From Phycisphaerae bacterium (GTDB lineage Bacteria > Planctomycetota > Phycisphaerae > UBA1845): a DNA stretch of 51,964 nt. The notes beneath the pieces were generated by a model. That model had not been told where the DNA came from. It searched no databases and was given only the letters and a program-made list of their open reading frames with translations. The translations under genes were made by a program, and so were the position numbers. Positions 1 to 51,964 of the stretch are shown piece by piece (positions within the stretch are counted from its first letter, which is position 1; every line of letters begins with the position of its first letter). The DNA is taken from positions 1 to 51,964 of the forward strand of contig DASXUA010000637.1 in NCBI GenBank assembly GCA_036505095.1. Direction: 5' to 3'.

Positions 1-267
1 TTCCAGCAGGAATGCTTCCGAGTCGCCTTCCTGCCGGCGCTGTGGCCACTGTTCGGAAACGAAAGCCTTGGCCTTGGCGTCGAAACGGTCGCTGCCGGCC
101 ACATGGTCGACGAAGCGCGCGACGACGGCGTCGTCAGCGCGAACGCTCCGTGCGCTGAAAATGACTAGCACGGGTAAGTGTGACAGGCACGCGAGCCACG
201 GGCAAGCGATAAGGCCGCTTGCGCATGCCACCCTGATTGCTGCCGGTCGGTGTTGGTATTTGCTCAC
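1..267 (-). CDS. hypothetical protein, N-terminal part only (gene runs off left edge)
   Basis: Minus-strand frame is open from GTG at 267 to the window edge. It begins VSKYQHRPAAIRVACASGLIACPWLA (hydrophobic, signal-like). It is co-oriented with and 65 nt downstream of the 333..2366 gene. Absent from the ORF track because there is no stop in the window. Confidence 0.3.
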   Translation of the reverse strand, partial: MSKYQHRPAAIRVACASGLIACPWLACLSHLPVLVIFSARSVRADDAVVARFVDHVAGSDRFDAKAKAFVSEQWPQRRQEGDSEAFLLE

Positions 268-332
268 GTGAAGCTCCTGCATTCGGCGCTAACAGCGCTT
301 CGGCAACACCCCACTCGCGTGGGGGGCTCTGA

Positions 333-2366
333 CTAGGGTTGCTCGGCGCGGTCGCGTATCTTAGTGGCGATGTCGGCCACTTCTCGCTGACGATGGCTCA
401 CCTGATTCAGCGATTTACTCAGGGCGTCGCCGGCTTCGGTCCCCGCGCCGCGCGCCTGCTCGATCGCGGTGGTACGCTGGTTGACGCGAAGTTGCGAAGC
501 GCGCAGTAGCTTCAACTCGGCCGAGGTCGGCAGCAGCGGGGAATTCTGATCGCCGCCGCCACCGCCGCCCTGTTGCTGCTGCTGATTTTCCTGCTGCATG
601 CGCTTGACAGCCTCGATCAATTCATTGAGCGTTGTGACGATTTCCTGTTCCATCGCCTGCGTGATGGAGCCGGTGCTCAAGGCCGCCAGGCGCTCGCCGA
701 CGGCATGCATGTCGCCCGCGAGTTGCTCCAAAATCGCCGGGAACACAATGGTCGTGCCTTCTTCCGTCAGGATGTGCAGGCAGGTGGCGGCCATGTCACC
801 CAGGGCGTTCTGTTCCGTCGCCAGTTCCGCCAGTCGCAGCTCTTCCGGCCGGCCGAAGCGCTCGCGACCAGTGGCGTCCAGCTCCGTCGTGGCCTTGTTG
901 ATCGGCATCTGCCGGTTCAGCATTTCCCGGAAGCGGGCCTCCAGATCGCGCAGAATCTCGTCGCGTTCTTCGCGGCGAAGCTGCTTGAGGGCCTCTTCCA
1001 ATTCCGACTGGGCGTGCTGCAATTCCTCGATGGCTTTGTCCTGCTTCTGCGAGCCCTCCTGAGGTTTCTGCTGGTGCAGCTCATCGGCCGCATCGTGCAT
1101 GTGTCGCTCGGCCTGCTCGACGTTCTCCTTGCCGGGCGTGGGCTGCTGATCGCCCTGGGATTCGCCACCCTGCTGTCCGCCCTGTTGATCGCCTTTTTGA
1201 CCGCCTTTGGAACTCTGCTGCATCTTCTGACTGAGGGCGCCCGTCTTCTTAGCGGTTTCCTCCTGCTTATCGCCCATGCCGTTCAGATCGGACTTGTTGC
1301 CGGCGCGTTTGGCTTCTTCTTCGAGGCGATGCCGCGCGCGGCGCAGATCTTCGAGGGCTTTCTCCTGCTCGGCCGGCGCCTGCCCGGCCTTGTCGCCTTC
1401 GAGGGCCGACTTGGCGTTGTCCATCTTTTCGCCGGCCGATTTCAGGTCCTCAGACGCCTTTTCGGTCGCATTGTCGCCCGATGGCGAACCATTTTGGCTC
1501 TGTTGCCCAGACCGCTGTTCACCTTGGGAACCCTTCTGCGACTGCGAGCCCTGCGATTGAGAACCTTGTGACGGCGCGCCCTGTGACGGCGAACTCGGCT
1601 GCGGTGGCGCACCTGGTGATCCTTGCTGATTCTGTGAGCCGGGCGGGTTCTGCGCGGACGGATTCTGCGTTTCGGATTCCGATCCAATTTTGCGAACATC
1701 GTCGGCCAGCAGCTTCGTGTCGCGCGACAGCTCGGCCTGCTTCTCGGCCAGGGCCTTGGATGCTGCGCTGCCGGATTGCGCCTGAGCGCGCTGTTCTTCC
1801 TGCCGGCGCGTCAGATCGTCGATACGCTTGAGCGCATTAGCGATGGCGGCCTGCCGGCGCTGCGCAGCGCTGGCTTTACCGCTGTCGCTGCGCTGAGCGC
1901 GCTCCTCTTCGAGCAGGCGGTTCAGCTCCTGTTTGATCTCTTCGAGCCGCTGAATCTCACGCTGACGGTCCGCGTCGCGCGCACTTTTCTCCAACAGGAC
2001 GTTGAGGATCGCTTCCAGATCTTTTTGCAGGGCCTTCTGCTCATCGGCGGCCAGATTCAGGCGCGAGGCGTCCGCGAGCAACGTGACCAGGTCATCGACC
2101 CGCTTCTCGAGCGCCAGCTCCCCCGTTTGCTCGATGGCCTTGGTGAGCTTGGCCGCGTTCTCGGGCTCGGTTTCGGCCAGCTTTTCCTGCAGGCGATACA
2201 TGCGGTCCTGCCAACGGCTGATGCGCTCGCGGATGAGTTGCTCCTTGGTCGACAGCGGGTTCGGCAAGGCTTGCTTATCGCCGGGCCGCGCGGGCGTCTC
2301 GGTCTGCGCCAGCACCGGCGCAACGGCGAGTAGAACGGTCGCGAACCCATGCCACAGCGCTTTCAT
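333..2366 (-). CDS. secreted coiled-coil / low-complexity (Q,S,G,E-rich) protein, function unknown
   Basis: ORF 333..2480 trimmed to the internal ATG at 2366, which gives a clean signal peptide (MKALWHGFATVLLAVAPVLAQTE). This ATG overlaps the upstream stop as ATGA (2363-2366). The protein has long heptad-like E/R/K/Q stretches and an SQGSQSQGSQ low-complexity core. Confidence 0.75.
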   Translation of the reverse strand: MKALWHGFATVLLAVAPVLAQTETPARPGDKQALPNPLSTKEQLIRERISRWQDRMYRLQEKLAETEPENAAKLTKAIEQTGELALEKRVDDLVTLLADASRLNLAADEQKALQKDLEAILNVLLEKSARDADRQREIQRLEEIKQELNRLLEEERAQRSDSGKASAAQRRQAAIANALKRIDDLTRRQEEQRAQAQSGSAASKALAEKQAELSRDTKLLADDVRKIGSESETQNPSAQNPPGSQNQQGSPGAPPQPSSPSQGAPSQGSQSQGSQSQKGSQGEQRSGQQSQNGSPSGDNATEKASEDLKSAGEKMDNAKSALEGDKAGQAPAEQEKALEDLRRARHRLEEEAKRAGNKSDLNGMGDKQEETAKKTGALSQKMQQSSKGGQKGDQQGGQQGGESQGDQQPTPGKENVEQAERHMHDAADELHQQKPQEGSQKQDKAIEELQHAQSELEEALKQLRREERDEILRDLEARFREMLNRQMPINKATTELDATGRERFGRPEELRLAELATEQNALGDMAATCLHILTEEGTTIVFPAILEQLAGDMHAVGERLAALSTGSITQAMEQEIVTTLNELIEAVKRMQQENQQQQQGGGGGGDQNSPLLPTSAELKLLRASQLRVNQRTTAIEQARGAGTEAGDALSKSLNQVSHRQREVADIATKIRDRAEQP

Positions 2367-4612
2367 TTGAAGATCTCCTCGGCCTGGCGCCGGATGGCTT
2401 CCTCGGTCTCGGCATTCAATTCGCCCTGGAGCCGCAGAATCTCGCGCAGCATGTTGACGGTCTCCTGGAAGCCCTCCCATTTTACCATCTGGGTCAGCAC
2501 GGCTCTCATTTGTTGAATTATTTCGGCCTGCAACGGGTCCACACCCGCTGCCACGTCCGTGGCCGGCTCGCCGGCCAGGTTCCGCAGCAAGTCGGCGGCC
2601 GTGATCATGTCGCGGCGCGCCAGCCAGCCCAGCGGCTCGATCACACCCCGCCCCAAGCGCTCTTGGACGATCGAGGTGTCCAGCCGGTTCACCCGCATTT
2701 CCGTCAGAATCTGCTCGAACTGCTGGCGGATGATGTTGACCTGTCCGGCGATCTGCCGCTGGCGGCGCTCCTGGGCGCTGATGGCGCGGCCGAAGTCGTT
2801 CATCGACTGCGCGTCGCCCATGTGGCCGATCAGCGTCAGCAACTGCCCGCGCACCTGTTCCTGGGCCTCAATCAGGCGCTCGAAACTTTGGCGATATTCC
2901 TGCTCGCGCCGGCCCAGATCGGCCAGCAGTTCGTCGCGCGTCACGACGCGCATGGTCACACCCGATGATTGGCCGACATTAGGCCCGGAAACGTCGTCGG
3001 CGTCCACGGCGCGCGCGAACACGGTGATGCGATCGCCGGGGACAGCCGCTGCAGCCGACAGGGGCCATTCAAATCGCGCGTTGAAGACCTTCACGCGCGT
3101 TTCAAATCCGGGGACGGACAGCGGGACAGGCGCCGCGATGTCGCGCTCCGTCCCGGCAATCGAAGCGGCCCGGCTGGCGAATTGGTACACGAATTCGGCC
3201 GTGGCCAGGCCGTAAGCATCCGAGAACTCCAGGTCGACGGGCAGCACGGCTTCGGCCGTCACCATGTCGCTCACGCCGGTGAGCTTCAGACGTGCGCGCG
3301 GTGGCTCGTCCTTGATGATGCGCACCGAAAACCGCGCTGGATGCTTGTCTTCCAGACCGCTGTCGTCCAGCAGGTCAAACTGATAGCTCTGCGTCTGCGC
3401 CGGACGAAAGCTGACGGACCAATGCGTGGAAAATCCTGCAGCGTCGGGCCTTGTGCCCGGCGCCAGGCTGACGGCGCCGCCCACAAGGGGCGACGCCACA
3501 TCGGCTGGCTGTGCCGCGTCGATCACCTGATCGCCCGCGCGCAGCACAGCCTTCACGACGGGCTTGTTAGTCTCGATCCGGATCGCGACCTCGCTGCCGG
3601 GCAACGCTTCGGCGGCCCGTTGACCCTCGGGAAGATCGACGGGCGCCAGCCGCGTGTAGGTCGGCGGTGCGATCCGCACAATCGAGCGTTCCACGTTCGG
3701 GCGATCCACCAGTCGCACCGAGTACTCGCGCGTGCGGTCGTCGCCGCCGCGCAGCGAGAAAGTGAACTCCTCGGTCACGTGCGGAAAAGTGTAGCGGAAG
3801 CCGCGCTCACCGACGGCGATCATCGTCTCGCGGCCGGACTTGCGGCCGGCGTCAAAGAGAATTTCCACCTGTCGCGGAACCTCGCCATGCGCGGCCGCCC
3901 GGATTTCGAGGTCGTCACCGCGCGCCGCCGTGATGACGTTGCCATTGGTCTCCACCATCAAGCGCGTGCGCTGCGGCCAATTGACGTCGGCCAGCAGAAT
4001 GTTGCGCTGGAACCAGAGGCTTGCCAGGTCCCGAGTGGCGGGAATCAGCCAGGCCGCCAAAAACACGACTATGACCGCTACACCCATCCCGCCGCTGCGG
4101 GCTGCACGGCGATGATTTAGCAGCGTTGTCAGCGGCAGGTCGGCCGCACATTGCGCGCTCTCCTCGATCACCGCGGAAACCAGTTCAGGCGACTGGGAGG
4201 GCGAGGCTCCCGCCGAGCCTTCCGCGCTCTCGGTGCGGCGCTGCGGCGCGCGGCGCGCCAGGAAGAACTGCAGGCCGGAGACCACAAGCGACTGGAGTTG
4301 TGGATATCGCTGCTCGACCAGGCAGGCGGCCTCGAAGACGCCGTAGCCCCGCCGCAGCGGCGCTACGATTCGCCGCCACGCGATGACCGCGATGACCGCC
4401 AGGACGGCGATGAGCAGTGCCGCGCGCATGTCCGTGCGCAGCCGCATCGACCAGTCGATCAGGAATTGTACTACGACGGCCAGCAGAACGCTGATGGCCA
4501 GAATGGCCAGACCGTCAAGCAGCACATAGACCGACAAACGTCGCGCCAGCCCCCGCAGGCGGGCCAGAACGTTCCGCTCGAATTGTCGCTCGTGCTCGGA
4601 CATAACCGCCAA
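2363..4612 (-). CDS. large membrane protein, function unknown (N-terminal TM pair, long extracytoplasmic region)
   Basis: 749-aa ORF with hydrophobic helices near the N-terminus (VYVLLDGLAILAISVLLAVVV, AALLIAVLAVIAVIAW) and another near aa 180. It is translationally coupled (ATGA) to the downstream coiled-coil gene. No family recognised with certainty. Confidence 0.75.
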   Translation of the reverse strand: MAVMSEHERQFERNVLARLRGLARRLSVYVLLDGLAILAISVLLAVVVQFLIDWSMRLRTDMRAALLIAVLAVIAVIAWRRIVAPLRRGYGVFEAACLVEQRYPQLQSLVVSGLQFFLARRAPQRRTESAEGSAGASPSQSPELVSAVIEESAQCAADLPLTTLLNHRRAARSGGMGVAVIVVFLAAWLIPATRDLASLWFQRNILLADVNWPQRTRLMVETNGNVITAARGDDLEIRAAAHGEVPRQVEILFDAGRKSGRETMIAVGERGFRYTFPHVTEEFTFSLRGGDDRTREYSVRLVDRPNVERSIVRIAPPTYTRLAPVDLPEGQRAAEALPGSEVAIRIETNKPVVKAVLRAGDQVIDAAQPADVASPLVGGAVSLAPGTRPDAAGFSTHWSVSFRPAQTQSYQFDLLDDSGLEDKHPARFSVRIIKDEPPRARLKLTGVSDMVTAEAVLPVDLEFSDAYGLATAEFVYQFASRAASIAGTERDIAAPVPLSVPGFETRVKVFNARFEWPLSAAAAVPGDRITVFARAVDADDVSGPNVGQSSGVTMRVVTRDELLADLGRREQEYRQSFERLIEAQEQVRGQLLTLIGHMGDAQSMNDFGRAISAQERRQRQIAGQVNIIRQQFEQILTEMRVNRLDTSIVQERLGRGVIEPLGWLARRDMITAADLLRNLAGEPATDVAAGVDPLQAEIIQQMRAVLTQMVKWEGFQETVNMLREILRLQGELNAETEEAIRRQAEEIFK
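3438..3499. repeat. REP-like palindromic element, copy inside a CDS
   Basis: gcagcgtcgggccttgtgcccggcgcc...cgccgcccacaaggggcgacgccac. It is about 85 percent identical by eye to the copy at 46315..46375 and related to 43436..43483. Confidence 0.6.
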
Positions 4613-4656
4613 ATAAGTCCTGAGTCCTGAGGCACCCCCTTTTACACTTCAGTATC

Positions 4657-5259
4657 TTACCCGCCGCGGACGAGGGCGGCATAGTCCTGAGGAGTATTGA
4701 CATTTCGCAGCGACTGAAGTTCGGGATCGACACCGGCCAGCAGATCGACTCCGATGCGGCGGATCTTGAGCGCATCGATCCAGGCCATGGCCCGATGCTC
4801 GCCGCCCGCCAGCAGTTCGGCGGCCTTCGCCAGGGCGGCCACGCGATAAGCGGCCGCCAGTGGATGCCGCCGACCGCCATGCTCGGGAACGGCAGCGTCG
4901 AACTCGCCGACCAACTCGCAAACGCGCGCAACAAAACCAGCTTTCAGCAAGGGCAGATCGCAGGAGCAGATAAAGACGATTTCAGCTCGATCCACGAGCA
5001 CCGGGTACGCGGCGGCCACTCCCGCCAAGGGACCCTGCTGGGCTACCGCATCATGCACCAGGATCAGCGAGCTGCCGCTGATTGCGTTGATCGGCAAGTC
5101 GTTTTGTCCGGCCGCAATCACAACCGGCGAGGTGACTGGTTGAAGAGTCTCGAGCGTCCGCTGCAGCAGCGTGCGGCCATCCAGAATCAACGACGCCTTC
5201 GGCCGGCCCATGCGCCGGCTTTGGCCGCCACAGAGAATGACGCTCGCGGGTGTTGGCAT
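4657..5259 (-). CDS. mobA: molybdenum cofactor guanylyltransferase
   Basis: 200 aa. N-terminal ILCGGQSRRMGRPKA (the LxGGxxxRMG nucleotide-binding motif) and an overall MobA-like layout, including CSCDLPLL. Confidence 0.85.
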   Translation of the reverse strand: MPTPASVILCGGQSRRMGRPKASLILDGRTLLQRTLETLQPVTSPVVIAAGQNDLPINAISGSSLILVHDAVAQQGPLAGVAAAYPVLVDRAEIVFICSCDLPLLKAGFVARVCELVGEFDAAVPEHGGRRHPLAAAYRVAALAKAAELLAGGEHRAMAWIDALKIRRIGVDLLAGVDPELQSLRNVNTPQDYAALVRGG

Positions 5260-5326
5260 CGATCGTCAGGGCTCGGCAGGAAGCCGGGCTGAGAACAGCC
5301 CGGCTCGGATCAAACCGCCTCCGGCT

Positions 5327-7963
5327 TCAGGAGGCTCCCGGCCCGCGCGGCGGTCGAATGGTGCCCGGATTTGCGACGCGCAAGGTGCCGGGCTTGCGCG
5401 AGGTCTTGTACGCATTTCGCAGCGCATCCATGGCTTCCATCGTGCGGCCGGCCTTTTCAAGGGCTTTGGCCATTTGTTCCCAGGCTTCCGCCTCGGCTGA
5501 AACGTTTTTCTGCGCCGCGGCGGTTTCGATGCGCCGCTGAACGCAATGGATGGCGTCGTCGATGCGGCCGCGCTTCAAGTACATCTCCGCCATGTGTTCG
5601 TGAAGCTGCAAAAGGCCGTTCAGCAGACCGCTGTGTTCCAGGTGCGCGAGCGACGCGGCAAACTCGCGCTCGGCAGTCTCGAATTCCCCAGCGGCCACCG
5701 CCAGATTGGCGAGATTGAGCCGGCTCATTCCGGCATCCACACGGCTGCCAACCTCCTCGCCCAACAGCAAGGCGCGTTGGAAGTGTTCGCGCGCTTCGGC
5801 GGTTCGACCCAGGCGCGCCATACATCTTCCGGCGCCGTTGTAGCACGGGATCAGATTGACCAGGTCGCCCAGGCTTCGATGAATCTCAATCGCTTCGTTG
5901 AAGGCCGCGAGCGCCTCCTCGGGTCGGTCAAGCCGCAGCAGTACGTTGCCCATATTGCAACGGTTCTTGGCAAAGTCGGAGCGCTGATCAATGGCCGATT
6001 CCAATTCGGTTGCTTGACGCAGCAGCTCGAGAGCGCGCTCGTATTGCCCGGTGTAATAATGCATGGCGCCCATGTTGGCGAAGACCGCCGCCAGGAATTC
6101 CGCGTCGCCCGCCGCCAGCGCCAAGCGTTCTTGTTGACGGAAACGTTCCAGCGCCTGGTCGTAGTGCCCTAGGCGCGTGTGGACCATGCCGATCAGGCCG
6201 ATGGCCTCCTTGTAGTCCGAGTCAATCACGAGCGATTGCTCAGCGAGTGACAGAGCCGTGCGGTAGTCACCCTGGTGAAAGGCGCGATCCGCGCGGAGAA
6301 ATCGCTGGTAGGCCTCCACATTCGCCGGGCGCGGTTCGCGCGCCGTGCGCGCGGTTCCCGGCGCCGCAGCGCCCGTGTCTGGCTGCACGTAACCAAGCTG
6401 CTGGACTATTCCTGCGGCGACCTGGTCCTCGAGGTCGAAGAGTTGCTGGGTCGTGCCCGAAATGCGCACGATGTTGCGCGCGGTGCGCTGGTCACCACGG
6501 AGAATTGAGGCCGTGATGCGGATCTGTTCACCGACGCGCTGATAGGCGCCACAGACGACCGTGCCCGCGCCGATCCAGCGCGCCGCGGTCAGCAGGCTTT
6601 CCTCGGGAAGGTCGGCGAAGTAGGTCGCGTCCGCCGCCGACCCCGAGTCCGGCGGAAACGCGTTGCGCACCCGCTGCTGGAGAGTGTGCCGGTCGCCGAC
6701 CTGGATTCCGGGAATACGGCTGAGCGCACTTTCGATCTCGGCCGCCAGACCATCGGCAATCCAGTCGTCTGCGGGATTGCGATGCAGATTGCGGAACGGC
6801 AGGACGGCGATGCCGCGCGCACTGACCACCGTGCGGGCCGCCACACCCGCGGGTGACTCGGGCAGGCGCCGGCGGAGCTGATCGGCCAACTCGGCGCAGG
6901 AGCCGGGCCGTTCGGCGCGATTCTTGGCCAACGCGCCGGCGATTACCCGATCCAATTCGAGCAAAAGCGGCGTAGCTGCGGCGTCCGGATAGCCCGTACG
7001 ACGCGCGTCCACCAGGGATGGAGCGGGAGCGTGCACTTGCTGCCGCGCGATTTCCTCGAGGGTATGACCTTCAAAAGGCGGACGGCCCGTGAGCAGGTGG
7101 AAGATTGTGGCTCCAGCCGCGTATACGTCAGTGCGAGGGTCGGGCGGTTCCAGCAGCGTGAACTGCTCAGGAGCGGCGTAATGCGGCGTACCGACAAACA
7201 TCGGCGACATGGTGGTCATGTCCGTCAGGGTCTGAAAACCCTGCTGGAGTGTGGCCACCCCCAGGTCGGTCATCTTCACCGTGCCGCGCGGCGTGAGCAG
7301 CAGGTTGGCGGGCTTGACATCGCGGTGGATCAGCCCGGCCTCGTGGATCGCCTCCAATCCGGCAAGAAACTGCACGCTGATATGGACCGTCTGCTCCGGC
7401 AAGAGCGGCCCGAGCGCCCCGAGCAACGAGGCCAGATCGGCCCCGTCGACGAATTCCATCACCAAAAACCAGCGCCCCTCATGCTGATCGCAATCCATGA
7501 CGCGGGCGACGTTGCCATGCGAGACCTTGAAGCCGCGCGAAGCCTCTTTCATGAGTCGGGCCACGTCGCCGGCTCGGGAAGCGCCGTCGGCCGTGCGCAG
7601 AAACTTCAAGACGCACCAGCCCGCCAGGTGCGGATGGCGCGCCAGCCAGACCTCGCCTTGGCCACCGCTGCCGATAATCGACACCAACTCGTAACGTCCC
7701 ACGCGAATCCCATGCGGCGCTCGCACGGGAATGGTCTCCTGGGCATCGAGTGGAGTCGCCACGGAAAATGCGGCGAAAGGGACGTCCGGGTCGGGCAAGT
7801 CCGCCCGGACGTCCCCGCCCGAAGGCGAATGTCCCGGCGCGAGGGGACTGCGCGGCATGGCGCAGACCCACGCACAACCGCCGCAACGGACCCCGACATC
7901 CAGGTGGACGATCTGCGTGAGCGGGGCTTTGCAGTTTGGACAGGCAAATGGCCCAGAAGCCAT
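5327..7963 (-). CDS. Ser/Thr protein kinase with N-terminal zinc ribbon and C-terminal TPR array
   Basis: CPNC...CGGC ribbon. Hanks kinase motifs GSGGQGEVW, HRDVKPANLLL, DLGVA and GTPHYAAPEQ. These are followed by an IAVLPFRNL...DWIADGLAAEI module and multiple TPR-like repeats. Confidence 0.9.
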   Translation of the reverse strand: MASGPFACPNCKAPLTQIVHLDVGVRCGGCAWVCAMPRSPLAPGHSPSGGDVRADLPDPDVPFAAFSVATPLDAQETIPVRAPHGIRVGRYELVSIIGSGGQGEVWLARHPHLAGWCVLKFLRTADGASRAGDVARLMKEASRGFKVSHGNVARVMDCDQHEGRWFLVMEFVDGADLASLLGALGPLLPEQTVHISVQFLAGLEAIHEAGLIHRDVKPANLLLTPRGTVKMTDLGVATLQQGFQTLTDMTTMSPMFVGTPHYAAPEQFTLLEPPDPRTDVYAAGATIFHLLTGRPPFEGHTLEEIARQQVHAPAPSLVDARRTGYPDAAATPLLLELDRVIAGALAKNRAERPGSCAELADQLRRRLPESPAGVAARTVVSARGIAVLPFRNLHRNPADDWIADGLAAEIESALSRIPGIQVGDRHTLQQRVRNAFPPDSGSAADATYFADLPEESLLTAARWIGAGTVVCGAYQRVGEQIRITASILRGDQRTARNIVRISGTTQQLFDLEDQVAAGIVQQLGYVQPDTGAAAPGTARTAREPRPANVEAYQRFLRADRAFHQGDYRTALSLAEQSLVIDSDYKEAIGLIGMVHTRLGHYDQALERFRQQERLALAAGDAEFLAAVFANMGAMHYYTGQYERALELLRQATELESAIDQRSDFAKNRCNMGNVLLRLDRPEEALAAFNEAIEIHRSLGDLVNLIPCYNGAGRCMARLGRTAEAREHFQRALLLGEEVGSRVDAGMSRLNLANLAVAAGEFETAEREFAASLAHLEHSGLLNGLLQLHEHMAEMYLKRGRIDDAIHCVQRRIETAAAQKNVSAEAEAWEQMAKALEKAGRTMEAMDALRNAYKTSRKPGTLRVANPGTIRPPRGPGAS

Positions 7964-8165
7964 AAGGCCTTATCTCCGGGCGAGCGGGAGTGGCTCCGGC
8001 CCGGCCCAACGGACCGGCGCAAAGCTGCTCTATATACGAGGATATGGAACTATGGCCGCTTTTCAAGTTGAAAACAGTGGGGCCATGCGGATATACTTGA
8101 GAGATCGCGTCTTGCCGCGAGGGGAAGCGGAAATCCTCCCATTGATGGCCTCCTCGTCGGCCCCT

Positions 8166-10574
8166 ATGCAGCGCCGTGCGTTTCTATCCGCAGGGAAGCT
8201 GCGGGGATTGAACTCGGGTCAGGGGGGACGCCACGTGGGACCAGCCTGTCCAACAAGCCCTTGCGGCCGAACGCTCGGCCTGTGCCTGTTCGCGTGCATG
8301 GCCCTGGGTGCGCTGTGCTTGCCTACCTCCGCCCAGGCGATCGACAGCTTCTGGGCCATCGATTCCAGCGGTAACTGGCATATGCCCAATAACTGGAACC
8401 CGCCCATCGTGCCGAACAATAATGGAACGATAACCTTCAACGTTACGATTGACCGACCGTCGGCCAACCCGCTCATCACGGTCGATCTGCCACCCGTGAC
8501 GATTTCTAATCTGGTCAATCGCGAGTTGGTTCGCCTGCCCGGCGGGCAGTCGCTCTCCGTCATCGAGATGCTGATCAACGACGCCACGCCGAGTGGCCCT
8601 GGCACCCTGCGTGCCGACAATACCGGGAACGTGCTCAGCGTAGGCACTCTGAACAACGTGGGTGCCATCCTAATCAACACCAACGGATTTCTGACGATTT
8701 CGCCGCTGCCGTCGCCCGCGCCGCCCCCGCAGATCATCCATCATGGGGGAATCACGATTCAGACGGGTGGCACGCTGTCGATTACCGGCGGCACCTTCAT
8801 CCAACAGGGTGCCGGCACCGCCGGGTCCATTATTGGAATTCCCAGTCCGCCGCCGTCGGTGCCAGCCACGCTGGCGATCAGCAACGTTTTTTACGCTTAT
8901 CAGGGTGGCAGCCTCGACGTACCGCAGTGGCTGGTGAGCGACAGCACGGTGAGCCTGGGGGCAGCGCTGCAGATTACGAACGGCAATTTGCTCCAGATGG
9001 ATGGGGCGAGCTTCAATTCGTCCGGAAGCCCTGGGACCCAACTCATATCGTTCGGCGCCAATCTGCGCGCGGTGGGAGGCATGAGCACGATGTCCGTGCC
9101 GCTCGTGCTGTTTGAGGGCGGCAGCTTCGCGATCGATACGGGCACCACGTTCCGCTGCACGGTCGCACCCGTCAGCGCGACGCTTATCAAAGTCACCGTC
9201 CCGGGCGAGATCGGCACCCCGGCGGTGTGGAGCTTCGGTCCCGGTACGGTCAACACGTTCAACAGTGGACCCGTGGAAGTGATCGAGGGTGATCTTACCA
9301 TCACGCACGACGCGAATTCCTCTCAGTTCACAAATACGGGTCCGCTTACGGTTGCCGCGCTTCAAAAGCTGACCTTGCACAACGGCAGCTTCGTGCACAA
9401 CGGCGGCCCCTCGGCCGGGGTATCCAATGCGGGCGTGCTGCGGGCGGAATCCGGTGGAACGATCGAGATCAACAATACGGCCGTCACCGGCGGTGGCGGG
9501 TTGGAAGCCAGCGGCGCGACCATCCGCCTCAACAGCTCCACCCTTGCGGCGAATAAACCGATTAACATCATCTCTACCATGGCGGTCTCGAGCGTTCTGG
9601 AAATCAAGAGTGGCAGCTCGGTCTCCTTCGGAGTGAATGCACCGATCACGGTGGGCAGTTCGATGACGGTTGATTCTTCGACCACGACATGTGATGCGCC
9701 AATTTGTGTAATCAATGGATTCGCACCAAGCTCCGAATTGTCGGTGACAAACGCCGGGGATATGACGCTCAGTTCGACATCCAAATTGGATTCCAAAGGA
9801 TGCGTGCAAGTCCAGAGCGGTTCCGCCCTGGGCGGAACCGGCGATATCAACATCCAGAACGGCGCCACGGAAGGCACTCAAAACGGGGCGCTGATCTGCT
9901 CCGGCTCCGGAACGACCGTGCTGGCCGGCGACGTGTTGTTGGAATCCGGAACGTCGATCGACGTATCGGCCTCCGCCAGTGTGGGCTCGAAGGGAAATTT
10001 CCTGTTCGCGCTGCAGGATGAGGCCAACTGGAGCTGGGCGCCTGGCACGAACATGCGGTTGACCGGTGGCATCGGCATGGGCTCGGTCGGGCCGCTCAGC
10101 TATGCCCGGCTGGAGGTGGGGGGGATGGATGTCGGATTCGATCCGGCGACGCATACGGGAAACCCGGCCGGATTCGTCGACAATTTCGATCTGGCAGAAC
10201 TGCGGATCGGACCGGGCGCTCACGTTACGCTGGTCGATTGCTTCGACAACGGCAATGGTGCCAGCGCTCCCGAGGCGCTATACGTCGACACGCTGCGCTT
10301 CGAGAGTTCCACCTCGCGTTTGAATCTCAATGGCATCCATCTGTATTTCAACACGTTGATTGGGGTTCCGGGCCAGATCGAGGACGTGCCTTCAGGTATC
10401 CCCGGTCCGGTCGACTGCGATACGGACCTGGCCGATTTCGCCGGTCTGCAAAACTGCTACGGCCACTCCGCCCCGTTCATGGTCCCGTGCGGCTCGTACG
10501 ATCTGGACGGCAATCTAACCATCGCGAATCCAGATTACGTTTTGTTCCAGCAGACGTTCAACGGCCCGGACTAG
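8166..10574 (+). CDS. large secreted beta-rich protein with C-terminal dockerin/EF-hand-like module
   Basis: ORF 7731..10574 trimmed to ATG 8166 (MQRRAFLS...), which precedes the signal peptide LGLCLFACMALGALCLPTSAQA. T/S/G/N-rich beta-strand-like sequence. C-terminus has YDLDGNLTIANPDYVLFQQTF. The start is uncertain (8145 or 8166). Divergent from the kinase gene. Confidence 0.75.
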   Translation: MQRRAFLSAGKLRGLNSGQGGRHVGPACPTSPCGRTLGLCLFACMALGALCLPTSAQAIDSFWAIDSSGNWHMPNNWNPPIVPNNNGTITFNVTIDRPSANPLITVDLPPVTISNLVNRELVRLPGGQSLSVIEMLINDATPSGPGTLRADNTGNVLSVGTLNNVGAILINTNGFLTISPLPSPAPPPQIIHHGGITIQTGGTLSITGGTFIQQGAGTAGSIIGIPSPPPSVPATLAISNVFYAYQGGSLDVPQWLVSDSTVSLGAALQITNGNLLQMDGASFNSSGSPGTQLISFGANLRAVGGMSTMSVPLVLFEGGSFAIDTGTTFRCTVAPVSATLIKVTVPGEIGTPAVWSFGPGTVNTFNSGPVEVIEGDLTITHDANSSQFTNTGPLTVAALQKLTLHNGSFVHNGGPSAGVSNAGVLRAESGGTIEINNTAVTGGGGLEASGATIRLNSSTLAANKPINIISTMAVSSVLEIKSGSSVSFGVNAPITVGSSMTVDSSTTTCDAPICVINGFAPSSELSVTNAGDMTLSSTSKLDSKGCVQVQSGSALGGTGDINIQNGATEGTQNGALICSGSGTTVLAGDVLLESGTSIDVSASASVGSKGNFLFALQDEANWSWAPGTNMRLTGGIGMGSVGPLSYARLEVGGMDVGFDPATHTGNPAGFVDNFDLAELRIGPGAHVTLVDCFDNGNGASAPEALYVDTLRFESSTSRLNLNGIHLYFNTLIGVPGQIEDVPSGIPGPVDCDTDLADFAGLQNCYGHSAPFMVPCGSYDLDGNLTIANPDYVLFQQTFNGPD

Positions 10575-10660
10575 GAAACATCAAGTCGACGGAGTATCGC
10601 CGCGCTAGCGCTCCGGCGGTTGATCAGTACCGTCGATGCGCCGAGCGCGTGTCGGCGAAC

Positions 10661-10734
10661 TGGCCGCGATGGGATTCGAACCCACATCTCCATGATCTTG
10701 AATCATGCGCCTCTGCCGATTGGGCTACGCGGCC
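10661..10734 (-). tRNA. tRNA with anticodon CAA (Leu codon UUG), 74 nt, short 5-nt variable loop
   Basis: RNA sense: GGCCGCG TA GCC C AATCGGCAG A GGC G CATGA TTCAAGA TCATG GAGAT GTGGG TTCGAAT CCCAT CGCGGCC A. Perfect 7-bp acceptor, canonical T loop, A73, no encoded CCA. Confidence 0.8.
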
Positions 10735-10737
10735 AAT

Positions 10738-10811
10738 TGGCTGGAGCGGGATTCGAACCCGCACCTGCGGAGGTTTAAGCTCCGTGCCTCTGCCAGTTGG
10801 GCTATCCAGCC
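10738..10811 (-). tRNA. tRNA with anticodon UAA (Leu codons UUA/UUG), 74 nt, short variable loop
   Basis: RNA sense: GGCTGGA TA GCC C AACTGGCAG A GGC A CGGAG CTTAAAC CTCCG CAGGT GCGGG TTCGAAT CCCGC TCCAGCC A. Only 3 nt from the previous tRNA. Confidence 0.8.
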
Positions 10812-10812
10812 T

Positions 10813-10899
10813 TGGGCGGTGGAGGAATCGAACCTCTCGTCGACCACCTCACTTTCTTGGCGACACCGGTTTTACAAACCGGCGTGAGGAGCGCCGCCC
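10813..10899 (-). other. aberrant tRNA-like element (good T arm and acceptor, GUA anticodon-like hairpin, no canonical D arm)
   Basis: RNA sense: GGGCGGC GCTCCTCACG CCGGT TTGTAAA ACCGG TGTCGCCAAGAAAGTGAGGTGGTCGACG AGAGG TTCGATT CCTCC ACCGCCC A. Only 10 nt lie between acceptor and anticodon stem. There is a 28-nt variable region. CCTCAC can pair with GTGAGG across the anticodon hairpin. The true 5' boundary is unresolved (see 10900..10969). Confidence 0.35.
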
Positions 10900-10969
10900 G
10901 ATTGCAAGGCGCGCAAGTTGGGCGTGCTTGGCGCCGGCTGCGCAATCGCCGAAGCACCGCCGCGCGGTC

Positions 10970-11043
10970 TGCGGCCGGAGGGATTCGAACCCTCACACAC
11001 CGGACTCTCAGCCCGGCGGCTTTGCCGTTTTGCCTACGGCCGC
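10970..11043 (-). tRNA. tRNA with anticodon GAG (Leu codons CUC/CUU), 74 nt, short variable loop
   Basis: RNA sense: GCGGCCG TA GGC A AAACGGCA A GCC G CCGGG CTGAGAG TCCGG TGTGT GAGGG TTCGAAT CCCTC CGGCCGC A. Confidence 0.8.
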
Positions 11044-11045
11044 AC

Positions 11046-11160
11046 TGGCCAGAGTGGGATTCGAAGGGGACCCCAACCGCGTTGCATCGCGGTTGGGGAC
11101 CCCAGCCCACACTAAATGCGTTCTGAGCGCATCGCCTCTGCCGAGTTGGGCTACCTGGCC
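11046..11160 (-). tRNA. tRNA with anticodon CAG (Leu codon CUG) interrupted by a 40-nt palindrome in the T arm (75 nt without it)
   Basis: RNA sense: GGCCAGG TA GCC C AACTCGGCAG A GGC G ATGCG CTCAGAA CGCAT TTAGT GTGGG [40-nt insert] TTCGAAT CCCAC TCTGGCC A. Removing 11066..11105 restores a perfect T arm. Confidence 0.6.
11066..11105. repeat. 40-nt near-perfect palindrome inserted between T-stem and T-loop of the CAG tRNA
   Basis: ggggaccccaaccgcg ttgcat cgcggttggggacccc ag. 16-nt arms with one mismatch. Confidence 0.7.
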
Positions 11161-11450
11161 ATCGCGCGCAACAAAAAACCCGACATGCCGCTGGGCCTGC
11201 CGGGTCCGTGCGCGATCTATCAACTCAATCTATGCGCAGTCCGGGCAGGCCTCCTGTAGCAGGATGTCGCTAAGGTAACGCAAGCTGCCCGATAACTGCT
11301 TCATGAGCTTCTCATCTATTGCAACATTATGCACGAAACTCGTGCGAAAGCAAATGCGGATCCGCCTGGTCCAAGACGTCGCTCGATCAATGCCACCGCA
11401 CGGGACCTGGCCTCAGAGCAACACCACGACGGCAGCGCTGCCGTGGTGCG

Positions 11451-13805
11451 ATGCGGCCTGCCGCGCCACGCTTGACGCGGGTGGACTTTCACGAGCAAAC
11501 TGACGGAGTGCGGCATCGCTCACGAAAACCGCGAAGGCTGGCCAAGCCGGCGCTGAGGTATCGGCAGATTCTGGCCTGGGCGGATGCACACCATCGCCGC
11601 ACGGGCCGATGGCCGGGGCAAATATCAGGTCCGGTGGTGGACGCGCCTTGGGAGACCTGGCGCGGCATCCACACCGCCACGGCTCGGGGATTGCGCGGGC
11701 TGCCAGCCGGATATGCCTTAGCCCGGCTTCTGGCGGAGCGCCGCGGCGCGCGAAACCTTCACAGTCGCCCGCGCTTCAACGAGCAAATCATCCTTGAGTG
11801 GGCGGACGAATACTTCAAGCGCACCGGCCGATGGCCGCAGCCTAAATCGGGGCCGGTCCGCGGCGCTCCGGGCGAAACGTGGATGAGAGTCGACGACGCG
11901 CTGCGTGGCGGTGGCCGCGGGCTGAAGGGCGGCTCCTCCCTCGCGCGGCTCCTGGGCCGGCACCGCGGACATCGCAACATCGCGGACCTGCCGCGGCTCA
12001 CTTTGTCCAGGATTCTACAGTGGGTCGACGCGCACCACCGGCGCACCGGCCGATGGCCGAATGCCCAGTTGGGCGCCGTCCTGGACGCGCCCGGCGAAAC
12101 TTGGGCCGCCATCGGACGCGACTTGACGGTGGGTTGCCGCGGTCTGCCTGGTGGTTCCACGTTGGCGCAGCTTCTGGCGGAGCACCGCGGTGTGCGCAAC
12201 CGGCTGCGACTGCCCCGCTTGAGCATTCGGCAAATCCTGGCCTGGGCTGATGAGCATCGCCGACGTACCGGCCGGTGGCCCACGCCGCGCTCCGGTCCGA
12301 TTCCACAGTCGACGGGGGAAACCTGGGCTTGCATCGAAGCGGCGCTATGGACGGCTCGCCGGGGTCTGGCGGACGAGTTCGTGCGGGATCAATCGCGGAA
12401 TGGCGGTTCGGAACCGCGCTCGCTGGCCCAACTCCTGGCGGCGTACCGCGGTGTGCGAAACCCGGCCGCCGTGCCCCCGTTGACCGAGCGTCAGATCCTC
12501 GCCTGGGCCGATGACCATCACCGCCGAACGAAGGCGTGGCCCAAGTCAAACTCCGGGCCGATCGCCGCGGCGCCGGGAGAGACCTGGACTGGCGTGGCCG
12601 TGGCTTTGCACGCCGGGCATCGCGGTCTTGAGCGCGGCTCGTCTCTCGCCCGGCTGCTGCTGCAGCACCGCGGGGTGCCGATTGTCAACCAGCCGCGGCC
12701 CCTGACGATACCGCGCATCCTCAGTTGGGCGCGGGCCTATCGCCGGCGCACGGGCGAATGGCCACAGATCATCAGCGGTGTGATCGCCGAATCGCCGTCG
12801 GAGACCTGGTCCAAAGTCAACGGCGCTCTGGAGAAGGGGCAGCGCGGACTGCCGGATGGCTCGTCGCTGGCGAAGTTACTTCACGAGCGACTTGGCGCGC
12901 GTCACAGAAAACATCCTCCGCCGCTGACCGTCGAGCAGATCCTGACCTGGGCTGACGCCCATCATGATCGGACCGGCGTTTGGCCCACCAAGAAGAGCGG
13001 CGCGATTGCCGCGGCGCCCGGCGAAACCTGGGCCCTGGTGAACGACGCTCTAAACAAGCGGCAGCGCGGCTTGCGCGATTCCGATGCCCCAACATCGTTG
13101 GCGCGGTTGCTGCTAGCTCGGCGCGGCGTGCGGAACCGCATGAACCTGCCAAGATTGACGGAGGCAAAGGTCCTCAAGTGGGCCGATCAACACTTTGCGC
13201 GTGCCGGACAATGGCCGCGGGCCTCTTCCGGGCCAGTTCTGGGAGCGTCGGGTGAGACGTGGCGGAACGTCAAGACGGCGTTGTATCAGGGCGCGCGCGG
13301 ATTGCCCGGGGGGACGAGCCTGGCGCGGTTGCTCAGCGCGAAGCGCGGCGTGCGTAATGTCCAGCGCCTGCCTCCATTAAGGATACCGCCAATCCTGACT
13401 TGGGCCCGCCGGCACCGCCGACGCACGGGCGAATGGCCCCGAGCCAAGTCGGGCTTGATCGTGGGCACATCCGGCGAGACTTGGGCGGGGGTGGACAGCG
13501 CGCTGTTCAAGGGGGTGCGCGGTCTGCCGCCAGGCTCATCTCTGGCGCGGTTGCTCCAGGAGCATTGCGGCGTGCGCAACGAAAAGAACCCGGGGACGTT
13601 GAAGGTTGCGCAGATCATGACATGGGCCCAGGCGCATCGGCAGCGCACTGGCCGGTGGCCACGGCACAACTCAGGCGAGATTCCCGGGACAGGCGGGGAG
13701 ACTTGGTGGAGTATCGATACGGCCCTCAAGAACGGCATCCGCGGCCTGAGGTCAGGACAATCCCTGGCGCGGCTGCTGCCCCCAAGTCGCGTTCCCATGG
13801 TTTGA
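11451..13805 (+). CDS. arginine-rich protein made of ten ~77-aa tandem repeats, function unknown
   Basis: ORF 11319..13805 (TTG at 11319; first ATG at 11451). Ten units match LPxL(T/S)xxQILxWADxHHRRTGxWPxxxSGxIxxAPGETWxxIdxALxxGxRGLPGGSSLARLLxxxRGVRN. The start is uncertain. Confidence 0.75.
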   Translation: MRPAAPRLTRVDFHEQTDGVRHRSRKPRRLAKPALRYRQILAWADAHHRRTGRWPGQISGPVVDAPWETWRGIHTATARGLRGLPAGYALARLLAERRGARNLHSRPRFNEQIILEWADEYFKRTGRWPQPKSGPVRGAPGETWMRVDDALRGGGRGLKGGSSLARLLGRHRGHRNIADLPRLTLSRILQWVDAHHRRTGRWPNAQLGAVLDAPGETWAAIGRDLTVGCRGLPGGSTLAQLLAEHRGVRNRLRLPRLSIRQILAWADEHRRRTGRWPTPRSGPIPQSTGETWACIEAALWTARRGLADEFVRDQSRNGGSEPRSLAQLLAAYRGVRNPAAVPPLTERQILAWADDHHRRTKAWPKSNSGPIAAAPGETWTGVAVALHAGHRGLERGSSLARLLLQHRGVPIVNQPRPLTIPRILSWARAYRRRTGEWPQIISGVIAESPSETWSKVNGALEKGQRGLPDGSSLAKLLHERLGARHRKHPPPLTVEQILTWADAHHDRTGVWPTKKSGAIAAAPGETWALVNDALNKRQRGLRDSDAPTSLARLLLARRGVRNRMNLPRLTEAKVLKWADQHFARAGQWPRASSGPVLGASGETWRNVKTALYQGARGLPGGTSLARLLSAKRGVRNVQRLPPLRIPPILTWARRHRRRTGEWPRAKSGLIVGTSGETWAGVDSALFKGVRGLPPGSSLARLLQEHCGVRNEKNPGTLKVAQIMTWAQAHRQRTGRWPRHNSGEIPGTGGETWWSIDTALKNGIRGLRSGQSLARLLPPSRVPMV
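11541..13795 (+). repeat. in-frame tandem coding repeats (10 x ~231 nt, diverged)
   Basis: The RTG(R/E/V)WP motif recurs ten times at roughly 77-aa spacing in the translated ORF. Confidence 0.75.
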
Positions 13806-13854
13806 GCGAGGTAATCGTCCTTCGGCCAGCATGCCACGTGAACCGCACGTGTAG

Positions 13855-13977
13855 TTCGATACTGAGCGGACATTTCCTACGCGTTTTGCAGCGCACCAGT
13901 TGACCAGAATCCGGGTGTTGATCGAGGAGTACGAAAGTCGCTTCCCGGAGGCGTGGCATGAGTTCTTTGAGGGTTGA
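13855..13977 (+). pseudogene. 3' remnant of a DUF4160-like gene
   Basis: Frame open only from 13855, with no start codon. It encodes ...RIRVLIEEYESRFPEAWHEFFEG*, which resembles the C-terminus of DUF4160 partners of DUF2442. Its end overlaps the ATG of the next gene. Confidence 0.3.
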
Positions 13978-14214
13978 AACCAACCCCTTGGCCTGCGACG
14001 TCGCAGTCACCGATGCGGAGTTGATAGTCGACCTGGCCGACGGGGCGCAAGATCAGCGTTCCTTTGGTCTGGTTCCCGCGCCTGCTCGGCGCCACGCCAG
14101 AGCAGCAGGCCGTGGGAGTTGCTCGGCGACGGCGAAGGCATCCACTGGCCGGATGTGGACGAGGACCTGAGCGTCGAGGGCTTGCTCGCCGGGCGCCGCT
14201 CGCGGAGCCGATGA
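13958..14214 (+). pseudogene. DUF2442-like gene with two apparent frameshifts
   Basis: Three frames together read MSSLRVETNPLACDVAVTDAELIVDLADG / RKISVPLVWFPRLLGATPEQQA / WELLGDGEGIHWPDVDEDLSVEGLLAGRR*. This is the characteristic DUF2442 pattern, split near 14045 and 14110. Confidence 0.55.
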
Positions 14215-14223
14215 CAGTCCAGC

Positions 14224-14420
14224 ATCGCGCTGCCGGATGTTGCCCTTGACACATCTCCCGCGAAGCGAGATCCGCCGCAACGCGGCGGGCGGCGCCTCAC
14301 GGCCGCAATGTGTCAAGGGTTGCCCTGCACGCGGTGCGGCAGGTAGACGCAGGGCGTGATGTTGCCGTTCGGCTCGATCGGCACGTACCGGCGCCCGGCG
14401 CCGCCGAGGATGCTTGGGTG
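14224..14420 (-). pseudogene. fragment of a radical SAM/SPASM paralog (matches 17999..18115), interrupted by a 72-bp insert
   Basis: 14319..14418 aligns to 18017..18115 (first 36 nt identical, roughly 85 percent overall, one 3-nt indel). 14224..14246 aligns to 18002..18024 (22/23). It encodes ..[30 protein letters not shown] | IRQRDA.., versus [37 protein letters not shown] in the intact gene. Confidence 0.65.
14247..14318. mobile_element. 72-bp MITE-like insertion with 8-bp target duplication
   Basis: Flanked by direct repeats gttgccct (14239-14246 and 14319-14326). That sequence occurs once at the homologous site of the intact paralog (18017-18024). Ends are tgacacat...atgtgtca(agg). Internal hairpin ccgccgc aac gcggcgg. 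Confidence 0.5.
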
Positions 14421-14485
14421 CACCGGCAACCCGCGCCATAAGTCGGACGTCTATGTCCCCAGCCCTCCGGTCCTCCGGGATGGGC

Positions 14486-14514
14486 TTGACGTATCCGCCG
14501 GGATGAGTTATCTG
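14486..14514 (+). promoter_or_regulatory. candidate sigma-70-type promoter
   Basis: TTGACG (14486-14491), a 16-17 nt spacer, then TTATCT/TATCTG. It lies about 30 nt upstream of GGAGG and ATG 14543. Pattern match only. Confidence 0.3.
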
Positions 14515-14542
14515 AGGAACCGATCACTTGGAGGTGCTTGCC

Positions 14543-14986
14543 ATGTCATATCCCGTTCCTGTCGAACCGGAAGTCGCCAAGATGCTCAGATTGACCTCGA
14601 GCAACGACCTTCAACAGTTGCGTAGCTTGCTGATCTCGGTGGCCGAGGAGGATGATGACATTCACGATGTTGCCGCCGTAATCGGGTACGAGCTCGCCTT
14701 GCGCGAGGTCGAGCCAATCAGCCGCAAGTTGCGGCGAGCCGGCGGCCAGCTCGTCGAATACTGTAAGACGAACCCCGAGAAGGTCGAAGACGGTTTGGCC
14801 AAAGCGGCGGTCGTCGGGCTGGCAGTCGCCCTGGGCATGGATCTCTCCGATGGCGTGTATCCCTCGCCGCGCTGCGGCGCGACGACGAAGTTGAGAACAG
14901 GGCGGGTAGGTGGTCGTCAGGGCGCCGGGATGTCGCGCGTTCATTCGTGCGGCTTCGAAATCGCTTTCGCGCGCATCGGCTTATGA
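14543..14986 (+). CDS. hypothetical protein
   Basis: ORF 14528..14986 trimmed to ATG 14543, which is preceded by GGAGG (14531-14535). No family recognised. The C-terminal 46 nt overlap the convergent gene. Confidence 0.4.
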   Translation: MSYPVPVEPEVAKMLRLTSSNDLQQLRSLLISVAEEDDDIHDVAAVIGYELALREVEPISRKLRRAGGQLVEYCKTNPEKVEDGLAKAAVVGLAVALGMDLSDGVYPSPRCGATTKLRTGRVGGRQGAGMSRVHSCGFEIAFARIGL

Positions 14987-15657
14987 ACGTACTCGTTCCA
15001 CAACTTTGAGAAGACCACCCAGCATGTCGGTACGAAGAACATGCCCGCGGCAAGCATCTGATCCGCGGCGGCGCGATCCTGGTTGACGTTCACCGTGCGA
15101 TACCAGAGGCGCCTACCCTTATGCACGATTTGATTGCGAAACTCGGCCAGCCGCCGGTAGTTGTCCCAGAACGGCTTTGCCTCAGCGCCAAGAACAGTCT
15201 CAAGCATCGTCTTACCATCCACGCCAAATAACCGTCTGAGTGCCTGCTCCGTAGCATCTGTGCTGCGAATGCGCAGGAGGTACTCCCAGATGCGTTCTGA
15301 CTTGTCACGGACCTCCCCGAATGCCGCGCCAATCCAGTTCAGTTCGGGATCCAGCCAGCAGGTGCCGTAGTAGATTAGGTTGAACACGCTGGCTTCGAAA
15401 TACGTCGCGCACAGGACCGCGCAGAGTTCCGGTCGGTTCTCGTTCCAGGCGAAAATGACGTCATCCCAAAGTTCGACGAACTCTGGCGATGGCCACACGC
15501 CACAAGCTGTTGCCTGGCTAGCGCCGCAGGCGGGGCAGATCAGTCCGAGCGATATGTCCGTGCCCACGTACTGGCATTGTCCGCATTGTCCATACGGCGA
15601 GTCCGGCCGCGTCATCGGTCGCGTGAGATGCAGCTCGATGGGAAGCGGTATGGACAT
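14941..15657 (-). CDS. zinc-ribbon protein with HEPN-like Rx4H motif
   Basis: 238 aa. CGQC...CPAC near the N-terminus. LAEFRNQIVHKG (R-x4-H) in the C-terminal helical part. Visibly lower GC than its surroundings. Confidence 0.55.
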   Translation of the reverse strand: MSIPLPIELHLTRPMTRPDSPYGQCGQCQYVGTDISLGLICPACGASQATACGVWPSPEFVELWDDVIFAWNENRPELCAVLCATYFEASVFNLIYYGTCWLDPELNWIGAAFGEVRDKSERIWEYLLRIRSTDATEQALRRLFGVDGKTMLETVLGAEAKPFWDNYRRLAEFRNQIVHKGRRLWYRTVNVNQDRAAADQMLAAGMFFVPTCWVVFSKLWNEYVHKPMRAKAISKPHE

Positions 15658-15659
15658 TT

Positions 15660-16384
15660 CTACGGTTCAGCTCGCGTCCGCCGACGAGGCTCCTCAGCTT
15701 CCGGTCCGTGGTCACTCGCGCGCCCGCCACCTCCGATGCGCAGGGCCTTTACCCGCCCGTCGCGCTCGGCAAAGCTGCGCGATATCTGCTTCCCCGAGTC
15801 TCTTCCGAACCAATCAAACGTCGCGACAAGCAAATAATCAACAACGCTGCGAAGGTCATGGCTTCTTCCGCTGCTAAAGACGTGGGAGGACCATACCGCC
15901 GTCTCCGGATTGGGCCCCTGTGTACTGGTCCACGATGCACGCTCATACAGCGTCGCGCCTAGATAACGCGTGTAGTACGTGTAGCTGTAGGGTGCGTACG
16001 AGGTCGTTCCCGGAAGGTTAGTCGTTGCCGTGGCCCAGTCGCCGCGACTCGTGTACACGTTGGTCGTCGCGGTGCCGCCTGGGTGGAACACGGGGCGCGC
16101 ACCGACCGCCGTGTGTCCGTCATCTATAGCGAAGAAGGCGGACAGTACATAATCGCAATCGAGAGCGGACGCGACAGAATAGCCCTTTTCCGCGAGGATA
16201 CTCTCGATCTTGCGCCCGACCTCCGCCTCCAATAACGGCTCGCCGGGGTCCGCCCTCGCCACTACGCCTATGCGCGCGGAGGAGCGCGCAGCCGGGAAGC
16301 TCTGCGTTCTCGAAAGTTAGTGGTGATGCTGACGTGATAGCGGGTGCAGCCCGCCATCAGCGCGGAAGCGGTGACGGTCAGCAT
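15660..16384 (-). pseudogene. DUF4136-like lipoprotein gene, apparently frameshifted
   Basis: Lipoprotein signal MLTVTASALMAGC (ATG at 16384) lies in one frame and stops at 16268. The body (..PLLEAEVGRKIESILAEKGYSV...VWSSHVFSSG..) lies in the 15660..16262 frame, which is open from about 16318. Confidence 0.4.
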
Positions 16385-16410
16385 TGCACGTAAATAGTCG
16401 TGCGTCACGT

Positions 16411-16702
16411 TCACCCTGGCTCGCGCCGGCTGCGCTCTTCGATCCACTTCGCCGCCAGCTTCTCTGGCGAGATGCCGGCGCGGGCGCTCAAGGCGTCGAC
16501 CTTGCGCTTCGTGCGTGCTGACAGCTTGATATGAAGCATCGCTCGCGCGCGCCAGAAAGCGCTTCATCGGCTCGGGATAGTCACGTGGACGGACGATCTC
16601 GGCCTCGCCGCGATCGAGGTTCTCAAAGGCCGACGTTCGCTCGATGTCGCGAATGGCAGCCAATTCGGCCTTCGTTGCTCGTGCTGATCGAGCTTGCTTC
16701 AT
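16411..16702 (-). pseudogene. small antitoxin-like (DUF4415/RHH-type) gene, apparently frameshifted
   Basis: MKQARSARATKAELAAIRDIERTSAFENLDRGEAEIVRPRDYPEPMKRFLARA, then a frame switch to MLHIKLSARTKRKVDALSARAGISPEKLAAKWIEERS..*. Paralog of 16737..17036. Confidence 0.45.
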
Positions 16703-16736
16703 CGCTCATCGCGTGCTCAGCAGCCCACGTCCCGTT

Positions 16737-17036
16737 TCATCCCTTGCTCAATCCAGCCTCGTGCCAGACGCTCCATCGGAACGCCTGTGCGTTCGCTGCG
16801 CGATTCGAGCGCGCGATGACCCGTCCGGGCAGCCTGAGGTGCAGAATGTTACAACGCCGAGCAAGAAAACGCTTGATCGGCTCCGGGTACTCGTCCGGCG
16901 TGAGAATCCTGGCCTCGCCGGTTTCGAGCATGTCGAAGGCCGACCTGCGCTTCATGTCGCGGACATAGGCCGCCTCGGCACGGCTCATACCCAACGCATT
17001 CTTCCCTCTCGTCCCTGATTTCAACGTCCGGCCCAT
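16737..17036 (-). CDS. small antitoxin-like protein (DUF4415/BrnA-like)
   Basis: ORF 16737..17294 trimmed to MGRTLKS... It contains AEAAYVRDMKRRSAFDMLETGEARILTPDEYPEPIKRFLARR..LHLRLPGRVI. No cognate toxin gene is visible. Confidence 0.5.
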   Translation of the reverse strand: MGRTLKSGTRGKNALGMSRAEAAYVRDMKRRSAFDMLETGEARILTPDEYPEPIKRFLARRCNILHLRLPGRVIARSNRAANAQAFRWSVWHEAGLSKG

Positions 17037-17173
17037 CTTGGGTAGCGGCGCATCTCGTCCGCCGTCATTCGATCCATAGGGCACGTATGAGGGCTTCCGG
17101 GCAGATTGGTGGTTACGGTCCCTGACCTGCCAAATTCGCTCCTCCCGGTGGCGCCGCAGTCGACCACTCGTCG

Positions 17174-17629
17174 TCAGTATAGCTCCGCCATCCACTGGCC
17201 GCCGTGACGTGGGTTGCCCACCAGGCGCTGGTTGACCGGATCGATCCACCAGTCCATTACTTCCAGCGGTACCTGCCCAAGGAGTGGCGGGCAATCGTCC
17301 GGAAGTTCCATCACCTCGCTGATGCAGTCGCGGCCTTCTACCGTAACTCGGACCGGCGAGTAGATCCCCATTGGCGTCAGGCCGTTGGCTGTATTTGTCT
17401 CCTTCGTTCGCAGGAAGCGGAGGCCGAGTTGCGCCACAAATCGCTTCGGAAGGCAGAAATACGTCGCTCCGGAGTCCACCAACGCGCTGATTTCGAGCCG
17501 CCGCACCCGCTCAGGGCCGATCTCGCCCGCCTCACGGCGCACGACATCGTCGTAATTCTCGGCCGTCAGTCGAACGTCAACGCGTCCCACATCGACTCCA
17601 GGCTTCGGCTCAACTGCAGTCATCGTCAT
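17174..17629 (-). CDS. retropepsin-like (clan AA) aspartyl protease
   Basis: 151 aa with ALVDSGATYFCLP (the D-S/T-G-A active-site motif), at the size typical of single-domain bacterial retropepsin-like proteins. Confidence 0.7.
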   Translation of the reverse strand: MTMTAVEPKPGVDVGRVDVRLTAENYDDVVRREAGEIGPERVRRLEISALVDSGATYFCLPKRFVAQLGLRFLRTKETNTANGLTPMGIYSPVRVTVEGRDCISEVMELPDDCPPLLGQVPLEVMDWWIDPVNQRLVGNPRHGGQWMAELY

Positions 17630-17698
17630 CGCGGCACCTCGCGGGTATTATAGCCCGCACGCCGCTCCAGATTCAAAGGCGGGTGACTGAGCGCCACC

Positions 17699-19735
17699 CT
17701 ATCCGGCGCGGGCGGCGGCGGCGGCCGCGTAGGTTTCGTTGATTTCGTGCTGGCGCGCGGCGGGCGTCTTAACGGCGGATTCGGGATCGGTGGCGATGCC
17801 GCGGGCGACCAGGTCGTCCCAGTGCTTCTCGTTGAAGATGCAGCCGGGGTCGCCGGCGTTCAGGTCGCCGAAATACGCATCGGCGCGGGCGCGGCAGCCG
17901 CCGCAATAGTGCTTGAACTCGCAGACCTCGCAGTGATGCGTGCGGCGGTCGCGGTCGCAGAGCAGTTCCCAGAACTCGTTATGGCGGAAGATGTCGATGA
18001 AATCGCGCTGGCGGATGTTGCCCTGCACGCGGTGCGGCAGGTAGACGCAGGGGGTGATGTTGCCGTTGGGCTCGATCGCGACGTAATCGCGGCCGGCGCC
18101 GCAGCCGCCCAAGTATTTGGCAATGACGCGGGCCTTCTCGCCGCCGCCGCTGCCGGCGTGCGAGCAGGCTTGCTTGCCTTCGGTCGGAGCGTGCGCGACG
18201 CACGTGCGGCCGAACTGCGGCGCCGTGCTGATCACGCCGATCTTGCCGGACTGCATGGCGTTGTTCAGCTTGCGCAGCAGCAACTCGCGCTGCCTGGGGT
18301 TCAGGTCGCCGTCGACCATCTGCAACCCGCGGCCGACCGGGATGAAGTTGAAGTGCGCGAACACGCCGGCGCCGATGTCGACGCAGAAGTCGAGCATGTC
18401 GTCGACTTCGTCGAAGTTGCCCTGGTGCACGCACATCGCCACGCCCAATCGCAACCCTTCCTGCTTGACGACGTTGCGCATGCCGTCGACCGTGCGGTGC
18501 CACATGCCGGGCTGACCCCGGAAGTCGTCGTGGCGATGCGGGTAGACTGAATCGAGGGAGATCTCGACGTAGCGCACGCCTGAATCGGCCAGCTTCTTCG
18601 CCAGCTTGGGCGTCATGGTGCCGCCATGCGTGGCGATGGTCGTGTGGATGCCGTGCGAGTGGCAGCGCTCCAGCACCGGCATCAAATCGGAGGAAATCGT
18701 CGGCTCGCCGCCGGCAAAAGCGATCATCGGCACGTACTGCTCGGCGATCTGATCGACCAGCCGCAGTTTCTCCTCGAGGGTCAGCTCGTCGGGCAGCTTC
18801 TTGTGCTCGGCGTCCTGGTAGCAGTGCTTGCACTTGAGATTGCAGAGGTTCGTAAAGTTCCAGACGATGAACAGGGGGGCCGTGAAGCGCTGCGGCAGCG
18901 TCAGGCCGAACTCGGCCACGCTGCGGGCCGCGATCACCATGCCGCGGATGCTGCTGGCGTGCTCGCCGATGCGCTTGCGGAAGGTCTCGGCCGTCACGCC
19001 GCCCTTCATCTTGTCGATGAACAAGTGGAACGGCCAGTACTTGAGGCGGTGCGTCAGCGGCGCGTCGGGATTCGCATACGACGAGATGATTTCTTCGATC
19101 ATCGTCTTGCCGCTGGCGCGCTTCGTCGAGATATAGCCGAAGATCTTGCGCATGTAGCGCGTGTCGAGCAGATCCTCCAGCGGGTGGTGGTAATCCATGT
19201 CGACGTATTTCTTGCGGACCTGCTTGCGGGCCTGTGGCTCCAGTTTGTCGGGTGCAACCACGCCACGCTTCGATCGAGCGTCGTCGGCATAGATGTGCGA
19301 GTTGGCGTATCCATCTTCGCGGCGGCCCGAAGTCTTGTTGGGATTAGCGGAGATGGCGCCCTCGTGATGATACTGCTTACCAATCTTCGTGGCGGTGGAA
19401 AGCTCGGGCGCCTGAGTACGGCTGTCGTAGCGCGTGGCCTCGCCGCGATAAGCCTCGCGCTTGCCTTTGCGCCGGCCGCCGTCCTTGGTGGTCATCATCA
19501 TGCCGACGTACTGGCTTGAGCCGTACGGCAGGTTGGTGGGATCGGCGAAGACGTCGCCATACTCCTGGATCGAGCCGTGCCCGCCGGACGAGCAGCATCC
19601 GCCGGACGAGGCCTGGTCTGAAATGACTTCGAGCGCGAGGCTCACTCCATGCGACCGGCCCTTGGAATCGACAGCCGGCGCGATGCCGCCCCCGGAAGTC
19701 TCGACGCTCTTGTCCAATCGCAAATCGGCCATCAT
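17699..19735 (-). CDS. radical SAM / SPASM-domain enzyme with ~290-aa N-terminal extension
   Basis: CNLKCKHCY (CxxxCxxC), GGEPT, and a C-terminal Cys-rich SPASM-like region (CGAGRDYVAIEPNGNITPC...HCEVCEFKHYCGGCRA). The N-terminal part is unassigned and contains SSGGCCSSGGHG. Confidence 0.9.
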   Translation of the reverse strand: MMADLRLDKSVETSGGGIAPAVDSKGRSHGVSLALEVISDQASSGGCCSSGGHGSIQEYGDVFADPTNLPYGSSQYVGMMMTTKDGGRRKGKREAYRGEATRYDSRTQAPELSTATKIGKQYHHEGAISANPNKTSGRREDGYANSHIYADDARSKRGVVAPDKLEPQARKQVRKKYVDMDYHHPLEDLLDTRYMRKIFGYISTKRASGKTMIEEIISSYANPDAPLTHRLKYWPFHLFIDKMKGGVTAETFRKRIGEHASSIRGMVIAARSVAEFGLTLPQRFTAPLFIVWNFTNLCNLKCKHCYQDAEHKKLPDELTLEEKLRLVDQIAEQYVPMIAFAGGEPTISSDLMPVLERCHSHGIHTTIATHGGTMTPKLAKKLADSGVRYVEISLDSVYPHRHDDFRGQPGMWHRTVDGMRNVVKQEGLRLGVAMCVHQGNFDEVDDMLDFCVDIGAGVFAHFNFIPVGRGLQMVDGDLNPRQRELLLRKLNNAMQSGKIGVISTAPQFGRTCVAHAPTEGKQACSHAGSGGGEKARVIAKYLGGCGAGRDYVAIEPNGNITPCVYLPHRVQGNIRQRDFIDIFRHNEFWELLCDRDRRTHHCEVCEFKHYCGGCRARADAYFGDLNAGDPGCIFNEKHWDDLVARGIATDPESAVKTPAARQHEINETYAAAAAARAG

Positions 19736-19859
19736 CGCACCTCGTTTATGTCCCCGATAACACGGACTGACCGAGTGTCACTCGGTTTTTGGCGGCGTTT
19801 CGCGCCAGCGACGCCGCCCAACCGCCGATTCGCCGCACGCGTTCAGCTCTCGGAGTCGC

Positions 19860-20216
19860 TCACGGCTGAACCGAGGCGCCCGAGAGGGCGCGCGCACTCT
19901 GCTCGACCGCCCATTCGAATCCCTTTACAATCTCGTAGATGGCAGCCGTCTCATATAAGGCATCGCACAACACGTCATCCGGATACCGTTCCGAACTCTG
20001 AGACAAGAGAGCCGTAACCTGTCCAGCGATGACGTGCTGCAGCTCATTGACGCCTTGGAATTTCTGAACACGACGATCTGCGGACATTGCGGGGCTCGCA
20101 AGTGGATAGGCATCGCGGCCACACACCGTCAGGTTGTTTGCGAGCCGCGCCAGAAACTCTGCCTGATCTTGCACGGGGCTGCGGGCATAAAGGGATTTGA
20201 ATTCGTCAGAGGTCAT
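19860..20216 (-). CDS. hypothetical protein (downstream member of a 2-gene cassette)
   Basis: 118 aa. The start overlaps the upstream stop (ATGA at 20213-20216). No family recognised. Confidence 0.5.
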   Translation of the reverse strand: MTSDEFKSLYARSPVQDQAEFLARLANNLTVCGRDAYPLASPAMSADRRVQKFQGVNELQHVIAGQVTALLSQSSERYPDDVLCDALYETAAIYEIVKGFEWAVEQSARALSGASVQP

Positions 20217-20470
20217 ACCGCATCCTCATCAGTATAAGACTGGCGAAGGAGCGAGTCCACGTCGACGCCACGCTGCTTCAGGATGAATACGCGAGTATTG
20301 CCCTGCATGACCGTACCGTCCGGCTTGACGCGTAACGGCTCGAACTCGCTGCCCTCTCGCAATGACTCAATGATCTCCTCCGTGCTCTTTGGCTCCCAGA
20401 AATCGAAGCTCGATTGCCGCATTGAACTGCGCGGGTGAATGACGCGGAGCGGAGGAAGTTGATCAGCCAC
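20213..20470 (-). CDS. hypothetical protein (upstream member of a 2-gene cassette)
   Basis: 85 aa. Contains LRVKPDGTVMQGNTRVFILKQRG. No confident family. Confidence 0.5.
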   Translation of the reverse strand: MADQLPPLRVIHPRSSMRQSSFDFWEPKSTEEIIESLREGSEFEPLRVKPDGTVMQGNTRVFILKQRGVDVDSLLRQSYTDEDAV

Positions 20471-20539
20471 GTTGCAGTATCCAGGCGTTCGTTCTCCTTA
20501 CTTACTCCTCGGTTCCTCAGAGCCTCTGAGTCCCGCTCG

Positions 20540-22672
20540 TCAATGACATCCGCACCCGCTGCCGCAGCCGCCGTTACCGTTCGCGCCTTTGGGCTTCATC
20601 GCGCCTGCGGCCAAAATCGGCAACATCAGCTTGTTCTCGACTCGCCCGCCGACCCACTGTTCGTTTTCATCATCCTGCGTGCCAAAGCGATTGGCCCATG
20701 GCATGACCGCGTTCGGGTGACTCGACGGTCGCAGCGCGATCATCGGGTTCTCGGCCTGCCACTCGGGATTGGCCATCGCATACATCCGCTCGATGTAATG
20801 CCGGTAGCTCGGGCCGCTGTTGATCGTGCAGAAGGGGTAGATCCCATCGGGCGTCGAATACTGAATCACGCAGCGGCGGACGCGCTCCACGTCGTAGTTG
20901 TAGCGGTCCATGAAGTGCATACCGGCCGCCATGAGAGTTTTGTACGATTTCTTCTCGCCCGCGCCGCGGCCCTGCTCCTTGTTGGTCAGGCCCTGAAGCG
21001 CGCGAATGAAGGTGAACGGCGAAATGCGCTTGTCATATTCCTTCCAGCGATAGCTCTTCAGGAATGTGGCGAGCATGGTCAGCTTATCGAAGCCGTTCGC
21101 CAGATCGCGCTTGGCCTTGATCTTCTTGTGCAGCTCATTGAAACCGCCGAACAGCTTGGCCACATCGAACAGCTTGGGAATGGGAATGGCCTCGTGCTCG
21201 GGCGTCACGAAGAAATAGGTGCCGAAGGCGCAGTCGCTGTGGCAGCTCGGCCGGATTTTGGGCTTGCCATCTAGAAGCTCCATGACGCGCGACATGGGCG
21301 TCAGGAACGAGAGCGGGAAAAAGTCCCGGTGCGGATCGGCCCCCGAGCAGTTGGCGATATCGTGCGCCAAGTCGCCGAGCGTGTAGCGTTTCTTGTCCAG
21401 ATCGCGCTTATTGATGCGGCCCGTGAATACCACCGGCTGATAGCTAATGGCGCTAATTGCATCCGAGTGCTCGACAGCGAACTTGAATATCTTGGCGACC
21501 TGGTCGTCGTTGAAGCCTTTGATGATAGTCGGCACGAGGCAGATCTTCAGGCCCGTCTTCTTGCAGTTCTCGATGGCTTTGAGTTTCTTTTCGAGCAGCG
21601 GCTCGGCGCGGACCTTCTTGTAGATGCGATCGTCGAGGCCATCGAACTGCAAGTAGAGGGTGTGCAGCCCGGCCTCGGCCGAGCGCTCGGCGAACTCCAG
21701 GTTCGCGTGCGTGATGCCGTTGGTGGCAATCTGCACATGCGTGAAGCCCATCTCATTTGTCTTACGGACAATCCGGTGGAACTCCGGATGGATCGTCGGT
21801 TCACCGCCGGTGAACTGCACGGCCGTCGAGGGATACGGATGCTGCTCGCGCAACGCTTGCAGCATCTCGACCACCATCTCAAACGACGGCTCGGACACAT
21901 AGCCGGCCGTATTGGCACAGGCGAAGCACACCGGGCAAGTCAGGTTGCAGCGGTTGGTGAGATCGACCTGCGCCAAACACGACGTCGAGATGTGCTGATT
22001 GCAAAGACCGCAGTCGGACGGGCAGGAATGCGCCTTGTCGATCTGCGGGTCGTACACGCCGCGCTCATCCTCGAAGATGCTGCGCGTGCTCTTGATGTAC
22101 AACCGCGCATCGGTCGAAATGCGGTCCCGGAAGTAGCCGTGCTCCGGACACGTTTTCTCGATGTAAACCGTGTTCTCTTTTACGTAGTAGCGGCCCAGGA
22201 TGTTGCACGAGCACTCCGGACAGAGTGTCTCAACTGTCTTGGGCAGGTTTTTTACGACCGGCCGGATGATGAAGCCCTTGTAGGTGCGCTTAGGTTGATG
22301 CTCCGTGTAGCCCGGCTTGTTCTTGACGAACAGCACGTCCTCATGCCGCTCGCGATACGCACCACAAACGGGGCAGGCGAATTCCAGGTAGATTGCGTCT
22401 TCGTCGCGGTCGTAGACATAGCGGGACGGAACGGTGTTGTCGCACTTGATGCAATGCGACTGGCATTCCCACGGAAGCCCCTTGATCCCCTTCTGCACCG
22501 GAGCGTATTTGCGGAGCGACAGCTTATAGGCTTCTAACTCGGTCCTGGCCGTGTCGCTGGTCACGGCCCGGCGGCGGATACGATGGATGGGCCGGACCAG
22601 ATTTCCGGAATGCGAGCCGGCCGGATCGCTGGGATCGATCCGGGTCTCGATCGGTGCGGAAGGTTGGATCAC
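20540..22672 (-). CDS. radical SAM enzyme of the Tes / GDGT-MAS (MJ0619, COG1964) type
   Basis: GTG start. CPECSCNILGRYYVKENTVYIEKTCPEHGYF matches the rubredoxin-like N-terminal module of this family. It is preceded by a second similar module, CIKCDN...ACPVCG. Then VDLTNRCNLTCPVCFA (radical SAM) and FTGGEPT. The C-terminus ends GNGGCGSGCGCH. Confidence 0.85.
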   Translation of the reverse strand: MIQPSAPIETRIDPSDPAGSHSGNLVRPIHRIRRRAVTSDTARTELEAYKLSLRKYAPVQKGIKGLPWECQSHCIKCDNTVPSRYVYDRDEDAIYLEFACPVCGAYRERHEDVLFVKNKPGYTEHQPKRTYKGFIIRPVVKNLPKTVETLCPECSCNILGRYYVKENTVYIEKTCPEHGYFRDRISTDARLYIKSTRSIFEDERGVYDPQIDKAHSCPSDCGLCNQHISTSCLAQVDLTNRCNLTCPVCFACANTAGYVSEPSFEMVVEMLQALREQHPYPSTAVQFTGGEPTIHPEFHRIVRKTNEMGFTHVQIATNGITHANLEFAERSAEAGLHTLYLQFDGLDDRIYKKVRAEPLLEKKLKAIENCKKTGLKICLVPTIIKGFNDDQVAKIFKFAVEHSDAISAISYQPVVFTGRINKRDLDKKRYTLGDLAHDIANCSGADPHRDFFPLSFLTPMSRVMELLDGKPKIRPSCHSDCAFGTYFFVTPEHEAIPIPKLFDVAKLFGGFNELHKKIKAKRDLANGFDKLTMLATFLKSYRWKEYDKRISPFTFIRALQGLTNKEQGRGAGEKKSYKTLMAAGMHFMDRYNYDVERVRRCVIQYSTPDGIYPFCTINSGPSYRHYIERMYAMANPEWQAENPMIALRPSSHPNAVMPWANRFGTQDDENEQWVGGRVENKLMLPILAAGAMKPKGANGNGGCGSGCGCH

Positions 22673-22716
22673 AAAAACGCCTCCTTCCTGGTGCGTCGCC
22701 GCGGGGGCCGACGCTA

Positions 22717-23010
22717 TTACGCTGGCACATAGGGTGCCAGCAGTTCATCTATTTGTGATTCGTCCAGCACGTCTCCCGCGTTGAGCCGCTGCACGATACT
22801 GTCGATGATACCTTTCGCATCGCGTGCCCGGTGATTGGTGATGAAGCCGTCGTAAAGGTGCTCCCCCTCCATGGCGCGCGCGATCTCGAATTCTTTATTA
22901 TGCTCGGTCAACTCCGTGAAGTAGACCACGCGCACCTTCCGGCCGTAGTCCGCCTCGCGGTAGATCTCGAACATGATCTTGTCCGATTCGGCCATGCTTC
23001 TTTCAGACAC
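22717..23010 (-). CDS. small acidic hypothetical protein between the PlsA-like and Tes-like genes
   Basis: 97 aa from GTG 23010 (92 aa from ATG 22995). No family recognised. Co-oriented, 44 nt upstream of the Tes-like gene. Confidence 0.55.
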   Translation of the reverse strand: MSERSMAESDKIMFEIYREADYGRKVRVVYFTELTEHNKEFEIARAMEGEHLYDGFITNHRARDAKGIIDSIVQRLNAGDVLDESQIDELLAPYVPA

Positions 23011-23150
23011 AGGACGCTGAGTCGCAGAGGAAGGCGTTAATAAGCTTTCTCGCGGCTTGCTCCGACTCTGGGTTCGCCTGGTCTTGCCCGACCGCGCCTC
23101 ACATCAGGCAGTGCTCCGCTCCAGTCCAGCCGGAGTTTACCCGATCCGCC

Positions 23151-26100
23151 TTACACCGTCACCAGCATGGCGCCATCTTCAATGGTAGACTCGGACCGCC
23201 AGCGCTCGGATAGCTCGGTGAGCTTGGCCTCGATCTCCGCCCGCTTGGCGTGCTCCCGTACCATCCGCTCGCGGTAGCGCTTCAAGAAGTAGGCAATGGT
23301 CTCAATGCGGATGCGGATCGAGCCGGTTGGCTTGTTCTCGTCGATGTCTTTGAAGCAGAAATAGGGCGTGCCGCTGCGCTCGATGATCTCCTCGATGTTC
23401 GAGTAGATCGGTGCATCGTGCCCGCACTTGAAGCTGCTCAACTCCAGCGCCACCAGGTTCGGATGCCGGGCGGTATACTTGGCGGCCCACATCTTGCGGC
23501 TGGTGTTCTCGGAGTAGCTGTTCTTCCAGACGTCCTCGACCGAGAGCGGCGACTTGAATTCTCCGGCGGCCACTTCGGCCCCGAACAGCCGCTCCAGGAT
23601 ATCGTCGTCGATGGGCAATGTATCCTGCCAGAAGATCGGATAGCCGAGCTTCTGCAGCTCTTCGCAAATCTCGTGGTTAACGCCCGGGTCGTTGTGGTAA
23701 GGCCGGGCGAGCACGACCACGCCCATCCGCTGCTCGCGCTCGAGCTGATCGAGAATCTCGCGCGCCTGCCGCCGCAGCTTGCTCTCGAACGCCTGCAGCG
23801 CCTTGAGTCCCTGTTTTGTGGCCCGATATGATTCTTCGGGCGAGAGGCCTAACTCGTCTTTCCAGTCGTCGTACATCTGCTTGGCGCACAGTTCGGCTTT
23901 GTCCATGTTCAGGAAGGTCTTCTTGAAGACGATGCCCTTCTGCTTGAACAGGTCGCCCTCTTTGACAAAGGCAGCGTGCGTCGCTTCGGTCGTCGAGACG
24001 ACCGTCGGGCAGGCGCGGCTGTCCTGCACGTTGTGCAGGAAGGTCGGGAACGAATCGACCATGGGGAAGAAGATGTGCGTCAGCGGCTTTTTCTCATGCT
24101 GCACGTAGAGCAGGTCGTGCACATGCGGGATGCCCAGTTTGCTCGGGAAGCACGGGTCGATGCTGCCGCGCTTGGCGCCGCGCTTGTACAGCTCCGTGCT
24201 GGTGTACTCGCTGAACACCAGATTGCGGTGCGGGAGCCCCAGGCTCTGGAAGAAGCCCAGGAAGAACGGCGACTGCCCGTACATATTGAGCACGCGCGGG
24301 AAGCCGATCCGCAATTCCTTACGCCGCTCCATGAGCGCCCGACGCGCGTCAGAACCCCCCCCGTCGCAGATCCGCCGTGGCGGGCTAGTGGGGGGTGACG
24401 TGTGCGCGCTGCCGGTATCAGCGCGCGAAGCACACCCGCCCTTGGCAGGGCGGGTTTTGAACAGCCGCGCCCATCGGGAAAGCTGCGGCAGCGGATCAGA
24501 TACGTCCTCGACCTGAACCTCCTTGAAGGCCTCGTGGGCCGCCACCGCCAGCAGGTTCGGATTGGCTTTCTTGACCGCGTCGAGACCGCTCTTGATGTCG
24601 CGCATGTCGTTGATGTCTTCGACTGTGCCCTTCTCGCAGGTGGCGATGATCAGCCGTTGCTCGCCTTCCTGCAGCGGCACCTTGGACTTGCTCTTGGTTG
24701 AAGCCTTCTTCATCAACTCCTTGGCCTCGGCCGCTGGATCGACAGCTTGGGGGGCGGGCATCCCACCTGCCGGCGCGCTAACCACGCCCAGGCTGACCAA
24801 AACGCCATCGGCCTTGTCCGGCTGCGCGTCGCCGGTCTTAACGTCGATGAACGTCCGCAGGCACTTGTTCTTGCAGAAATAGCAGCGCGTCGACTCCTCG
24901 CGCGTGGTGCGGTATTGGATCTTTCCCACCCGATCCAACCCGATGAATGTTGTCTTCAGGCCGCACTCGTTCCACAACCGCTGCGCCTCGATCGCACAGC
25001 CAATCGCGCCGCTCTCGCCGCAGTGCTTGTGCACGATCACTTGCGGAGTAACGCCCGTGCCGACGAAACGCGATTCGATGAAATCGACCTGCGACTTGAC
25101 CGCGGCCAGGTTATGCTGCGTGCCGCCTTGCAGGACGAACTTCGTGCCGAGCTTGGCCAGGTTCGGAATCTGCGAGACGTACAGCCAGATGTTCTTGGGC
25201 AGCACGGCCGCCAGCCCGGCCATGATCTCGTTCGGCTGCCAACCTTGGCGCTGGAAATCGACGATGTCCGACTGCATGAAGACCGCGCAGCCGTAGCCGA
25301 ACTCCGGCATGGCCTGCGCGCTGAACGCGATGTCGGCATAGTCGTGCACGTCGAACCCGAAGCCGGTGGCCGTCGATTGCAGGAAATAGCCGTTGCCCGC
25401 GCTGCACTGCGTATTGAGCTTGAAATCCTTGACGCTGCCGTTCCGCAGGATGATCAGCTTGATGTCCTGCCCGCCGACATCGACGATCACGTCCGTGCCG
25501 GGGTAGAAGTGCAGCCCGGCCTCGGTGTGCGCCACCGTCTCGACCAGCCCCACGTCCGCCTTCAGCACGTCCTTCAGAATGTCCTTGGCGTAGCCCGTTG
25601 TGCCCACGCCGAGAACCTTCAGCGTACAGCCCTGCTCGGTGATTTGCTTCTCCAGGGCGCCGCAGATGTCCATCGTGTCTTCGATGGGGTTGCCCTTGGA
25701 GAGCTGATACGATTTGGCGATGACGTTTTTGTCCTTGTCGACCAGCACACCTTTGCTGGAGGTCGAGCCGCCGTCCAGCCCGAGGAACGCCTCGACGAGC
25801 GTGCCGGGCGCGAACTTTGCCGGCGCCCACGGCTCTTTCTTGTAGCGGTCCTTGAAGTGACTCAGCTCATCGGGGTCCTTGACTAAACCCTTCGCTCCGG
25901 CCGCCGCTTTGTCGGCCGCCCGCCCGTGCTCGATGTACCACTTCAGGCGATCCATTCCGTGGTACACGCCCAGATTCGGATCATCGTCAATCTCACCCTT
26001 GGCGAATTCGACCACACCGATAGCCGCGAAGTACTGCGCGTTCTCCGGAGTGATGACGTAATCCTCCGGAGACTTGCTGGCATCCGGAATTTCGACGCCG

Positions 26101-27071
26101 CGCTCTTTCCACATGGCTGGAATGTTGTGCTTCCAGCAGTCGCGCATGCCTTTGATGTAGCAGTTCGGCCCGCCGAGCAGCAATACGGTCGGCTTGAGCG
26201 TGTGCCCGCGTGTCAGCACCGAGAGGTTCTGCTGGATGATCGACTCGAACAGGCTGGCCATCAGCTCGTCGGGCGCCACGCCGGTTTTCTGCAGGCCGTT
26301 GATGTCGGTCTCGGCGAACACGCCGCACTTGCCCGCAACCGGGTGCAGCTTCAGGCCCTTGTATCCCATATTGCAAAGCTGATCGGCCGGAATCTTCAGC
26401 TTGGCGTTGATCTTATCGATGACCGCGCCCGTTCCGCCGGCACACTTGTCATTCATCGACGGGATTTTCTTTTTCTTCCCCGTCTCCTCGTCGGGCTTGA
26501 AGACGATGATCTTGGCGTCCTGCCCGCCCAGTTCGATGACGCTCTGCACCTCGGGGTAGAACTTTTCGACCGCCAGCGCGACGGCGTTGACCTCCTGAAC
26601 AAACTTGCCGCCGATGTGCTTGATCAGCCCCGATCCGCCGGAGCCGGTGATGAAGAGGCGGAACGAATTGGTGGGCACATCGGGGAATTCCTGCTCAATG
26701 CGCGTGAGGAACTCGATGCACTTCTCGGGCTGCTTGGTGTCGTGCCGCTGATAATCCTTCCAGAGGATTTCGTCGGTGAGCGGATTGATCACGACGGCCT
26801 TGACCGTCGTCGAGCCTACGTCGAGGCCGATCATCAGCCCTTGGGCGTACTTCTCGGTCCCGGCGAACGGCTCAACGACCGTGGTCGGTCGGTTCGCATC
26901 CGCCGTCGCCTTCGCCCCAACGGAGATGTTGAGCTGCACGGCCTTGAGCGCCGCATCTTTCGGCTCACCCTTGCCCCCGGAGCCGCAGCACCCACCGCCG
27001 CCCGATCCACACGATCCGTGATCCGCGTCGAAGTATTTGTTCAGCATCCGTATCTGTTCCCCGCGCCTCAA
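23151..27071 (-). CDS. PlsA-like BCR/HAD-family fusion: two BcrA/BadF/HgdC-type ATPase (activase) modules plus dehydratase-like (DUF2229-type) module
   Basis: 1306 aa. Two actin-fold ATPase modules (GLDVGSTTVKAV...ELGGQDAKII...KCAGGTGAVID and GLDGGSTSSKGV...DVGGQDIKLI...QCSAGNGYFLQ). The C-terminal region has RIGFPRVLNMYGQSPFFLGFF...DPCFPSKL. The N-terminus carries HGSCGSGGGGCCGSGG. The start may be ATG 27047. Confidence 0.88.
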   Translation of the reverse strand: MRRGEQIRMLNKYFDADHGSCGSGGGGCCGSGGKGEPKDAALKAVQLNISVGAKATADANRPTTVVEPFAGTEKYAQGLMIGLDVGSTTVKAVVINPLTDEILWKDYQRHDTKQPEKCIEFLTRIEQEFPDVPTNSFRLFITGSGGSGLIKHIGGKFVQEVNAVALAVEKFYPEVQSVIELGGQDAKIIVFKPDEETGKKKKIPSMNDKCAGGTGAVIDKINAKLKIPADQLCNMGYKGLKLHPVAGKCGVFAETDINGLQKTGVAPDELMASLFESIIQQNLSVLTRGHTLKPTVLLLGGPNCYIKGMRDCWKHNIPAMWKERGVEIPDASKSPEDYVITPENAQYFAAIGVVEFAKGEIDDDPNLGVYHGMDRLKWYIEHGRAADKAAAGAKGLVKDPDELSHFKDRYKKEPWAPAKFAPGTLVEAFLGLDGGSTSSKGVLVDKDKNVIAKSYQLSKGNPIEDTMDICGALEKQITEQGCTLKVLGVGTTGYAKDILKDVLKADVGLVETVAHTEAGLHFYPGTDVIVDVGGQDIKLIILRNGSVKDFKLNTQCSAGNGYFLQSTATGFGFDVHDYADIAFSAQAMPEFGYGCAVFMQSDIVDFQRQGWQPNEIMAGLAAVLPKNIWLYVSQIPNLAKLGTKFVLQGGTQHNLAAVKSQVDFIESRFVGTGVTPQVIVHKHCGESGAIGCAIEAQRLWNECGLKTTFIGLDRVGKIQYRTTREESTRCYFCKNKCLRTFIDVKTGDAQPDKADGVLVSLGVVSAPAGGMPAPQAVDPAAEAKELMKKASTKSKSKVPLQEGEQRLIIATCEKGTVEDINDMRDIKSGLDAVKKANPNLLAVAAHEAFKEVQVEDVSDPLPQLSRWARLFKTRPAKGGCASRADTGSAHTSPPTSPPRRICDGGGSDARRALMERRKELRIGFPRVLNMYGQSPFFLGFFQSLGLPHRNLVFSEYTSTELYKRGAKRGSIDPCFPSKLGIPHVHDLLYVQHEKKPLTHIFFPMVDSFPTFLHNVQDSRACPTVVSTTEATHAAFVKEGDLFKQKGIVFKKTFLNMDKAELCAKQMYDDWKDELGLSPEESYRATKQGLKALQAFESKLRRQAREILDQLEREQRMGVVVLARPYHNDPGVNHEICEELQKLGYPIFWQDTLPIDDDILERLFGAEVAAGEFKSPLSVEDVWKNSYSENTSRKMWAAKYTARHPNLVALELSSFKCGHDAPIYSNIEEIIERSGTPYFCFKDIDENKPTGSIRIRIETIAYFLKRYRERMVREHAKRAEIEAKLTELSERWRSESTIEDGAMLVTV

Positions 27072-27163
27072 ACCGCGCCGCGAACCGATTGGCGTTGCGC
27101 CGCGCTTGGTTGGCTACATACATGCGGAAGTATCATCGTCCACCACCGCGCCGCGCAAACAAC

Positions 27164-27409
27164 TCACGCCGCTGCCACAGACGATGCGTTCTGAATTGCG
27201 ATCGTCGGGTTCGGGTTCAACGCCGGTACCGGCAACTTGCGCCCACTCAGCAGCGCCACATGCTCTTTCATTCCCCATTTCGCCTTGTAAAGGCAGTCCT
27301 CGACGGAATGCCCGACGCCGGTAAATCCTTCGAGTTCCGGAGAATAAAAGCTGAAGAAATCCGGCTCCTCGGTCGCCTCGATCACCAATGAATACGGAAG
27401 GTCGATCAT
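27164..27409 (-). CDS. hicB: HicB-family antitoxin (N-terminal domain only)
   Basis: 81 aa. YSLVIEATEEPDFFSFYSPELEGFTGVGHSVEDCLYKAKWGMKEHV fits the UPF0150/HicB fold pattern. No DNA-binding tail. Confidence 0.7.
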   Translation of the reverse strand: MIDLPYSLVIEATEEPDFFSFYSPELEGFTGVGHSVEDCLYKAKWGMKEHVALLSGRKLPVPALNPNPTIAIQNASSVAAA

Positions 27410-27421
27410 GATCTGGGCCCA

Positions 27422-27631
27422 TCACTCTTTGATGCCCGCGGCCTTCAAGATCGCGTGGCAGGTCCCGGTGGGAACCTCCTTCGATCCATGATAGTCTACG
27501 CGGATCAACGTGTGCCAGTTCGCCTTCGCATAGTAACGGATCGAGCCCTTCTCTTTCACCTTGGCGAAGCCGCTGGTCTCCAGCAATCGGACCAACTCGC
27601 TGAACTTCAAAGCTCTTTCCTGTTCAATCAC
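27422..27631 (-). CDS. hicA: HicA-family toxin-like protein
   Basis: ORF 27422..27700 trimmed to GTG 27631. KFSELVRLLETSGFAKVKEKGSIRYY...VDYHGSKEVPTGTCHAILKAAGI fits the HicA pattern, but the usual GSH reads GSI. GTG overlaps the upstream TGA as GTGA (27628-27631). Confidence 0.7.
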   Translation of the reverse strand: MIEQERALKFSELVRLLETSGFAKVKEKGSIRYYAKANWHTLIRVDYHGSKEVPTGTCHAILKAAGIKE

Positions 27632-29436
27632 GCCGCGCCGACCAACTCCGCCGCATCCTCCTCGACTGCATTCGGGGAATGAACCTTCGGCGCTGACCAC
27701 TTTCGATCGTGATCCATCATCTCGCCGACCATCAGGATGAAATTCGCAGCGCGACCGACGATGCCCTCATGATGCTCGATGTGCTGCAGCGGGCGGCGCA
27801 GTTCGCGGTGCCCGGCGATGTAGTCGCGAATCTGCTGCAGCGAGTAGCCCGTCCGCGCCATCGCGGCCTTGAACTCGGCCTTGCATTTGAATTTGGCCTC
27901 GCCCAGCGCCATCTGCGTACGCGAGTGGGCGTTGATGTCGCCTTCGCCGCTGGTCTCGATCGGCAGGAAGATCATGTCCGGATAATTCGCCATGACCGCC
28001 GACTGCGCCCCGTCCGATTGCGTGGAGGGCATGCAGCCGAACGGTTTGAGCGACAGCACCATGTGCGCCAGGCCTTTGGCCGAGTAATAGATGTTCTTGG
28101 CCACTTCCAGGTGCCCCTCGCCGCCGCCCGAGCGCGAGTTGTAGTACGGATGGCCCATGCGCACGAGTTCGAGTTGGTTGACCAGTTCATGCGCTGTGCC
28201 TCCCAGCGCGTGCCGCAGCCGGTCGTACTCACGTTTGATGATCTTGCCGGCCAGGGTGAACGACATCATCTTCTTGCGGAATGCCAACTCACGATCGAGG
28301 CGCGCCTTCAGGCCGCGCTGCTCGCTGGGGATTTCACCCTCGGCTTCATGCAGATCGCGAGTCTTCATCTTGGCCTGATTGAGCATGTAGGCGATCCATG
28401 TCGCGATCGGCTCGACCAGCACTTCGGCGCCCTCGCCTTCCAGGAACGGGAACATGTTGAAGTTCCCGTCGCCCTCGGTGGTCTGCGCCCAGAACTCGCC
28501 GGTGATCTTCACGATCGGCTTGGGACGCGTATAGTCGACCTCGATCTCGTTGATCAGCCGCGCGCATTCCTCAAACACGGAGGTGTAATAGTCGCCCCGG
28601 AGCTGGTCCAGGAACTTCTGCGCATCGTCGCCGCTCTTGAGCGGCGTCACCTTCGCGAGCAGCGTGGCCAAGCGCCCGCCATGAACCTGGTCGTAGCTCT
28701 TCTCTTTAAGGCACTTCTGGCATAGCTCGACGCACTTAGCGAATACTTCATTCGTCTTGCCCGGCACGACCTCGTAAGGCCGGATGTGATACGCGACCTC
28801 GTTGAGCAGATCGCCCATGAACATGCCGTTGACCAGGCTCAGGAAGAAGTTCAGATTGAACTCGAACCCGGCCTCGAAATCGCTCTGATCGAGCCCGCCG
28901 CCTTGCTGGAACAGCAACACGCGGAAGCCGTCGAACCCGCTGTTACGCAGCGCGAGCCGATACTCGGCCTCGTACATTCCGAAGCGGCATGGCCCGCACG
29001 CACCGGCCGTGATGAACACGAATTTGTCGAGAATCTCCTTCGTCTGCATCCCCTGCTTGTCACGCAGGTCGCGCAGGTAATTGACCAGCGCACCGACGGT
29101 GAAATACGTGGGGTTGCACTGTCCGTTATTGCCGAATTCCTTGCCAGCCTGAAAGTCGGCTTTGCGCGCCGTGGGCACCAGCGCGACTTTGTAGCCCAGG
29201 CCCTCCAGCGCGGACAGCAGCAGCAGCTCGTGCCGCATGGTCAATCCGCCAAACAGGACCGTCGTATACTCGCGCTCCTGCTTGGTGAAGGGCCGCTCCT
29301 TGGGGCGTCTGAAATGGCTCGGCCGACCCACGCTCAGCCCCGCCTCGTGCAGCAGCCGCTCGCGCTCCTCGGCCAGTCGTTGCTGAAACAAGGGAAGGGA
29401 AACAGTCGTTCCGCTCACTTCTTGAGTTGCTTGCAT
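27628..29436 (-). CDS. PlsR-like BCR/HAD-family (acyl-CoA dehydratase activase-related) protein
   Basis: 602 aa. TVLFGGLT..HELLL..ALEGLGYKV..GNNGQCNPTYFTVGAL..ITAGACGPCRFGMYE is typical of the 2-hydroxyacyl-CoA dehydratase-related partners of activase fusions. Confidence 0.85.
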   Translation of the reverse strand: MQATQEVSGTTVSLPLFQQRLAEERERLLHEAGLSVGRPSHFRRPKERPFTKQEREYTTVLFGGLTMRHELLLLSALEGLGYKVALVPTARKADFQAGKEFGNNGQCNPTYFTVGALVNYLRDLRDKQGMQTKEILDKFVFITAGACGPCRFGMYEAEYRLALRNSGFDGFRVLLFQQGGGLDQSDFEAGFEFNLNFFLSLVNGMFMGDLLNEVAYHIRPYEVVPGKTNEVFAKCVELCQKCLKEKSYDQVHGGRLATLLAKVTPLKSGDDAQKFLDQLRGDYYTSVFEECARLINEIEVDYTRPKPIVKITGEFWAQTTEGDGNFNMFPFLEGEGAEVLVEPIATWIAYMLNQAKMKTRDLHEAEGEIPSEQRGLKARLDRELAFRKKMMSFTLAGKIIKREYDRLRHALGGTAHELVNQLELVRMGHPYYNSRSGGGEGHLEVAKNIYYSAKGLAHMVLSLKPFGCMPSTQSDGAQSAVMANYPDMIFLPIETSGEGDINAHSRTQMALGEAKFKCKAEFKAAMARTGYSLQQIRDYIAGHRELRRPLQHIEHHEGIVGRAANFILMVGEMMDHDRKWSAPKVHSPNAVEEDAAELVGAA

Positions 29437-29895
29437 CGGTTACTTTCCTCGCGATTCGCGCCCGACCCGCACCGTACCGCGCCAACGGCAGTGTGCGCTC
29501 TTGAGGTTCGGGAGCACTTTCGGGTTTGGTAACTCCGTGTTGGCAACCAGCGTGCCAGAGCGGTATTCGTGTATCGTGGGTTGTCCGGATGCTAATCTAT
29601 GCTCCGATAACGATTTACGATTTACCGACTGCCGGTCGCCAGGTGCTGAAAAGAGCATTTCAGCCTTTGCCTTGTCTCAATCTTGAGCGCCAGTCAGATG
29701 CTAAGAAACGTAGCATCATTATTATCAACTACTTAGAACGCTGTTTGGCTCATTTGTGGTGTTGAGCGTAATTGAAACATGTTCCCGCCGAACACGCTGC
29801 ACTGCCATCTGCTCAACCGCGGTAAGTCCTGACGGTACAATGTTCCGCTGCCGAAGCTGACCGCCGCGTTCGCTCGGCTCGAAACTCTAGCAGAG
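29437..29895. promoter_or_regulatory. divergent, comparatively AT-rich intergenic control region
   Basis: 459 nt between divergent starts 29436 (-) and 29896 (+). Two 7-bp inverted repeats: gctgaaa-N6-tttcagc (29645-29664) and gatgcta-N7-tagcatc (29697-29717). No promoter assigned. Confidence 0.3.
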
Positions 29896-30852
29896 GTGCT
29901 AAGCATGTTACAAGCTCGCCAGGGCAATCTGCCAATCCCAATTCTGACTGCCGTCAGCCTCGGACTGCTTTGGCCGACCGGCCGCTTGTCCGCGCAAGAG
30001 GTTCAACGGGACGAAAAGGCAGAATCCAGGCCGGAGCGTCAGCGGGTGCGCGACCAGGATGAACTCGAACGGCCGGATTTCTTGCCGCCCAACGTACCGT
30101 ATCCCGGGCTCCCACGTCGGAACATCTACCGTGGGTCACAAACGCTGCGCCCCTTCGCCACCTATCCATATCGCTATGGCTGGGACCAACCGTACGACGA
30201 GAACGACTACTTGGATTACCGCTACGGGGGATCGGTTACGGCCGATGCCTACGAACAAGGGTATCGCGATGGCTATCGCGACGGGCGCCGGGCGGAGCAG
30301 TTCGAGCGCGCGTACGAAATGGGCCGCGCATCGTATCAGGATGCGCTGCACGACGGCCTGGGCGCATTCCGCGACGGCGATTACGGCGAGGCCGCGCGGC
30401 AGTTCCTGCTGGCAACCGAACTGCATCAAGGCGATCCAGTCAGTCGCTTGCACGCCACTCACGCGCTAACAGCTCAGGGTCGCTATGCCGAAGCGGTGCA
30501 GATGCTACGCCGCGCCGTGCAACTTCAGCCCAAGATCGTTTTCCTTGCGGCCGACATCCGCCGCGAATACGGCCGCGAGCAGGATTTGCCGGAGCATCTG
30601 CACGAGCTCGAGCAGGCTGCGCAGCAAGCCGAGAACGATGCGGACCTATGGCTGCTGCTTGGGTACTACCAGTTCTATTCCGAGCATCGCGCCGCGGCTT
30701 TGAAGTCCTTCTCGCGCGCCGCGGAGGTGACCGGTCCGGATTCCGTCATCGATCGGTTCCTGGATGCGGGGCGCGCCTCGGTTCCTCCGGCCGGCAGTAC
30801 TCCGGCGCGCCATTCAGATGTGAGCGGGCGCGCCAAATCAGCCAAGCCGTGA
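29896..30852 (+). CDS. secreted TPR-like protein
   Basis: 318 aa. Signal-like N-terminus (PILTAVSLGLLWPTGRLSAQE), a Y/D/R-rich segment, then TPR-like helices. Confidence 0.65.
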   Translation: MLSMLQARQGNLPIPILTAVSLGLLWPTGRLSAQEVQRDEKAESRPERQRVRDQDELERPDFLPPNVPYPGLPRRNIYRGSQTLRPFATYPYRYGWDQPYDENDYLDYRYGGSVTADAYEQGYRDGYRDGRRAEQFERAYEMGRASYQDALHDGLGAFRDGDYGEAARQFLLATELHQGDPVSRLHATHALTAQGRYAEAVQMLRRAVQLQPKIVFLAADIRREYGREQDLPEHLHELEQAAQQAENDADLWLLLGYYQFYSEHRAAALKSFSRAAEVTGPDSVIDRFLDAGRASVPPAGSTPARHSDVSGRAKSAKP

Positions 30853-31961
30853 GGCTGCGCTCGCCGCGCCGTTTCGCGCCCGTTTGACGCGGCCGCGTCA
30901 AACGTCGTTTGCATAGCCAACACGCGGCGCTCATGTTCCAGCAGAAACTGTTTCCGCCACAGGCCGCCGCCGTAACCGCCCAATTCGCCGTTGTTCCGGA
31001 CGACGCGGTGACACGGAATCAGGATCGCCACACGATTGTCCCCGTTGGCGCGCCCGACCGCGCGCTGCGCGCCGGGTTTACCCAACTCGCGCGCCATCTG
31101 TTCGTACGACCGCGTGTGTCCGTAACGAATGCGCCGCAGCCGCTCCCAGACTGAGCGCTGAAACGCCGTGCCCGGAGCGACCAGCGGCACGCCAAACTCG
31201 GTGAGCGTTCCCGCAAAATAACGCTCCAGTTCGTCTTTCAAATGCGCGAGCTGTTCGTTGTGTCCAGGCACAATGGCGCAGCCCATTCGCTTACGCAAGA
31301 CACTCAACTGAGCCCGCAGCGCGCGGCGCTCCGTGAACTCCAGCAGGCAAATCCCGACCGGATTAGCCGCCGCAATAAGTGGGCCCAGCGGCGTCTCGAT
31401 TAACTCCGTCAGGATGCAGTCGGTCGTGCGGCTGCGGCCCGGCGTGGATCCAAAGATCCGGCCGAAAGCTGCGCGGAATCCACTGCTCGATTCGTACCCG
31501 TGGTCCCAGCCGACACTTATCAAGTCGGCTCCGCGCCTGATCTGCATCAGTGATGATCCGAGTCGCAGCAGGCGTTGGTATCCCTGAAACGTGACGCCGT
31601 AGCGTTTCTGAAAGAAGCGTCGTGCGCGCGCCGGATCGATCGCCATGCTGCGCAGATCGGCGTCGCGCAGCGGGGTGGCGGGCACCCGCTCGATTCTGGC
31701 CAGCAGTTGCCGCACCCATTCCGGTGGTTTGCCGTTGGTATCCAAGGGCCGGCAGCGCTTGCACGGCCGATACCCGGCGGCCAGCGCTTCGCGCACGGAT
31801 CGATAGTATTCGATGTTGCGCGGCAGCGGCTTGCGCGAGCCACACGAAGGCCGGCAAAAGACACCGGTAGTGCGTACCGCCACGAAGAAAACACCGTCGT
31901 AAGAGGCGTCGCGGGACAGGACGGCCCGCTGCATTTCGAGTTCGGAAGGTTGGTTGTTCAT
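30675..31961 (-). CDS. ada: Ada-type bifunctional regulator / methylated-DNA-protein-cysteine methyltransferase
   Basis: N-terminal Ada zinc domain (FFVAVRTTGVFCRPSCGSRKP...PCKRCRP), an AraC-type HTH region, and an MGMT active site ILIPCHRVV. A ~70-aa tail overlaps the convergent TPR gene. Confidence 0.85.
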   Translation of the reverse strand: MNNQPSELEMQRAVLSRDASYDGVFFVAVRTTGVFCRPSCGSRKPLPRNIEYYRSVREALAAGYRPCKRCRPLDTNGKPPEWVRQLLARIERVPATPLRDADLRSMAIDPARARRFFQKRYGVTFQGYQRLLRLGSSLMQIRRGADLISVGWDHGYESSSGFRAAFGRIFGSTPGRSRTTDCILTELIETPLGPLIAAANPVGICLLEFTERRALRAQLSVLRKRMGCAIVPGHNEQLAHLKDELERYFAGTLTEFGVPLVAPGTAFQRSVWERLRRIRYGHTRSYEQMARELGKPGAQRAVGRANGDNRVAILIPCHRVVRNNGELGGYGGGLWRKQFLLEHERRVLAMQTTFDAAASNGRETARRAQPHGLADLARPLTSEWRAGVLPAGGTEARPASRNRSMTESGPVTSAAREKDFKAAARCSE

Positions 31962-32153
31962 GGATCCAAGCCTATAGTCGCCAGAGTCGGATTGCTACCG
32001 ATTTTTGAGCGCCGAATTCAATTAGCGTTCGAACGCGACGCAGCCGTCGCGCTCGCCTTTTGGGCACTGTGAACGTTCGCGGTAGCATGGGCCTACGAGT
32101 AACTTCGCGGCCGCCTGGGTGCGCGGCCGGGGCGCTCATCAAAGAGAAACTCC

Positions 32154-34559
32154 ATGCTGCCGGAAAATCTGGCTGCGGTCGATTGGCCCTTCGCTGCACT
32201 GTTGGCCTTCTTCGTCTTTGTGGCCCTCTGCTGGCCCCAATATCGGCGGCTGGCGCGTGAGATGCACGTGGCGGCGGCTGCAGGAGACTATGCCCGCTCG
32301 CTGGACGCGGAGCTCGCGATTACGCGCTCCTATAGTCCGATCGCGGTCCTGGAGCGATGGATTGCCCCGGGCGATCAGCAAGCACTCGTCGCCCTGCGCT
32401 ATCTGCAACTGGGTGAATTCGACGAGGCTCTGGCCTGGACCGAGCGAGCGCTGCGGAAAGCGAGGCGCGATCGGACCAAGGCGATTGCACATTGCACGGC
32501 GGCGTTGGCGCGCGCGTCGCGGGGCGATGTCGCGGAAATGGACGAACACCTGCGCGTCCTGGAACCATTGCTGGCGCGGCGGCCGGTGGAATCCATTTCG
32601 TTTCTGGCAACGGCGCTGACTTGCAATCAGCACGCGGGGCGGCTGGAGGAGGTCGAGCGCCTCCTGCGCGAGCGGGTCAGCGGCACCGATGCGCTGCTCA
32701 GTGCCAGGGTGCGCGAGGCCGCAGTCTGGTCGCTCATAACTTTGGGGCAGTTTGAGCAAGCATTACAAATCACCGGCGAAGCGCTGAACGAGGAGGCCGC
32801 CGCGGGCGGGGCGCTCGGCGAGGGCGGTCTGCAGCGGGGCGATGCCTTGGGCTTGCAGCAACTCCGGGCGGCTGGAGATAGGTTCGTACGGCTCAGCCTA
32901 ATGCTGGCCGGTGCGGACGCCGCGGCGAAGGCGCAGCGCTGGGATTTATTCGAAGAGTACATCCGCGCCCCCGTACTTCTGGCGAATCTACAACCGGGAC
33001 TCGCGCTAGCATGCCGCGGTTACTGGATGATGAGTGCCGCGCATTCCGGCGACAGCGCGGCCATGGCGCGCTGCGCGCAGCAAGCCGCGGACCTGATCGC
33101 GGCACATCCGCGGAATCGACGAATACGCGCCACCTGGGCTGACTTCCCGGTGCGCGCCTGGCAGATTGTCGGCGACCAGGAGCGCGCGCTGGCTGCCGCG
33201 CAGGCCAGTTGGGCGGAGGTCCTGGCACCCCTGGAGCGCTCGGAATTGGCTGCGGCGATGGCCAGAAGCCTCGACGCGCTTGGACGTGTCGACCAAGCGG
33301 AGGCACTGCGGGCCGAAGCCCGCGCGCTCGCGCTGCGCGCGTGCTGGAATCGGGAAAGTGAAGAACCGCTGCGCGAAGATCTGCTATTGCTCCCACTGGC
33401 TTCAAATGACGCCGGCATAGCGGCGCCTGCTTCCGAGTTCGGGCCGGTTGCCCCGGCGGCGTCACCGCTGGCCGGAATCGCCTGGATCGTGGCGGTGTTT
33501 GCGATGATTCCCGTCGTAGGAGTATTGGGCGGAGTTGCGCTGCTGGTCCTTTCGATCCTGCTCCTCACGAAACGGCAGCCGCTTCTGCACGACCGCCGCG
33601 TGGGACGTGCTGGAATGGTGCTCGCGCTCATTTCGCTGGCGTTCGCGGCCGTGAGCGTTCCGAGTTGCGGTCGTGCCGTGGTCAACAGGCTGAAGGATCG
33701 CGGCCTCAGTAACCCGGAGTCTCAGCCGGATGAAGATGCCCCCGAGGTTGACTCGGATGACGCGGATAAAAGCGGCTCCAGCACCCCGCTAGCGGCCGAG
33801 TCGTCTGGCCCGCGCACCGCGCCGCATCTCGATAAACCCGTGCCTTGGCACCAGACGGTGCTGTATTTCGTAGTGCTGGGAATCTCGATCGTGTTGCATG
33901 AAATCGGCCATGGTGTGGCGGCGTTCTGGGCCGGCGATCCAACAGCACGCGATCGTGGGCGCTTCAGTCTCAATCCGATCCGACACTTCTCGCTGCTCGG
34001 CAGTCTGATCGTGCCCGGCGTGCTGACGCTGGCGCACAGCGATTCGGTGATCGGCTGGGCCAAACCGGTCCCGATCCGTCCCGAGTGTTTCCGGCATGCA
34101 CGACGCGGGCTGCTGAGCGTCACGCTCGCCGGCGTATCGCTGAACATGCTCATCGCGCTGGCGGCCACCAACCTGCTGCTCGTGCTGCTGGTCGTGCTGC
34201 ACTGGATTCACCCGGATGTGTCGGTCGAGAATCTGTTGTTCCCGTTTCAGATGGTGGAAATCGAGGCGGCGCCGCACGCCCTGGTTTGGGCGATCGCGAT
34301 GTCGGCCTGCAAGGCCGCGGTCTGGATCAACGTGTTCCTGACGTCGTTCAATCTGCTGCCGTTTCCGCCGCTGGACGGTTTTGGAGTGATCCGCGCTCTG
34401 GCGCCAAGGTCGCTGATTCCGCTGCTCAATCGGCTGAGTGGCATCGGGATGATGCTGATGCTGGCATTGATCGTGTTCAAGGCGCTCGACTACTTGCTGC
34501 TGCCGGGAGTTCTGCTTGGCGTGCTTCTGCTGGGCTTTGTGCAGTTCGTGGCGGGTTAG
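32154..34559 (+). CDS. site-2 protease family (M50) membrane metalloprotease with long TPR-like N-terminal region
   Basis: HEIGHGVAAFWAGD (HExxH) and FNLLPFPPLDGF (NxxPxxxLDG) lie in a polytopic C-terminal half. The helical repeat-like N-terminal half is about 430 aa. Confidence 0.85.
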   Translation: MLPENLAAVDWPFAALLAFFVFVALCWPQYRRLAREMHVAAAAGDYARSLDAELAITRSYSPIAVLERWIAPGDQQALVALRYLQLGEFDEALAWTERALRKARRDRTKAIAHCTAALARASRGDVAEMDEHLRVLEPLLARRPVESISFLATALTCNQHAGRLEEVERLLRERVSGTDALLSARVREAAVWSLITLGQFEQALQITGEALNEEAAAGGALGEGGLQRGDALGLQQLRAAGDRFVRLSLMLAGADAAAKAQRWDLFEEYIRAPVLLANLQPGLALACRGYWMMSAAHSGDSAAMARCAQQAADLIAAHPRNRRIRATWADFPVRAWQIVGDQERALAAAQASWAEVLAPLERSELAAAMARSLDALGRVDQAEALRAEARALALRACWNRESEEPLREDLLLLPLASNDAGIAAPASEFGPVAPAASPLAGIAWIVAVFAMIPVVGVLGGVALLVLSILLLTKRQPLLHDRRVGRAGMVLALISLAFAAVSVPSCGRAVVNRLKDRGLSNPESQPDEDAPEVDSDDADKSGSSTPLAAESSGPRTAPHLDKPVPWHQTVLYFVVLGISIVLHEIGHGVAAFWAGDPTARDRGRFSLNPIRHFSLLGSLIVPGVLTLAHSDSVIGWAKPVPIRPECFRHARRGLLSVTLAGVSLNMLIALAATNLLLVLLVVLHWIHPDVSVENLLFPFQMVEIEAAPHALVWAIAMSACKAAVWINVFLTSFNLLPFPPLDGFGVIRALAPRSLIPLLNRLSGIGMMLMLALIVFKALDYLLLPGVLLGVLLLGFVQFVAG

Positions 34560-34680
34560 CTCGCCGCGCGGACCGAGGACTTCGCCAGAACTAACCGAAA
34601 CGGCTGCCCTCCGATCACGATCTTGGCCGATAATCCTTACGTGCGGTGCTGAGAATTGAAGGCGCCGCCGGGAGAGGCCG

Positions 34681-35301
34681 GTGAATGTATACGTGGATGA
34701 TCAGGCGTACGCGCTGGCGGCGGAATCGGCCGGCACGATAGGCGACGCAGTGGAGCAGGTGCGGAAAGGGGTTTCGGCCGGCGATCGCGTGCTGATCGGC
34801 CTGCGCTGCGACGGCCTCGACGTCGTCGGCAACGAATTGGAAGACGCCTTGCGGCGGCCCTCCGCTCACGTGCAGCGGCTGGACATCACGACCGGTGCTC
34901 CGCTGCCGCTGGTCATCGAAGCCCTCGAACAGTCGCTGATGGTCCTCGAGGACAGTCGCAAGGATCTGGCCGAGGTCGTCACGCATTTGTCAACCGGGCA
35001 AACAGCCAAAGGCATGGGGCTGCTGGCCGAGGCCTTTCGTAATTGGCAACAGATCAACGAGGCCCTTGGCAGCTCGATGGCCATGTTGAAGATCGATCCC
35101 GACGGATTCCCGGTCGGGGAGTTGAGCGCCACTCAGGCGATCCTCGCGCCGCGCGAACTGCTGACGCATATCAAGGATGTCGTAGAGACGCACGATCACG
35201 TGCTGCTGGCCGACATTCTCCAGTACGAGTTCGACACGGTCGCCGCCACGTGGAAATCCCTCATCGAGGCCGTGCTGGCCCGTGCCCATTCTGAACCCTG
35301 A
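34681..35301 (+). CDS. hypothetical protein
   Basis: 206-aa ORF (GTG start) with coding-like composition. No family recognised. Confidence 0.55.
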   Translation: MNVYVDDQAYALAAESAGTIGDAVEQVRKGVSAGDRVLIGLRCDGLDVVGNELEDALRRPSAHVQRLDITTGAPLPLVIEALEQSLMVLEDSRKDLAEVVTHLSTGQTAKGMGLLAEAFRNWQQINEALGSSMAMLKIDPDGFPVGELSATQAILAPRELLTHIKDVVETHDHVLLADILQYEFDTVAATWKSLIEAVLARAHSEP

Positions 35302-35321
35302 ACCCCGAACCCTGAACCCTC

Positions 35322-35672
35322 TCACCGAAACCGGCCGCGGTAACGCTCGGCCGGATATTTCAGCGCGTTCTTCTGCATCTTGCGCAGCAACGCATCCGAA
35401 AGATCGATCTGCATCGCGTTGGCAAACGACAGCACGAACGCGGTGATCTCGGCCAACTCCTCGCCGATCAGCTCCATCTGGGTGGGATCGCGCCGCACCT
35501 GATCCAGCTCATCGCTGCGCAGCCACTGGAAGTGCTCCATCAGCTCGGCCGCCTCGATGGCGATCGACGTCGACAGGTTCTTGGGATCGTGAAACTGCTC
35601 CCAGTCCCGCTCGCGGATGAACTGGGCCATTGCGGATTTCAGCATGGCCACGGTCGTCTCGGCATCGCTCAT
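35322..35672 (-). CDS. MazG-like nucleotide pyrophosphohydrolase
   Basis: FIRERDWEQFHDPKNLSTSIAIEAAELMEHFQW is the hallmark of small MazG/YpjD-type NTP pyrophosphohydrolases. Confidence 0.8.
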   Translation of the reverse strand: MSDAETTVAMLKSAMAQFIRERDWEQFHDPKNLSTSIAIEAAELMEHFQWLRSDELDQVRRDPTQMELIGEELAEITAFVLSFANAMQIDLSDALLRKMQKNALKYPAERYRGRFR

Positions 35673-35736
35673 GCATCGCTCCTTGTATCGCTGGACGCGC
35701 TACGCTACGCTCGTCGGCAGGCGAGGTCCAGCGACC

Positions 35737-36684
35737 ATGCTGCCACGTGCGCGAACGACCGCGAGTGCCTTCACGTTGATCGAGCTGCTGGTGGTCATCG
35801 GCATCATCGGCCTGCTGATCGCCATCCTGCTGCCGGCACTGCAGCGGGTCCGCAAGCAGACGCGGGCCACGATTTGCCAGACGCGCCTGCGTTCGATTTC
35901 TCAGGCTTGGCACATGTATTCCGACCAGAACGGCGACATCTCGCCGCCGCACAAGCCGGCTTCGGAGCCGGGCGGTACGTCCAATCCGGTGAACTGGTAT
36001 GACATCGGCAACGGCATGAAGTATCGCCCCTCGTGGATCGCCACGATGGGGCGGCAGTACAGGTCGTTCCCGTTTGACAGCGGCGACTTGTCGCTCGCCC
36101 AAGCGGGCAGCGGCAGTGAGCCGGCCGACCGGCTCAATTTCGCCCATGCGCTGTATCTCTGTCCCGAAGCACCGGACTGGACCGACGAACGCAACGCCGC
36201 GGCCGGATACAACTATCAATTCCTGGGCAACGCGCGCAAGAAGTTCGGCCGGTATGTCAACTTCCCGGTGAATCGTTCGCGCATCAGCGCGTTTTCCGGA
36301 ACGGTGCTGGCGGCCGACAGCATGGGCACAGCCGCCGGCTTCGATCAGACCTTGCGAAAGGCCTATCAGAACAATGGCACCGATTATGATGCGCTCGGCA
36401 ATCATTCGTACACGCTGGACCCGCCGCGCCTGACGCCCGAATCCGACAAGGGCACCGGCGACGCGGGGAGCCCGCGCACCGTTGTGGACGGCCGGCATTA
36501 CAACAAAGTATCGACGGTCTTCTGTGATAGCCACGCCGAGATTATGAGCCCGCAGGCGCTGGGCTATCGGGCCGATTCGCACGGGACCTGGTTCGACAGC
36601 GGTCCGGGTGACAACCCGGCGCACAACCGCTTCTTCTCCGGCACCGGCCGCGATGATGATCCGCCGCCCCTTCCGACGCAGTAG
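35737..36684 (+). CDS. prepilin-type N-terminal cleavage/methylation domain protein, DUF1559 family
   Basis: ORF 35617..36684 trimmed to ATG 35737. SAFTLIELLVVIGIIGLLIAILLPALQRVR, then a DUF1559-like body ending ..VFCDSHAE. The 371-aa antisense ORF 35509..36624 is rejected. Confidence 0.85.
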   Translation: MLPRARTTASAFTLIELLVVIGIIGLLIAILLPALQRVRKQTRATICQTRLRSISQAWHMYSDQNGDISPPHKPASEPGGTSNPVNWYDIGNGMKYRPSWIATMGRQYRSFPFDSGDLSLAQAGSGSEPADRLNFAHALYLCPEAPDWTDERNAAAGYNYQFLGNARKKFGRYVNFPVNRSRISAFSGTVLAADSMGTAAGFDQTLRKAYQNNGTDYDALGNHSYTLDPPRLTPESDKGTGDAGSPRTVVDGRHYNKVSTVFCDSHAEIMSPQALGYRADSHGTWFDSGPGDNPAHNRFFSGTGRDDDPPPLPTQ

Positions 36685-36769
36685 CCAGCGGCGGGGTTCA
36701 TCCCCGCCGTATGTCAGATAACCCGTGCGAATTGCACTGCTATGCCGCCGGGATGAACCCGGCGGCCCG

Positions 36770-37981
36770 CTATTCGGACCGCCGTGGCTGCTGAAGTGCT
36801 TCGATCACTCGCGCGCGGCGCTCGGCGCGGCGGATGCGGCTGTCCGATGGCTGCGTCTCGGGCTGATTCTCGCCGCGGTCGAATAGCGCTGCATAGGCGA
36901 AGAGGCACAGGTGCGGACTGTGCTCGATCGCAATCCCGATCTGCTCGTCGATGAGCGAGGGTTCCCGATTGTCGAGCATGATTCCGGTGACGACGGGCAC
37001 ACCATACTGCGGCTCGGTCCAGGCCTTGGCACGCTCGGCGAATAGCTCGACTTTGTCGGTGTAGTTCATCGGAAACACCGCATCCACGAGCCGCTGGCGC
37101 ACCCAGGTATCGCTGTCGCGATAGTGCGCCTCCAGCGGCCCCTCCGGCTTCGAGCCGACCGCCGCCGTCAGCAGCGCGCGCGGGCGCGTCCGTTGAACCA
37201 TGTCGTGGATGCTGCGAACCAGCCTGGTAACCTGCGCGGCGCGCCAGCGCTTCCAGTCGTCAATATTGTCATCCGGCGATTTGCCGGTCTCGCGCCGATA
37301 CAGTTCGAGTGTGCGGGCGTCGCGCGGATAATCCAGACCGGAATCCTTGGGCGTGGCCGGCGGCTCGTTCGGGAAACGAATGTAATCCAGGTGCAGGCCG
37401 TCGACCTTATAGCCCGCGACAACCTCGCGAAACACACGTACCAGATACTCGCGGACTTCAGGCAGACACGGGTTAAGGCTCACATAGAAGCTGGACAGGG
37501 CCTGACGCTCGCCGTGCTGATCGTACCAAAACCATTCCGGATGTTTGTTATAGAGTTGGTCAGGATTCGCCGGCGGCGTGGTGCCGCGCCAGGCCGGCAT
37601 CACATTCACCCAGGCATGAAGCTGCATGCCGCGCGTGTGGGCCTCATCACAAGCGATGCGCAGGGGATCGAATCCCGGATACTTGCCTCCTAATTCGTCG
37701 GCCCATGGCTCGAGTCGCGAGCGATAGAATGCAGTGCCGTTACCGCGCACCTGAAACATCACCGTGCTGAAGCCAGCCGATTGGCAATCCTGCATGATGC
37801 GCAGCACGTCGTCCGGTGTCTTGTAGTCACCTCGCGTGACCCAGATGGCGCGTGTCGCAGTTGGAAACCGCGACGTAGTCTGGCAACCGGCGGCCAGCGC
37901 CGCCAGCGCGGCAGCGGCGAGGCAGCAGGCAAAGCGCGCGGACGGCGGACCTGGAATTTCACCACGTTGAAACTTCTGCAT
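36770..37981 (-). CDS. glycoside-hydrolase-like 10 (DUF187/YngK-type) lipoprotein
   Basis: Lipobox LAALAAGC. RAIWVTRGDY...GFSTVMFQVRGNGTAFYRS..EPWADEL..GFDPL..CDEAHTRGMQLHAWVNV. Confidence 0.8.
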   Translation of the reverse strand: MQKFQRGEIPGPPSARFACCLAAAALAALAAGCQTTSRFPTATRAIWVTRGDYKTPDDVLRIMQDCQSAGFSTVMFQVRGNGTAFYRSRLEPWADELGGKYPGFDPLRIACDEAHTRGMQLHAWVNVMPAWRGTTPPANPDQLYNKHPEWFWYDQHGERQALSSFYVSLNPCLPEVREYLVRVFREVVAGYKVDGLHLDYIRFPNEPPATPKDSGLDYPRDARTLELYRRETGKSPDDNIDDWKRWRAAQVTRLVRSIHDMVQRTRPRALLTAAVGSKPEGPLEAHYRDSDTWVRQRLVDAVFPMNYTDKVELFAERAKAWTEPQYGVPVVTGIMLDNREPSLIDEQIGIAIEHSPHLCLFAYAALFDRGENQPETQPSDSRIRRAERRARVIEALQQPRRSE

Positions 37982-37985
37982 ATTG

Positions 37986-39734
37986 CTACCACGCCTCCTG
38001 CAATGTTTTGGCCGTGCCGGCCGTCAATTGGTGGGCCTTACGAACAGCCGTTTCGACGACGTGCGGCGGTGTGCGGAAAACGAGGCCGATCGCGAACGTC
38101 ACCAACGCCCCGATCAGCGCAAACCAGGTGAACGCGACCTTAGGCAGCCAAGCTGGCTGGGCGATAGTCCCTGGCCATCCAAAGAGCGGTCGAACCAGGT
38201 TAATACCGTCAATGAGCAGCCCGCCCAGCAGGATGGTGCACAGTAGCCCGGCCGTGATCGCGATGACATTTCCGAAGTCCGAACCGCGCGTGCGGGTGAA
38301 CATGCCGATGAGGAAGACCCCCAACATCGGTCCAAGAATGAACCCGGCGATCCCAAGCACCACCGGAATAATGCGGACGTTCGGATCGGTCACCTTGGCG
38401 TAAGCGAATGCGCCGGCGATTCCGATCATCAGAACCGCGAAGACGGCCGTGAAGGCGCGCGCCGCCGCGACATGATGCGCTGTACTGCGGTTCTTGGCCG
38501 CGTACGGTATGTACCAGTCATTCGTCGCGCTGGTCGCCAGTGCGTTGAGGGCTGCGCTGAGCGAACCCATGGCCGTGGCGAACACCCCTGCCAGCACCAA
38601 CCCGCGCACACCCACCGGCATGACGTTGAGAATATAGGAGCCGAACACGTCGGCGTTGGCTTCCGGCTTAAAGGTCGGGTCCTGGCGATAATAGACAAAC
38701 AGCAGAATCCCGATGAACGTGAATGCGGCCGCGATCGGCAGATCCATGACGGCTGCGGTGATAAGGCTGCGCCGACTCTTCTTATATGTCTCGGCGGTCA
38801 GCATGCGCTGGACCATGTCCTGATCGGTGCCGAACGCGGCCATGTTCGCCAAGGTCGCCCCAATCACGGCCGAAAACAGCGTGTACTCGCTGGCCAATAC
38901 CAGCTTCACGTAATCCCACAAGCCCATCGACGAAAGTTGATGCATCTGCATCCACTGCTCGCGGCGGGCCGATTCCAGGCCGGTGACGAAGTAGCCTTCC
39001 ACGCGTTTCATTTGCGGGACGTGCTCGCCGAGAACACGCAGGCCGTCCATCAGATTCCAGCTCCCGCCGATGTGGTGCAGCAACATCGCGATCGACAGTA
39101 GCGCGCCGCCAAACATCAGAGTGGCCTGGATGACGTCCGTCCAGATGACGGCCTTGATGCCGCCCATGGCGGTGTAGATACAGGTAACGATCGTAAGCCC
39201 CACGATGGCGACCAGGTAGGGGCCGGTCGAGGTAACGGCCTGCTGACTGAACCGCACTGGCTCTCCAGCCATGAGCATCCGCCAGGCCAGGACCATGGCC
39301 AGAGACGGAACGAACAAGCGCGTTCCAGACGCCAGCGTCCGCATGATGAGAAAGAGCGCCGACACGTAATTCTTGCTGATCGTCCCGAATCGCACGCCCA
39401 GGAAGTCGTAGACCGTGTACACCTTGTAGATGTAATACGGCTTGAGAAAGAAGTAGCCTACCAGCACGCGACCAATGATCAGGCCGATGATGAGCTGCAC
39501 GTATCCGAGGGTGCGTTTGTCATAGCCTTCGCCGGGTGCGCCCAGGAAAGTCGCAGCGCTGGTCTCGGCCGCGATGATGGAGGCCATGACCGCCCACCAC
39601 GGGATCCTCCGTCCGCCCAGTGCGTAGTCTTCCAGCGTCTGCTCGCGGCGACCCATGTACAGGCCGATGGACGTGATCCCGACGAAGTACACCAGGATGA
39701 TCAAGCCGTCGACGACCAGATGGGTGGTGTTCAT
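37986..39734 (-). CDS. sodium:solute symporter family transporter
   Basis: ORF trimmed to ATG 39734 (MNTTHLVVDGLIILVYFVGITSIGLYMGRRE..LGGRRIPWWAVMASIIAAETSAATFLGAPG). Many TM helices. 4 nt upstream of the GH-like gene. Confidence 0.85.
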   Translation of the reverse strand: MNTTHLVVDGLIILVYFVGITSIGLYMGRREQTLEDYALGGRRIPWWAVMASIIAAETSAATFLGAPGEGYDKRTLGYVQLIIGLIIGRVLVGYFFLKPYYIYKVYTVYDFLGVRFGTISKNYVSALFLIMRTLASGTRLFVPSLAMVLAWRMLMAGEPVRFSQQAVTSTGPYLVAIVGLTIVTCIYTAMGGIKAVIWTDVIQATLMFGGALLSIAMLLHHIGGSWNLMDGLRVLGEHVPQMKRVEGYFVTGLESARREQWMQMHQLSSMGLWDYVKLVLASEYTLFSAVIGATLANMAAFGTDQDMVQRMLTAETYKKSRRSLITAAVMDLPIAAAFTFIGILLFVYYRQDPTFKPEANADVFGSYILNVMPVGVRGLVLAGVFATAMGSLSAALNALATSATNDWYIPYAAKNRSTAHHVAAARAFTAVFAVLMIGIAGAFAYAKVTDPNVRIIPVVLGIAGFILGPMLGVFLIGMFTRTRGSDFGNVIAITAGLLCTILLGGLLIDGINLVRPLFGWPGTIAQPAWLPKVAFTWFALIGALVTFAIGLVFRTPPHVVETAVRKAHQLTAGTAKTLQEAW

Positions 39735-39968
39735 GCGCGGGTCGCAGTGTCGCAGAAAGCAGCGCAGACCGCAACGCCGTTCAGAACCGCGAGCGTGAGC
39801 GAGCGCTCGAGAATCACCCCAACCCGTCAAACGCGCGACGGAGCGTGCACGCCCGGCCGCCTGCGGCGGATTTGCGTTGGCGGCGGTTGGCAGGCATGAT
39901 GCCTCATCGAGCGCTCCCCGCCGCCGCGGGTCGCGGTTCTGAACGCGGGCCCGACCGGAGAAGAAGCC

Positions 39969-41135
39969 ATGCCGAATTTCCGTGCCACAGCTCTGCTATT
40001 GGCCGTGACGATGGTGGCGCTCGGCGCCTGCCGGATACCCAAGCGTCCCAATCCGACTCCGCCCGTTCCGCAAGCGGCCCCGAACGACGACCCGATGGTT
40101 AGCACGAATACGCTGCTGGCGGCTGCGCCGGACTTCGCGCTGCAGCGCATCGGCACGCCCGAGTTTCCGGTCCCGCCATATGCCAAGTTTCTCAAGGGAG
40201 TGCGGATTCGGCTCGATCCGGGTCATGGCGGCGACGCCGATAAACGCGCTTTCAAGCGCGGACCGACTGGCGTGCGCGAAGCCGAGATCAACCTGCGTGT
40301 CGCCCAGTACCTGCGCGACCTGCTCGTGGCCGCCGGCGCGGAAGTGCAACTTTCGCGCGAGTCAGACGTCGACCTCTCCTATGAGGAGCGGGCCGGCGCG
40401 AATCTGCCGCCGCAGCGGTGGGCCGATCTGTTCATCTCCTGCCATCACAACGCGATCGATAACAAGCCCTCCGCCAATCACACGACGGTCTGGTACCACG
40501 CGGACGTGGACTATCACCCGAGCAACCTCGACTTGGCGCGCTACCTGTGCTACGGCCTCTACGACCATTATCCGCTTGAACAGATCACGGACGAACCGCT
40601 TAAGAGCGATCAACTCATGTACCCGGAGGGGTTCGCCGTCCTGCGGCACGCGAAGGTGACGGCCGCTTTGGTGGAGACGTCGTTTTACACGAATCCCGAA
40701 GAGGAGCAGCGCTTGCGCCGGCCCGAATCGAATCTCGGTGAGGCCTACGGTTTGTTCATCGGGCTCGCCAAGTATGCCGCCAATGGGTTGCCGCGGCTTA
40801 AGCTGATCTCGCCGCGCGACGGTTTGCTTGCTAGTTCGGCGAACGGCGATGTTCTGGAGTTCATCCTGGACGACGGCCTGCGCGGGCGGAAGTCCTGGGG
40901 CTCCGAGCGGCAGATGATCCTGACCAGTTCGCTCAACGTGCGCTGGGACGACCAGCCGCTGGCATTCGAATTTGCGAATGACGGATATCGGCTCTCGGCG
41001 CGACTGCCGGATCACGTCTCGCCGGGCGCGCACCGCGTCAGCGTTCAGTTCCAGAACTTGTTCAAGAACTCGGTCATCAATCCGACCGTGGACATCCGCG
41101 TCGAAGAAGGTTCAGCGGCCGCCGAATCGCGCTGA
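39969..41135 (+). CDS. N-acetylmuramoyl-L-alanine amidase (Amidase_3/AmiC type) lipoprotein
   Basis: Lipobox MVALGAC. RIRLDPGHGGDAD...REAEINLRVAQYLRDLL...FISCHHNA...ALVETSFYTNPEEEQRL. Confidence 0.85.
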   Translation: MPNFRATALLLAVTMVALGACRIPKRPNPTPPVPQAAPNDDPMVSTNTLLAAAPDFALQRIGTPEFPVPPYAKFLKGVRIRLDPGHGGDADKRAFKRGPTGVREAEINLRVAQYLRDLLVAAGAEVQLSRESDVDLSYEERAGANLPPQRWADLFISCHHNAIDNKPSANHTTVWYHADVDYHPSNLDLARYLCYGLYDHYPLEQITDEPLKSDQLMYPEGFAVLRHAKVTAALVETSFYTNPEEEQRLRRPESNLGEAYGLFIGLAKYAANGLPRLKLISPRDGLLASSANGDVLEFILDDGLRGRKSWGSERQMILTSSLNVRWDDQPLAFEFANDGYRLSARLPDHVSPGAHRVSVQFQNLFKNSVINPTVDIRVEEGSAAAESR

Positions 41136-41244
41136 ATTCCAGCCGCTTGATTCGCACGCCAGCTTGGACGAAACTTCGCCCCGGCGGACACGGTTGCGCG
41201 ACAAGCGCGTCGCCGGATCATCGGACTTCGTTGGCGAGGGACCC

Positions 41245-43410
41245 ATGTCAACGGGATTTCGTATCGTGCGCTGGTTTGAGCATTGCGCGCCCCGCGCAGG
41301 GATGTCGCTGATCCTGGTCTTCTGCGGTGCGGCAGCACTGAGCGCAGCCGCGCCGCCCGAGCCGACCCCGGCCGAACTGGCCAAGGCCGAGCAGCTTCGC
41401 GAGGACCAGCGGCTCATGATCGAGCTGGCCCGCGACCGGGTGTTTCCGGCGCTGGTGAACATTCATGTCATCACCATGAACTACTGGGGCGGCAAGGAAC
41501 ACAAAGGCCGGGCCGTCGGCAGTGGCACCATCGTCTCCAAAGAGGGCTACGTCGTCACCAACCAGCACGTCACCAACAACGGCAAGAAATTCAAATGCAC
41601 GATGGCCGACAAGCAGGAGATCACTGCCGATCTGGTGGGCGAGGATCCGCTCACGGACCTCGCGGTGCTCAAGCTCAATCTCAGCGAACTGAAGGACCCG
41701 GGCGCGCCGTTGGCGGTGGCCCACTTCGGCAGTTCTGATGAACTCGAGATCGGCGATCACGTGCTGGCCATGGGTTCGCCCTTTGCTCTGTCGCGCTCCG
41801 TCACGCTAGGAATCGTGTCCAACACGGAGCGCGTGTTTGCCGGTGGAATGGCCGGTGACGACCCGGAGGAGATGCAGCTCGAGCAGGGGCAGCGCACCGG
41901 GCTGTTCACGCGTTGGATTCAGCACGACGCGCTGATTAACCCCGGCAACAGCGGCGGTCCGCTGGTGAATCTCAAGGGCGAGATCATCGGCATCAACGAA
42001 CTGGGCGGTTCGGCCATGGGGTTTGCCATTCCCAGCAACTTGGCTCAAACGGTCGTGGCCGCGCTCATCGATCACAAGGAAGTGCCGCGCAGCTCGATTG
42101 GCATTTCGCTCAAGCCGATCGAGAAAACCGGCCTTAAGAACGGCGTGCTGGTCAATTCGGTCGACAGCGACGGCCCGGCCGCCAAAGCCGGCATGCAGGC
42201 GGGCGATGTCATTCTCAAGCTGGGCGGGGACGCGCTGACCGTACGATTTCCGGAAGAAGTGCCGCCGCTCCTCAAGCGAATCGCCGACTTCCCCATCGGC
42301 GCGTCGGTGCCGCTGACGCTCGATCGCAACGGGCAGCTTATCGACACGCAGATCACCACCGAGAAGCTTCAGAAGGACCGCGGCGAAGAGAGCGCGTTCC
42401 GCGGCTGGGGCCTCACCGCGCTGCAGATCACCGATCGAATCATGCGCGAGCACCGCCTCACCAGCACCGCAGGTGCGCTGGTGAGCGGCGTGCGACCGGG
42501 CGGCGGCGCCCAGTTGGCCGAGCCGCCGCTGGCCGATGGCGACGTCATCAAGTCCATTGACGGACAACCCATCAAGGATTTGGCCGCGTTCATCAAGTGC
42601 TACGACGAGATCATGGAGCGCAAGCCGCTCCCGAAGTATCTGCTGATCGGCTTCGAGCGCTCTGGCAAGGACCAGGTCACGCTGCTCAAGCCCAAGCCCG
42701 ACGAGGACGAAGATCCACCGCGCGAGGTGTCGAAGGCCTGGATCGGTATTGCGACGCAGCCGGTGCTCAAGGACCTCGCCGAAAAGCTCGGCGCGCCCGA
42801 CACGCTGGGCTTTCGCATCACGCGCGTCTACCCCGGCACGCGCGCCTCCGAGAGCGGGCTGCGCGTGGGCGATATCGTTTTCGCCGTCAACGGTGACAAG
42901 ACCGCGCCGAAGGGCATGCAGGACGCGGGATTGTTGACCCGCAAGGTGCAGAAGCTGGACATCGACTCACCGGTCACCTTGAGCATTCTCCGCGACGGCC
43001 AGAAACAGGAGATTTCCGTCAGCCTGGAGCGCAGCCGCCTGCGTCCCGAAGAAGCCCGCCGCGACCGCAATCGCGATTTCGAGTTGACGGTGCGCGAGAT
43101 CACCTTCTTCGATCGCGACGACAATCGCTGGGATGATGACGTGCAAGGCGTGCTGGTCGATCAGCTCGAGCCGGCGGGCTGGGCCGGACTCGGCGGGCTG
43201 CGCGTCGGCGACCTGATCCAGAAGGTGCAGGGCGAAGCCATCACCGACCTCGACTCGTATCGCGAGGTAATGAAACGTCTGACCGAAAGCCAGCCCGAGC
43301 GCGTCGTGGTCGTGGTCCTACGCGGGGCACGCACGCACTTCCAATACATCGAGCCTGAGTGGAAACCGGTGGTGGATGAGAGCAAGGTGAAGGAAGGATC
43401 AAAGGAGTAG
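41245..43410 (+). CDS. HtrA/DegP-family serine protease with multiple PDZ domains
   Basis: ORF 40972..43410 trimmed to ATG 41245 (MSTGF.., signal-like LILVFCGAAALSAAA). Catalytic triad contexts TNQHV, DLAVLKL and GNSGGPL. Several PDZ-like segments follow. Confidence 0.85.
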   Translation: MSTGFRIVRWFEHCAPRAGMSLILVFCGAAALSAAAPPEPTPAELAKAEQLREDQRLMIELARDRVFPALVNIHVITMNYWGGKEHKGRAVGSGTIVSKEGYVVTNQHVTNNGKKFKCTMADKQEITADLVGEDPLTDLAVLKLNLSELKDPGAPLAVAHFGSSDELEIGDHVLAMGSPFALSRSVTLGIVSNTERVFAGGMAGDDPEEMQLEQGQRTGLFTRWIQHDALINPGNSGGPLVNLKGEIIGINELGGSAMGFAIPSNLAQTVVAALIDHKEVPRSSIGISLKPIEKTGLKNGVLVNSVDSDGPAAKAGMQAGDVILKLGGDALTVRFPEEVPPLLKRIADFPIGASVPLTLDRNGQLIDTQITTEKLQKDRGEESAFRGWGLTALQITDRIMREHRLTSTAGALVSGVRPGGGAQLAEPPLADGDVIKSIDGQPIKDLAAFIKCYDEIMERKPLPKYLLIGFERSGKDQVTLLKPKPDEDEDPPREVSKAWIGIATQPVLKDLAEKLGAPDTLGFRITRVYPGTRASESGLRVGDIVFAVNGDKTAPKGMQDAGLLTRKVQKLDIDSPVTLSILRDGQKQEISVSLERSRLRPEEARRDRNRDFELTVREITFFDRDDNRWDDDVQGVLVDQLEPAGWAGLGGLRVGDLIQKVQGEAITDLDSYREVMKRLTESQPERVVVVVLRGARTHFQYIEPEWKPVVDESKVKEGSKE

Positions 43411-43414
43411 TTTC

Positions 43415-44317
43415 ATGTGTACGCAAAACGACTGTAGCGTCGTCCCTTGTGGGCGGCGCCGCCCACGAGGGGCGACGGTACAGATTCTCCTGTTGGCGAT
43501 CTTGTCGGTGGTGGCGCGCTCCCGGATCGGCGTCGCGGCCGAAGGCGGCGACGTGGCCAGCGATTACGAGCAACTCGCGACGGCCAAAGCCGACGCCTTG
43601 GTCACCGTCAAGTTTGTCCTCAAGCTCAAGATGGGCGGCATGATGGGCGGCGACCAGGAGAGCAACACCGAGATCACCGGCATCATGATCGAACCCAAAG
43701 GTCTGGTGCTGTGCTCAAACACCCAACTCGGTGGCATCCCGCCGATGTTCCGCAGGATCGCCAGCCGCATGGGCGGGGACGCGAGCGCGACCCCGACCGA
43801 CATCAAGGTATTGGTCGGGGACGACTCGGAGGGCGTCGAAGCCAAGCTGCTGGCCCGCGACACTGATCTGGACCTCGCCTGGATTCAGATCAAGGACCCG
43901 AAGACATACAAGCATGTGGACATCACGCCCAAGACCTCCAAGCCGAAAGTGGGCCAGCGGGTCCTTTATCTGACCCGCATGGGAAAGTTCTTCGACCGGG
44001 TGGTCACGATCGACGAGGGACGCATCGGCGGGTTGACGAGCAAGCCGCGCGAGCTGTACGTCGGCGGAGACTCCGGTTCCGGTGTGCCGGTCTTCATGCC
44101 GAACGGCGATTTCCTGGGCGTCACGATCACGCAGACGCCCGACGAGGAAGATTCTGACGAAGGTCCGATGGCCATGTTCGGAGCGTTGACCGGGCGCGGC
44201 CCCGGTTTGATCCTGCCGGCTTCGGAAATCGCCAAGGCCACCGAGCGCGCCAAGGCCAATCCGTCCGGGGCCGAGGAAGCGGGCGATGCGAAGGCCAAGA
44301 AGGGCACCGCCAAGTAG
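43415..44317 (+). CDS. secreted trypsin-fold protein, possibly catalytically degenerate
   Basis: AAGGAG lies 7 nt upstream of ATG 43415. DLDLAWIQI and GDSGSGVPVF resemble the Asp and Ser contexts of S1C proteases. Where DegP has TNQHV this protein reads SNTQL. The N-terminal codons overlap a REP-like palindrome. Confidence 0.65.
   Translation: MCTQNDCSVVPCGRRRPRGATVQILLLAILSVVARSRIGVAAEGGDVASDYEQLATAKADALVTVKFVLKLKMGGMMGGDQESNTEITGIMIEPKGLVLCSNTQLGGIPPMFRRIASRMGGDASATPTDIKVLVGDDSEGVEAKLLARDTDLDLAWIQIKDPKTYKHVDITPKTSKPKVGQRVLYLTRMGKFFDRVVTIDEGRIGGLTSKPRELYVGGDSGSGVPVFMPNGDFLGVTITQTPDEEDSDEGPMAMFGALTGRGPGLILPASEIAKATERAKANPSGAEEAGDAKAKKGTAK
43436..43483. repeat. REP-like palindrome (compact variant)
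   Basis: gtagcgtcgtcccttgtgggcggcg|ccgcccacgaggggcgacggtac. 22 of 25 positions are complementary. It shares arms with 3438..3499 and 46315..46375. Confidence 0.6.
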
Positions 44318-44320
44318 CGT

Positions 44321-44348
44321 TTGCTTCCGCGCGGCGCCGCGGTATATT
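44321..44348 (+). promoter_or_regulatory. candidate sigma-70-type promoter upstream of rpsA
   Basis: TTGCTT (44321-44326), a 16-nt spacer, then TATATT (44343-44348). This would give a ~200-nt leader. Pattern match only. Confidence 0.3.
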
Positions 44349-44545
44349 ATGGGCGAACCTTACGCCCTGTTGATCGTGGTATGGACCGGTCCGTACCGGG
44401 GGCGTGGGTTCGTTGTCCCTTTTTGACGTACGTTCGTTCCCGCCGGTCGTTCCCACCGTGATGAAGGGCATGGGCTGTCCGCCCGTGGGCCACACGGGCT
44501 TGGAGCCCGCGCCACGACGGCTCGTCAGTCAGGTAAGCAGGCACT

Positions 44546-46314
<1,769 letters not shown>

Positions 46315-46318
<4 letters not shown>

Positions 46319-46375
46319 CGTCGGGGCTTGTCCCCGGCGCCAGCGCGCCGCGCCGCCCACAAGGGGCGACGCTAC
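46315..46375. repeat. REP-like palindromic element overlapping the rpsA stop (possible terminator)
   Basis: gtagcgtcggggcttgtccccggcgcc...cgccgcccacaaggggcgacgctac. The outer 9-bp arms are perfectly complementary. It overlaps the TAG of rpsA. Confidence 0.6.
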
Positions 46376-46592
46376 AGCCGAAAAAGGGGTTAACACCATC
46401 GCCAGCGATTCCGGACTCCAAGTCTATTTCAAGCAGATCAACCGCGCGCCACTGCTGACTGCGGAAGACGAGCAGCACCTGGCCGGCGTCATCCGCCGCG
46501 CGCAGGAGCGGGCGCGCGAGTTTGAGGAGGGCCGCTGCACGCTCGCCGAGCGCGAATCGGCTGACGAGGCCGCCGTCTATGCCCGCGAGAAG

Positions 46593-47285
46593 ATGGTCAG
46601 CTCCAACCTGCGCCTGGTGGTCAACATCGCCAAGAAGTACTCGAAGCGCGGCCTGCCGCTGCCCGACCTGATCGAAGAAGGCAACCTCGGCCTGCTGCGC
46701 GCCGTTGAGGGTTTCGATCCCAATCAGGGCACGCGCTTCAGCACCTACGCTTCGTGGTGGATCAAACAGGCGATTAAACGCGCCCTGATCAACAGCGTGC
46801 AGCCGGTACACATTCCGGCGTACATGGTGGAGATGATCGCCCGCTTCCGCCACGCGCGCGACCGCTTCGTCGAGCACGAGGGCCGACAGCCGTCGATCCC
46901 CGAGTTGGCCGCCTATATGGAATTGCCCGAGCGCAAGGTGCGCATCATCCGCCGCGCCGTGAAGGCTTTCACCGCGCCCACGCAGAGTTCCGACTCCGAG
47001 GGCGGCGTGGGCCTGACTGAGCTATTGGCCGACGAACGCACGCCAGCGCCTTCCGACGCCATGTTCTCCGAAAGCGAGGCCGAGCTGATTCAGAAGTTCC
47101 TCGGCATCATCGACGAGCGCGAGGCCACCATCCTCCGCCTGCGTTTCGGCCTGGACGACGAGGAGCCGCTCTCCCTCAAAGAAATCGGCCAGAAGATCAA
47201 CCCGCCCCTGACGCGCGAGCGCGTGCGCCAGCTCGAAAAAGGCGCCCTTCGCAAGCTCAACGAGTTCCTCGCCGCCCGCACATAG
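46593..47285 (+). CDS. sigma-70 family RNA polymerase sigma factor (coordinates from first ATG; true start probably upstream)
   Basis: Regions 2-4 are clear (NLRLVVNIAKKY, EGNLGLLRAVEGFD, FSTYASWWIKQAI, LREIGQ..LTRERVRQLE). The same frame upstream encodes a region-1.2-like VYFKQINRAPLLTAEDEQHLAG with no ATG/GTG/TTG (see finding). Confidence 0.85.
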   Translation: MVSSNLRLVVNIAKKYSKRGLPLPDLIEEGNLGLLRAVEGFDPNQGTRFSTYASWWIKQAIKRALINSVQPVHIPAYMVEMIARFRHARDRFVEHEGRQPSIPELAAYMELPERKVRIIRRAVKAFTAPTQSSDSEGGVGLTELLADERTPAPSDAMFSESEAELIQKFLGIIDEREATILRLRFGLDDEEPLSLKEIGQKINPPLTRERVRQLEKGALRKLNEFLAART

Positions 47286-47336
47286 CTGACACCTCTCTCC
47301 CTACAAGTGAAAGGGCCCGGGGTGCGGATGACGAAC

Positions 47337-47373
47337 TCCCTCTCCCTTCAAGGGGGAGGGTCGGGGTGAGGGT
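47337..47373. repeat. GC-rich hairpin repeat of the ctccctctccc..gggggaggg tcggggtgaggg type (likely terminator after sigma gene)
   Basis: tccctctccc ttcaa gggggaggg followed by tcggggtgagggt. A degenerate second copy lies at 47291-47320. Confidence 0.45.
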
Positions 47374-47393
47374 CTCTCAGCGCGCCGCGCCCG

Positions 47394-47430
47394 CCACGTT
47401 TAGCCGCACCCGCGCAGCGGTGCGCTGCGG
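47394..47430. repeat. short hairpin repeat, copy 1
   Basis: ccacgtttagccgcacccgcgcagcggtgcgctgcgg. Matches 47850..47886 at roughly 80 percent by eye. Confidence 0.45.
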
Positions 47431-47849
47431 TCTGCGTGGGTCACGCGCTCACCGTTGCACTCCAACACGCCCGTGCGGCTCGACAGCATACGCACAACCG
47501 CCGAAGATCCGCCCATGCCGAACGGCCTGCCCCGGCTCAACTCATCGCGCCGTGCTGGCTGCCTACGCCGCCACCGATCCGAGCGGCGACTGGTCCGAAG
47601 CCTGGTCCGAAGTCTGGACCGAAACCGGCGCCGGTCGACCGCTCCCGCCCGGACACCCGCTCGCAACCCGCAGCGCCGAGATCGAACGGCGTGTGCTCGG
47701 AAACCTGCTTCGGCTAAACCTCGCCCGGGCCCACCCCATAATTCGAAAAAGCTGACGCAGTTCGGGTGCGGATGTGTCCGGCCATGGCCGCCCGATTCCT
47801 GAACACACGGCGCAACGGGCGTGCCCAGATTCTCGGGCACGTCAAAGTT

Positions 47850-47886
47850 CCACGTTTAGCCGCAACCCCGAAGGGGTGCGCTGGGG
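47850..47886. repeat. short hairpin repeat, copy 2
   Basis: ccacgtttagccgcaaccccgaaggggtgcgctgggg. Confidence 0.45.
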
Positions 47887-48138
47887 CTGACAGGGTGATT
47901 CCGCACGTACATCCGACGCTCCTGATCAGCGCGCCCCTATGGGGCGGCCTGCGGCTGAACGTGGCCGGCAGCGCCGCTATGCGAGCCCAGCACGCCATTC
48001 GCCCAGAAGAATAGGCGCACCCGGCGCAACTCTCGCTGCCCGGGAATGCGCCCGGTGTGAAGCAGGGCGGCAGGCGCTGGCGTTTCTCCGTGCGGCGCGT
48101 TCGTGTTAGAATACGGGCAGCGACGCGAGGTCGCCGAC

Positions 48139-48612
48139 ATGATCAAGAACATTCGAATCCGGAACTTCCGAGATGATCACAGCAACCAAAAGGTGCCGTT
48201 TTGCGCTGCGCAAGCCGCGCGACAACTTGCCGTCCGGGCGCAGCACGCCGGCGCCGGGAACGTCTTCTCAGTTGCCTGTGTATTCGCGTGTCGCGAATAC
48301 GAATCGTGGCTGCTTGCCGGTCTGGAATCGCTCCGCGGCAAACCCCTACCCGGCGGCCGGGCGGGCGTACGCGCCGACGCACCACCGCCCTCGCAGGACA
48401 CCGACCAGTTTCCGCGAGGCGCCAAAGGATGGCTTAGCAAGTACACGGAGCGCGGCTACAAGGCGGCGACAGATCAAAGGCCGCTCACCGAAATGGTATC
48501 TCTCGAAGCCATCCGCAAAAGAAATCCCCGCTCATTTCGACGCTTCGAGCATGCACTCGCTGAGATCTGCGAAGCGTTTCGATCAGGTAAGCACTTCGTC
48601 AGCCCGTCGTGA
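48139..48612 (+). CDS. DUF4276-like protein, probably a deletion remnant fused to the first codons of an ATPase gene
   Basis: Starts MIKNIRIRNFR, the typical N-terminus of RecF/OLD/ABC-like ATPases. It then runs directly into a DUF4276-like C-terminal part (CREYESWLLAGLESLRGK..GAKGWLSKY..RSFRRFEHAL). Confidence 0.5.
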   Translation: MIKNIRIRNFRDDHSNQKVPFCAAQAARQLAVRAQHAGAGNVFSVACVFACREYESWLLAGLESLRGKPLPGGRAGVRADAPPPSQDTDQFPRGAKGWLSKYTERGYKAATDQRPLTEMVSLEAIRKRNPRSFRRFEHALAEICEAFRSGKHFVSPS

Positions 48613-48939
48613 ACGACCCTCTTGAACGCCGCAGCGCGCAAAGGAAGCGGCTGGAAAATCAGGACCTTCCGAGCGATGCCCCCTAAGGACATCGAATCCT
48701 CTGGGCGCTCACAAATGCCTTTTCATAGAGTTCGTTGAATGCCCGAAGCCCAGTTTGTGGCGGCGTTTGTCGCGGACCAAACCCTATATCGATGGAATAT
48801 CTCGGGCAAAGCGCCTTGCCACTAACCATGCCGGCTTATCGCGGCGACCGCCACAGCGACAACTGACCAGCCGCGCGCGCTTACCTCGCGCCCAAAAGCG
48901 CGCGCCGCGCATGTAGCAAGGGTGAAAGGGGGGTGACGT

Positions 48940-49141
48940 ATGTCCACCACAAGTGTTTGTGCCGCCAGGGTCAAAGCCAACCGTCGCAACGCTCAGAAGC
49001 CCACCGGCCCGCGCACGCCCGAGGGCAAGACCCGCTCGCCGCCGCAACGCCCCCAAACATGGTCTGCTCGCACGCACCAAGAAATCGTCGTGTGAGCAGG
49101 CCATACCGGGGAGTCCGGGCATGTCATTACACACGTATTGA
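48940..49141 (+). pseudogene. frameshifted and truncated member of the ANRRNAQ-STGPRT-GK-NA-KHGL small-protein family
   Basis: Good RBS (gaaagggggg). MSTTSVCAARVKANRRNAQKPTGPRTPEGKTRS in one frame, then RRNAPKHGLLAR in another. Confidence 0.4.
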
Positions 49142-49172
49142 CATTCGCCAAAGCAGGCGCTAGGCTTGGGGC

Positions 49173-49670
49173 GTGGCTGGCGTTCGCAAGAGCTCGTATC
49201 TGCAAATCCGCGTGACGCCGCGGCAAAAGGCGGCGCTGCGCCGACTCGCGCGCGATGCCCGCAAGGACGTCTCGCGGTTCGTGCTGGACCGTGTGCTGCC
49301 GGACACGGGTCTGCGGCTGCAGTCGCTGCTGGACGGCCTGGCGAAGACGTCACAGCCGCAGCCGGTCCTGGCCGAACTGGGCGATGTACTGATGGAGCTG
49401 CCCGCGACCGAGTTCACCGCGGCGGTGCGAGCGCTGGACGTGCGAAGTCTCAGCGAATTCCACCAAGCGCTCATCGCGGCCATGGTCGAAGATGCGGCGC
49501 ACCGCAAGCGCGTCGCCCCGCCCGTGTGGACCAGCCGGATCGGGCCGCTTCCCGAGCCCTACTTCGCATCGGAGTTGCCGTCGGTGCGACTGCACTTGCT
49601 CAGCCGATCGCCACCGCCCTATCGCCGGCGCAATATCTTTTTGGATGCGAGCCTGGCCGACCGCGTGTGA
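49173..49670 (+). CDS. RHH/DUF1778-like N-terminal domain protein (putative antitoxin/regulator)
   Basis: GTG start. SYLQIRVTPRQKAALRRLARDARKDVSRFVLDRV resembles ribbon-helix-helix antitoxins. The stop lies 2 nt before the next ATG. Confidence 0.55.
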   Translation: MAGVRKSSYLQIRVTPRQKAALRRLARDARKDVSRFVLDRVLPDTGLRLQSLLDGLAKTSQPQPVLAELGDVLMELPATEFTAAVRALDVRSLSEFHQALIAAMVEDAAHRKRVAPPVWTSRIGPLPEPYFASELPSVRLHLLSRSPPPYRRRNIFLDASLADRV

Positions 49671-49672
49671 CC

Positions 49673-50200
49673 ATGTCAGAACTCTCGCGTGCGGACATCG
49701 TGCGGCTCTTGGAAGCGCTGGAGCGCAAGCTGGCCGAGCAGAGTGTCACCGGCGAACTGTACCTGGTCGGCGGGGCCGTCATGTGTCTGGTGTTTCAGGA
49801 GCGGCCATCCACGAAAGATGTGGACGGGTACTTCGCCCCGAAGGAAACCGTTCGCGCGGCCGCGCGCGCCGTCGGGGTGGAATTGGGCTTCGGCGAAAAC
49901 TGGCTGAACGACGCCGTCAAAGGCTTCTTAAGTGAGCGCGGGACATACACACCCTTTTTCGATCTGCCCCATCTGAAGGTCTTCACGGCTGACCCAGCGT
50001 ACCTTCTGGCGATGAAATGCCTGTCACTGCGTTTGGGCCCGCTATTCCGGGATGAGGAGGACGTGCGTTTTCTGCTCAGATATTTGAACATCGAGACGCT
50101 GGAGGAAGCTCTCGCGATTCTGGGAAAGTACTACCCACTGGAGCGCTACCCGCCCAAGACGCGGTACATTCTGACGGACTTGCTCGGTTCAACGTCCTGA
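49673..50200 (+). CDS. nucleotidyltransferase-fold protein (AbiEii/DUF6036-like)
   Basis: ORF 49166..50200 trimmed to ATG 49673. ELYLVGGAVMCLVFQERPSTKDVDGYF is the GG...(S/T)xDxD minimal NTase signature. Confidence 0.65.
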   Translation: MSELSRADIVRLLEALERKLAEQSVTGELYLVGGAVMCLVFQERPSTKDVDGYFAPKETVRAAARAVGVELGFGENWLNDAVKGFLSERGTYTPFFDLPHLKVFTADPAYLLAMKCLSLRLGPLFRDEEDVRFLLRYLNIETLEEALAILGKYYPLERYPPKTRYILTDLLGSTS

Positions 50201-50203
50201 ATT

Positions 50204-50788
50204 TCAGCGCACCGCAGCGCCCGCTCGCGCGCGGCGCTCCAGCTTGGCGAACTCGCCGGACAGCGGGTGATCGGCGGCCGGATCGGCGCGCGCGTAGCCC
50301 TCGCTAATCAACCGCGCGTTGAACGTAGACTCGTCGTTGCGATCCAGGTACACGTACGCCAGCAGCCGGCCGTCGGGAGCGCGGGTCCGCGCGGGGGGCA
50401 GGACCAGATTCACGTTCCGGCCGACGAGCGAACGCTCGACGAATGGAAGCGCGCTCTGCCGTGCCTCGTCCAGAGCCCGAATGCCGACCAGTCGCACGCG
50501 CGTCGACGGCTCGTGTCCGTCGGGTGCGTTGATCTCGATCGTGTCTACATCGACGACGCGCGAGACGCGAAAGTCCCGGTCGTGATGGCGCGCCTCGTCA
50601 TCTTCGTGCCGGCCGCCGCGGACGTGATCGAGAATCACGAGCACGATCGCCAGGCCGATCGTCGACGCGGCCAGCGGATGCCGCCGATGCCAGCGCGGAA
50701 CGTAGACCTTCGATTGACCGACCGATGCAGCGGTCATCTGCACCTGCCAGGTGGGTGGCATGGCTTCACGGCGGATCCGGGTAGCCAT
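50204..50788 (-). CDS. membrane-anchored thermonuclease (SNase-like) protein
   Basis: TM segment LAASTIGLAIVLVIL, then VVDVDTIEI...RVRLVGIRALD...LLAYVYLD...FNARLISEGYAR, typical of staphylococcal-nuclease homologs. The start is uncertain (50860, 50788 or 50737). Confidence 0.65.
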   Translation of the reverse strand: MATRIRREAMPPTWQVQMTAASVGQSKVYVPRWHRRHPLAASTIGLAIVLVILDHVRGGRHEDDEARHHDRDFRVSRVVDVDTIEINAPDGHEPSTRVRLVGIRALDEARQSALPFVERSLVGRNVNLVLPPARTRAPDGRLLAYVYLDRNDESTFNARLISEGYARADPAADHPLSGEFAKLERRARAGAAVR

Positions 50789-50878
50789 ACGCACGCCGCG
50801 AGCATGCTTACCCGCTGCGCGTGAAAGCATGCCACCCTGTGCCTCCCATTTGCAAGGCAAATCATGGTGAGTTCGTAC

Positions 50879-51964
50879 CTATGGGCAGGGCGTCACCGTC
50901 ACGCCGTTGAAGGGCTGCGTCGTGTTGACGCCGTTCAAAAGCTGCACGAGCCGCAACAGGTCCAGTGTGTTGACGCCGTTACTGCCCGGAGCACTGCGGT
51001 CGACGTCGTAGCGCGCATAATTTGCCGGCTGATTCGCGCTGCCGTCACTGAGCTGCAGCGCCAGCCACAGCAGGTCCTGCGTGTCGGTGGTGCCGTCCAG
51101 GTTCATGTCGCCGGGCAGCGATTGGTACTGGAGCTTCTGGCCGGACGCCGTACCGGCGAACGTCAGCGTCGTGCACTCGCCCGGCGGAATCGCGCTCGAC
51201 AGCGTGACGTGGTACGGACCCGGTCCGCAGCCGCTCACATCGGTCACGCTCGGGCAGTCTCCACCAGTGCAGCTCACCGCGATATTGTTGACCCGCGGCG
51301 CCGGAATCGGTGCGGCGCTGAAGGTTACGTCGATCCTCGCGTAAGCCACCGCGGCTTCGCCCGGTGTTCCGGTGGCTCCGATGCCCTGCGTCAGGTTCGG
51401 CCCTGAGCCGGTCTGTAGGACGTCGCGGAAAGGTTCCGGCGGCGCGCCGGGAAGCGTGTAAGGGCTCGCCAACGGCGGGTCGCTGGAGGCGATCGCCACT
51501 GCGGTGGCGGGCAGGGCAATGCCCGAAACCACCAGCGCATAGTCCGCATCGATCTCGGGGGTCTCGGTATGCGCATCCTGCACGATTTCGTCGCCCGATA
51601 TTTCGATCATCCAGGTTCCCTCCGGCGGGTTGGACACAAACACGTTTTCGATGGTGTCCTTCGTATTGGGCACGCCATCCGGAGTGGACCAGTTGCCGGC
51701 CGTCAGACCGTTATTGCCCCAATAAATCGTGCCCAGGGGCGATGTGACCTTGAGCGTCAGATCGTTGATGCGCGCCTGGGTCGCGGCCGGGTTGCCCATG
51801 GGATCCGTATAGACCAGGGTCGCCGCCAGCGCCGGCTCGCCGGCCGCTACTTCAACGTTGTATGCCCGGACTTGCAGCGGCACCAGCAGATCGGTCTCAT
51901 TGATGATGAGCATCTTGTCGCGTTGGTTGTACAGATTATTCAGGTCCGGCAGGCCCCAGCCCTG
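50879..51964 (-). CDS. subtilisin-like (S8) peptidase, C-terminal part with dockerin-like repeats (5' end outside window)
   Basis: The frame is open to the right edge (..QGWGLPDLNNLYNQRDKMLII..). ATLVYTDPMGNPAA..INDLTLKV...NVFVSNPPEGTWMIEISG...DADYALVVSG is the classic post-catalytic S8 region. The C-terminus has DMNLDGTTDTQDLL and NTLDLLRLVQLLNG. Confidence 0.8.
   Translation of the reverse strand, partial: QGWGLPDLNNLYNQRDKMLIINETDLLVPLQVRAYNVEVAAGEPALAATLVYTDPMGNPAATQARINDLTLKVTSPLGTIYWGNNGLTAGNWSTPDGVPNTKDTIENVFVSNPPEGTWMIEISGDEIVQDAHTETPEIDADYALVVSGIALPATAVAIASSDPPLASPYTLPGAPPEPFRDVLQTGSGPNLTQGIGATGTPGEAAVAYARIDVTFSAAPIPAPRVNNIAVSCTGGDCPSVTDVSGCGPGPYHVTLSSAIPPGECTTLTFAGTASGQKLQYQSLPGDMNLDGTTDTQDLLWLALQLSDGSANQPANYARYDVDRSAPGSNGVNTLDLLRLVQLLNGVNTTQPFNGVTVTPCP

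Follow-up and report, generated by a model that had tools for sequence, protein, structure and literature searches.

A chromosomal array of type I tRNALeu genes and a tRNATyr-like gene in a Planctomycetota-like bacterium

Genes and other elements of the array

The window, by which we mean the whole stretch of 51,964 nucleotides that was analysed, contains an array of four tRNALeu genes and one tRNATyr-like gene on its minus strand. Read 5' to 3' on that strand, these are tRNA-Leu(CAG) (11046..11160), tRNA-Leu(GAG) (10970..11043), a tRNATyr(GUA)-like gene with a non-cloverleaf structure (10813..10899), tRNA-Leu(UAA) (10738..10811) and tRNA-Leu(CAA) (10661..10734). ARAGORN called the CAA, UAA and GAG genes in the window and assigned their anticodons. 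The CAG anticodon was obtained by ARAGORN on an intact allele described below and from the Rfam alignment in the window. The three intact genes are each 74 nt long and score 60.8 (CAA), 60.2 (UAA) and 62.2 bits (GAG) with the Rfam tRNA model (E values of about 1e-10 to 1e-13). The CAG gene is interrupted; it reaches 34.1 bits against a gathering score of 29 under relaxed thresholds, with a T loop of 46 nt where the model expects 6, and its intact allele measures 75 nt. The original prediction of four cloverleafs with Leu anticodons and no long variable arm at 10661-11160 is thus borne out, and the covariance model assigns the same anticodons within the window and finds no long variable arm.

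All four Leu genes have a variable loop of 5 nt in the Rfam alignment, whereas a class II tRNALeu would have a variable arm of more than 10 nt. They also share A73, U8-A14, A15-U48, G18G19 followed by N-A-G, and a D stem of 3 bp with an unpaired position 13:22, which is C.A in three genes and A.A in the GAG gene, whose D arm is the variant GGCA/AGCC. A73, the short D stem with its 13/22 mismatch, the 5-nt variable loop and a length of 74-75 nt had been predicted and are present in 4/4 genes. The anticodon loops (UUCAAGA, CUUAAAC, CUGAGAG and CUCAGAA) likewise agree with the predicted states of position 37, which is G after A36 in the CAA gene and A after G36 in the GAG and CAG genes; the UAA gene has A37. 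Each Leu anticodon occurs once in the array. CCA is not encoded in tRNA-Leu(CAA). In all testable features the genes correspond to the known type I kind of tRNALeu, and on their sequences we assign them to it. When we looked for signs of pseudogenes, i.e. broken stems or lost invariant positions, the stems were perfect and the conserved tertiary positions complete in the three window genes and in the intact CAG allele; the only exception is the CAG allele with the insertion.

This insertion, the palindrome CUGGGGUCCCCAACCGCGAUGCAACGCGGUUGGGGUCCCC of 40 nt (11066-11105, minus strand), lies between G53 and U54 of tRNA-Leu(CAG). Over the aligned 720 nt that span the array, a Logan contig (L002, run SRR11743100) matches the window at 100% identity save for one clean 40-nt indel, and it encodes identically the nine window proteins that flank the array on either side. 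Its CAG gene is an intact tRNA of 75 nt that is called by ARAGORN. The same 40-nt insertion as in the window is found in a JGI contig (L408, sample 3300036864). It had been claimed that the CAG copy is disrupted; the disruption is there, as a single clean insertion, but it belongs to one allele, present in L408 and absent from L002. We therefore read it as a real polymorphism of the population rather than a fixed feature of the locus, probably a recent insertion that is still segregating. The insertion is a near-perfect palindrome with a stable hairpin as its predicted fold, and apart from L408 no further copies of it were found in the window or in 442 fetched loci. An archaeal-type bulge-helix-bulge intron was considered and rejected from the sequence, because the two sides comprise 2 and 7 nt instead of forming two 3-nt bulges around a 4-bp helix.

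The gaps between neighbouring Leu genes are 3 nt (CAA-UAA) and 2 nt (GAG-CAG), as had been stated when the locus was described as a tight array. The 158 nt between the UAA and GAG genes are however not empty, but hold the tRNATyr-like gene as a fifth member. The remaining spacer of 70 nt between tRNA-Leu(GAG) and the Tyr-like gene (10900..10969, minus strand) has no Rfam match, and its fold is no better than that of shuffled sequence (z = 0.32). Directly upstream of the first tRNA we read from the sequence a hairpin followed by GGGUUUUUU and the GC-rich box GUUGCGCGCG (11172..11206, minus strand). A consensus scan gave no sigma-70-type promoter; the consensus may not suit this phylum.

The type I tRNALeu family

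To define the family, a signature, GGCARAGSC-N26-GGTTCGAATCC, was used that combines the 3' half of the Leu-type D arm with a T arm at class I distance and leaves both the anticodon and the discriminator base free. A scan of one genome per species (GTDB) yielded at least 127 matches in at least 120 loci, and the same signature gave at least 127 matches in the viral sequences of IMG/VR. All 127 genome matches listed have a Leu anticodon (UAA 62, CAA 30, UAG 18, CAG 10, GAG 5, AAG 2) and all 127 have A73. Among the viral matches listed, which lie mostly inside phage tRNA arrays, 124 of 127 have a Leu anticodon and 126 of 127 A73. That a signature blind to the anticodon is so tightly linked to Leu anticodons and A73 is, in our view, the strongest evidence that the genes most probably encode real leucine tRNAs. 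In 115 distinct sequences among the matches listed, the four stems covary with many types of compensatory pairs, and A15-U48 and C13.A22 are each present in 107.

Most of the genome matches listed are lone genes from Actinomycetota, among them Streptomyces (L090, L113). Others come from Planctomycetota, Acidobacteriota, Chloroflexota, Rokubacteria, Bacteroidota and further metagenome-assembled genomes (MAGs), some of them in large tRNA arrays. Lone type I genes are scattered over other Planctomycetota contigs (L013, L031, L055 and L064), and the closest match to the window UAA gene among the matches listed is from the Planctomycetota MAG L064 (82% identity). Judged from these sequences, type I tRNALeu is very common in Actinomycetota and forms a broad and coherent family across several phyla and phages. 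Some loci hold Leu genes of both types; among the matches listed, type I and type II have no anticodon in common in 4/4 such genome loci and 37/46 such viral loci. The two types therefore seem to be used interchangeably as isoacceptors and not as duplicates of each other.

The family also bears on the suggestion that the window genes are non-functional relics, that is, decaying tRNA pseudogenes. The 40-nt insertion in the T loop of the window CAG copy would fit such a fate, and the bases at position 37 are unusual in comparison with E. coli. A37 after G36 is however common across the type I family, and G37 after A36, although rare (3/30 CAA genes among the matches listed), is shared by the window and the Planctomycetales MAG L019, so that the position-37 states recur in relatives and do not look like decay. 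With flawless structures in the three other genes and in the intact CAG allele (60-62 bits) and with covariation among the homologues, the idea of relics is contradicted, and we regard it as very improbable.

We also weighed whether these could be mis-sense or recoding tRNAs that combine a Leu anticodon with another amino acid, in the manner of allo-tRNAs or the Streptomyces tRNAProA. A class I shape with a Leu anticodon does superficially resemble the mismatches of anticodon and identity that occur in other bacteria. Against this, Leu anticodons accompany the Leu-type D arm, A15-U48 and A73 in the 127/127 genome and 124/127 viral matches listed, the acceptor stems of the window genes show neither G3-U70 nor another foreign identity mark, and the family member that has been tested is charged with leucine (PMC6614811). 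This is the least probable of the readings, and we give it next to no weight.

That tested member is the type I tRNALeu(CAA) of Streptomyces coelicolor, which is leucylated by the single LeuRS of this organism (Fan et al. 2019, NAR, PMC6614811). Charging is about half as efficient as that of a type II species, and attempts to knock out the gene failed; removal of the stem of the long variable arm from a type II species did not harm charging (PMC6614811). The notion that bacterial tRNALeu is always class II, from which the original prediction started, is thus too absolute, as type I is proven in S. coelicolor and common in our scans. The first of the alternatives proposed there, a family of tRNALeu genes without the variable arm, is in turn upheld by both the family and this precedent. 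The other prokaryotic LeuRS enzymes examined failed to charge a type I tRNALeu (PMC6614811), so that type I charging would require an adapted LeuRS. The identity elements listed for E. coli, A73, A14, A15-U48, G18G19-U55C56 and U54-A58 (PMC6614811), are all present in the window Leu genes.

The S. coelicolor tRNA shares with the window genes its cytoplasmic nature, the 5-nt variable loop, A73 and U8-A14. The D-arm and spacing signature derived from the window genes also retrieves the Streptomyces CAA genes (L090, L113), whose identity to the window CAA gene is 74-78%. However, in Streptomyces only the CAA species is type I and it is encoded by a lone gene, whereas in the window the CAG, GAG, UAA and CAA species are all type I and lie in one operon; the window also differs in its Planctomycetota-like lineage and in the G37 of the CAA species. 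With canonical class II tRNALeu (that of E. coli or the UAA gene of L019) the window genes have in common the 3-bp D stem, the 13:22 mismatch, the arrangement A14 A15 ... G18 G19 N20 A20a G21, A15-U48, A73 and the same anticodons, but they have 5 nt in place of a variable stem-loop of 12-20 nt. The type I tRNALeu of animal mitochondria shares the short variable loop and A73; there, in contrast, the D and T loops are degenerate and a dedicated LeuRS is used, while the D- and T-loop elements of the window genes are fully canonical.

The window genes thus belong to a widespread tRNALeu family of bacteria and phages that differs from the canonical form only by the loss of the long variable arm. 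They retain the elements that bacterial LeuRS is known to read: A73 and U8-A14, the Levitt pair A15-U48, the D stem of 3 bp with its 13:22 mismatch, and G18G19 and nucleotide 20a at the places typical of tRNALeu. For leucine, the textbook generalisation is corrected and not overturned: tRNALeu without the arm is no oddity of Streptomyces, and in some Planctomycetota it covers most isoacceptors, which bears on the co-evolution of LeuRS and tRNA and on the assignment of isotypes by tRNA finders. What is new here is modest and comprises the presence of four type I isoacceptors in a single operon, their occurrence in a Planctomycetota setting and the wide range of the family.

A rewired tRNATyr-like gene

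The fifth gene (10813..10899, minus strand), which is absent from the original prediction, is supported by homologues and their covariation. ARAGORN misses it, and the single Rfam match is to tRNA-Sec and, at 28.9 bits, stays under the gathering score (47). Its layout from 5' to 3' is GGGCGGCG CU CCUCAC G CCGGU-UUGUAAA-ACCGG U GUCG, continued by CCAAGAAA GUGAGG UGGU CGAC GA GAGG-UUCGAUU-CCUC CACCGCCC A. An acceptor stem of 8 bp, with one C.A pair, and a T stem of 4 bp form a 12-bp branch that is split 8/4. The anticodon is GUA in the 7-nt loop UUGUAAA, the discriminator base is A73, and the variable region of about 29 nt contains a covarying stem and thus represents a long variable arm. A D hairpin is absent, as just 9 nt separate the acceptor stem from the anticodon stem. 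Instead, the sequence CCUCAC (X5), which follows a 2-nt linker, pairs with GUGAGG (X3) in the loop of the variable arm, which is then followed by UGG. The X5/X3 helix brackets the anticodon arm and, together with the variable stem, makes a pseudoknot. Compared with a class II tRNATyr, the gene has the GUA anticodon, A73 and the long variable arm, but not the standard D stem-loop with G18G19.

On this layout, X5 would run on into the 5' strand of the anticodon stem and take the role of the canonical positions 22-25, and X3 together with the UGG behind it would stand in for positions 10-13 and for the D-loop G18G19. It appears plausible that the molecule adopts an L shape, with 12 bp in the acceptor branch and about 11 pairs in the anticodon branch. 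The nearest known molecules are the allo-tRNAs or 8/4 tRNAs (Mukai et al. 2017, PMC5389517), with which the gene shares the 8/4 stems, the long variable arm, the occurrence in bacteria and phages and the weak match to tRNA-Sec. In allo-tRNAs, however, the D arm is a normal hairpin whose long stem ends in a tetraloop, and the identity is that of serine (PMC5389517). The D-side strand of the Tyr-like gene pairs with the variable-arm loop in a pseudoknot, its anticodon is GUA and its discriminator base A73.

A homologue is present in the same kind of array in the Planctomycetota MAG L004 (contig JBCCHQ010000007.1), where it occupies 3824-3909; the stems of acceptor, anticodon arm, variable arm and T arm each show compensatory changes. 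Three viral scans for homologues gave at least 105 distinct sequences, copies from Planctomycetota included. Among the matches listed, the architecture fits 97 of 105 distinct sequences and all eight acceptor pairs are formed in 93 of 105; A73 is present in 97/97 of the architecture-fitting sequences and CCA is encoded in 80/97. When the anticodon was left free, GUA was found in 69 of 76 architecture-fitting matches and UCU or CCU in 7. In an alignment of 19 sequences the X5/X3 helix is 100% paired with changes on both sides in three of its six pairs, and the whole structure scores better than 500/500 shuffles and all slid controls. Judged by these homologues, the family is large and mostly phage-borne.

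Standard tools overlook it: ARAGORN calls one of the 97 architecture-fitting sequences among the matches listed, and the Rfam tRNA model calls none of seven copies, i.e. the window gene and six homologues that lie in register inside tRNA arrays. A second tRNATyr was found in just 8 of 46 viral loci that have at least 15 tRNAs and carry the Tyr-like gene (among the matches listed), and the Tyr-like gene therefore seems to fill the tRNATyr slot. A BLAST search of the viral sequences against about 50,000 GenBank phages returned no full-length relative. Two annotated phage tRNA-Tyr genes were matched via the anticodon arm; both are canonical. A metagenome scan with GGTTTGTAA-N32-42-GGTTCGATTCC gave 37 unrelated matches and no Tyr-like homologue.

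We found no description of such an RNA in the literature searched, an incomplete selection that includes PMC5389517 and PMC7609411 on non-canonical tRNAs, and we provisionally regard it as undescribed. It is the most novel item of the region and the one that we rank highest for follow-up; the larger potential value thus lies with the fifth gene rather than with the Leu genes. If the family is functional, it would represent a natural non-cloverleaf topology whose "D stem" takes its 3' strand from the loop of the variable arm, it could explain why tRNATyr is missing from many phage arrays, and tRNA engineering would gain a new scaffold.

Chromosomal setting and likely role of the array

The window array lies among genes for a kinase, radical SAM enzymes, transporters and proteases (Pfam, NCBIfam), and the 10 ORFs that flank it gave no matches in PHROGs. 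Related arrays were found in two other MAGs. L004 has type I genes for CAG, UAA and GAG followed by the same Tyr-like gene, and is flanked by genes for a subtilase, a glutamate-synthase domain and an ECF sigma factor. In L019 (contig CAZPIO010000174.1) the array consists of CAG (type I), CAA (type I), a canonical class II tRNATyr, UAA (type II, canonical, 83 nt) and GAG (type I), without any anticodon being duplicated, next to genes for a sulfatase and a gamma-glutamyltranspeptidase (GGT). The unusual D arm of the window GAG gene recurs in the GAG and CAA genes of L019, and the two GAG genes are 82% identical. The L004 array is preceded by a hairpin of like build with GGGTTTTTT and GTGCGCGCG, a motif that it has in common with the window. 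None of the three arrays is flanked by phage, integrase or transposase genes. A tblastn search of nine window proteins against all genome loci revealed no flanks shared with L004 or L019. In L160, the nearest relative found (69% identical), the left-hand synteny is kept and the tRNA array is absent from the corresponding site. The array is thus not at a fixed chromosomal site.

An alternative reading takes the array for an accessory or redundant set, i.e. a horizontally acquired and ultimately phage-derived cassette that supplements or backs up canonical class II tRNALeu and tRNATyr genes at other places in the genome, for instance as a defence against nucleases that target tRNAs. Phage tRNA arrays typically contain both of the unusual gene types, the type I tRNALeu and the rewired tRNATyr-like RNA, and window and L004 share the array and the upstream hairpin/T-run motif but not the flanking genes. 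The absence of the array from L160 points in the same direction. So does the CAG gene: it serves CUG and covers 53.5% of the Leu codons in 16 window ORFs, and yet it is interrupted in two assemblies, in part of a population whose lineage persists without obvious loss, so that it looks dispensable and suggests a back-up. The ordinary flanks without phage or mobility genes speak against a cassette of this kind. Moreover, the tRNAs match the host in their high G+C content, in contrast to many phage copies that appear A+T-richer by eye, there is a single copy per anticodon, L019 mixes both types without using an anticodon twice, and the lone type I genes of L013, L031, L055 and L064 resemble housekeeping genes. 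Comparison with the tRNA arrays of phages and Actinomycetota is similarly divided: these are as tightly packed, and many of them hold type I tRNALeu together with the rewired tRNATyr-like gene, but the window array contains Leu and Tyr species only and has ordinary chromosomal neighbours. The decoy or accessory role that had been proposed for these tRNAs thus found no direct support, and we consider it unlikely, though clearly less so than relics or mis-sense tRNAs.

We favour the reading that the array is a chromosomal operon of a Planctomycetota-like bacterium with four genuine and functional type I tRNALeu genes, to which we assign a probability of about 80% from the gene structures, the family and the setting. 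The transcripts would be processed by RNase P and 3' trimming, which we propose because the spacers measure just 1-3 nt, and CCA would be added after transcription, as it is not encoded. The organism's own LeuRS would then charge the tRNAs with leucine, and they would serve as ordinary elongators for CUG (CAG), CUC/CUU (GAG), UUA/UUG (UAA) and UUG (CAA). That they are also the principal genes for these codons is somewhat better than an even bet: the housekeeping character of context, G+C content, anticodon set and lone relatives favours it, and the interrupted CAG gene, the empty site in L160 and the phage association of both unusual tRNA types favour redundancy.

It had also been argued from the broken CAG copy that further Leu genes exist elsewhere in the genome. 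This argument is weakened by the polymorphism, but its conclusion stands for another reason. CUA makes up 2.5% of the Leu codons in the 16 window ORFs and a UAG tRNA is absent from the array, and therefore at least one more Leu gene must be located elsewhere.

Only tentatively, and with the odds against it, would we suggest that the operon is the sole tRNA source of its lineage for CUG, CUY, UUR and Tyr codons. Were this the case, a free-living bacterium would manage leucine without class II architecture, tyrosine would be decoded by a previously undescribed, pseudoknotted 8/4 tRNA that lacks a D hairpin, and the shared pair of unusual tRNAs would point to an exchange of translational parts between phages and hosts. 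As a minor observation, a protein of 840 aa is encoded beside the window array, for which two homologues only were found.

A tRNATyr-like gene family without a cloverleaf

The fifth gene of the array (window 10813-10899, minus strand) belongs to a family of tRNATyr(GUA)-like genes that do not fold into a cloverleaf. Homologues lie at 3824-3909 of L004, the Planctomycetota contig that carries a related array, and at 9582-9669 (minus strand) of the viral locus L282, and the viral members amount to at least about 97 distinct sequences from loci L283-L405. In this family the acceptor/T branch is 8/4 and the D hairpin is absent; the strand that follows the acceptor pairs instead with the loop of the variable arm, and the resulting helix, which is 6 bp long and covaries, forms a pseudoknot. 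The discriminator is A73, and CCA is frequently encoded. ARAGORN calls just one of 97 members, and the Rfam tRNA model detected none of the seven copies tested. In phage tRNA arrays, these genes seem to take the place of tRNATyr.

Seven viral sequences carry a UCU or CCU (Arg) anticodon in place of GUA within the unchanged rewired architecture (e.g. L417 423-486), and in some of them the discriminator is G or U. In the sampled phage arrays (viral loci L161-L405), 299 type I (without the long variable arm) versus 93 type II tRNALeu genes were counted, a sample that is biased because loci were picked for a type I Leu or Tyr-like gene.

The palindrome and the upstream element

tRNA-Leu(CAG) is split between G53 and U54 by a near-perfect palindrome of 40 nt (window 11066-11105), which is shared with the JGI contig L408 but missing from an otherwise identical Logan contig (L002). 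No further copies were found in the window or in the other fetched loci. In both the window (about 11172-11206, minus strand) and L004 (about 3468-3510), the first tRNA of the array is directly preceded by a hairpin, GGGTTTTTT and a GC-rich box, the latter being GTTGCGCGCG in the window and CGTGCGCGCG in L004. The element looks like an intrinsic terminator sited ahead of the tRNA operon.

Other features of the window

The stretches 16268-22672 and 23151-27071 together encode a pair of radical SAM enzymes (a SPASM domain in one, an HMPTM-type zinc ribbon in the other), small ORFs, a retropepsin-like ORF and, next to these, a 1306-aa BadF/BcrA-type activase; the region may be a peptide-modification cluster. 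An 86-nt stretch of a radical SAM gene (about 18017-18102) is repeated at 14319-14404 with 91% identity. Going down from 21735, the JGI contig L001 is a perfect match to the window as far as 16415; beyond that point, where the window was set against L001 5322-5753, the two diverge, which suggests a structural variant. A 722-aa protein without Pfam matches (11637-13805, plus strand) contains many internal repeats, which were revealed by repeated tblastn matches of an ORF on the opposite strand.

Follow-up and report, generated by a model that had tools for sequence, protein, structure and literature searches.

A candidate membrane-lipid remodelling gene cluster in a Phycisphaerae genome with a PlsAR/Ger-type reductase beside a tetraether synthase homologue

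Results

A string of genes on the minus strand (29436..17699) probably forms a membrane-lipid remodelling cluster composed of a reductase module, a tetraether synthase (Tes) homologue and a Gms-like enzyme. From the sequence comparisons below we put the probability of this reading at about 0.55. Each of these proteins belongs to a recognizable family or architecture, and their genes are linked in a conserved manner.

The window, i.e., the whole stretch of DNA analyzed, is a 51,964 bp contig of a marine-type planctomycete (Phycisphaerae) metagenome-assembled genome (MAG). A first-pass annotation had described five co-oriented open reading frames (ORFs). All five are present at the coordinates and on the strand given there, and the domain content claimed for the 1306-, 710- and 678-aa proteins matches the profile search results. 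The string is indeed co-oriented, but four small genes of the same orientation that interrupt it had been missed. The first gene is p602 (27628..29436), assigned by fold and profile comparison to a Red2/PlsR-like second catalytic subunit of BBD1 type. It is followed by a hicA toxin gene (27425..27634; PF07927, E 2.2e-11) and, 15 bp downstream, by a gene for an 81-aa HicA partner (27164..27409). This partner found no family match in the profile search and is presumed, from its position and our own reading, to be a HicB-like antitoxin. Next come p1306 (23151..27071) and p97 (22717..23010); in public gene calls the former begins at 27047 (1298 aa), which is the probable start, and the latter has 92 aa. 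The tes homologue (20540..22672) is separated from the gms-like gene (17699..19735) by two ORFs called by JGI, of 69 aa (20213..20422) and 118 aa (19860..20216), which overlap by 4 bp; the 69-aa ORF had no family match in the profile search. Gaps within the string range from -7 to 155 bp, and no terminator-like site was found on the minus strand across 16.5-30.5 kb. Judged by spacing, the string may be co-transcribed, with the two inserted gene pairs breaking the pattern. Both insertions vary among related loci. The hicA gene is missing from the corresponding position in L004, and in L090 a cut p602 homologue directly precedes the p1306-type gene (BBD1); the 69/118-aa pair is missing in L089 and L090, where gms directly follows tes. 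The small protein p97 gave no family match in profile searches, and its orthologues accompany the BBD1 module, lying downstream of BBD1 in L004 (55% identity), L006 (45%), L089 (58%) and L090 (62%).

We then compared p1306 and p602 with known reductases and dehydratases. Pfam and NCBIfam place p1306 as an Act1-Act2-Red1, PlsA-like protein of BBD1 type, with two HgdC-type ATPase modules (BcrAD_BadFG, E 1.8e-66) and a DUF2229 module (E 5e-45). The second ATPase module aligns with HadI (4EHT) and HgdC (1HUX) at E ~3e-20 and keeps both conserved cysteines; the equivalent residues in the first module are C210 and C249. For p602, no sequence match was found in Pfam, NCBIfam or the PDB, and the earlier description as dehydratase-related holds by fold and profile evidence only. 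In a Foldseek search of the PDB with its AF2 model (pLDDT 75), the best 20 matches were all BCR/HAD/DCCP catalytic subunits (MbdO/N, HadB/C, DCCP, BzdNO). HHalign related p602 to the tes-linked RED2 family (98.6% probability, E 7.5e-16), and p602 aligns with the C-terminal part (~1050-1460) of fused Ger-type proteins at E 1e-20 to 1e-26. Six cysteines are invariant across the p602 family alignment. Together, p1306 and p602 are collinear with fused proteins of ~1430-1510 aa that bear PF01869 and PF09989 (plus a faint PF06050), the architecture described for Ger (PMC13159169). Identity to these proteins, which are Ger-type by architecture, is 25-29% for p1306 and 22-24% for p602, and BBD1 is the paralogue most divergent from them.

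By sequence comparison and predicted structure, p602 and p1306 are a two-chain BCR/HAD-type reductase laid out like PlsA/PlsR of C. perfringens and Ger of T. maritima and D. alkenivorans, which have the same two BcrAD_BadFG modules, DUF2229 and a second reduction/dehydration module (PMC13159169, PMC12838417). Compared with these, the window reductase is encoded by two separate genes whose order is reversed, the Red2-like gene coming first. It is larger (~1900 aa in total versus ~1400-1500), contains a linker of ~230 aa, begins with a Gly/Cys/Ser-rich stretch and lacks an HGD-D Pfam signal. A 2-hydroxyacyl-CoA dehydratase or aryl-CoA reductase with its activator, serving fermentative or aromatic metabolism, would account for the NCBI name of p602 ('activator of (R)-2-hydroxyglutaryl-CoA dehydratase'), for the matches of the ATPase modules to HgdC, HadI and the BCR subunits MbdP/Q, and for the resemblance of the p602 fold to HadB/C and MbdO/N. 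We consider this very improbable, since the architecture differs, with two ATPases and DUF2229 fused in one 1.3-kaa chain, since the Foldseek matches of p602 reach only ~10% identity and TM 0.3-0.45, and since the conserved neighbors of the reductase are tes and gms. Furthermore, a Pfam scan of part of the window ORFs, in which several large ones matched nothing, revealed no genes of an aromatic-ring pathway and none for a CoA-transferase, an acyl-CoA dehydrogenase or a ferredoxin. Domains, cysteines, fold, HHalign comparison and collinearity all place the pair with PlsA/PlsR/Ger, as had been proposed, and not with dehydratases of amino-acid fermentation.

The 710-aa protein scores 482.1 bits on the NCBIfam Tes model (NF045702, cut-off 450) and aligns with GDGT-MAS (7TOL) at E 3e-107 (query 140-640, chain 18-513), which confirms its earlier assignment to the Tes family. 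Pfam detects Radical_SAM (PF04055) and Zn_ribbon_HMPTM (PF23545), and the radical SAM motif CNLTCPVC provides C242, C246 and C249. Five tested Tes relatives, some adjoining other reductase types, also exceed the NF045702 cut-off, and Tes from Acidobacteriota-labelled MAGs are 59-62% identical to the window protein. With archaeal Tes/GDGT-MAS of the MJ0619 family it shares the curated HMM, a near full-length alignment, the CxxxCxxC motif, the conserved C-terminal Cys and a rubredoxin-like ribbon at the N-terminus. In contrast to archaeal Tes, the bacterial protein is extended at the N-terminus by ~140 residues that include a second four-Cys ribbon-like copy, it ends in a Gly/Cys-rich tail restricted to its clade, and its substrates are presumably fatty-acyl or alkyl lipids instead of archaeol. 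Homologues of this kind might run another radical SAM reaction, for example a TrsS-like or pterin-methylase-like one, in a cluster unrelated to lipids. Experimental validation of bacterial Tes and Gms homologues has not been reported (PMC11868695; bioRxiv 10.64898/2026.06.23.733905), some homologues are annotated by JGI as '7,8-dihydro-6-hydroxymethylpterin dimethyltransferase', and the TrsS model gives the 710-aa protein 303 bits. However, this score is far below the TrsS cut-off of 490, while that of the Tes model is exceeded; the GDGT-MAS alignment spans the whole enzyme, and linkage to Gms-like and Ger-like genes is consistent with lipid chemistry. In addition, PMC13023045 relates, second-hand, a correlation in Acidobacteria cultures between the presence of Tes and that of iso-diabolic tetraesters or brGDGTs. 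A non-lipid reaction is hence quite unlikely.

The 678-aa protein is a Radical_SAM/SPASM enzyme by Pfam, of AhbD/NirJ type; its best NCBIfam models (NirJ2, AhbD and TIGR04053) all score under their cut-offs. Its core is preceded by an extension of ~285 aa, and conservation covers ~100-185 aa of this: alignments with homologues of 470-510 aa begin at residue ~185 and take in ~100 aa of pre-core extension. One cluster of these homologues comes from Aigarchaeota, where a B12-rSAM gene is found 1.3 kb away. An AhbD-like radical SAM/SPASM core with an N-terminal extension is the published definition of Gms, which builds a C-C bridge between chains (Garcia et al., 2024, PMC11214058), and a Gms-like gene directly follows tes in many Planctomycetota, as in the tes-gms clusters of that study. 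We found orthologues directly after tes at 12 loci of the reference scan and in L088-L090. In L093, tes is followed by a 273-aa ORF and then by a Radical_SAM/SPASM gene, likened to p678 by Pfam domains only. Unlike the published arrangement, the window protein has a longer extension and is separated from tes by the 69/118-aa pair. Judged by domains, extension and neighborhood, it is most likely a homologue of Gms, the bridge-forming GMGT synthase. The first-pass annotation had suggested a ring or methyl modifier; we rejected this identity, as the protein lacks the B12-binding domain that ring synthases and methylases carry.

Finally, we analyzed the 36 planctomycete tes loci with 4.5 kb or more of upstream sequence. 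A reductase of PlsAR/Ger-type architecture lies upstream of tes in 25 of them, within ~250 bp in 23 cases and 3-3.4 kb off with other genes between in L025 and L049. The tes-linked reductases occur in three forms, namely split BBD2+RED2 (23 loci, e.g., BBD2-RED2-tes-gms in L034), fused (one locus) and the BBD1 module (one locus). In a Sedimentisphaerales MAG, a gap of just 9 bp separates the fused reductase from tes. The BBD1 form of the window is rare beside tes (four MAGs), and its order, p602-BBD1-p97-tes(-gms), is repeated in L006, L089 and L090. Because the identical order recurs in these independent MAGs, the arrangement is not due to chance or an assembly oddity. The Tes family membership, the PlsAR/Ger architecture and this synteny thus leave the first-pass annotation standing on each bioinformatic point on which it could have failed.

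One might still argue that the lipid module consists of tes and the gms-like gene alone, and that p602-p1306-p97 is a widespread Phycisphaerae ATP-dependent reductase of another substrate and a chance neighbor. BBD1 orthologues (64-75% identity) occur in Phycisphaerae L003, L004 and L005 with no tes within 10 kb, and p1306 orthologues (63-75%) always adjoin a p602 orthologue. The p602 family is large and strongly conserved, with at least 8000 scored candidates, all within E 0.001, of which the best 120 are 65-77% identical. Moreover, most Planctomycetota have another paralogue beside tes (BBD2+RED2 or fused), BBD1 is the one furthest from Ger-type proteins, and the close relatives L088 and L093 keep tes-gms with no reductase nearby. 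Tes-free occurrence is, however, non-discriminating: a PlsA/Ger-type enzyme is expected without tes too, because ether lipids need no spanning lipids. Adjacency of BBD1 and tes persists in four independent MAGs over 74-81% Tes identity, and only Tes of the BBD1-linked clade gained a Gly/Cys-rich tail, a similar tail being present on every BBD1. That a lineage without BBD2 at tes has, among the thousands of genes of a genome, precisely the other paralogue of the same architecture there makes random rearrangement appear unlikely. A rough Tes tree shows linkage to BBD2 or the fused type on deep and crown branches, suggesting that the window clade exchanged its tes-linked reductase for another paralogue, BBD1. 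We regard the chance-neighbor explanation as possible, if doubtful, and favor one lipid cluster that includes the reductase.

Discussion

In the pathway that we propose, p602 and p1306, with p97 as a possible third component, would form a two-chain ATP-dependent iron-sulfur reductase. A single [4Fe-4S] cluster would bridge its two fused HgdC-like ATPase modules, and ATP would drive a low-potential electron into the catalytic pair of DUF2229 (Red1) and p602 (Red2), which may convert a glycerol-bound acyl ester by reduction into a vinyl or alkyl ether. Tes would join two lipid tails at their omega-ends in a radical SAM reaction, yielding a membrane-spanning chain, and the Gms-like SPASM enzyme could add a C-C bridge between spanning chains to give an H-shaped brGMGT-type lipid. 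Substrates, order of steps and products (tetraesters or tetraethers, branched or not) are proposed here by analogy. Since BBD1 is divergent and also found away from tes, we infer its role in ether formation, and indeed its action on lipids at all.

Parts of this scheme have been published before. Tes and PlsAR (with GrsA/B) were put forward in 2022 as a brGDGT route for Solibacter usitatus (Halamka et al., PMC10087280), tes-gms clusters were described in Planctomycetes in 2024 (PMC11214058), and Tes, GrsA, Ger and Gms homologues were reported from Phycisphaerae MAGs in 2025 (PMC11868695). The Solibacter usitatus proposal invokes the same families for ester-to-ether conversion and tail coupling. 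It relies on co-occurrence in a genome, whereas the window genes are physically linked, their third enzyme is Gms-like instead of Grs, and their host is a planctomycete. The Mss and Ger route of Thermotogales and Bacillota (PMC13159169, PMC13274423) follows the same logic of radical SAM tail coupling and a BCR/HAD-type ester reductase, but the coupling enzyme of the window is of Tes type. The claim that no such operon had been characterized holds for the physical linkage, as no report of a PlsAR/Ger-type reductase linked to tes was found in the searchable literature; it does not extend to the pathway idea, the genome-level co-occurrence or the tes-gms clusters. With a reductase beside Tes, this arrangement provides a small set of candidate genes for a bacterial tetraether (brGDGT-type) pathway, which has yet to be proven.

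The 710-aa Radical SAM Protein Is a Member of the Tes Family

The first-pass annotation had placed the 710-aa protein (20540..22672, minus strand) in the family of the archaeal tetraether synthase, and this assignment was borne out. Against NF045702, the equivalog model "tetraether lipid synthase Tes", the protein scored 482.1 bits (cut-off 450) with a match spanning model positions 3-484 of 486; TrsS, the runner-up model, was matched with 303 bits where its cut-off demands 490. The Tes cut-off was also passed by five related proteins encoded at other loci. The alignment to the crystallised enzyme, M. jannaschii GDGT-MAS (7TOL), is nearly full-length (E 3e-107, query residues 140-640 against chain residues 18-513 of 526). 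The radical SAM CxxxCxxC cysteines (C242/C246/C249), the cysteines C151/C154/C175 of the rubredoxin-like ribbon PF23545 (residues 144-186, E 2.9e-14), the C-terminal cysteine and the CPxDCGLC motif are all kept. We conclude that the 710-aa protein is Tes, and family membership predicts tail-to-tail coupling on glycerolipids as its activity.

Compared to archaeal GDGT-MAS, the window's Tes carries about 140 extra N-terminal residues with a second ribbon-like CxxC...CxxC copy. This zinc-ribbon-like copy precedes the PF23545 ribbon and lies at residues ~70-105 (22360-22460, minus strand; C74, C77, C100, C103). In Planctomycetota and Acidobacteriota-labelled Tes loci the tblastn matches begin at query residues 2-22 and thus span this region, whereas the crystallised archaeal enzyme can be aligned only from residue 140, after it. 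The C-terminal tail ...GGCGSGCGCH, again unlike the archaeal enzyme, is limited to the closest relatives of the window's Tes. It forms a Gly/Cys/Ser-rich low-complexity run (20543-20581, minus strand) found in the window clade only. Similar runs occur on the same strand at the N-terminus of p1306 (26976-27020), where every BBD1 orthologue has one, and near the N-terminus of p678 (about 19574-19609), where the run is confined to this genome. Scanned in all six frames, the entire window has just five such runs, of which two fall in the p1306/Tes/p678 reading frames. Matches of 3.1 kb in the tblastn search of relatives (L010, L014-L017) raised the possibility of inteins in Tes; this was rejected, as they consist of Tes and the adjoining gms-like gene cross-matching.

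The 678-aa Protein Resembles Gms Rather Than a Ring or Methyl Modifier

The second radical SAM enzyme, p678 (17699..19735, minus strand), had been suggested as a possible ring or methyl modifier. The ring synthases GrsA/B and the methylase Gmm have a B12-binding domain (PMC13459092). None of the window ORFs scanned, p678 included, matched such a domain, and we therefore rejected a Grs or Gmm identity. In p678 an AhbD/NirJ-like core that includes a SPASM domain (PF04055 and PF13186) spans residues 290-636; it reaches no curated cut-off, the top NCBIfam matches being NirJ2 (243 bits) and AhbD (217 bits). By the definition of Garcia et al., a Gms is AhbD-like, of the rSAM-SPASM type, and extended at the N-terminus by ~100 aa (COG4001) (PMC11214058). 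An exhaustive search with p678 returned many proteins of 470-510 aa that align from query residue ~185 and therefore carry about 100 residues before the core. This pre-core region is conserved between p678 and these homologues, one cluster of which contains Aigarchaeota proteins. On the contig of that cluster a B12-binding radical SAM gene lies 1.3 kb upstream, as in the archaeal gms-gmm/grs pattern. At 12 loci of the reference-genome scan and at L088-L090, three further relatives' loci, tes is directly followed by a p678 orthologue (59-78% identity); in L093 tes is followed by a 273-aa ORF and then by a Radical_SAM/SPASM gene, matched to p678 by its Pfam domains only. Judged by sequence, p678 is most likely a Gms homologue.

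In L088, L089, L090 and L093 gms is followed by genes for a LAB_N-domain protein, a GT2 glycosyltransferase and ClpX. These are missing from the window, which has a retropepsin-like aspartyl protease gene in their place (17174-17629). The LAB_N/GT2 genes may stand for a step of head-group glycosylation that goes with the cluster. In the close relative L007 a sequence of ~200 bp is duplicated in the tes-gms spacer (1900-2500), which may be a small repeat element.

p1306 and p602 Are Collinear With Ger-Type Reductases

The protein p1306 (23151..27071, minus strand) contains PF01869 twice, followed by PF09989 (DUF2229) at residues 921-1151, an arrangement termed BBD. Its second ATPase matches HadI (4EHT) and HgdC (1HUX) with E ~3e-20 and has both conserved cysteines; the first ATPase has the same two motifs, with C210 and C249. 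In p602 (27628..29436, minus strand) six cysteines are invariant across a family alignment of 34 sequences. A Foldseek search of the PDB with its AF2 model (pLDDT 75) returned, as the best 20 matches, exclusively catalytic subunits, belonging to benzoyl-CoA reductases, to 2-hydroxyisocaproyl-CoA dehydratase or to the double-cubane-cluster protein. The probability was mostly 0.8-1.0 (lowest 0.60, 9g87_A) and E lay between 5e-4 and 0.1, but TM scores reached only 0.3-0.45.

PlsA/PlsR is laid out as Act1-Act2-Red1-Red2 (PMC12838417); the cited texts and the gene sizes suggest that PlsA comprises Act1-Act2-Red1 and PlsR Red2. Ger is described as a fusion of PlsA and PlsR; in Pfam terms it consists of BBD and, in addition, short H and D segments (PMC13159169; bioRxiv 10.64898/2026.06.23.733905). 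A fused planctomycete protein of 1511 aa (L048) is one of a large family of proteins, 1430-1510 aa long, with PF01869 and PF09989, most members of which also give a PF06050 (HGD-D) signal. On these fused proteins p1306 covers residues ~30-1050 (25-29% identity), and p602 covers residues ~1050-1460 with 22-24% identity and E-values of 1e-20 to 1e-26. Since the two align to successive parts of the fused proteins, the pair is collinear with a Ger/PlsAR-type enzyme, although it is divergent, split in two and reversed in gene order. A further difference concerns HGD-D. T. maritima Ger has the C-terminal PF06050 signal as reported and the fused planctomycete relatives show it faintly, whereas p602 and p1306 gave no match even at E up to 10.

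We also considered a classical 2-hydroxyacyl-CoA dehydratase or class I benzoyl-CoA reductase. Those enzymes have separate activator/ATPase subunits of ~260 aa, HGD-D-type alpha and beta subunits and a CoA-ester context. This identity is very unlikely in view of the double ATPase fused to DUF2229, the lack of an HGD-D match and the absence of CoA-pathway genes among the window ORFs scanned.

The Gene String Contains Small Inserts

The window is one complete contig of 51,964 bp. All five minus-strand ORFs of the first-pass annotation were recovered exactly as listed. Its domain content stood for p1306 (two BcrAD_BadFG domains and DUF2229), the 710-aa protein (Radical_SAM and Zn_ribbon_HMPTM) and p678 (Radical_SAM and SPASM), on which Pfam and NCBIfam agree; p602 matches no sequence family. 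In public gene calls the string has four more genes, all small and co-oriented, that the annotation had lacked. A HicA gene (PF07927, E 2e-11) and a gene for an 81-aa partner, presumably HicB, lie between p602 and p1306 (27164-27634, minus strand), and hicA overlaps the p602 stop by 7 bp. At this junction L004 has no insert, in L090 a cut p602 homologue stands immediately before BBD1 (the window's reductase type), and L003 and L005 have different small ORFs. Between tes and the gms-like gene we found an overlapping pair encoding 69 and 118 aa (19860-20422, minus strand) without family match, which resembles a further insert of toxin-antitoxin type in this operon. In the closest relatives, L089 and L090, these inserts are missing and gms immediately follows tes. 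Intergenic gaps in the ten-gene string range from -7 to 155 bp. An orthologue of p97 (22717..23010, minus strand), of 92-97 aa and without a family, follows BBD1 every time (L004, L006, L089, L090), with or without an adjoining tes.

No further lipid genes were present among the 20 flanking ORFs scanned. In a search for riboswitches and other RNA elements near the locus, Rfam gave three consecutive tRNA genes (10661-11043, minus strand) and nothing more, and scans for promoters and terminators gave matches at shuffle level. The GC content is 0.59-0.60 at 20001-24000 and 26001-30000, compared to 0.62-0.66 over most of the contig; these dips fall on tes/p97 and on the p602/HicA region.

Reductase Genes of Three Architectures Neighbor tes

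Scanning the Tes protein against one genome per GTDB species yielded 80 loci, about 50 of them planctomycete Tes with 52-74% identity (identities here are those of the best tblastn/blastp segments). The rest, from Clostridia and Desulfovibrionaceae with 29-40%, are other family members. Synteny was counted at the 36 planctomycete loci, from MAGs and limited to ±10 kb, in which the sequence upstream of tes extends for at least 4.5 kb. In 23 of these 36, the genes upstream of tes include BBD2, a BBD-type paralogue of ~1050-1150 aa with two BcrAD_BadFG domains and DUF2229, followed by the gene for a 431-aa protein, RED2, placed by tblastn and frame-aware ORF extraction in this GC-rich DNA. No more than ~250 bp lie between this pair and tes, except in L025 and L049 (3-3.4 kb, with other genes between). 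One locus has the fused form upstream and one, L006, the window's BBD1 type. RED2 gives a weak DUF2229 signal in four of eight members. The fused Ger-type family is 39-43% identical to BBD2 and 33-36% to RED2. BBD2 shares only 26-29% with p1306, and RED2 only 21-23% with p602. RED2 and p602 are homologous (HHalign 98.6%, E 7.5e-16) and have the three cysteine motifs in common.

A search begun from the fused family revealed a Sedimentisphaerales MAG in which 9 bp separate the fused gene from a downstream tes whose product scores above the cut-off; another family member has no tes nearby. The neighborhood described in the first-pass annotation is conserved as well: the order p602-BBD1-p97-tes(-gms) is found again in L006, L089 and L090, where Tes is 74-81% identical. 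L034 has BBD2-RED2-tes-gms, and L088 and L093 have tes-gms-LAB_N-GT2 with no reductase. In three other Phycisphaerae genomes BBD1 orthologues (64-75% identity) stand beside p602 orthologues without tes. In a rough neighbor-joining Tes tree without support values, fused or BBD2 linkage occurs on deep and crown branches; the window clade is distinct and has BBD1 instead. In the same rough tree, Tes of L042 and L045, two Acidobacteria/Acidobacteriota-labelled MAGs, is nested within the planctomycete BBD2-type clade (59-62% identical to the window's), which suggests horizontal transfer or mis-binning.

Discussion

The most economical reading is that the locus is a full three-module lipid cluster, to which we give a probability of roughly 55%. 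In this cluster an ATP-driven BCR/HAD-type reductase would convert ester to ether, Tes would then couple the lipid tails, and the Gms-like enzyme would bridge the chains. The assignments of Tes and Gms draw on family membership and published precedent. That of the reductase is based on its architecture, on the repeated, architecture-independent linkage of such reductases to tes, and on the finding that the lineage without BBD2 by tes has the other paralogue there. It is weakened by the divergence of BBD1, by the lack of an HGD-D signal and by the occurrence of BBD1 away from tes; the proteins compared were those of the fused Ger-type family. A less likely but still substantial alternative is that tes-gms alone forms the lipid module and BBD1 is a bystander.

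Parts of the three-module scheme have precedents. Bacterial Tes homologues are brGDGT candidates (PMC8941075), and a pathway of PlsAR, then Tes, then Grs was proposed for Solibacter (PMC10087280). Mss and Ger were validated in Thermotoga (PMC13159169). Black Sea Phycisphaerae MAGs contain homologues of Tes, GrsA, Ger, Mss and Gms (PMC11868695), and tes-gms clusters of Planctomycetes are already published (PMC11214058). Our full-text literature search, which stopped short of subscription journals, found no description of a PlsA/Ger-like gene physically linked to tes, and a literature search for lipid reports on cultured Phycisphaerae gave nothing relevant. We know of no bacterial Tes that has been validated.

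The interest lies in the wider synteny pattern rather than in a single contig. We tentatively propose, at less than even odds, that Planctomycetota have a conserved "ester reductase - tes (- gms)" operon with three interchangeable architectures, namely fused Ger-type, split BBD2+RED2 and BBD1. Plain homologue counting ("Ger present or absent") merges these at least three distinct reductase types. A conserved linkage of a PlsAR/Ger-like reductase with tes(-gms) would give the "reductase + Tes" route a support that does not depend on correlations in cultures, and would pick out which of the many BBD-type paralogues matter for testing. It would also point to the abundant Planctomycetota of anoxic zones as sources.

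Among terrestrial and lacustrine proxies for palaeotemperature and pH, brGDGTs are some of the most widely applied, and their producers and biosynthetic genes are known in part only. If the proposed operon is real, bacterial genes for ester-to-ether conversion and for tail-to-tail coupling would for the first time be found physically linked. The operon would then provide a set of 3-4 genes for rebuilding the bacterial tetraether pathway in a heterologous host, and anaerobic Phycisphaerae would count among the producers of brGDGT/brGMGT-type lipids.
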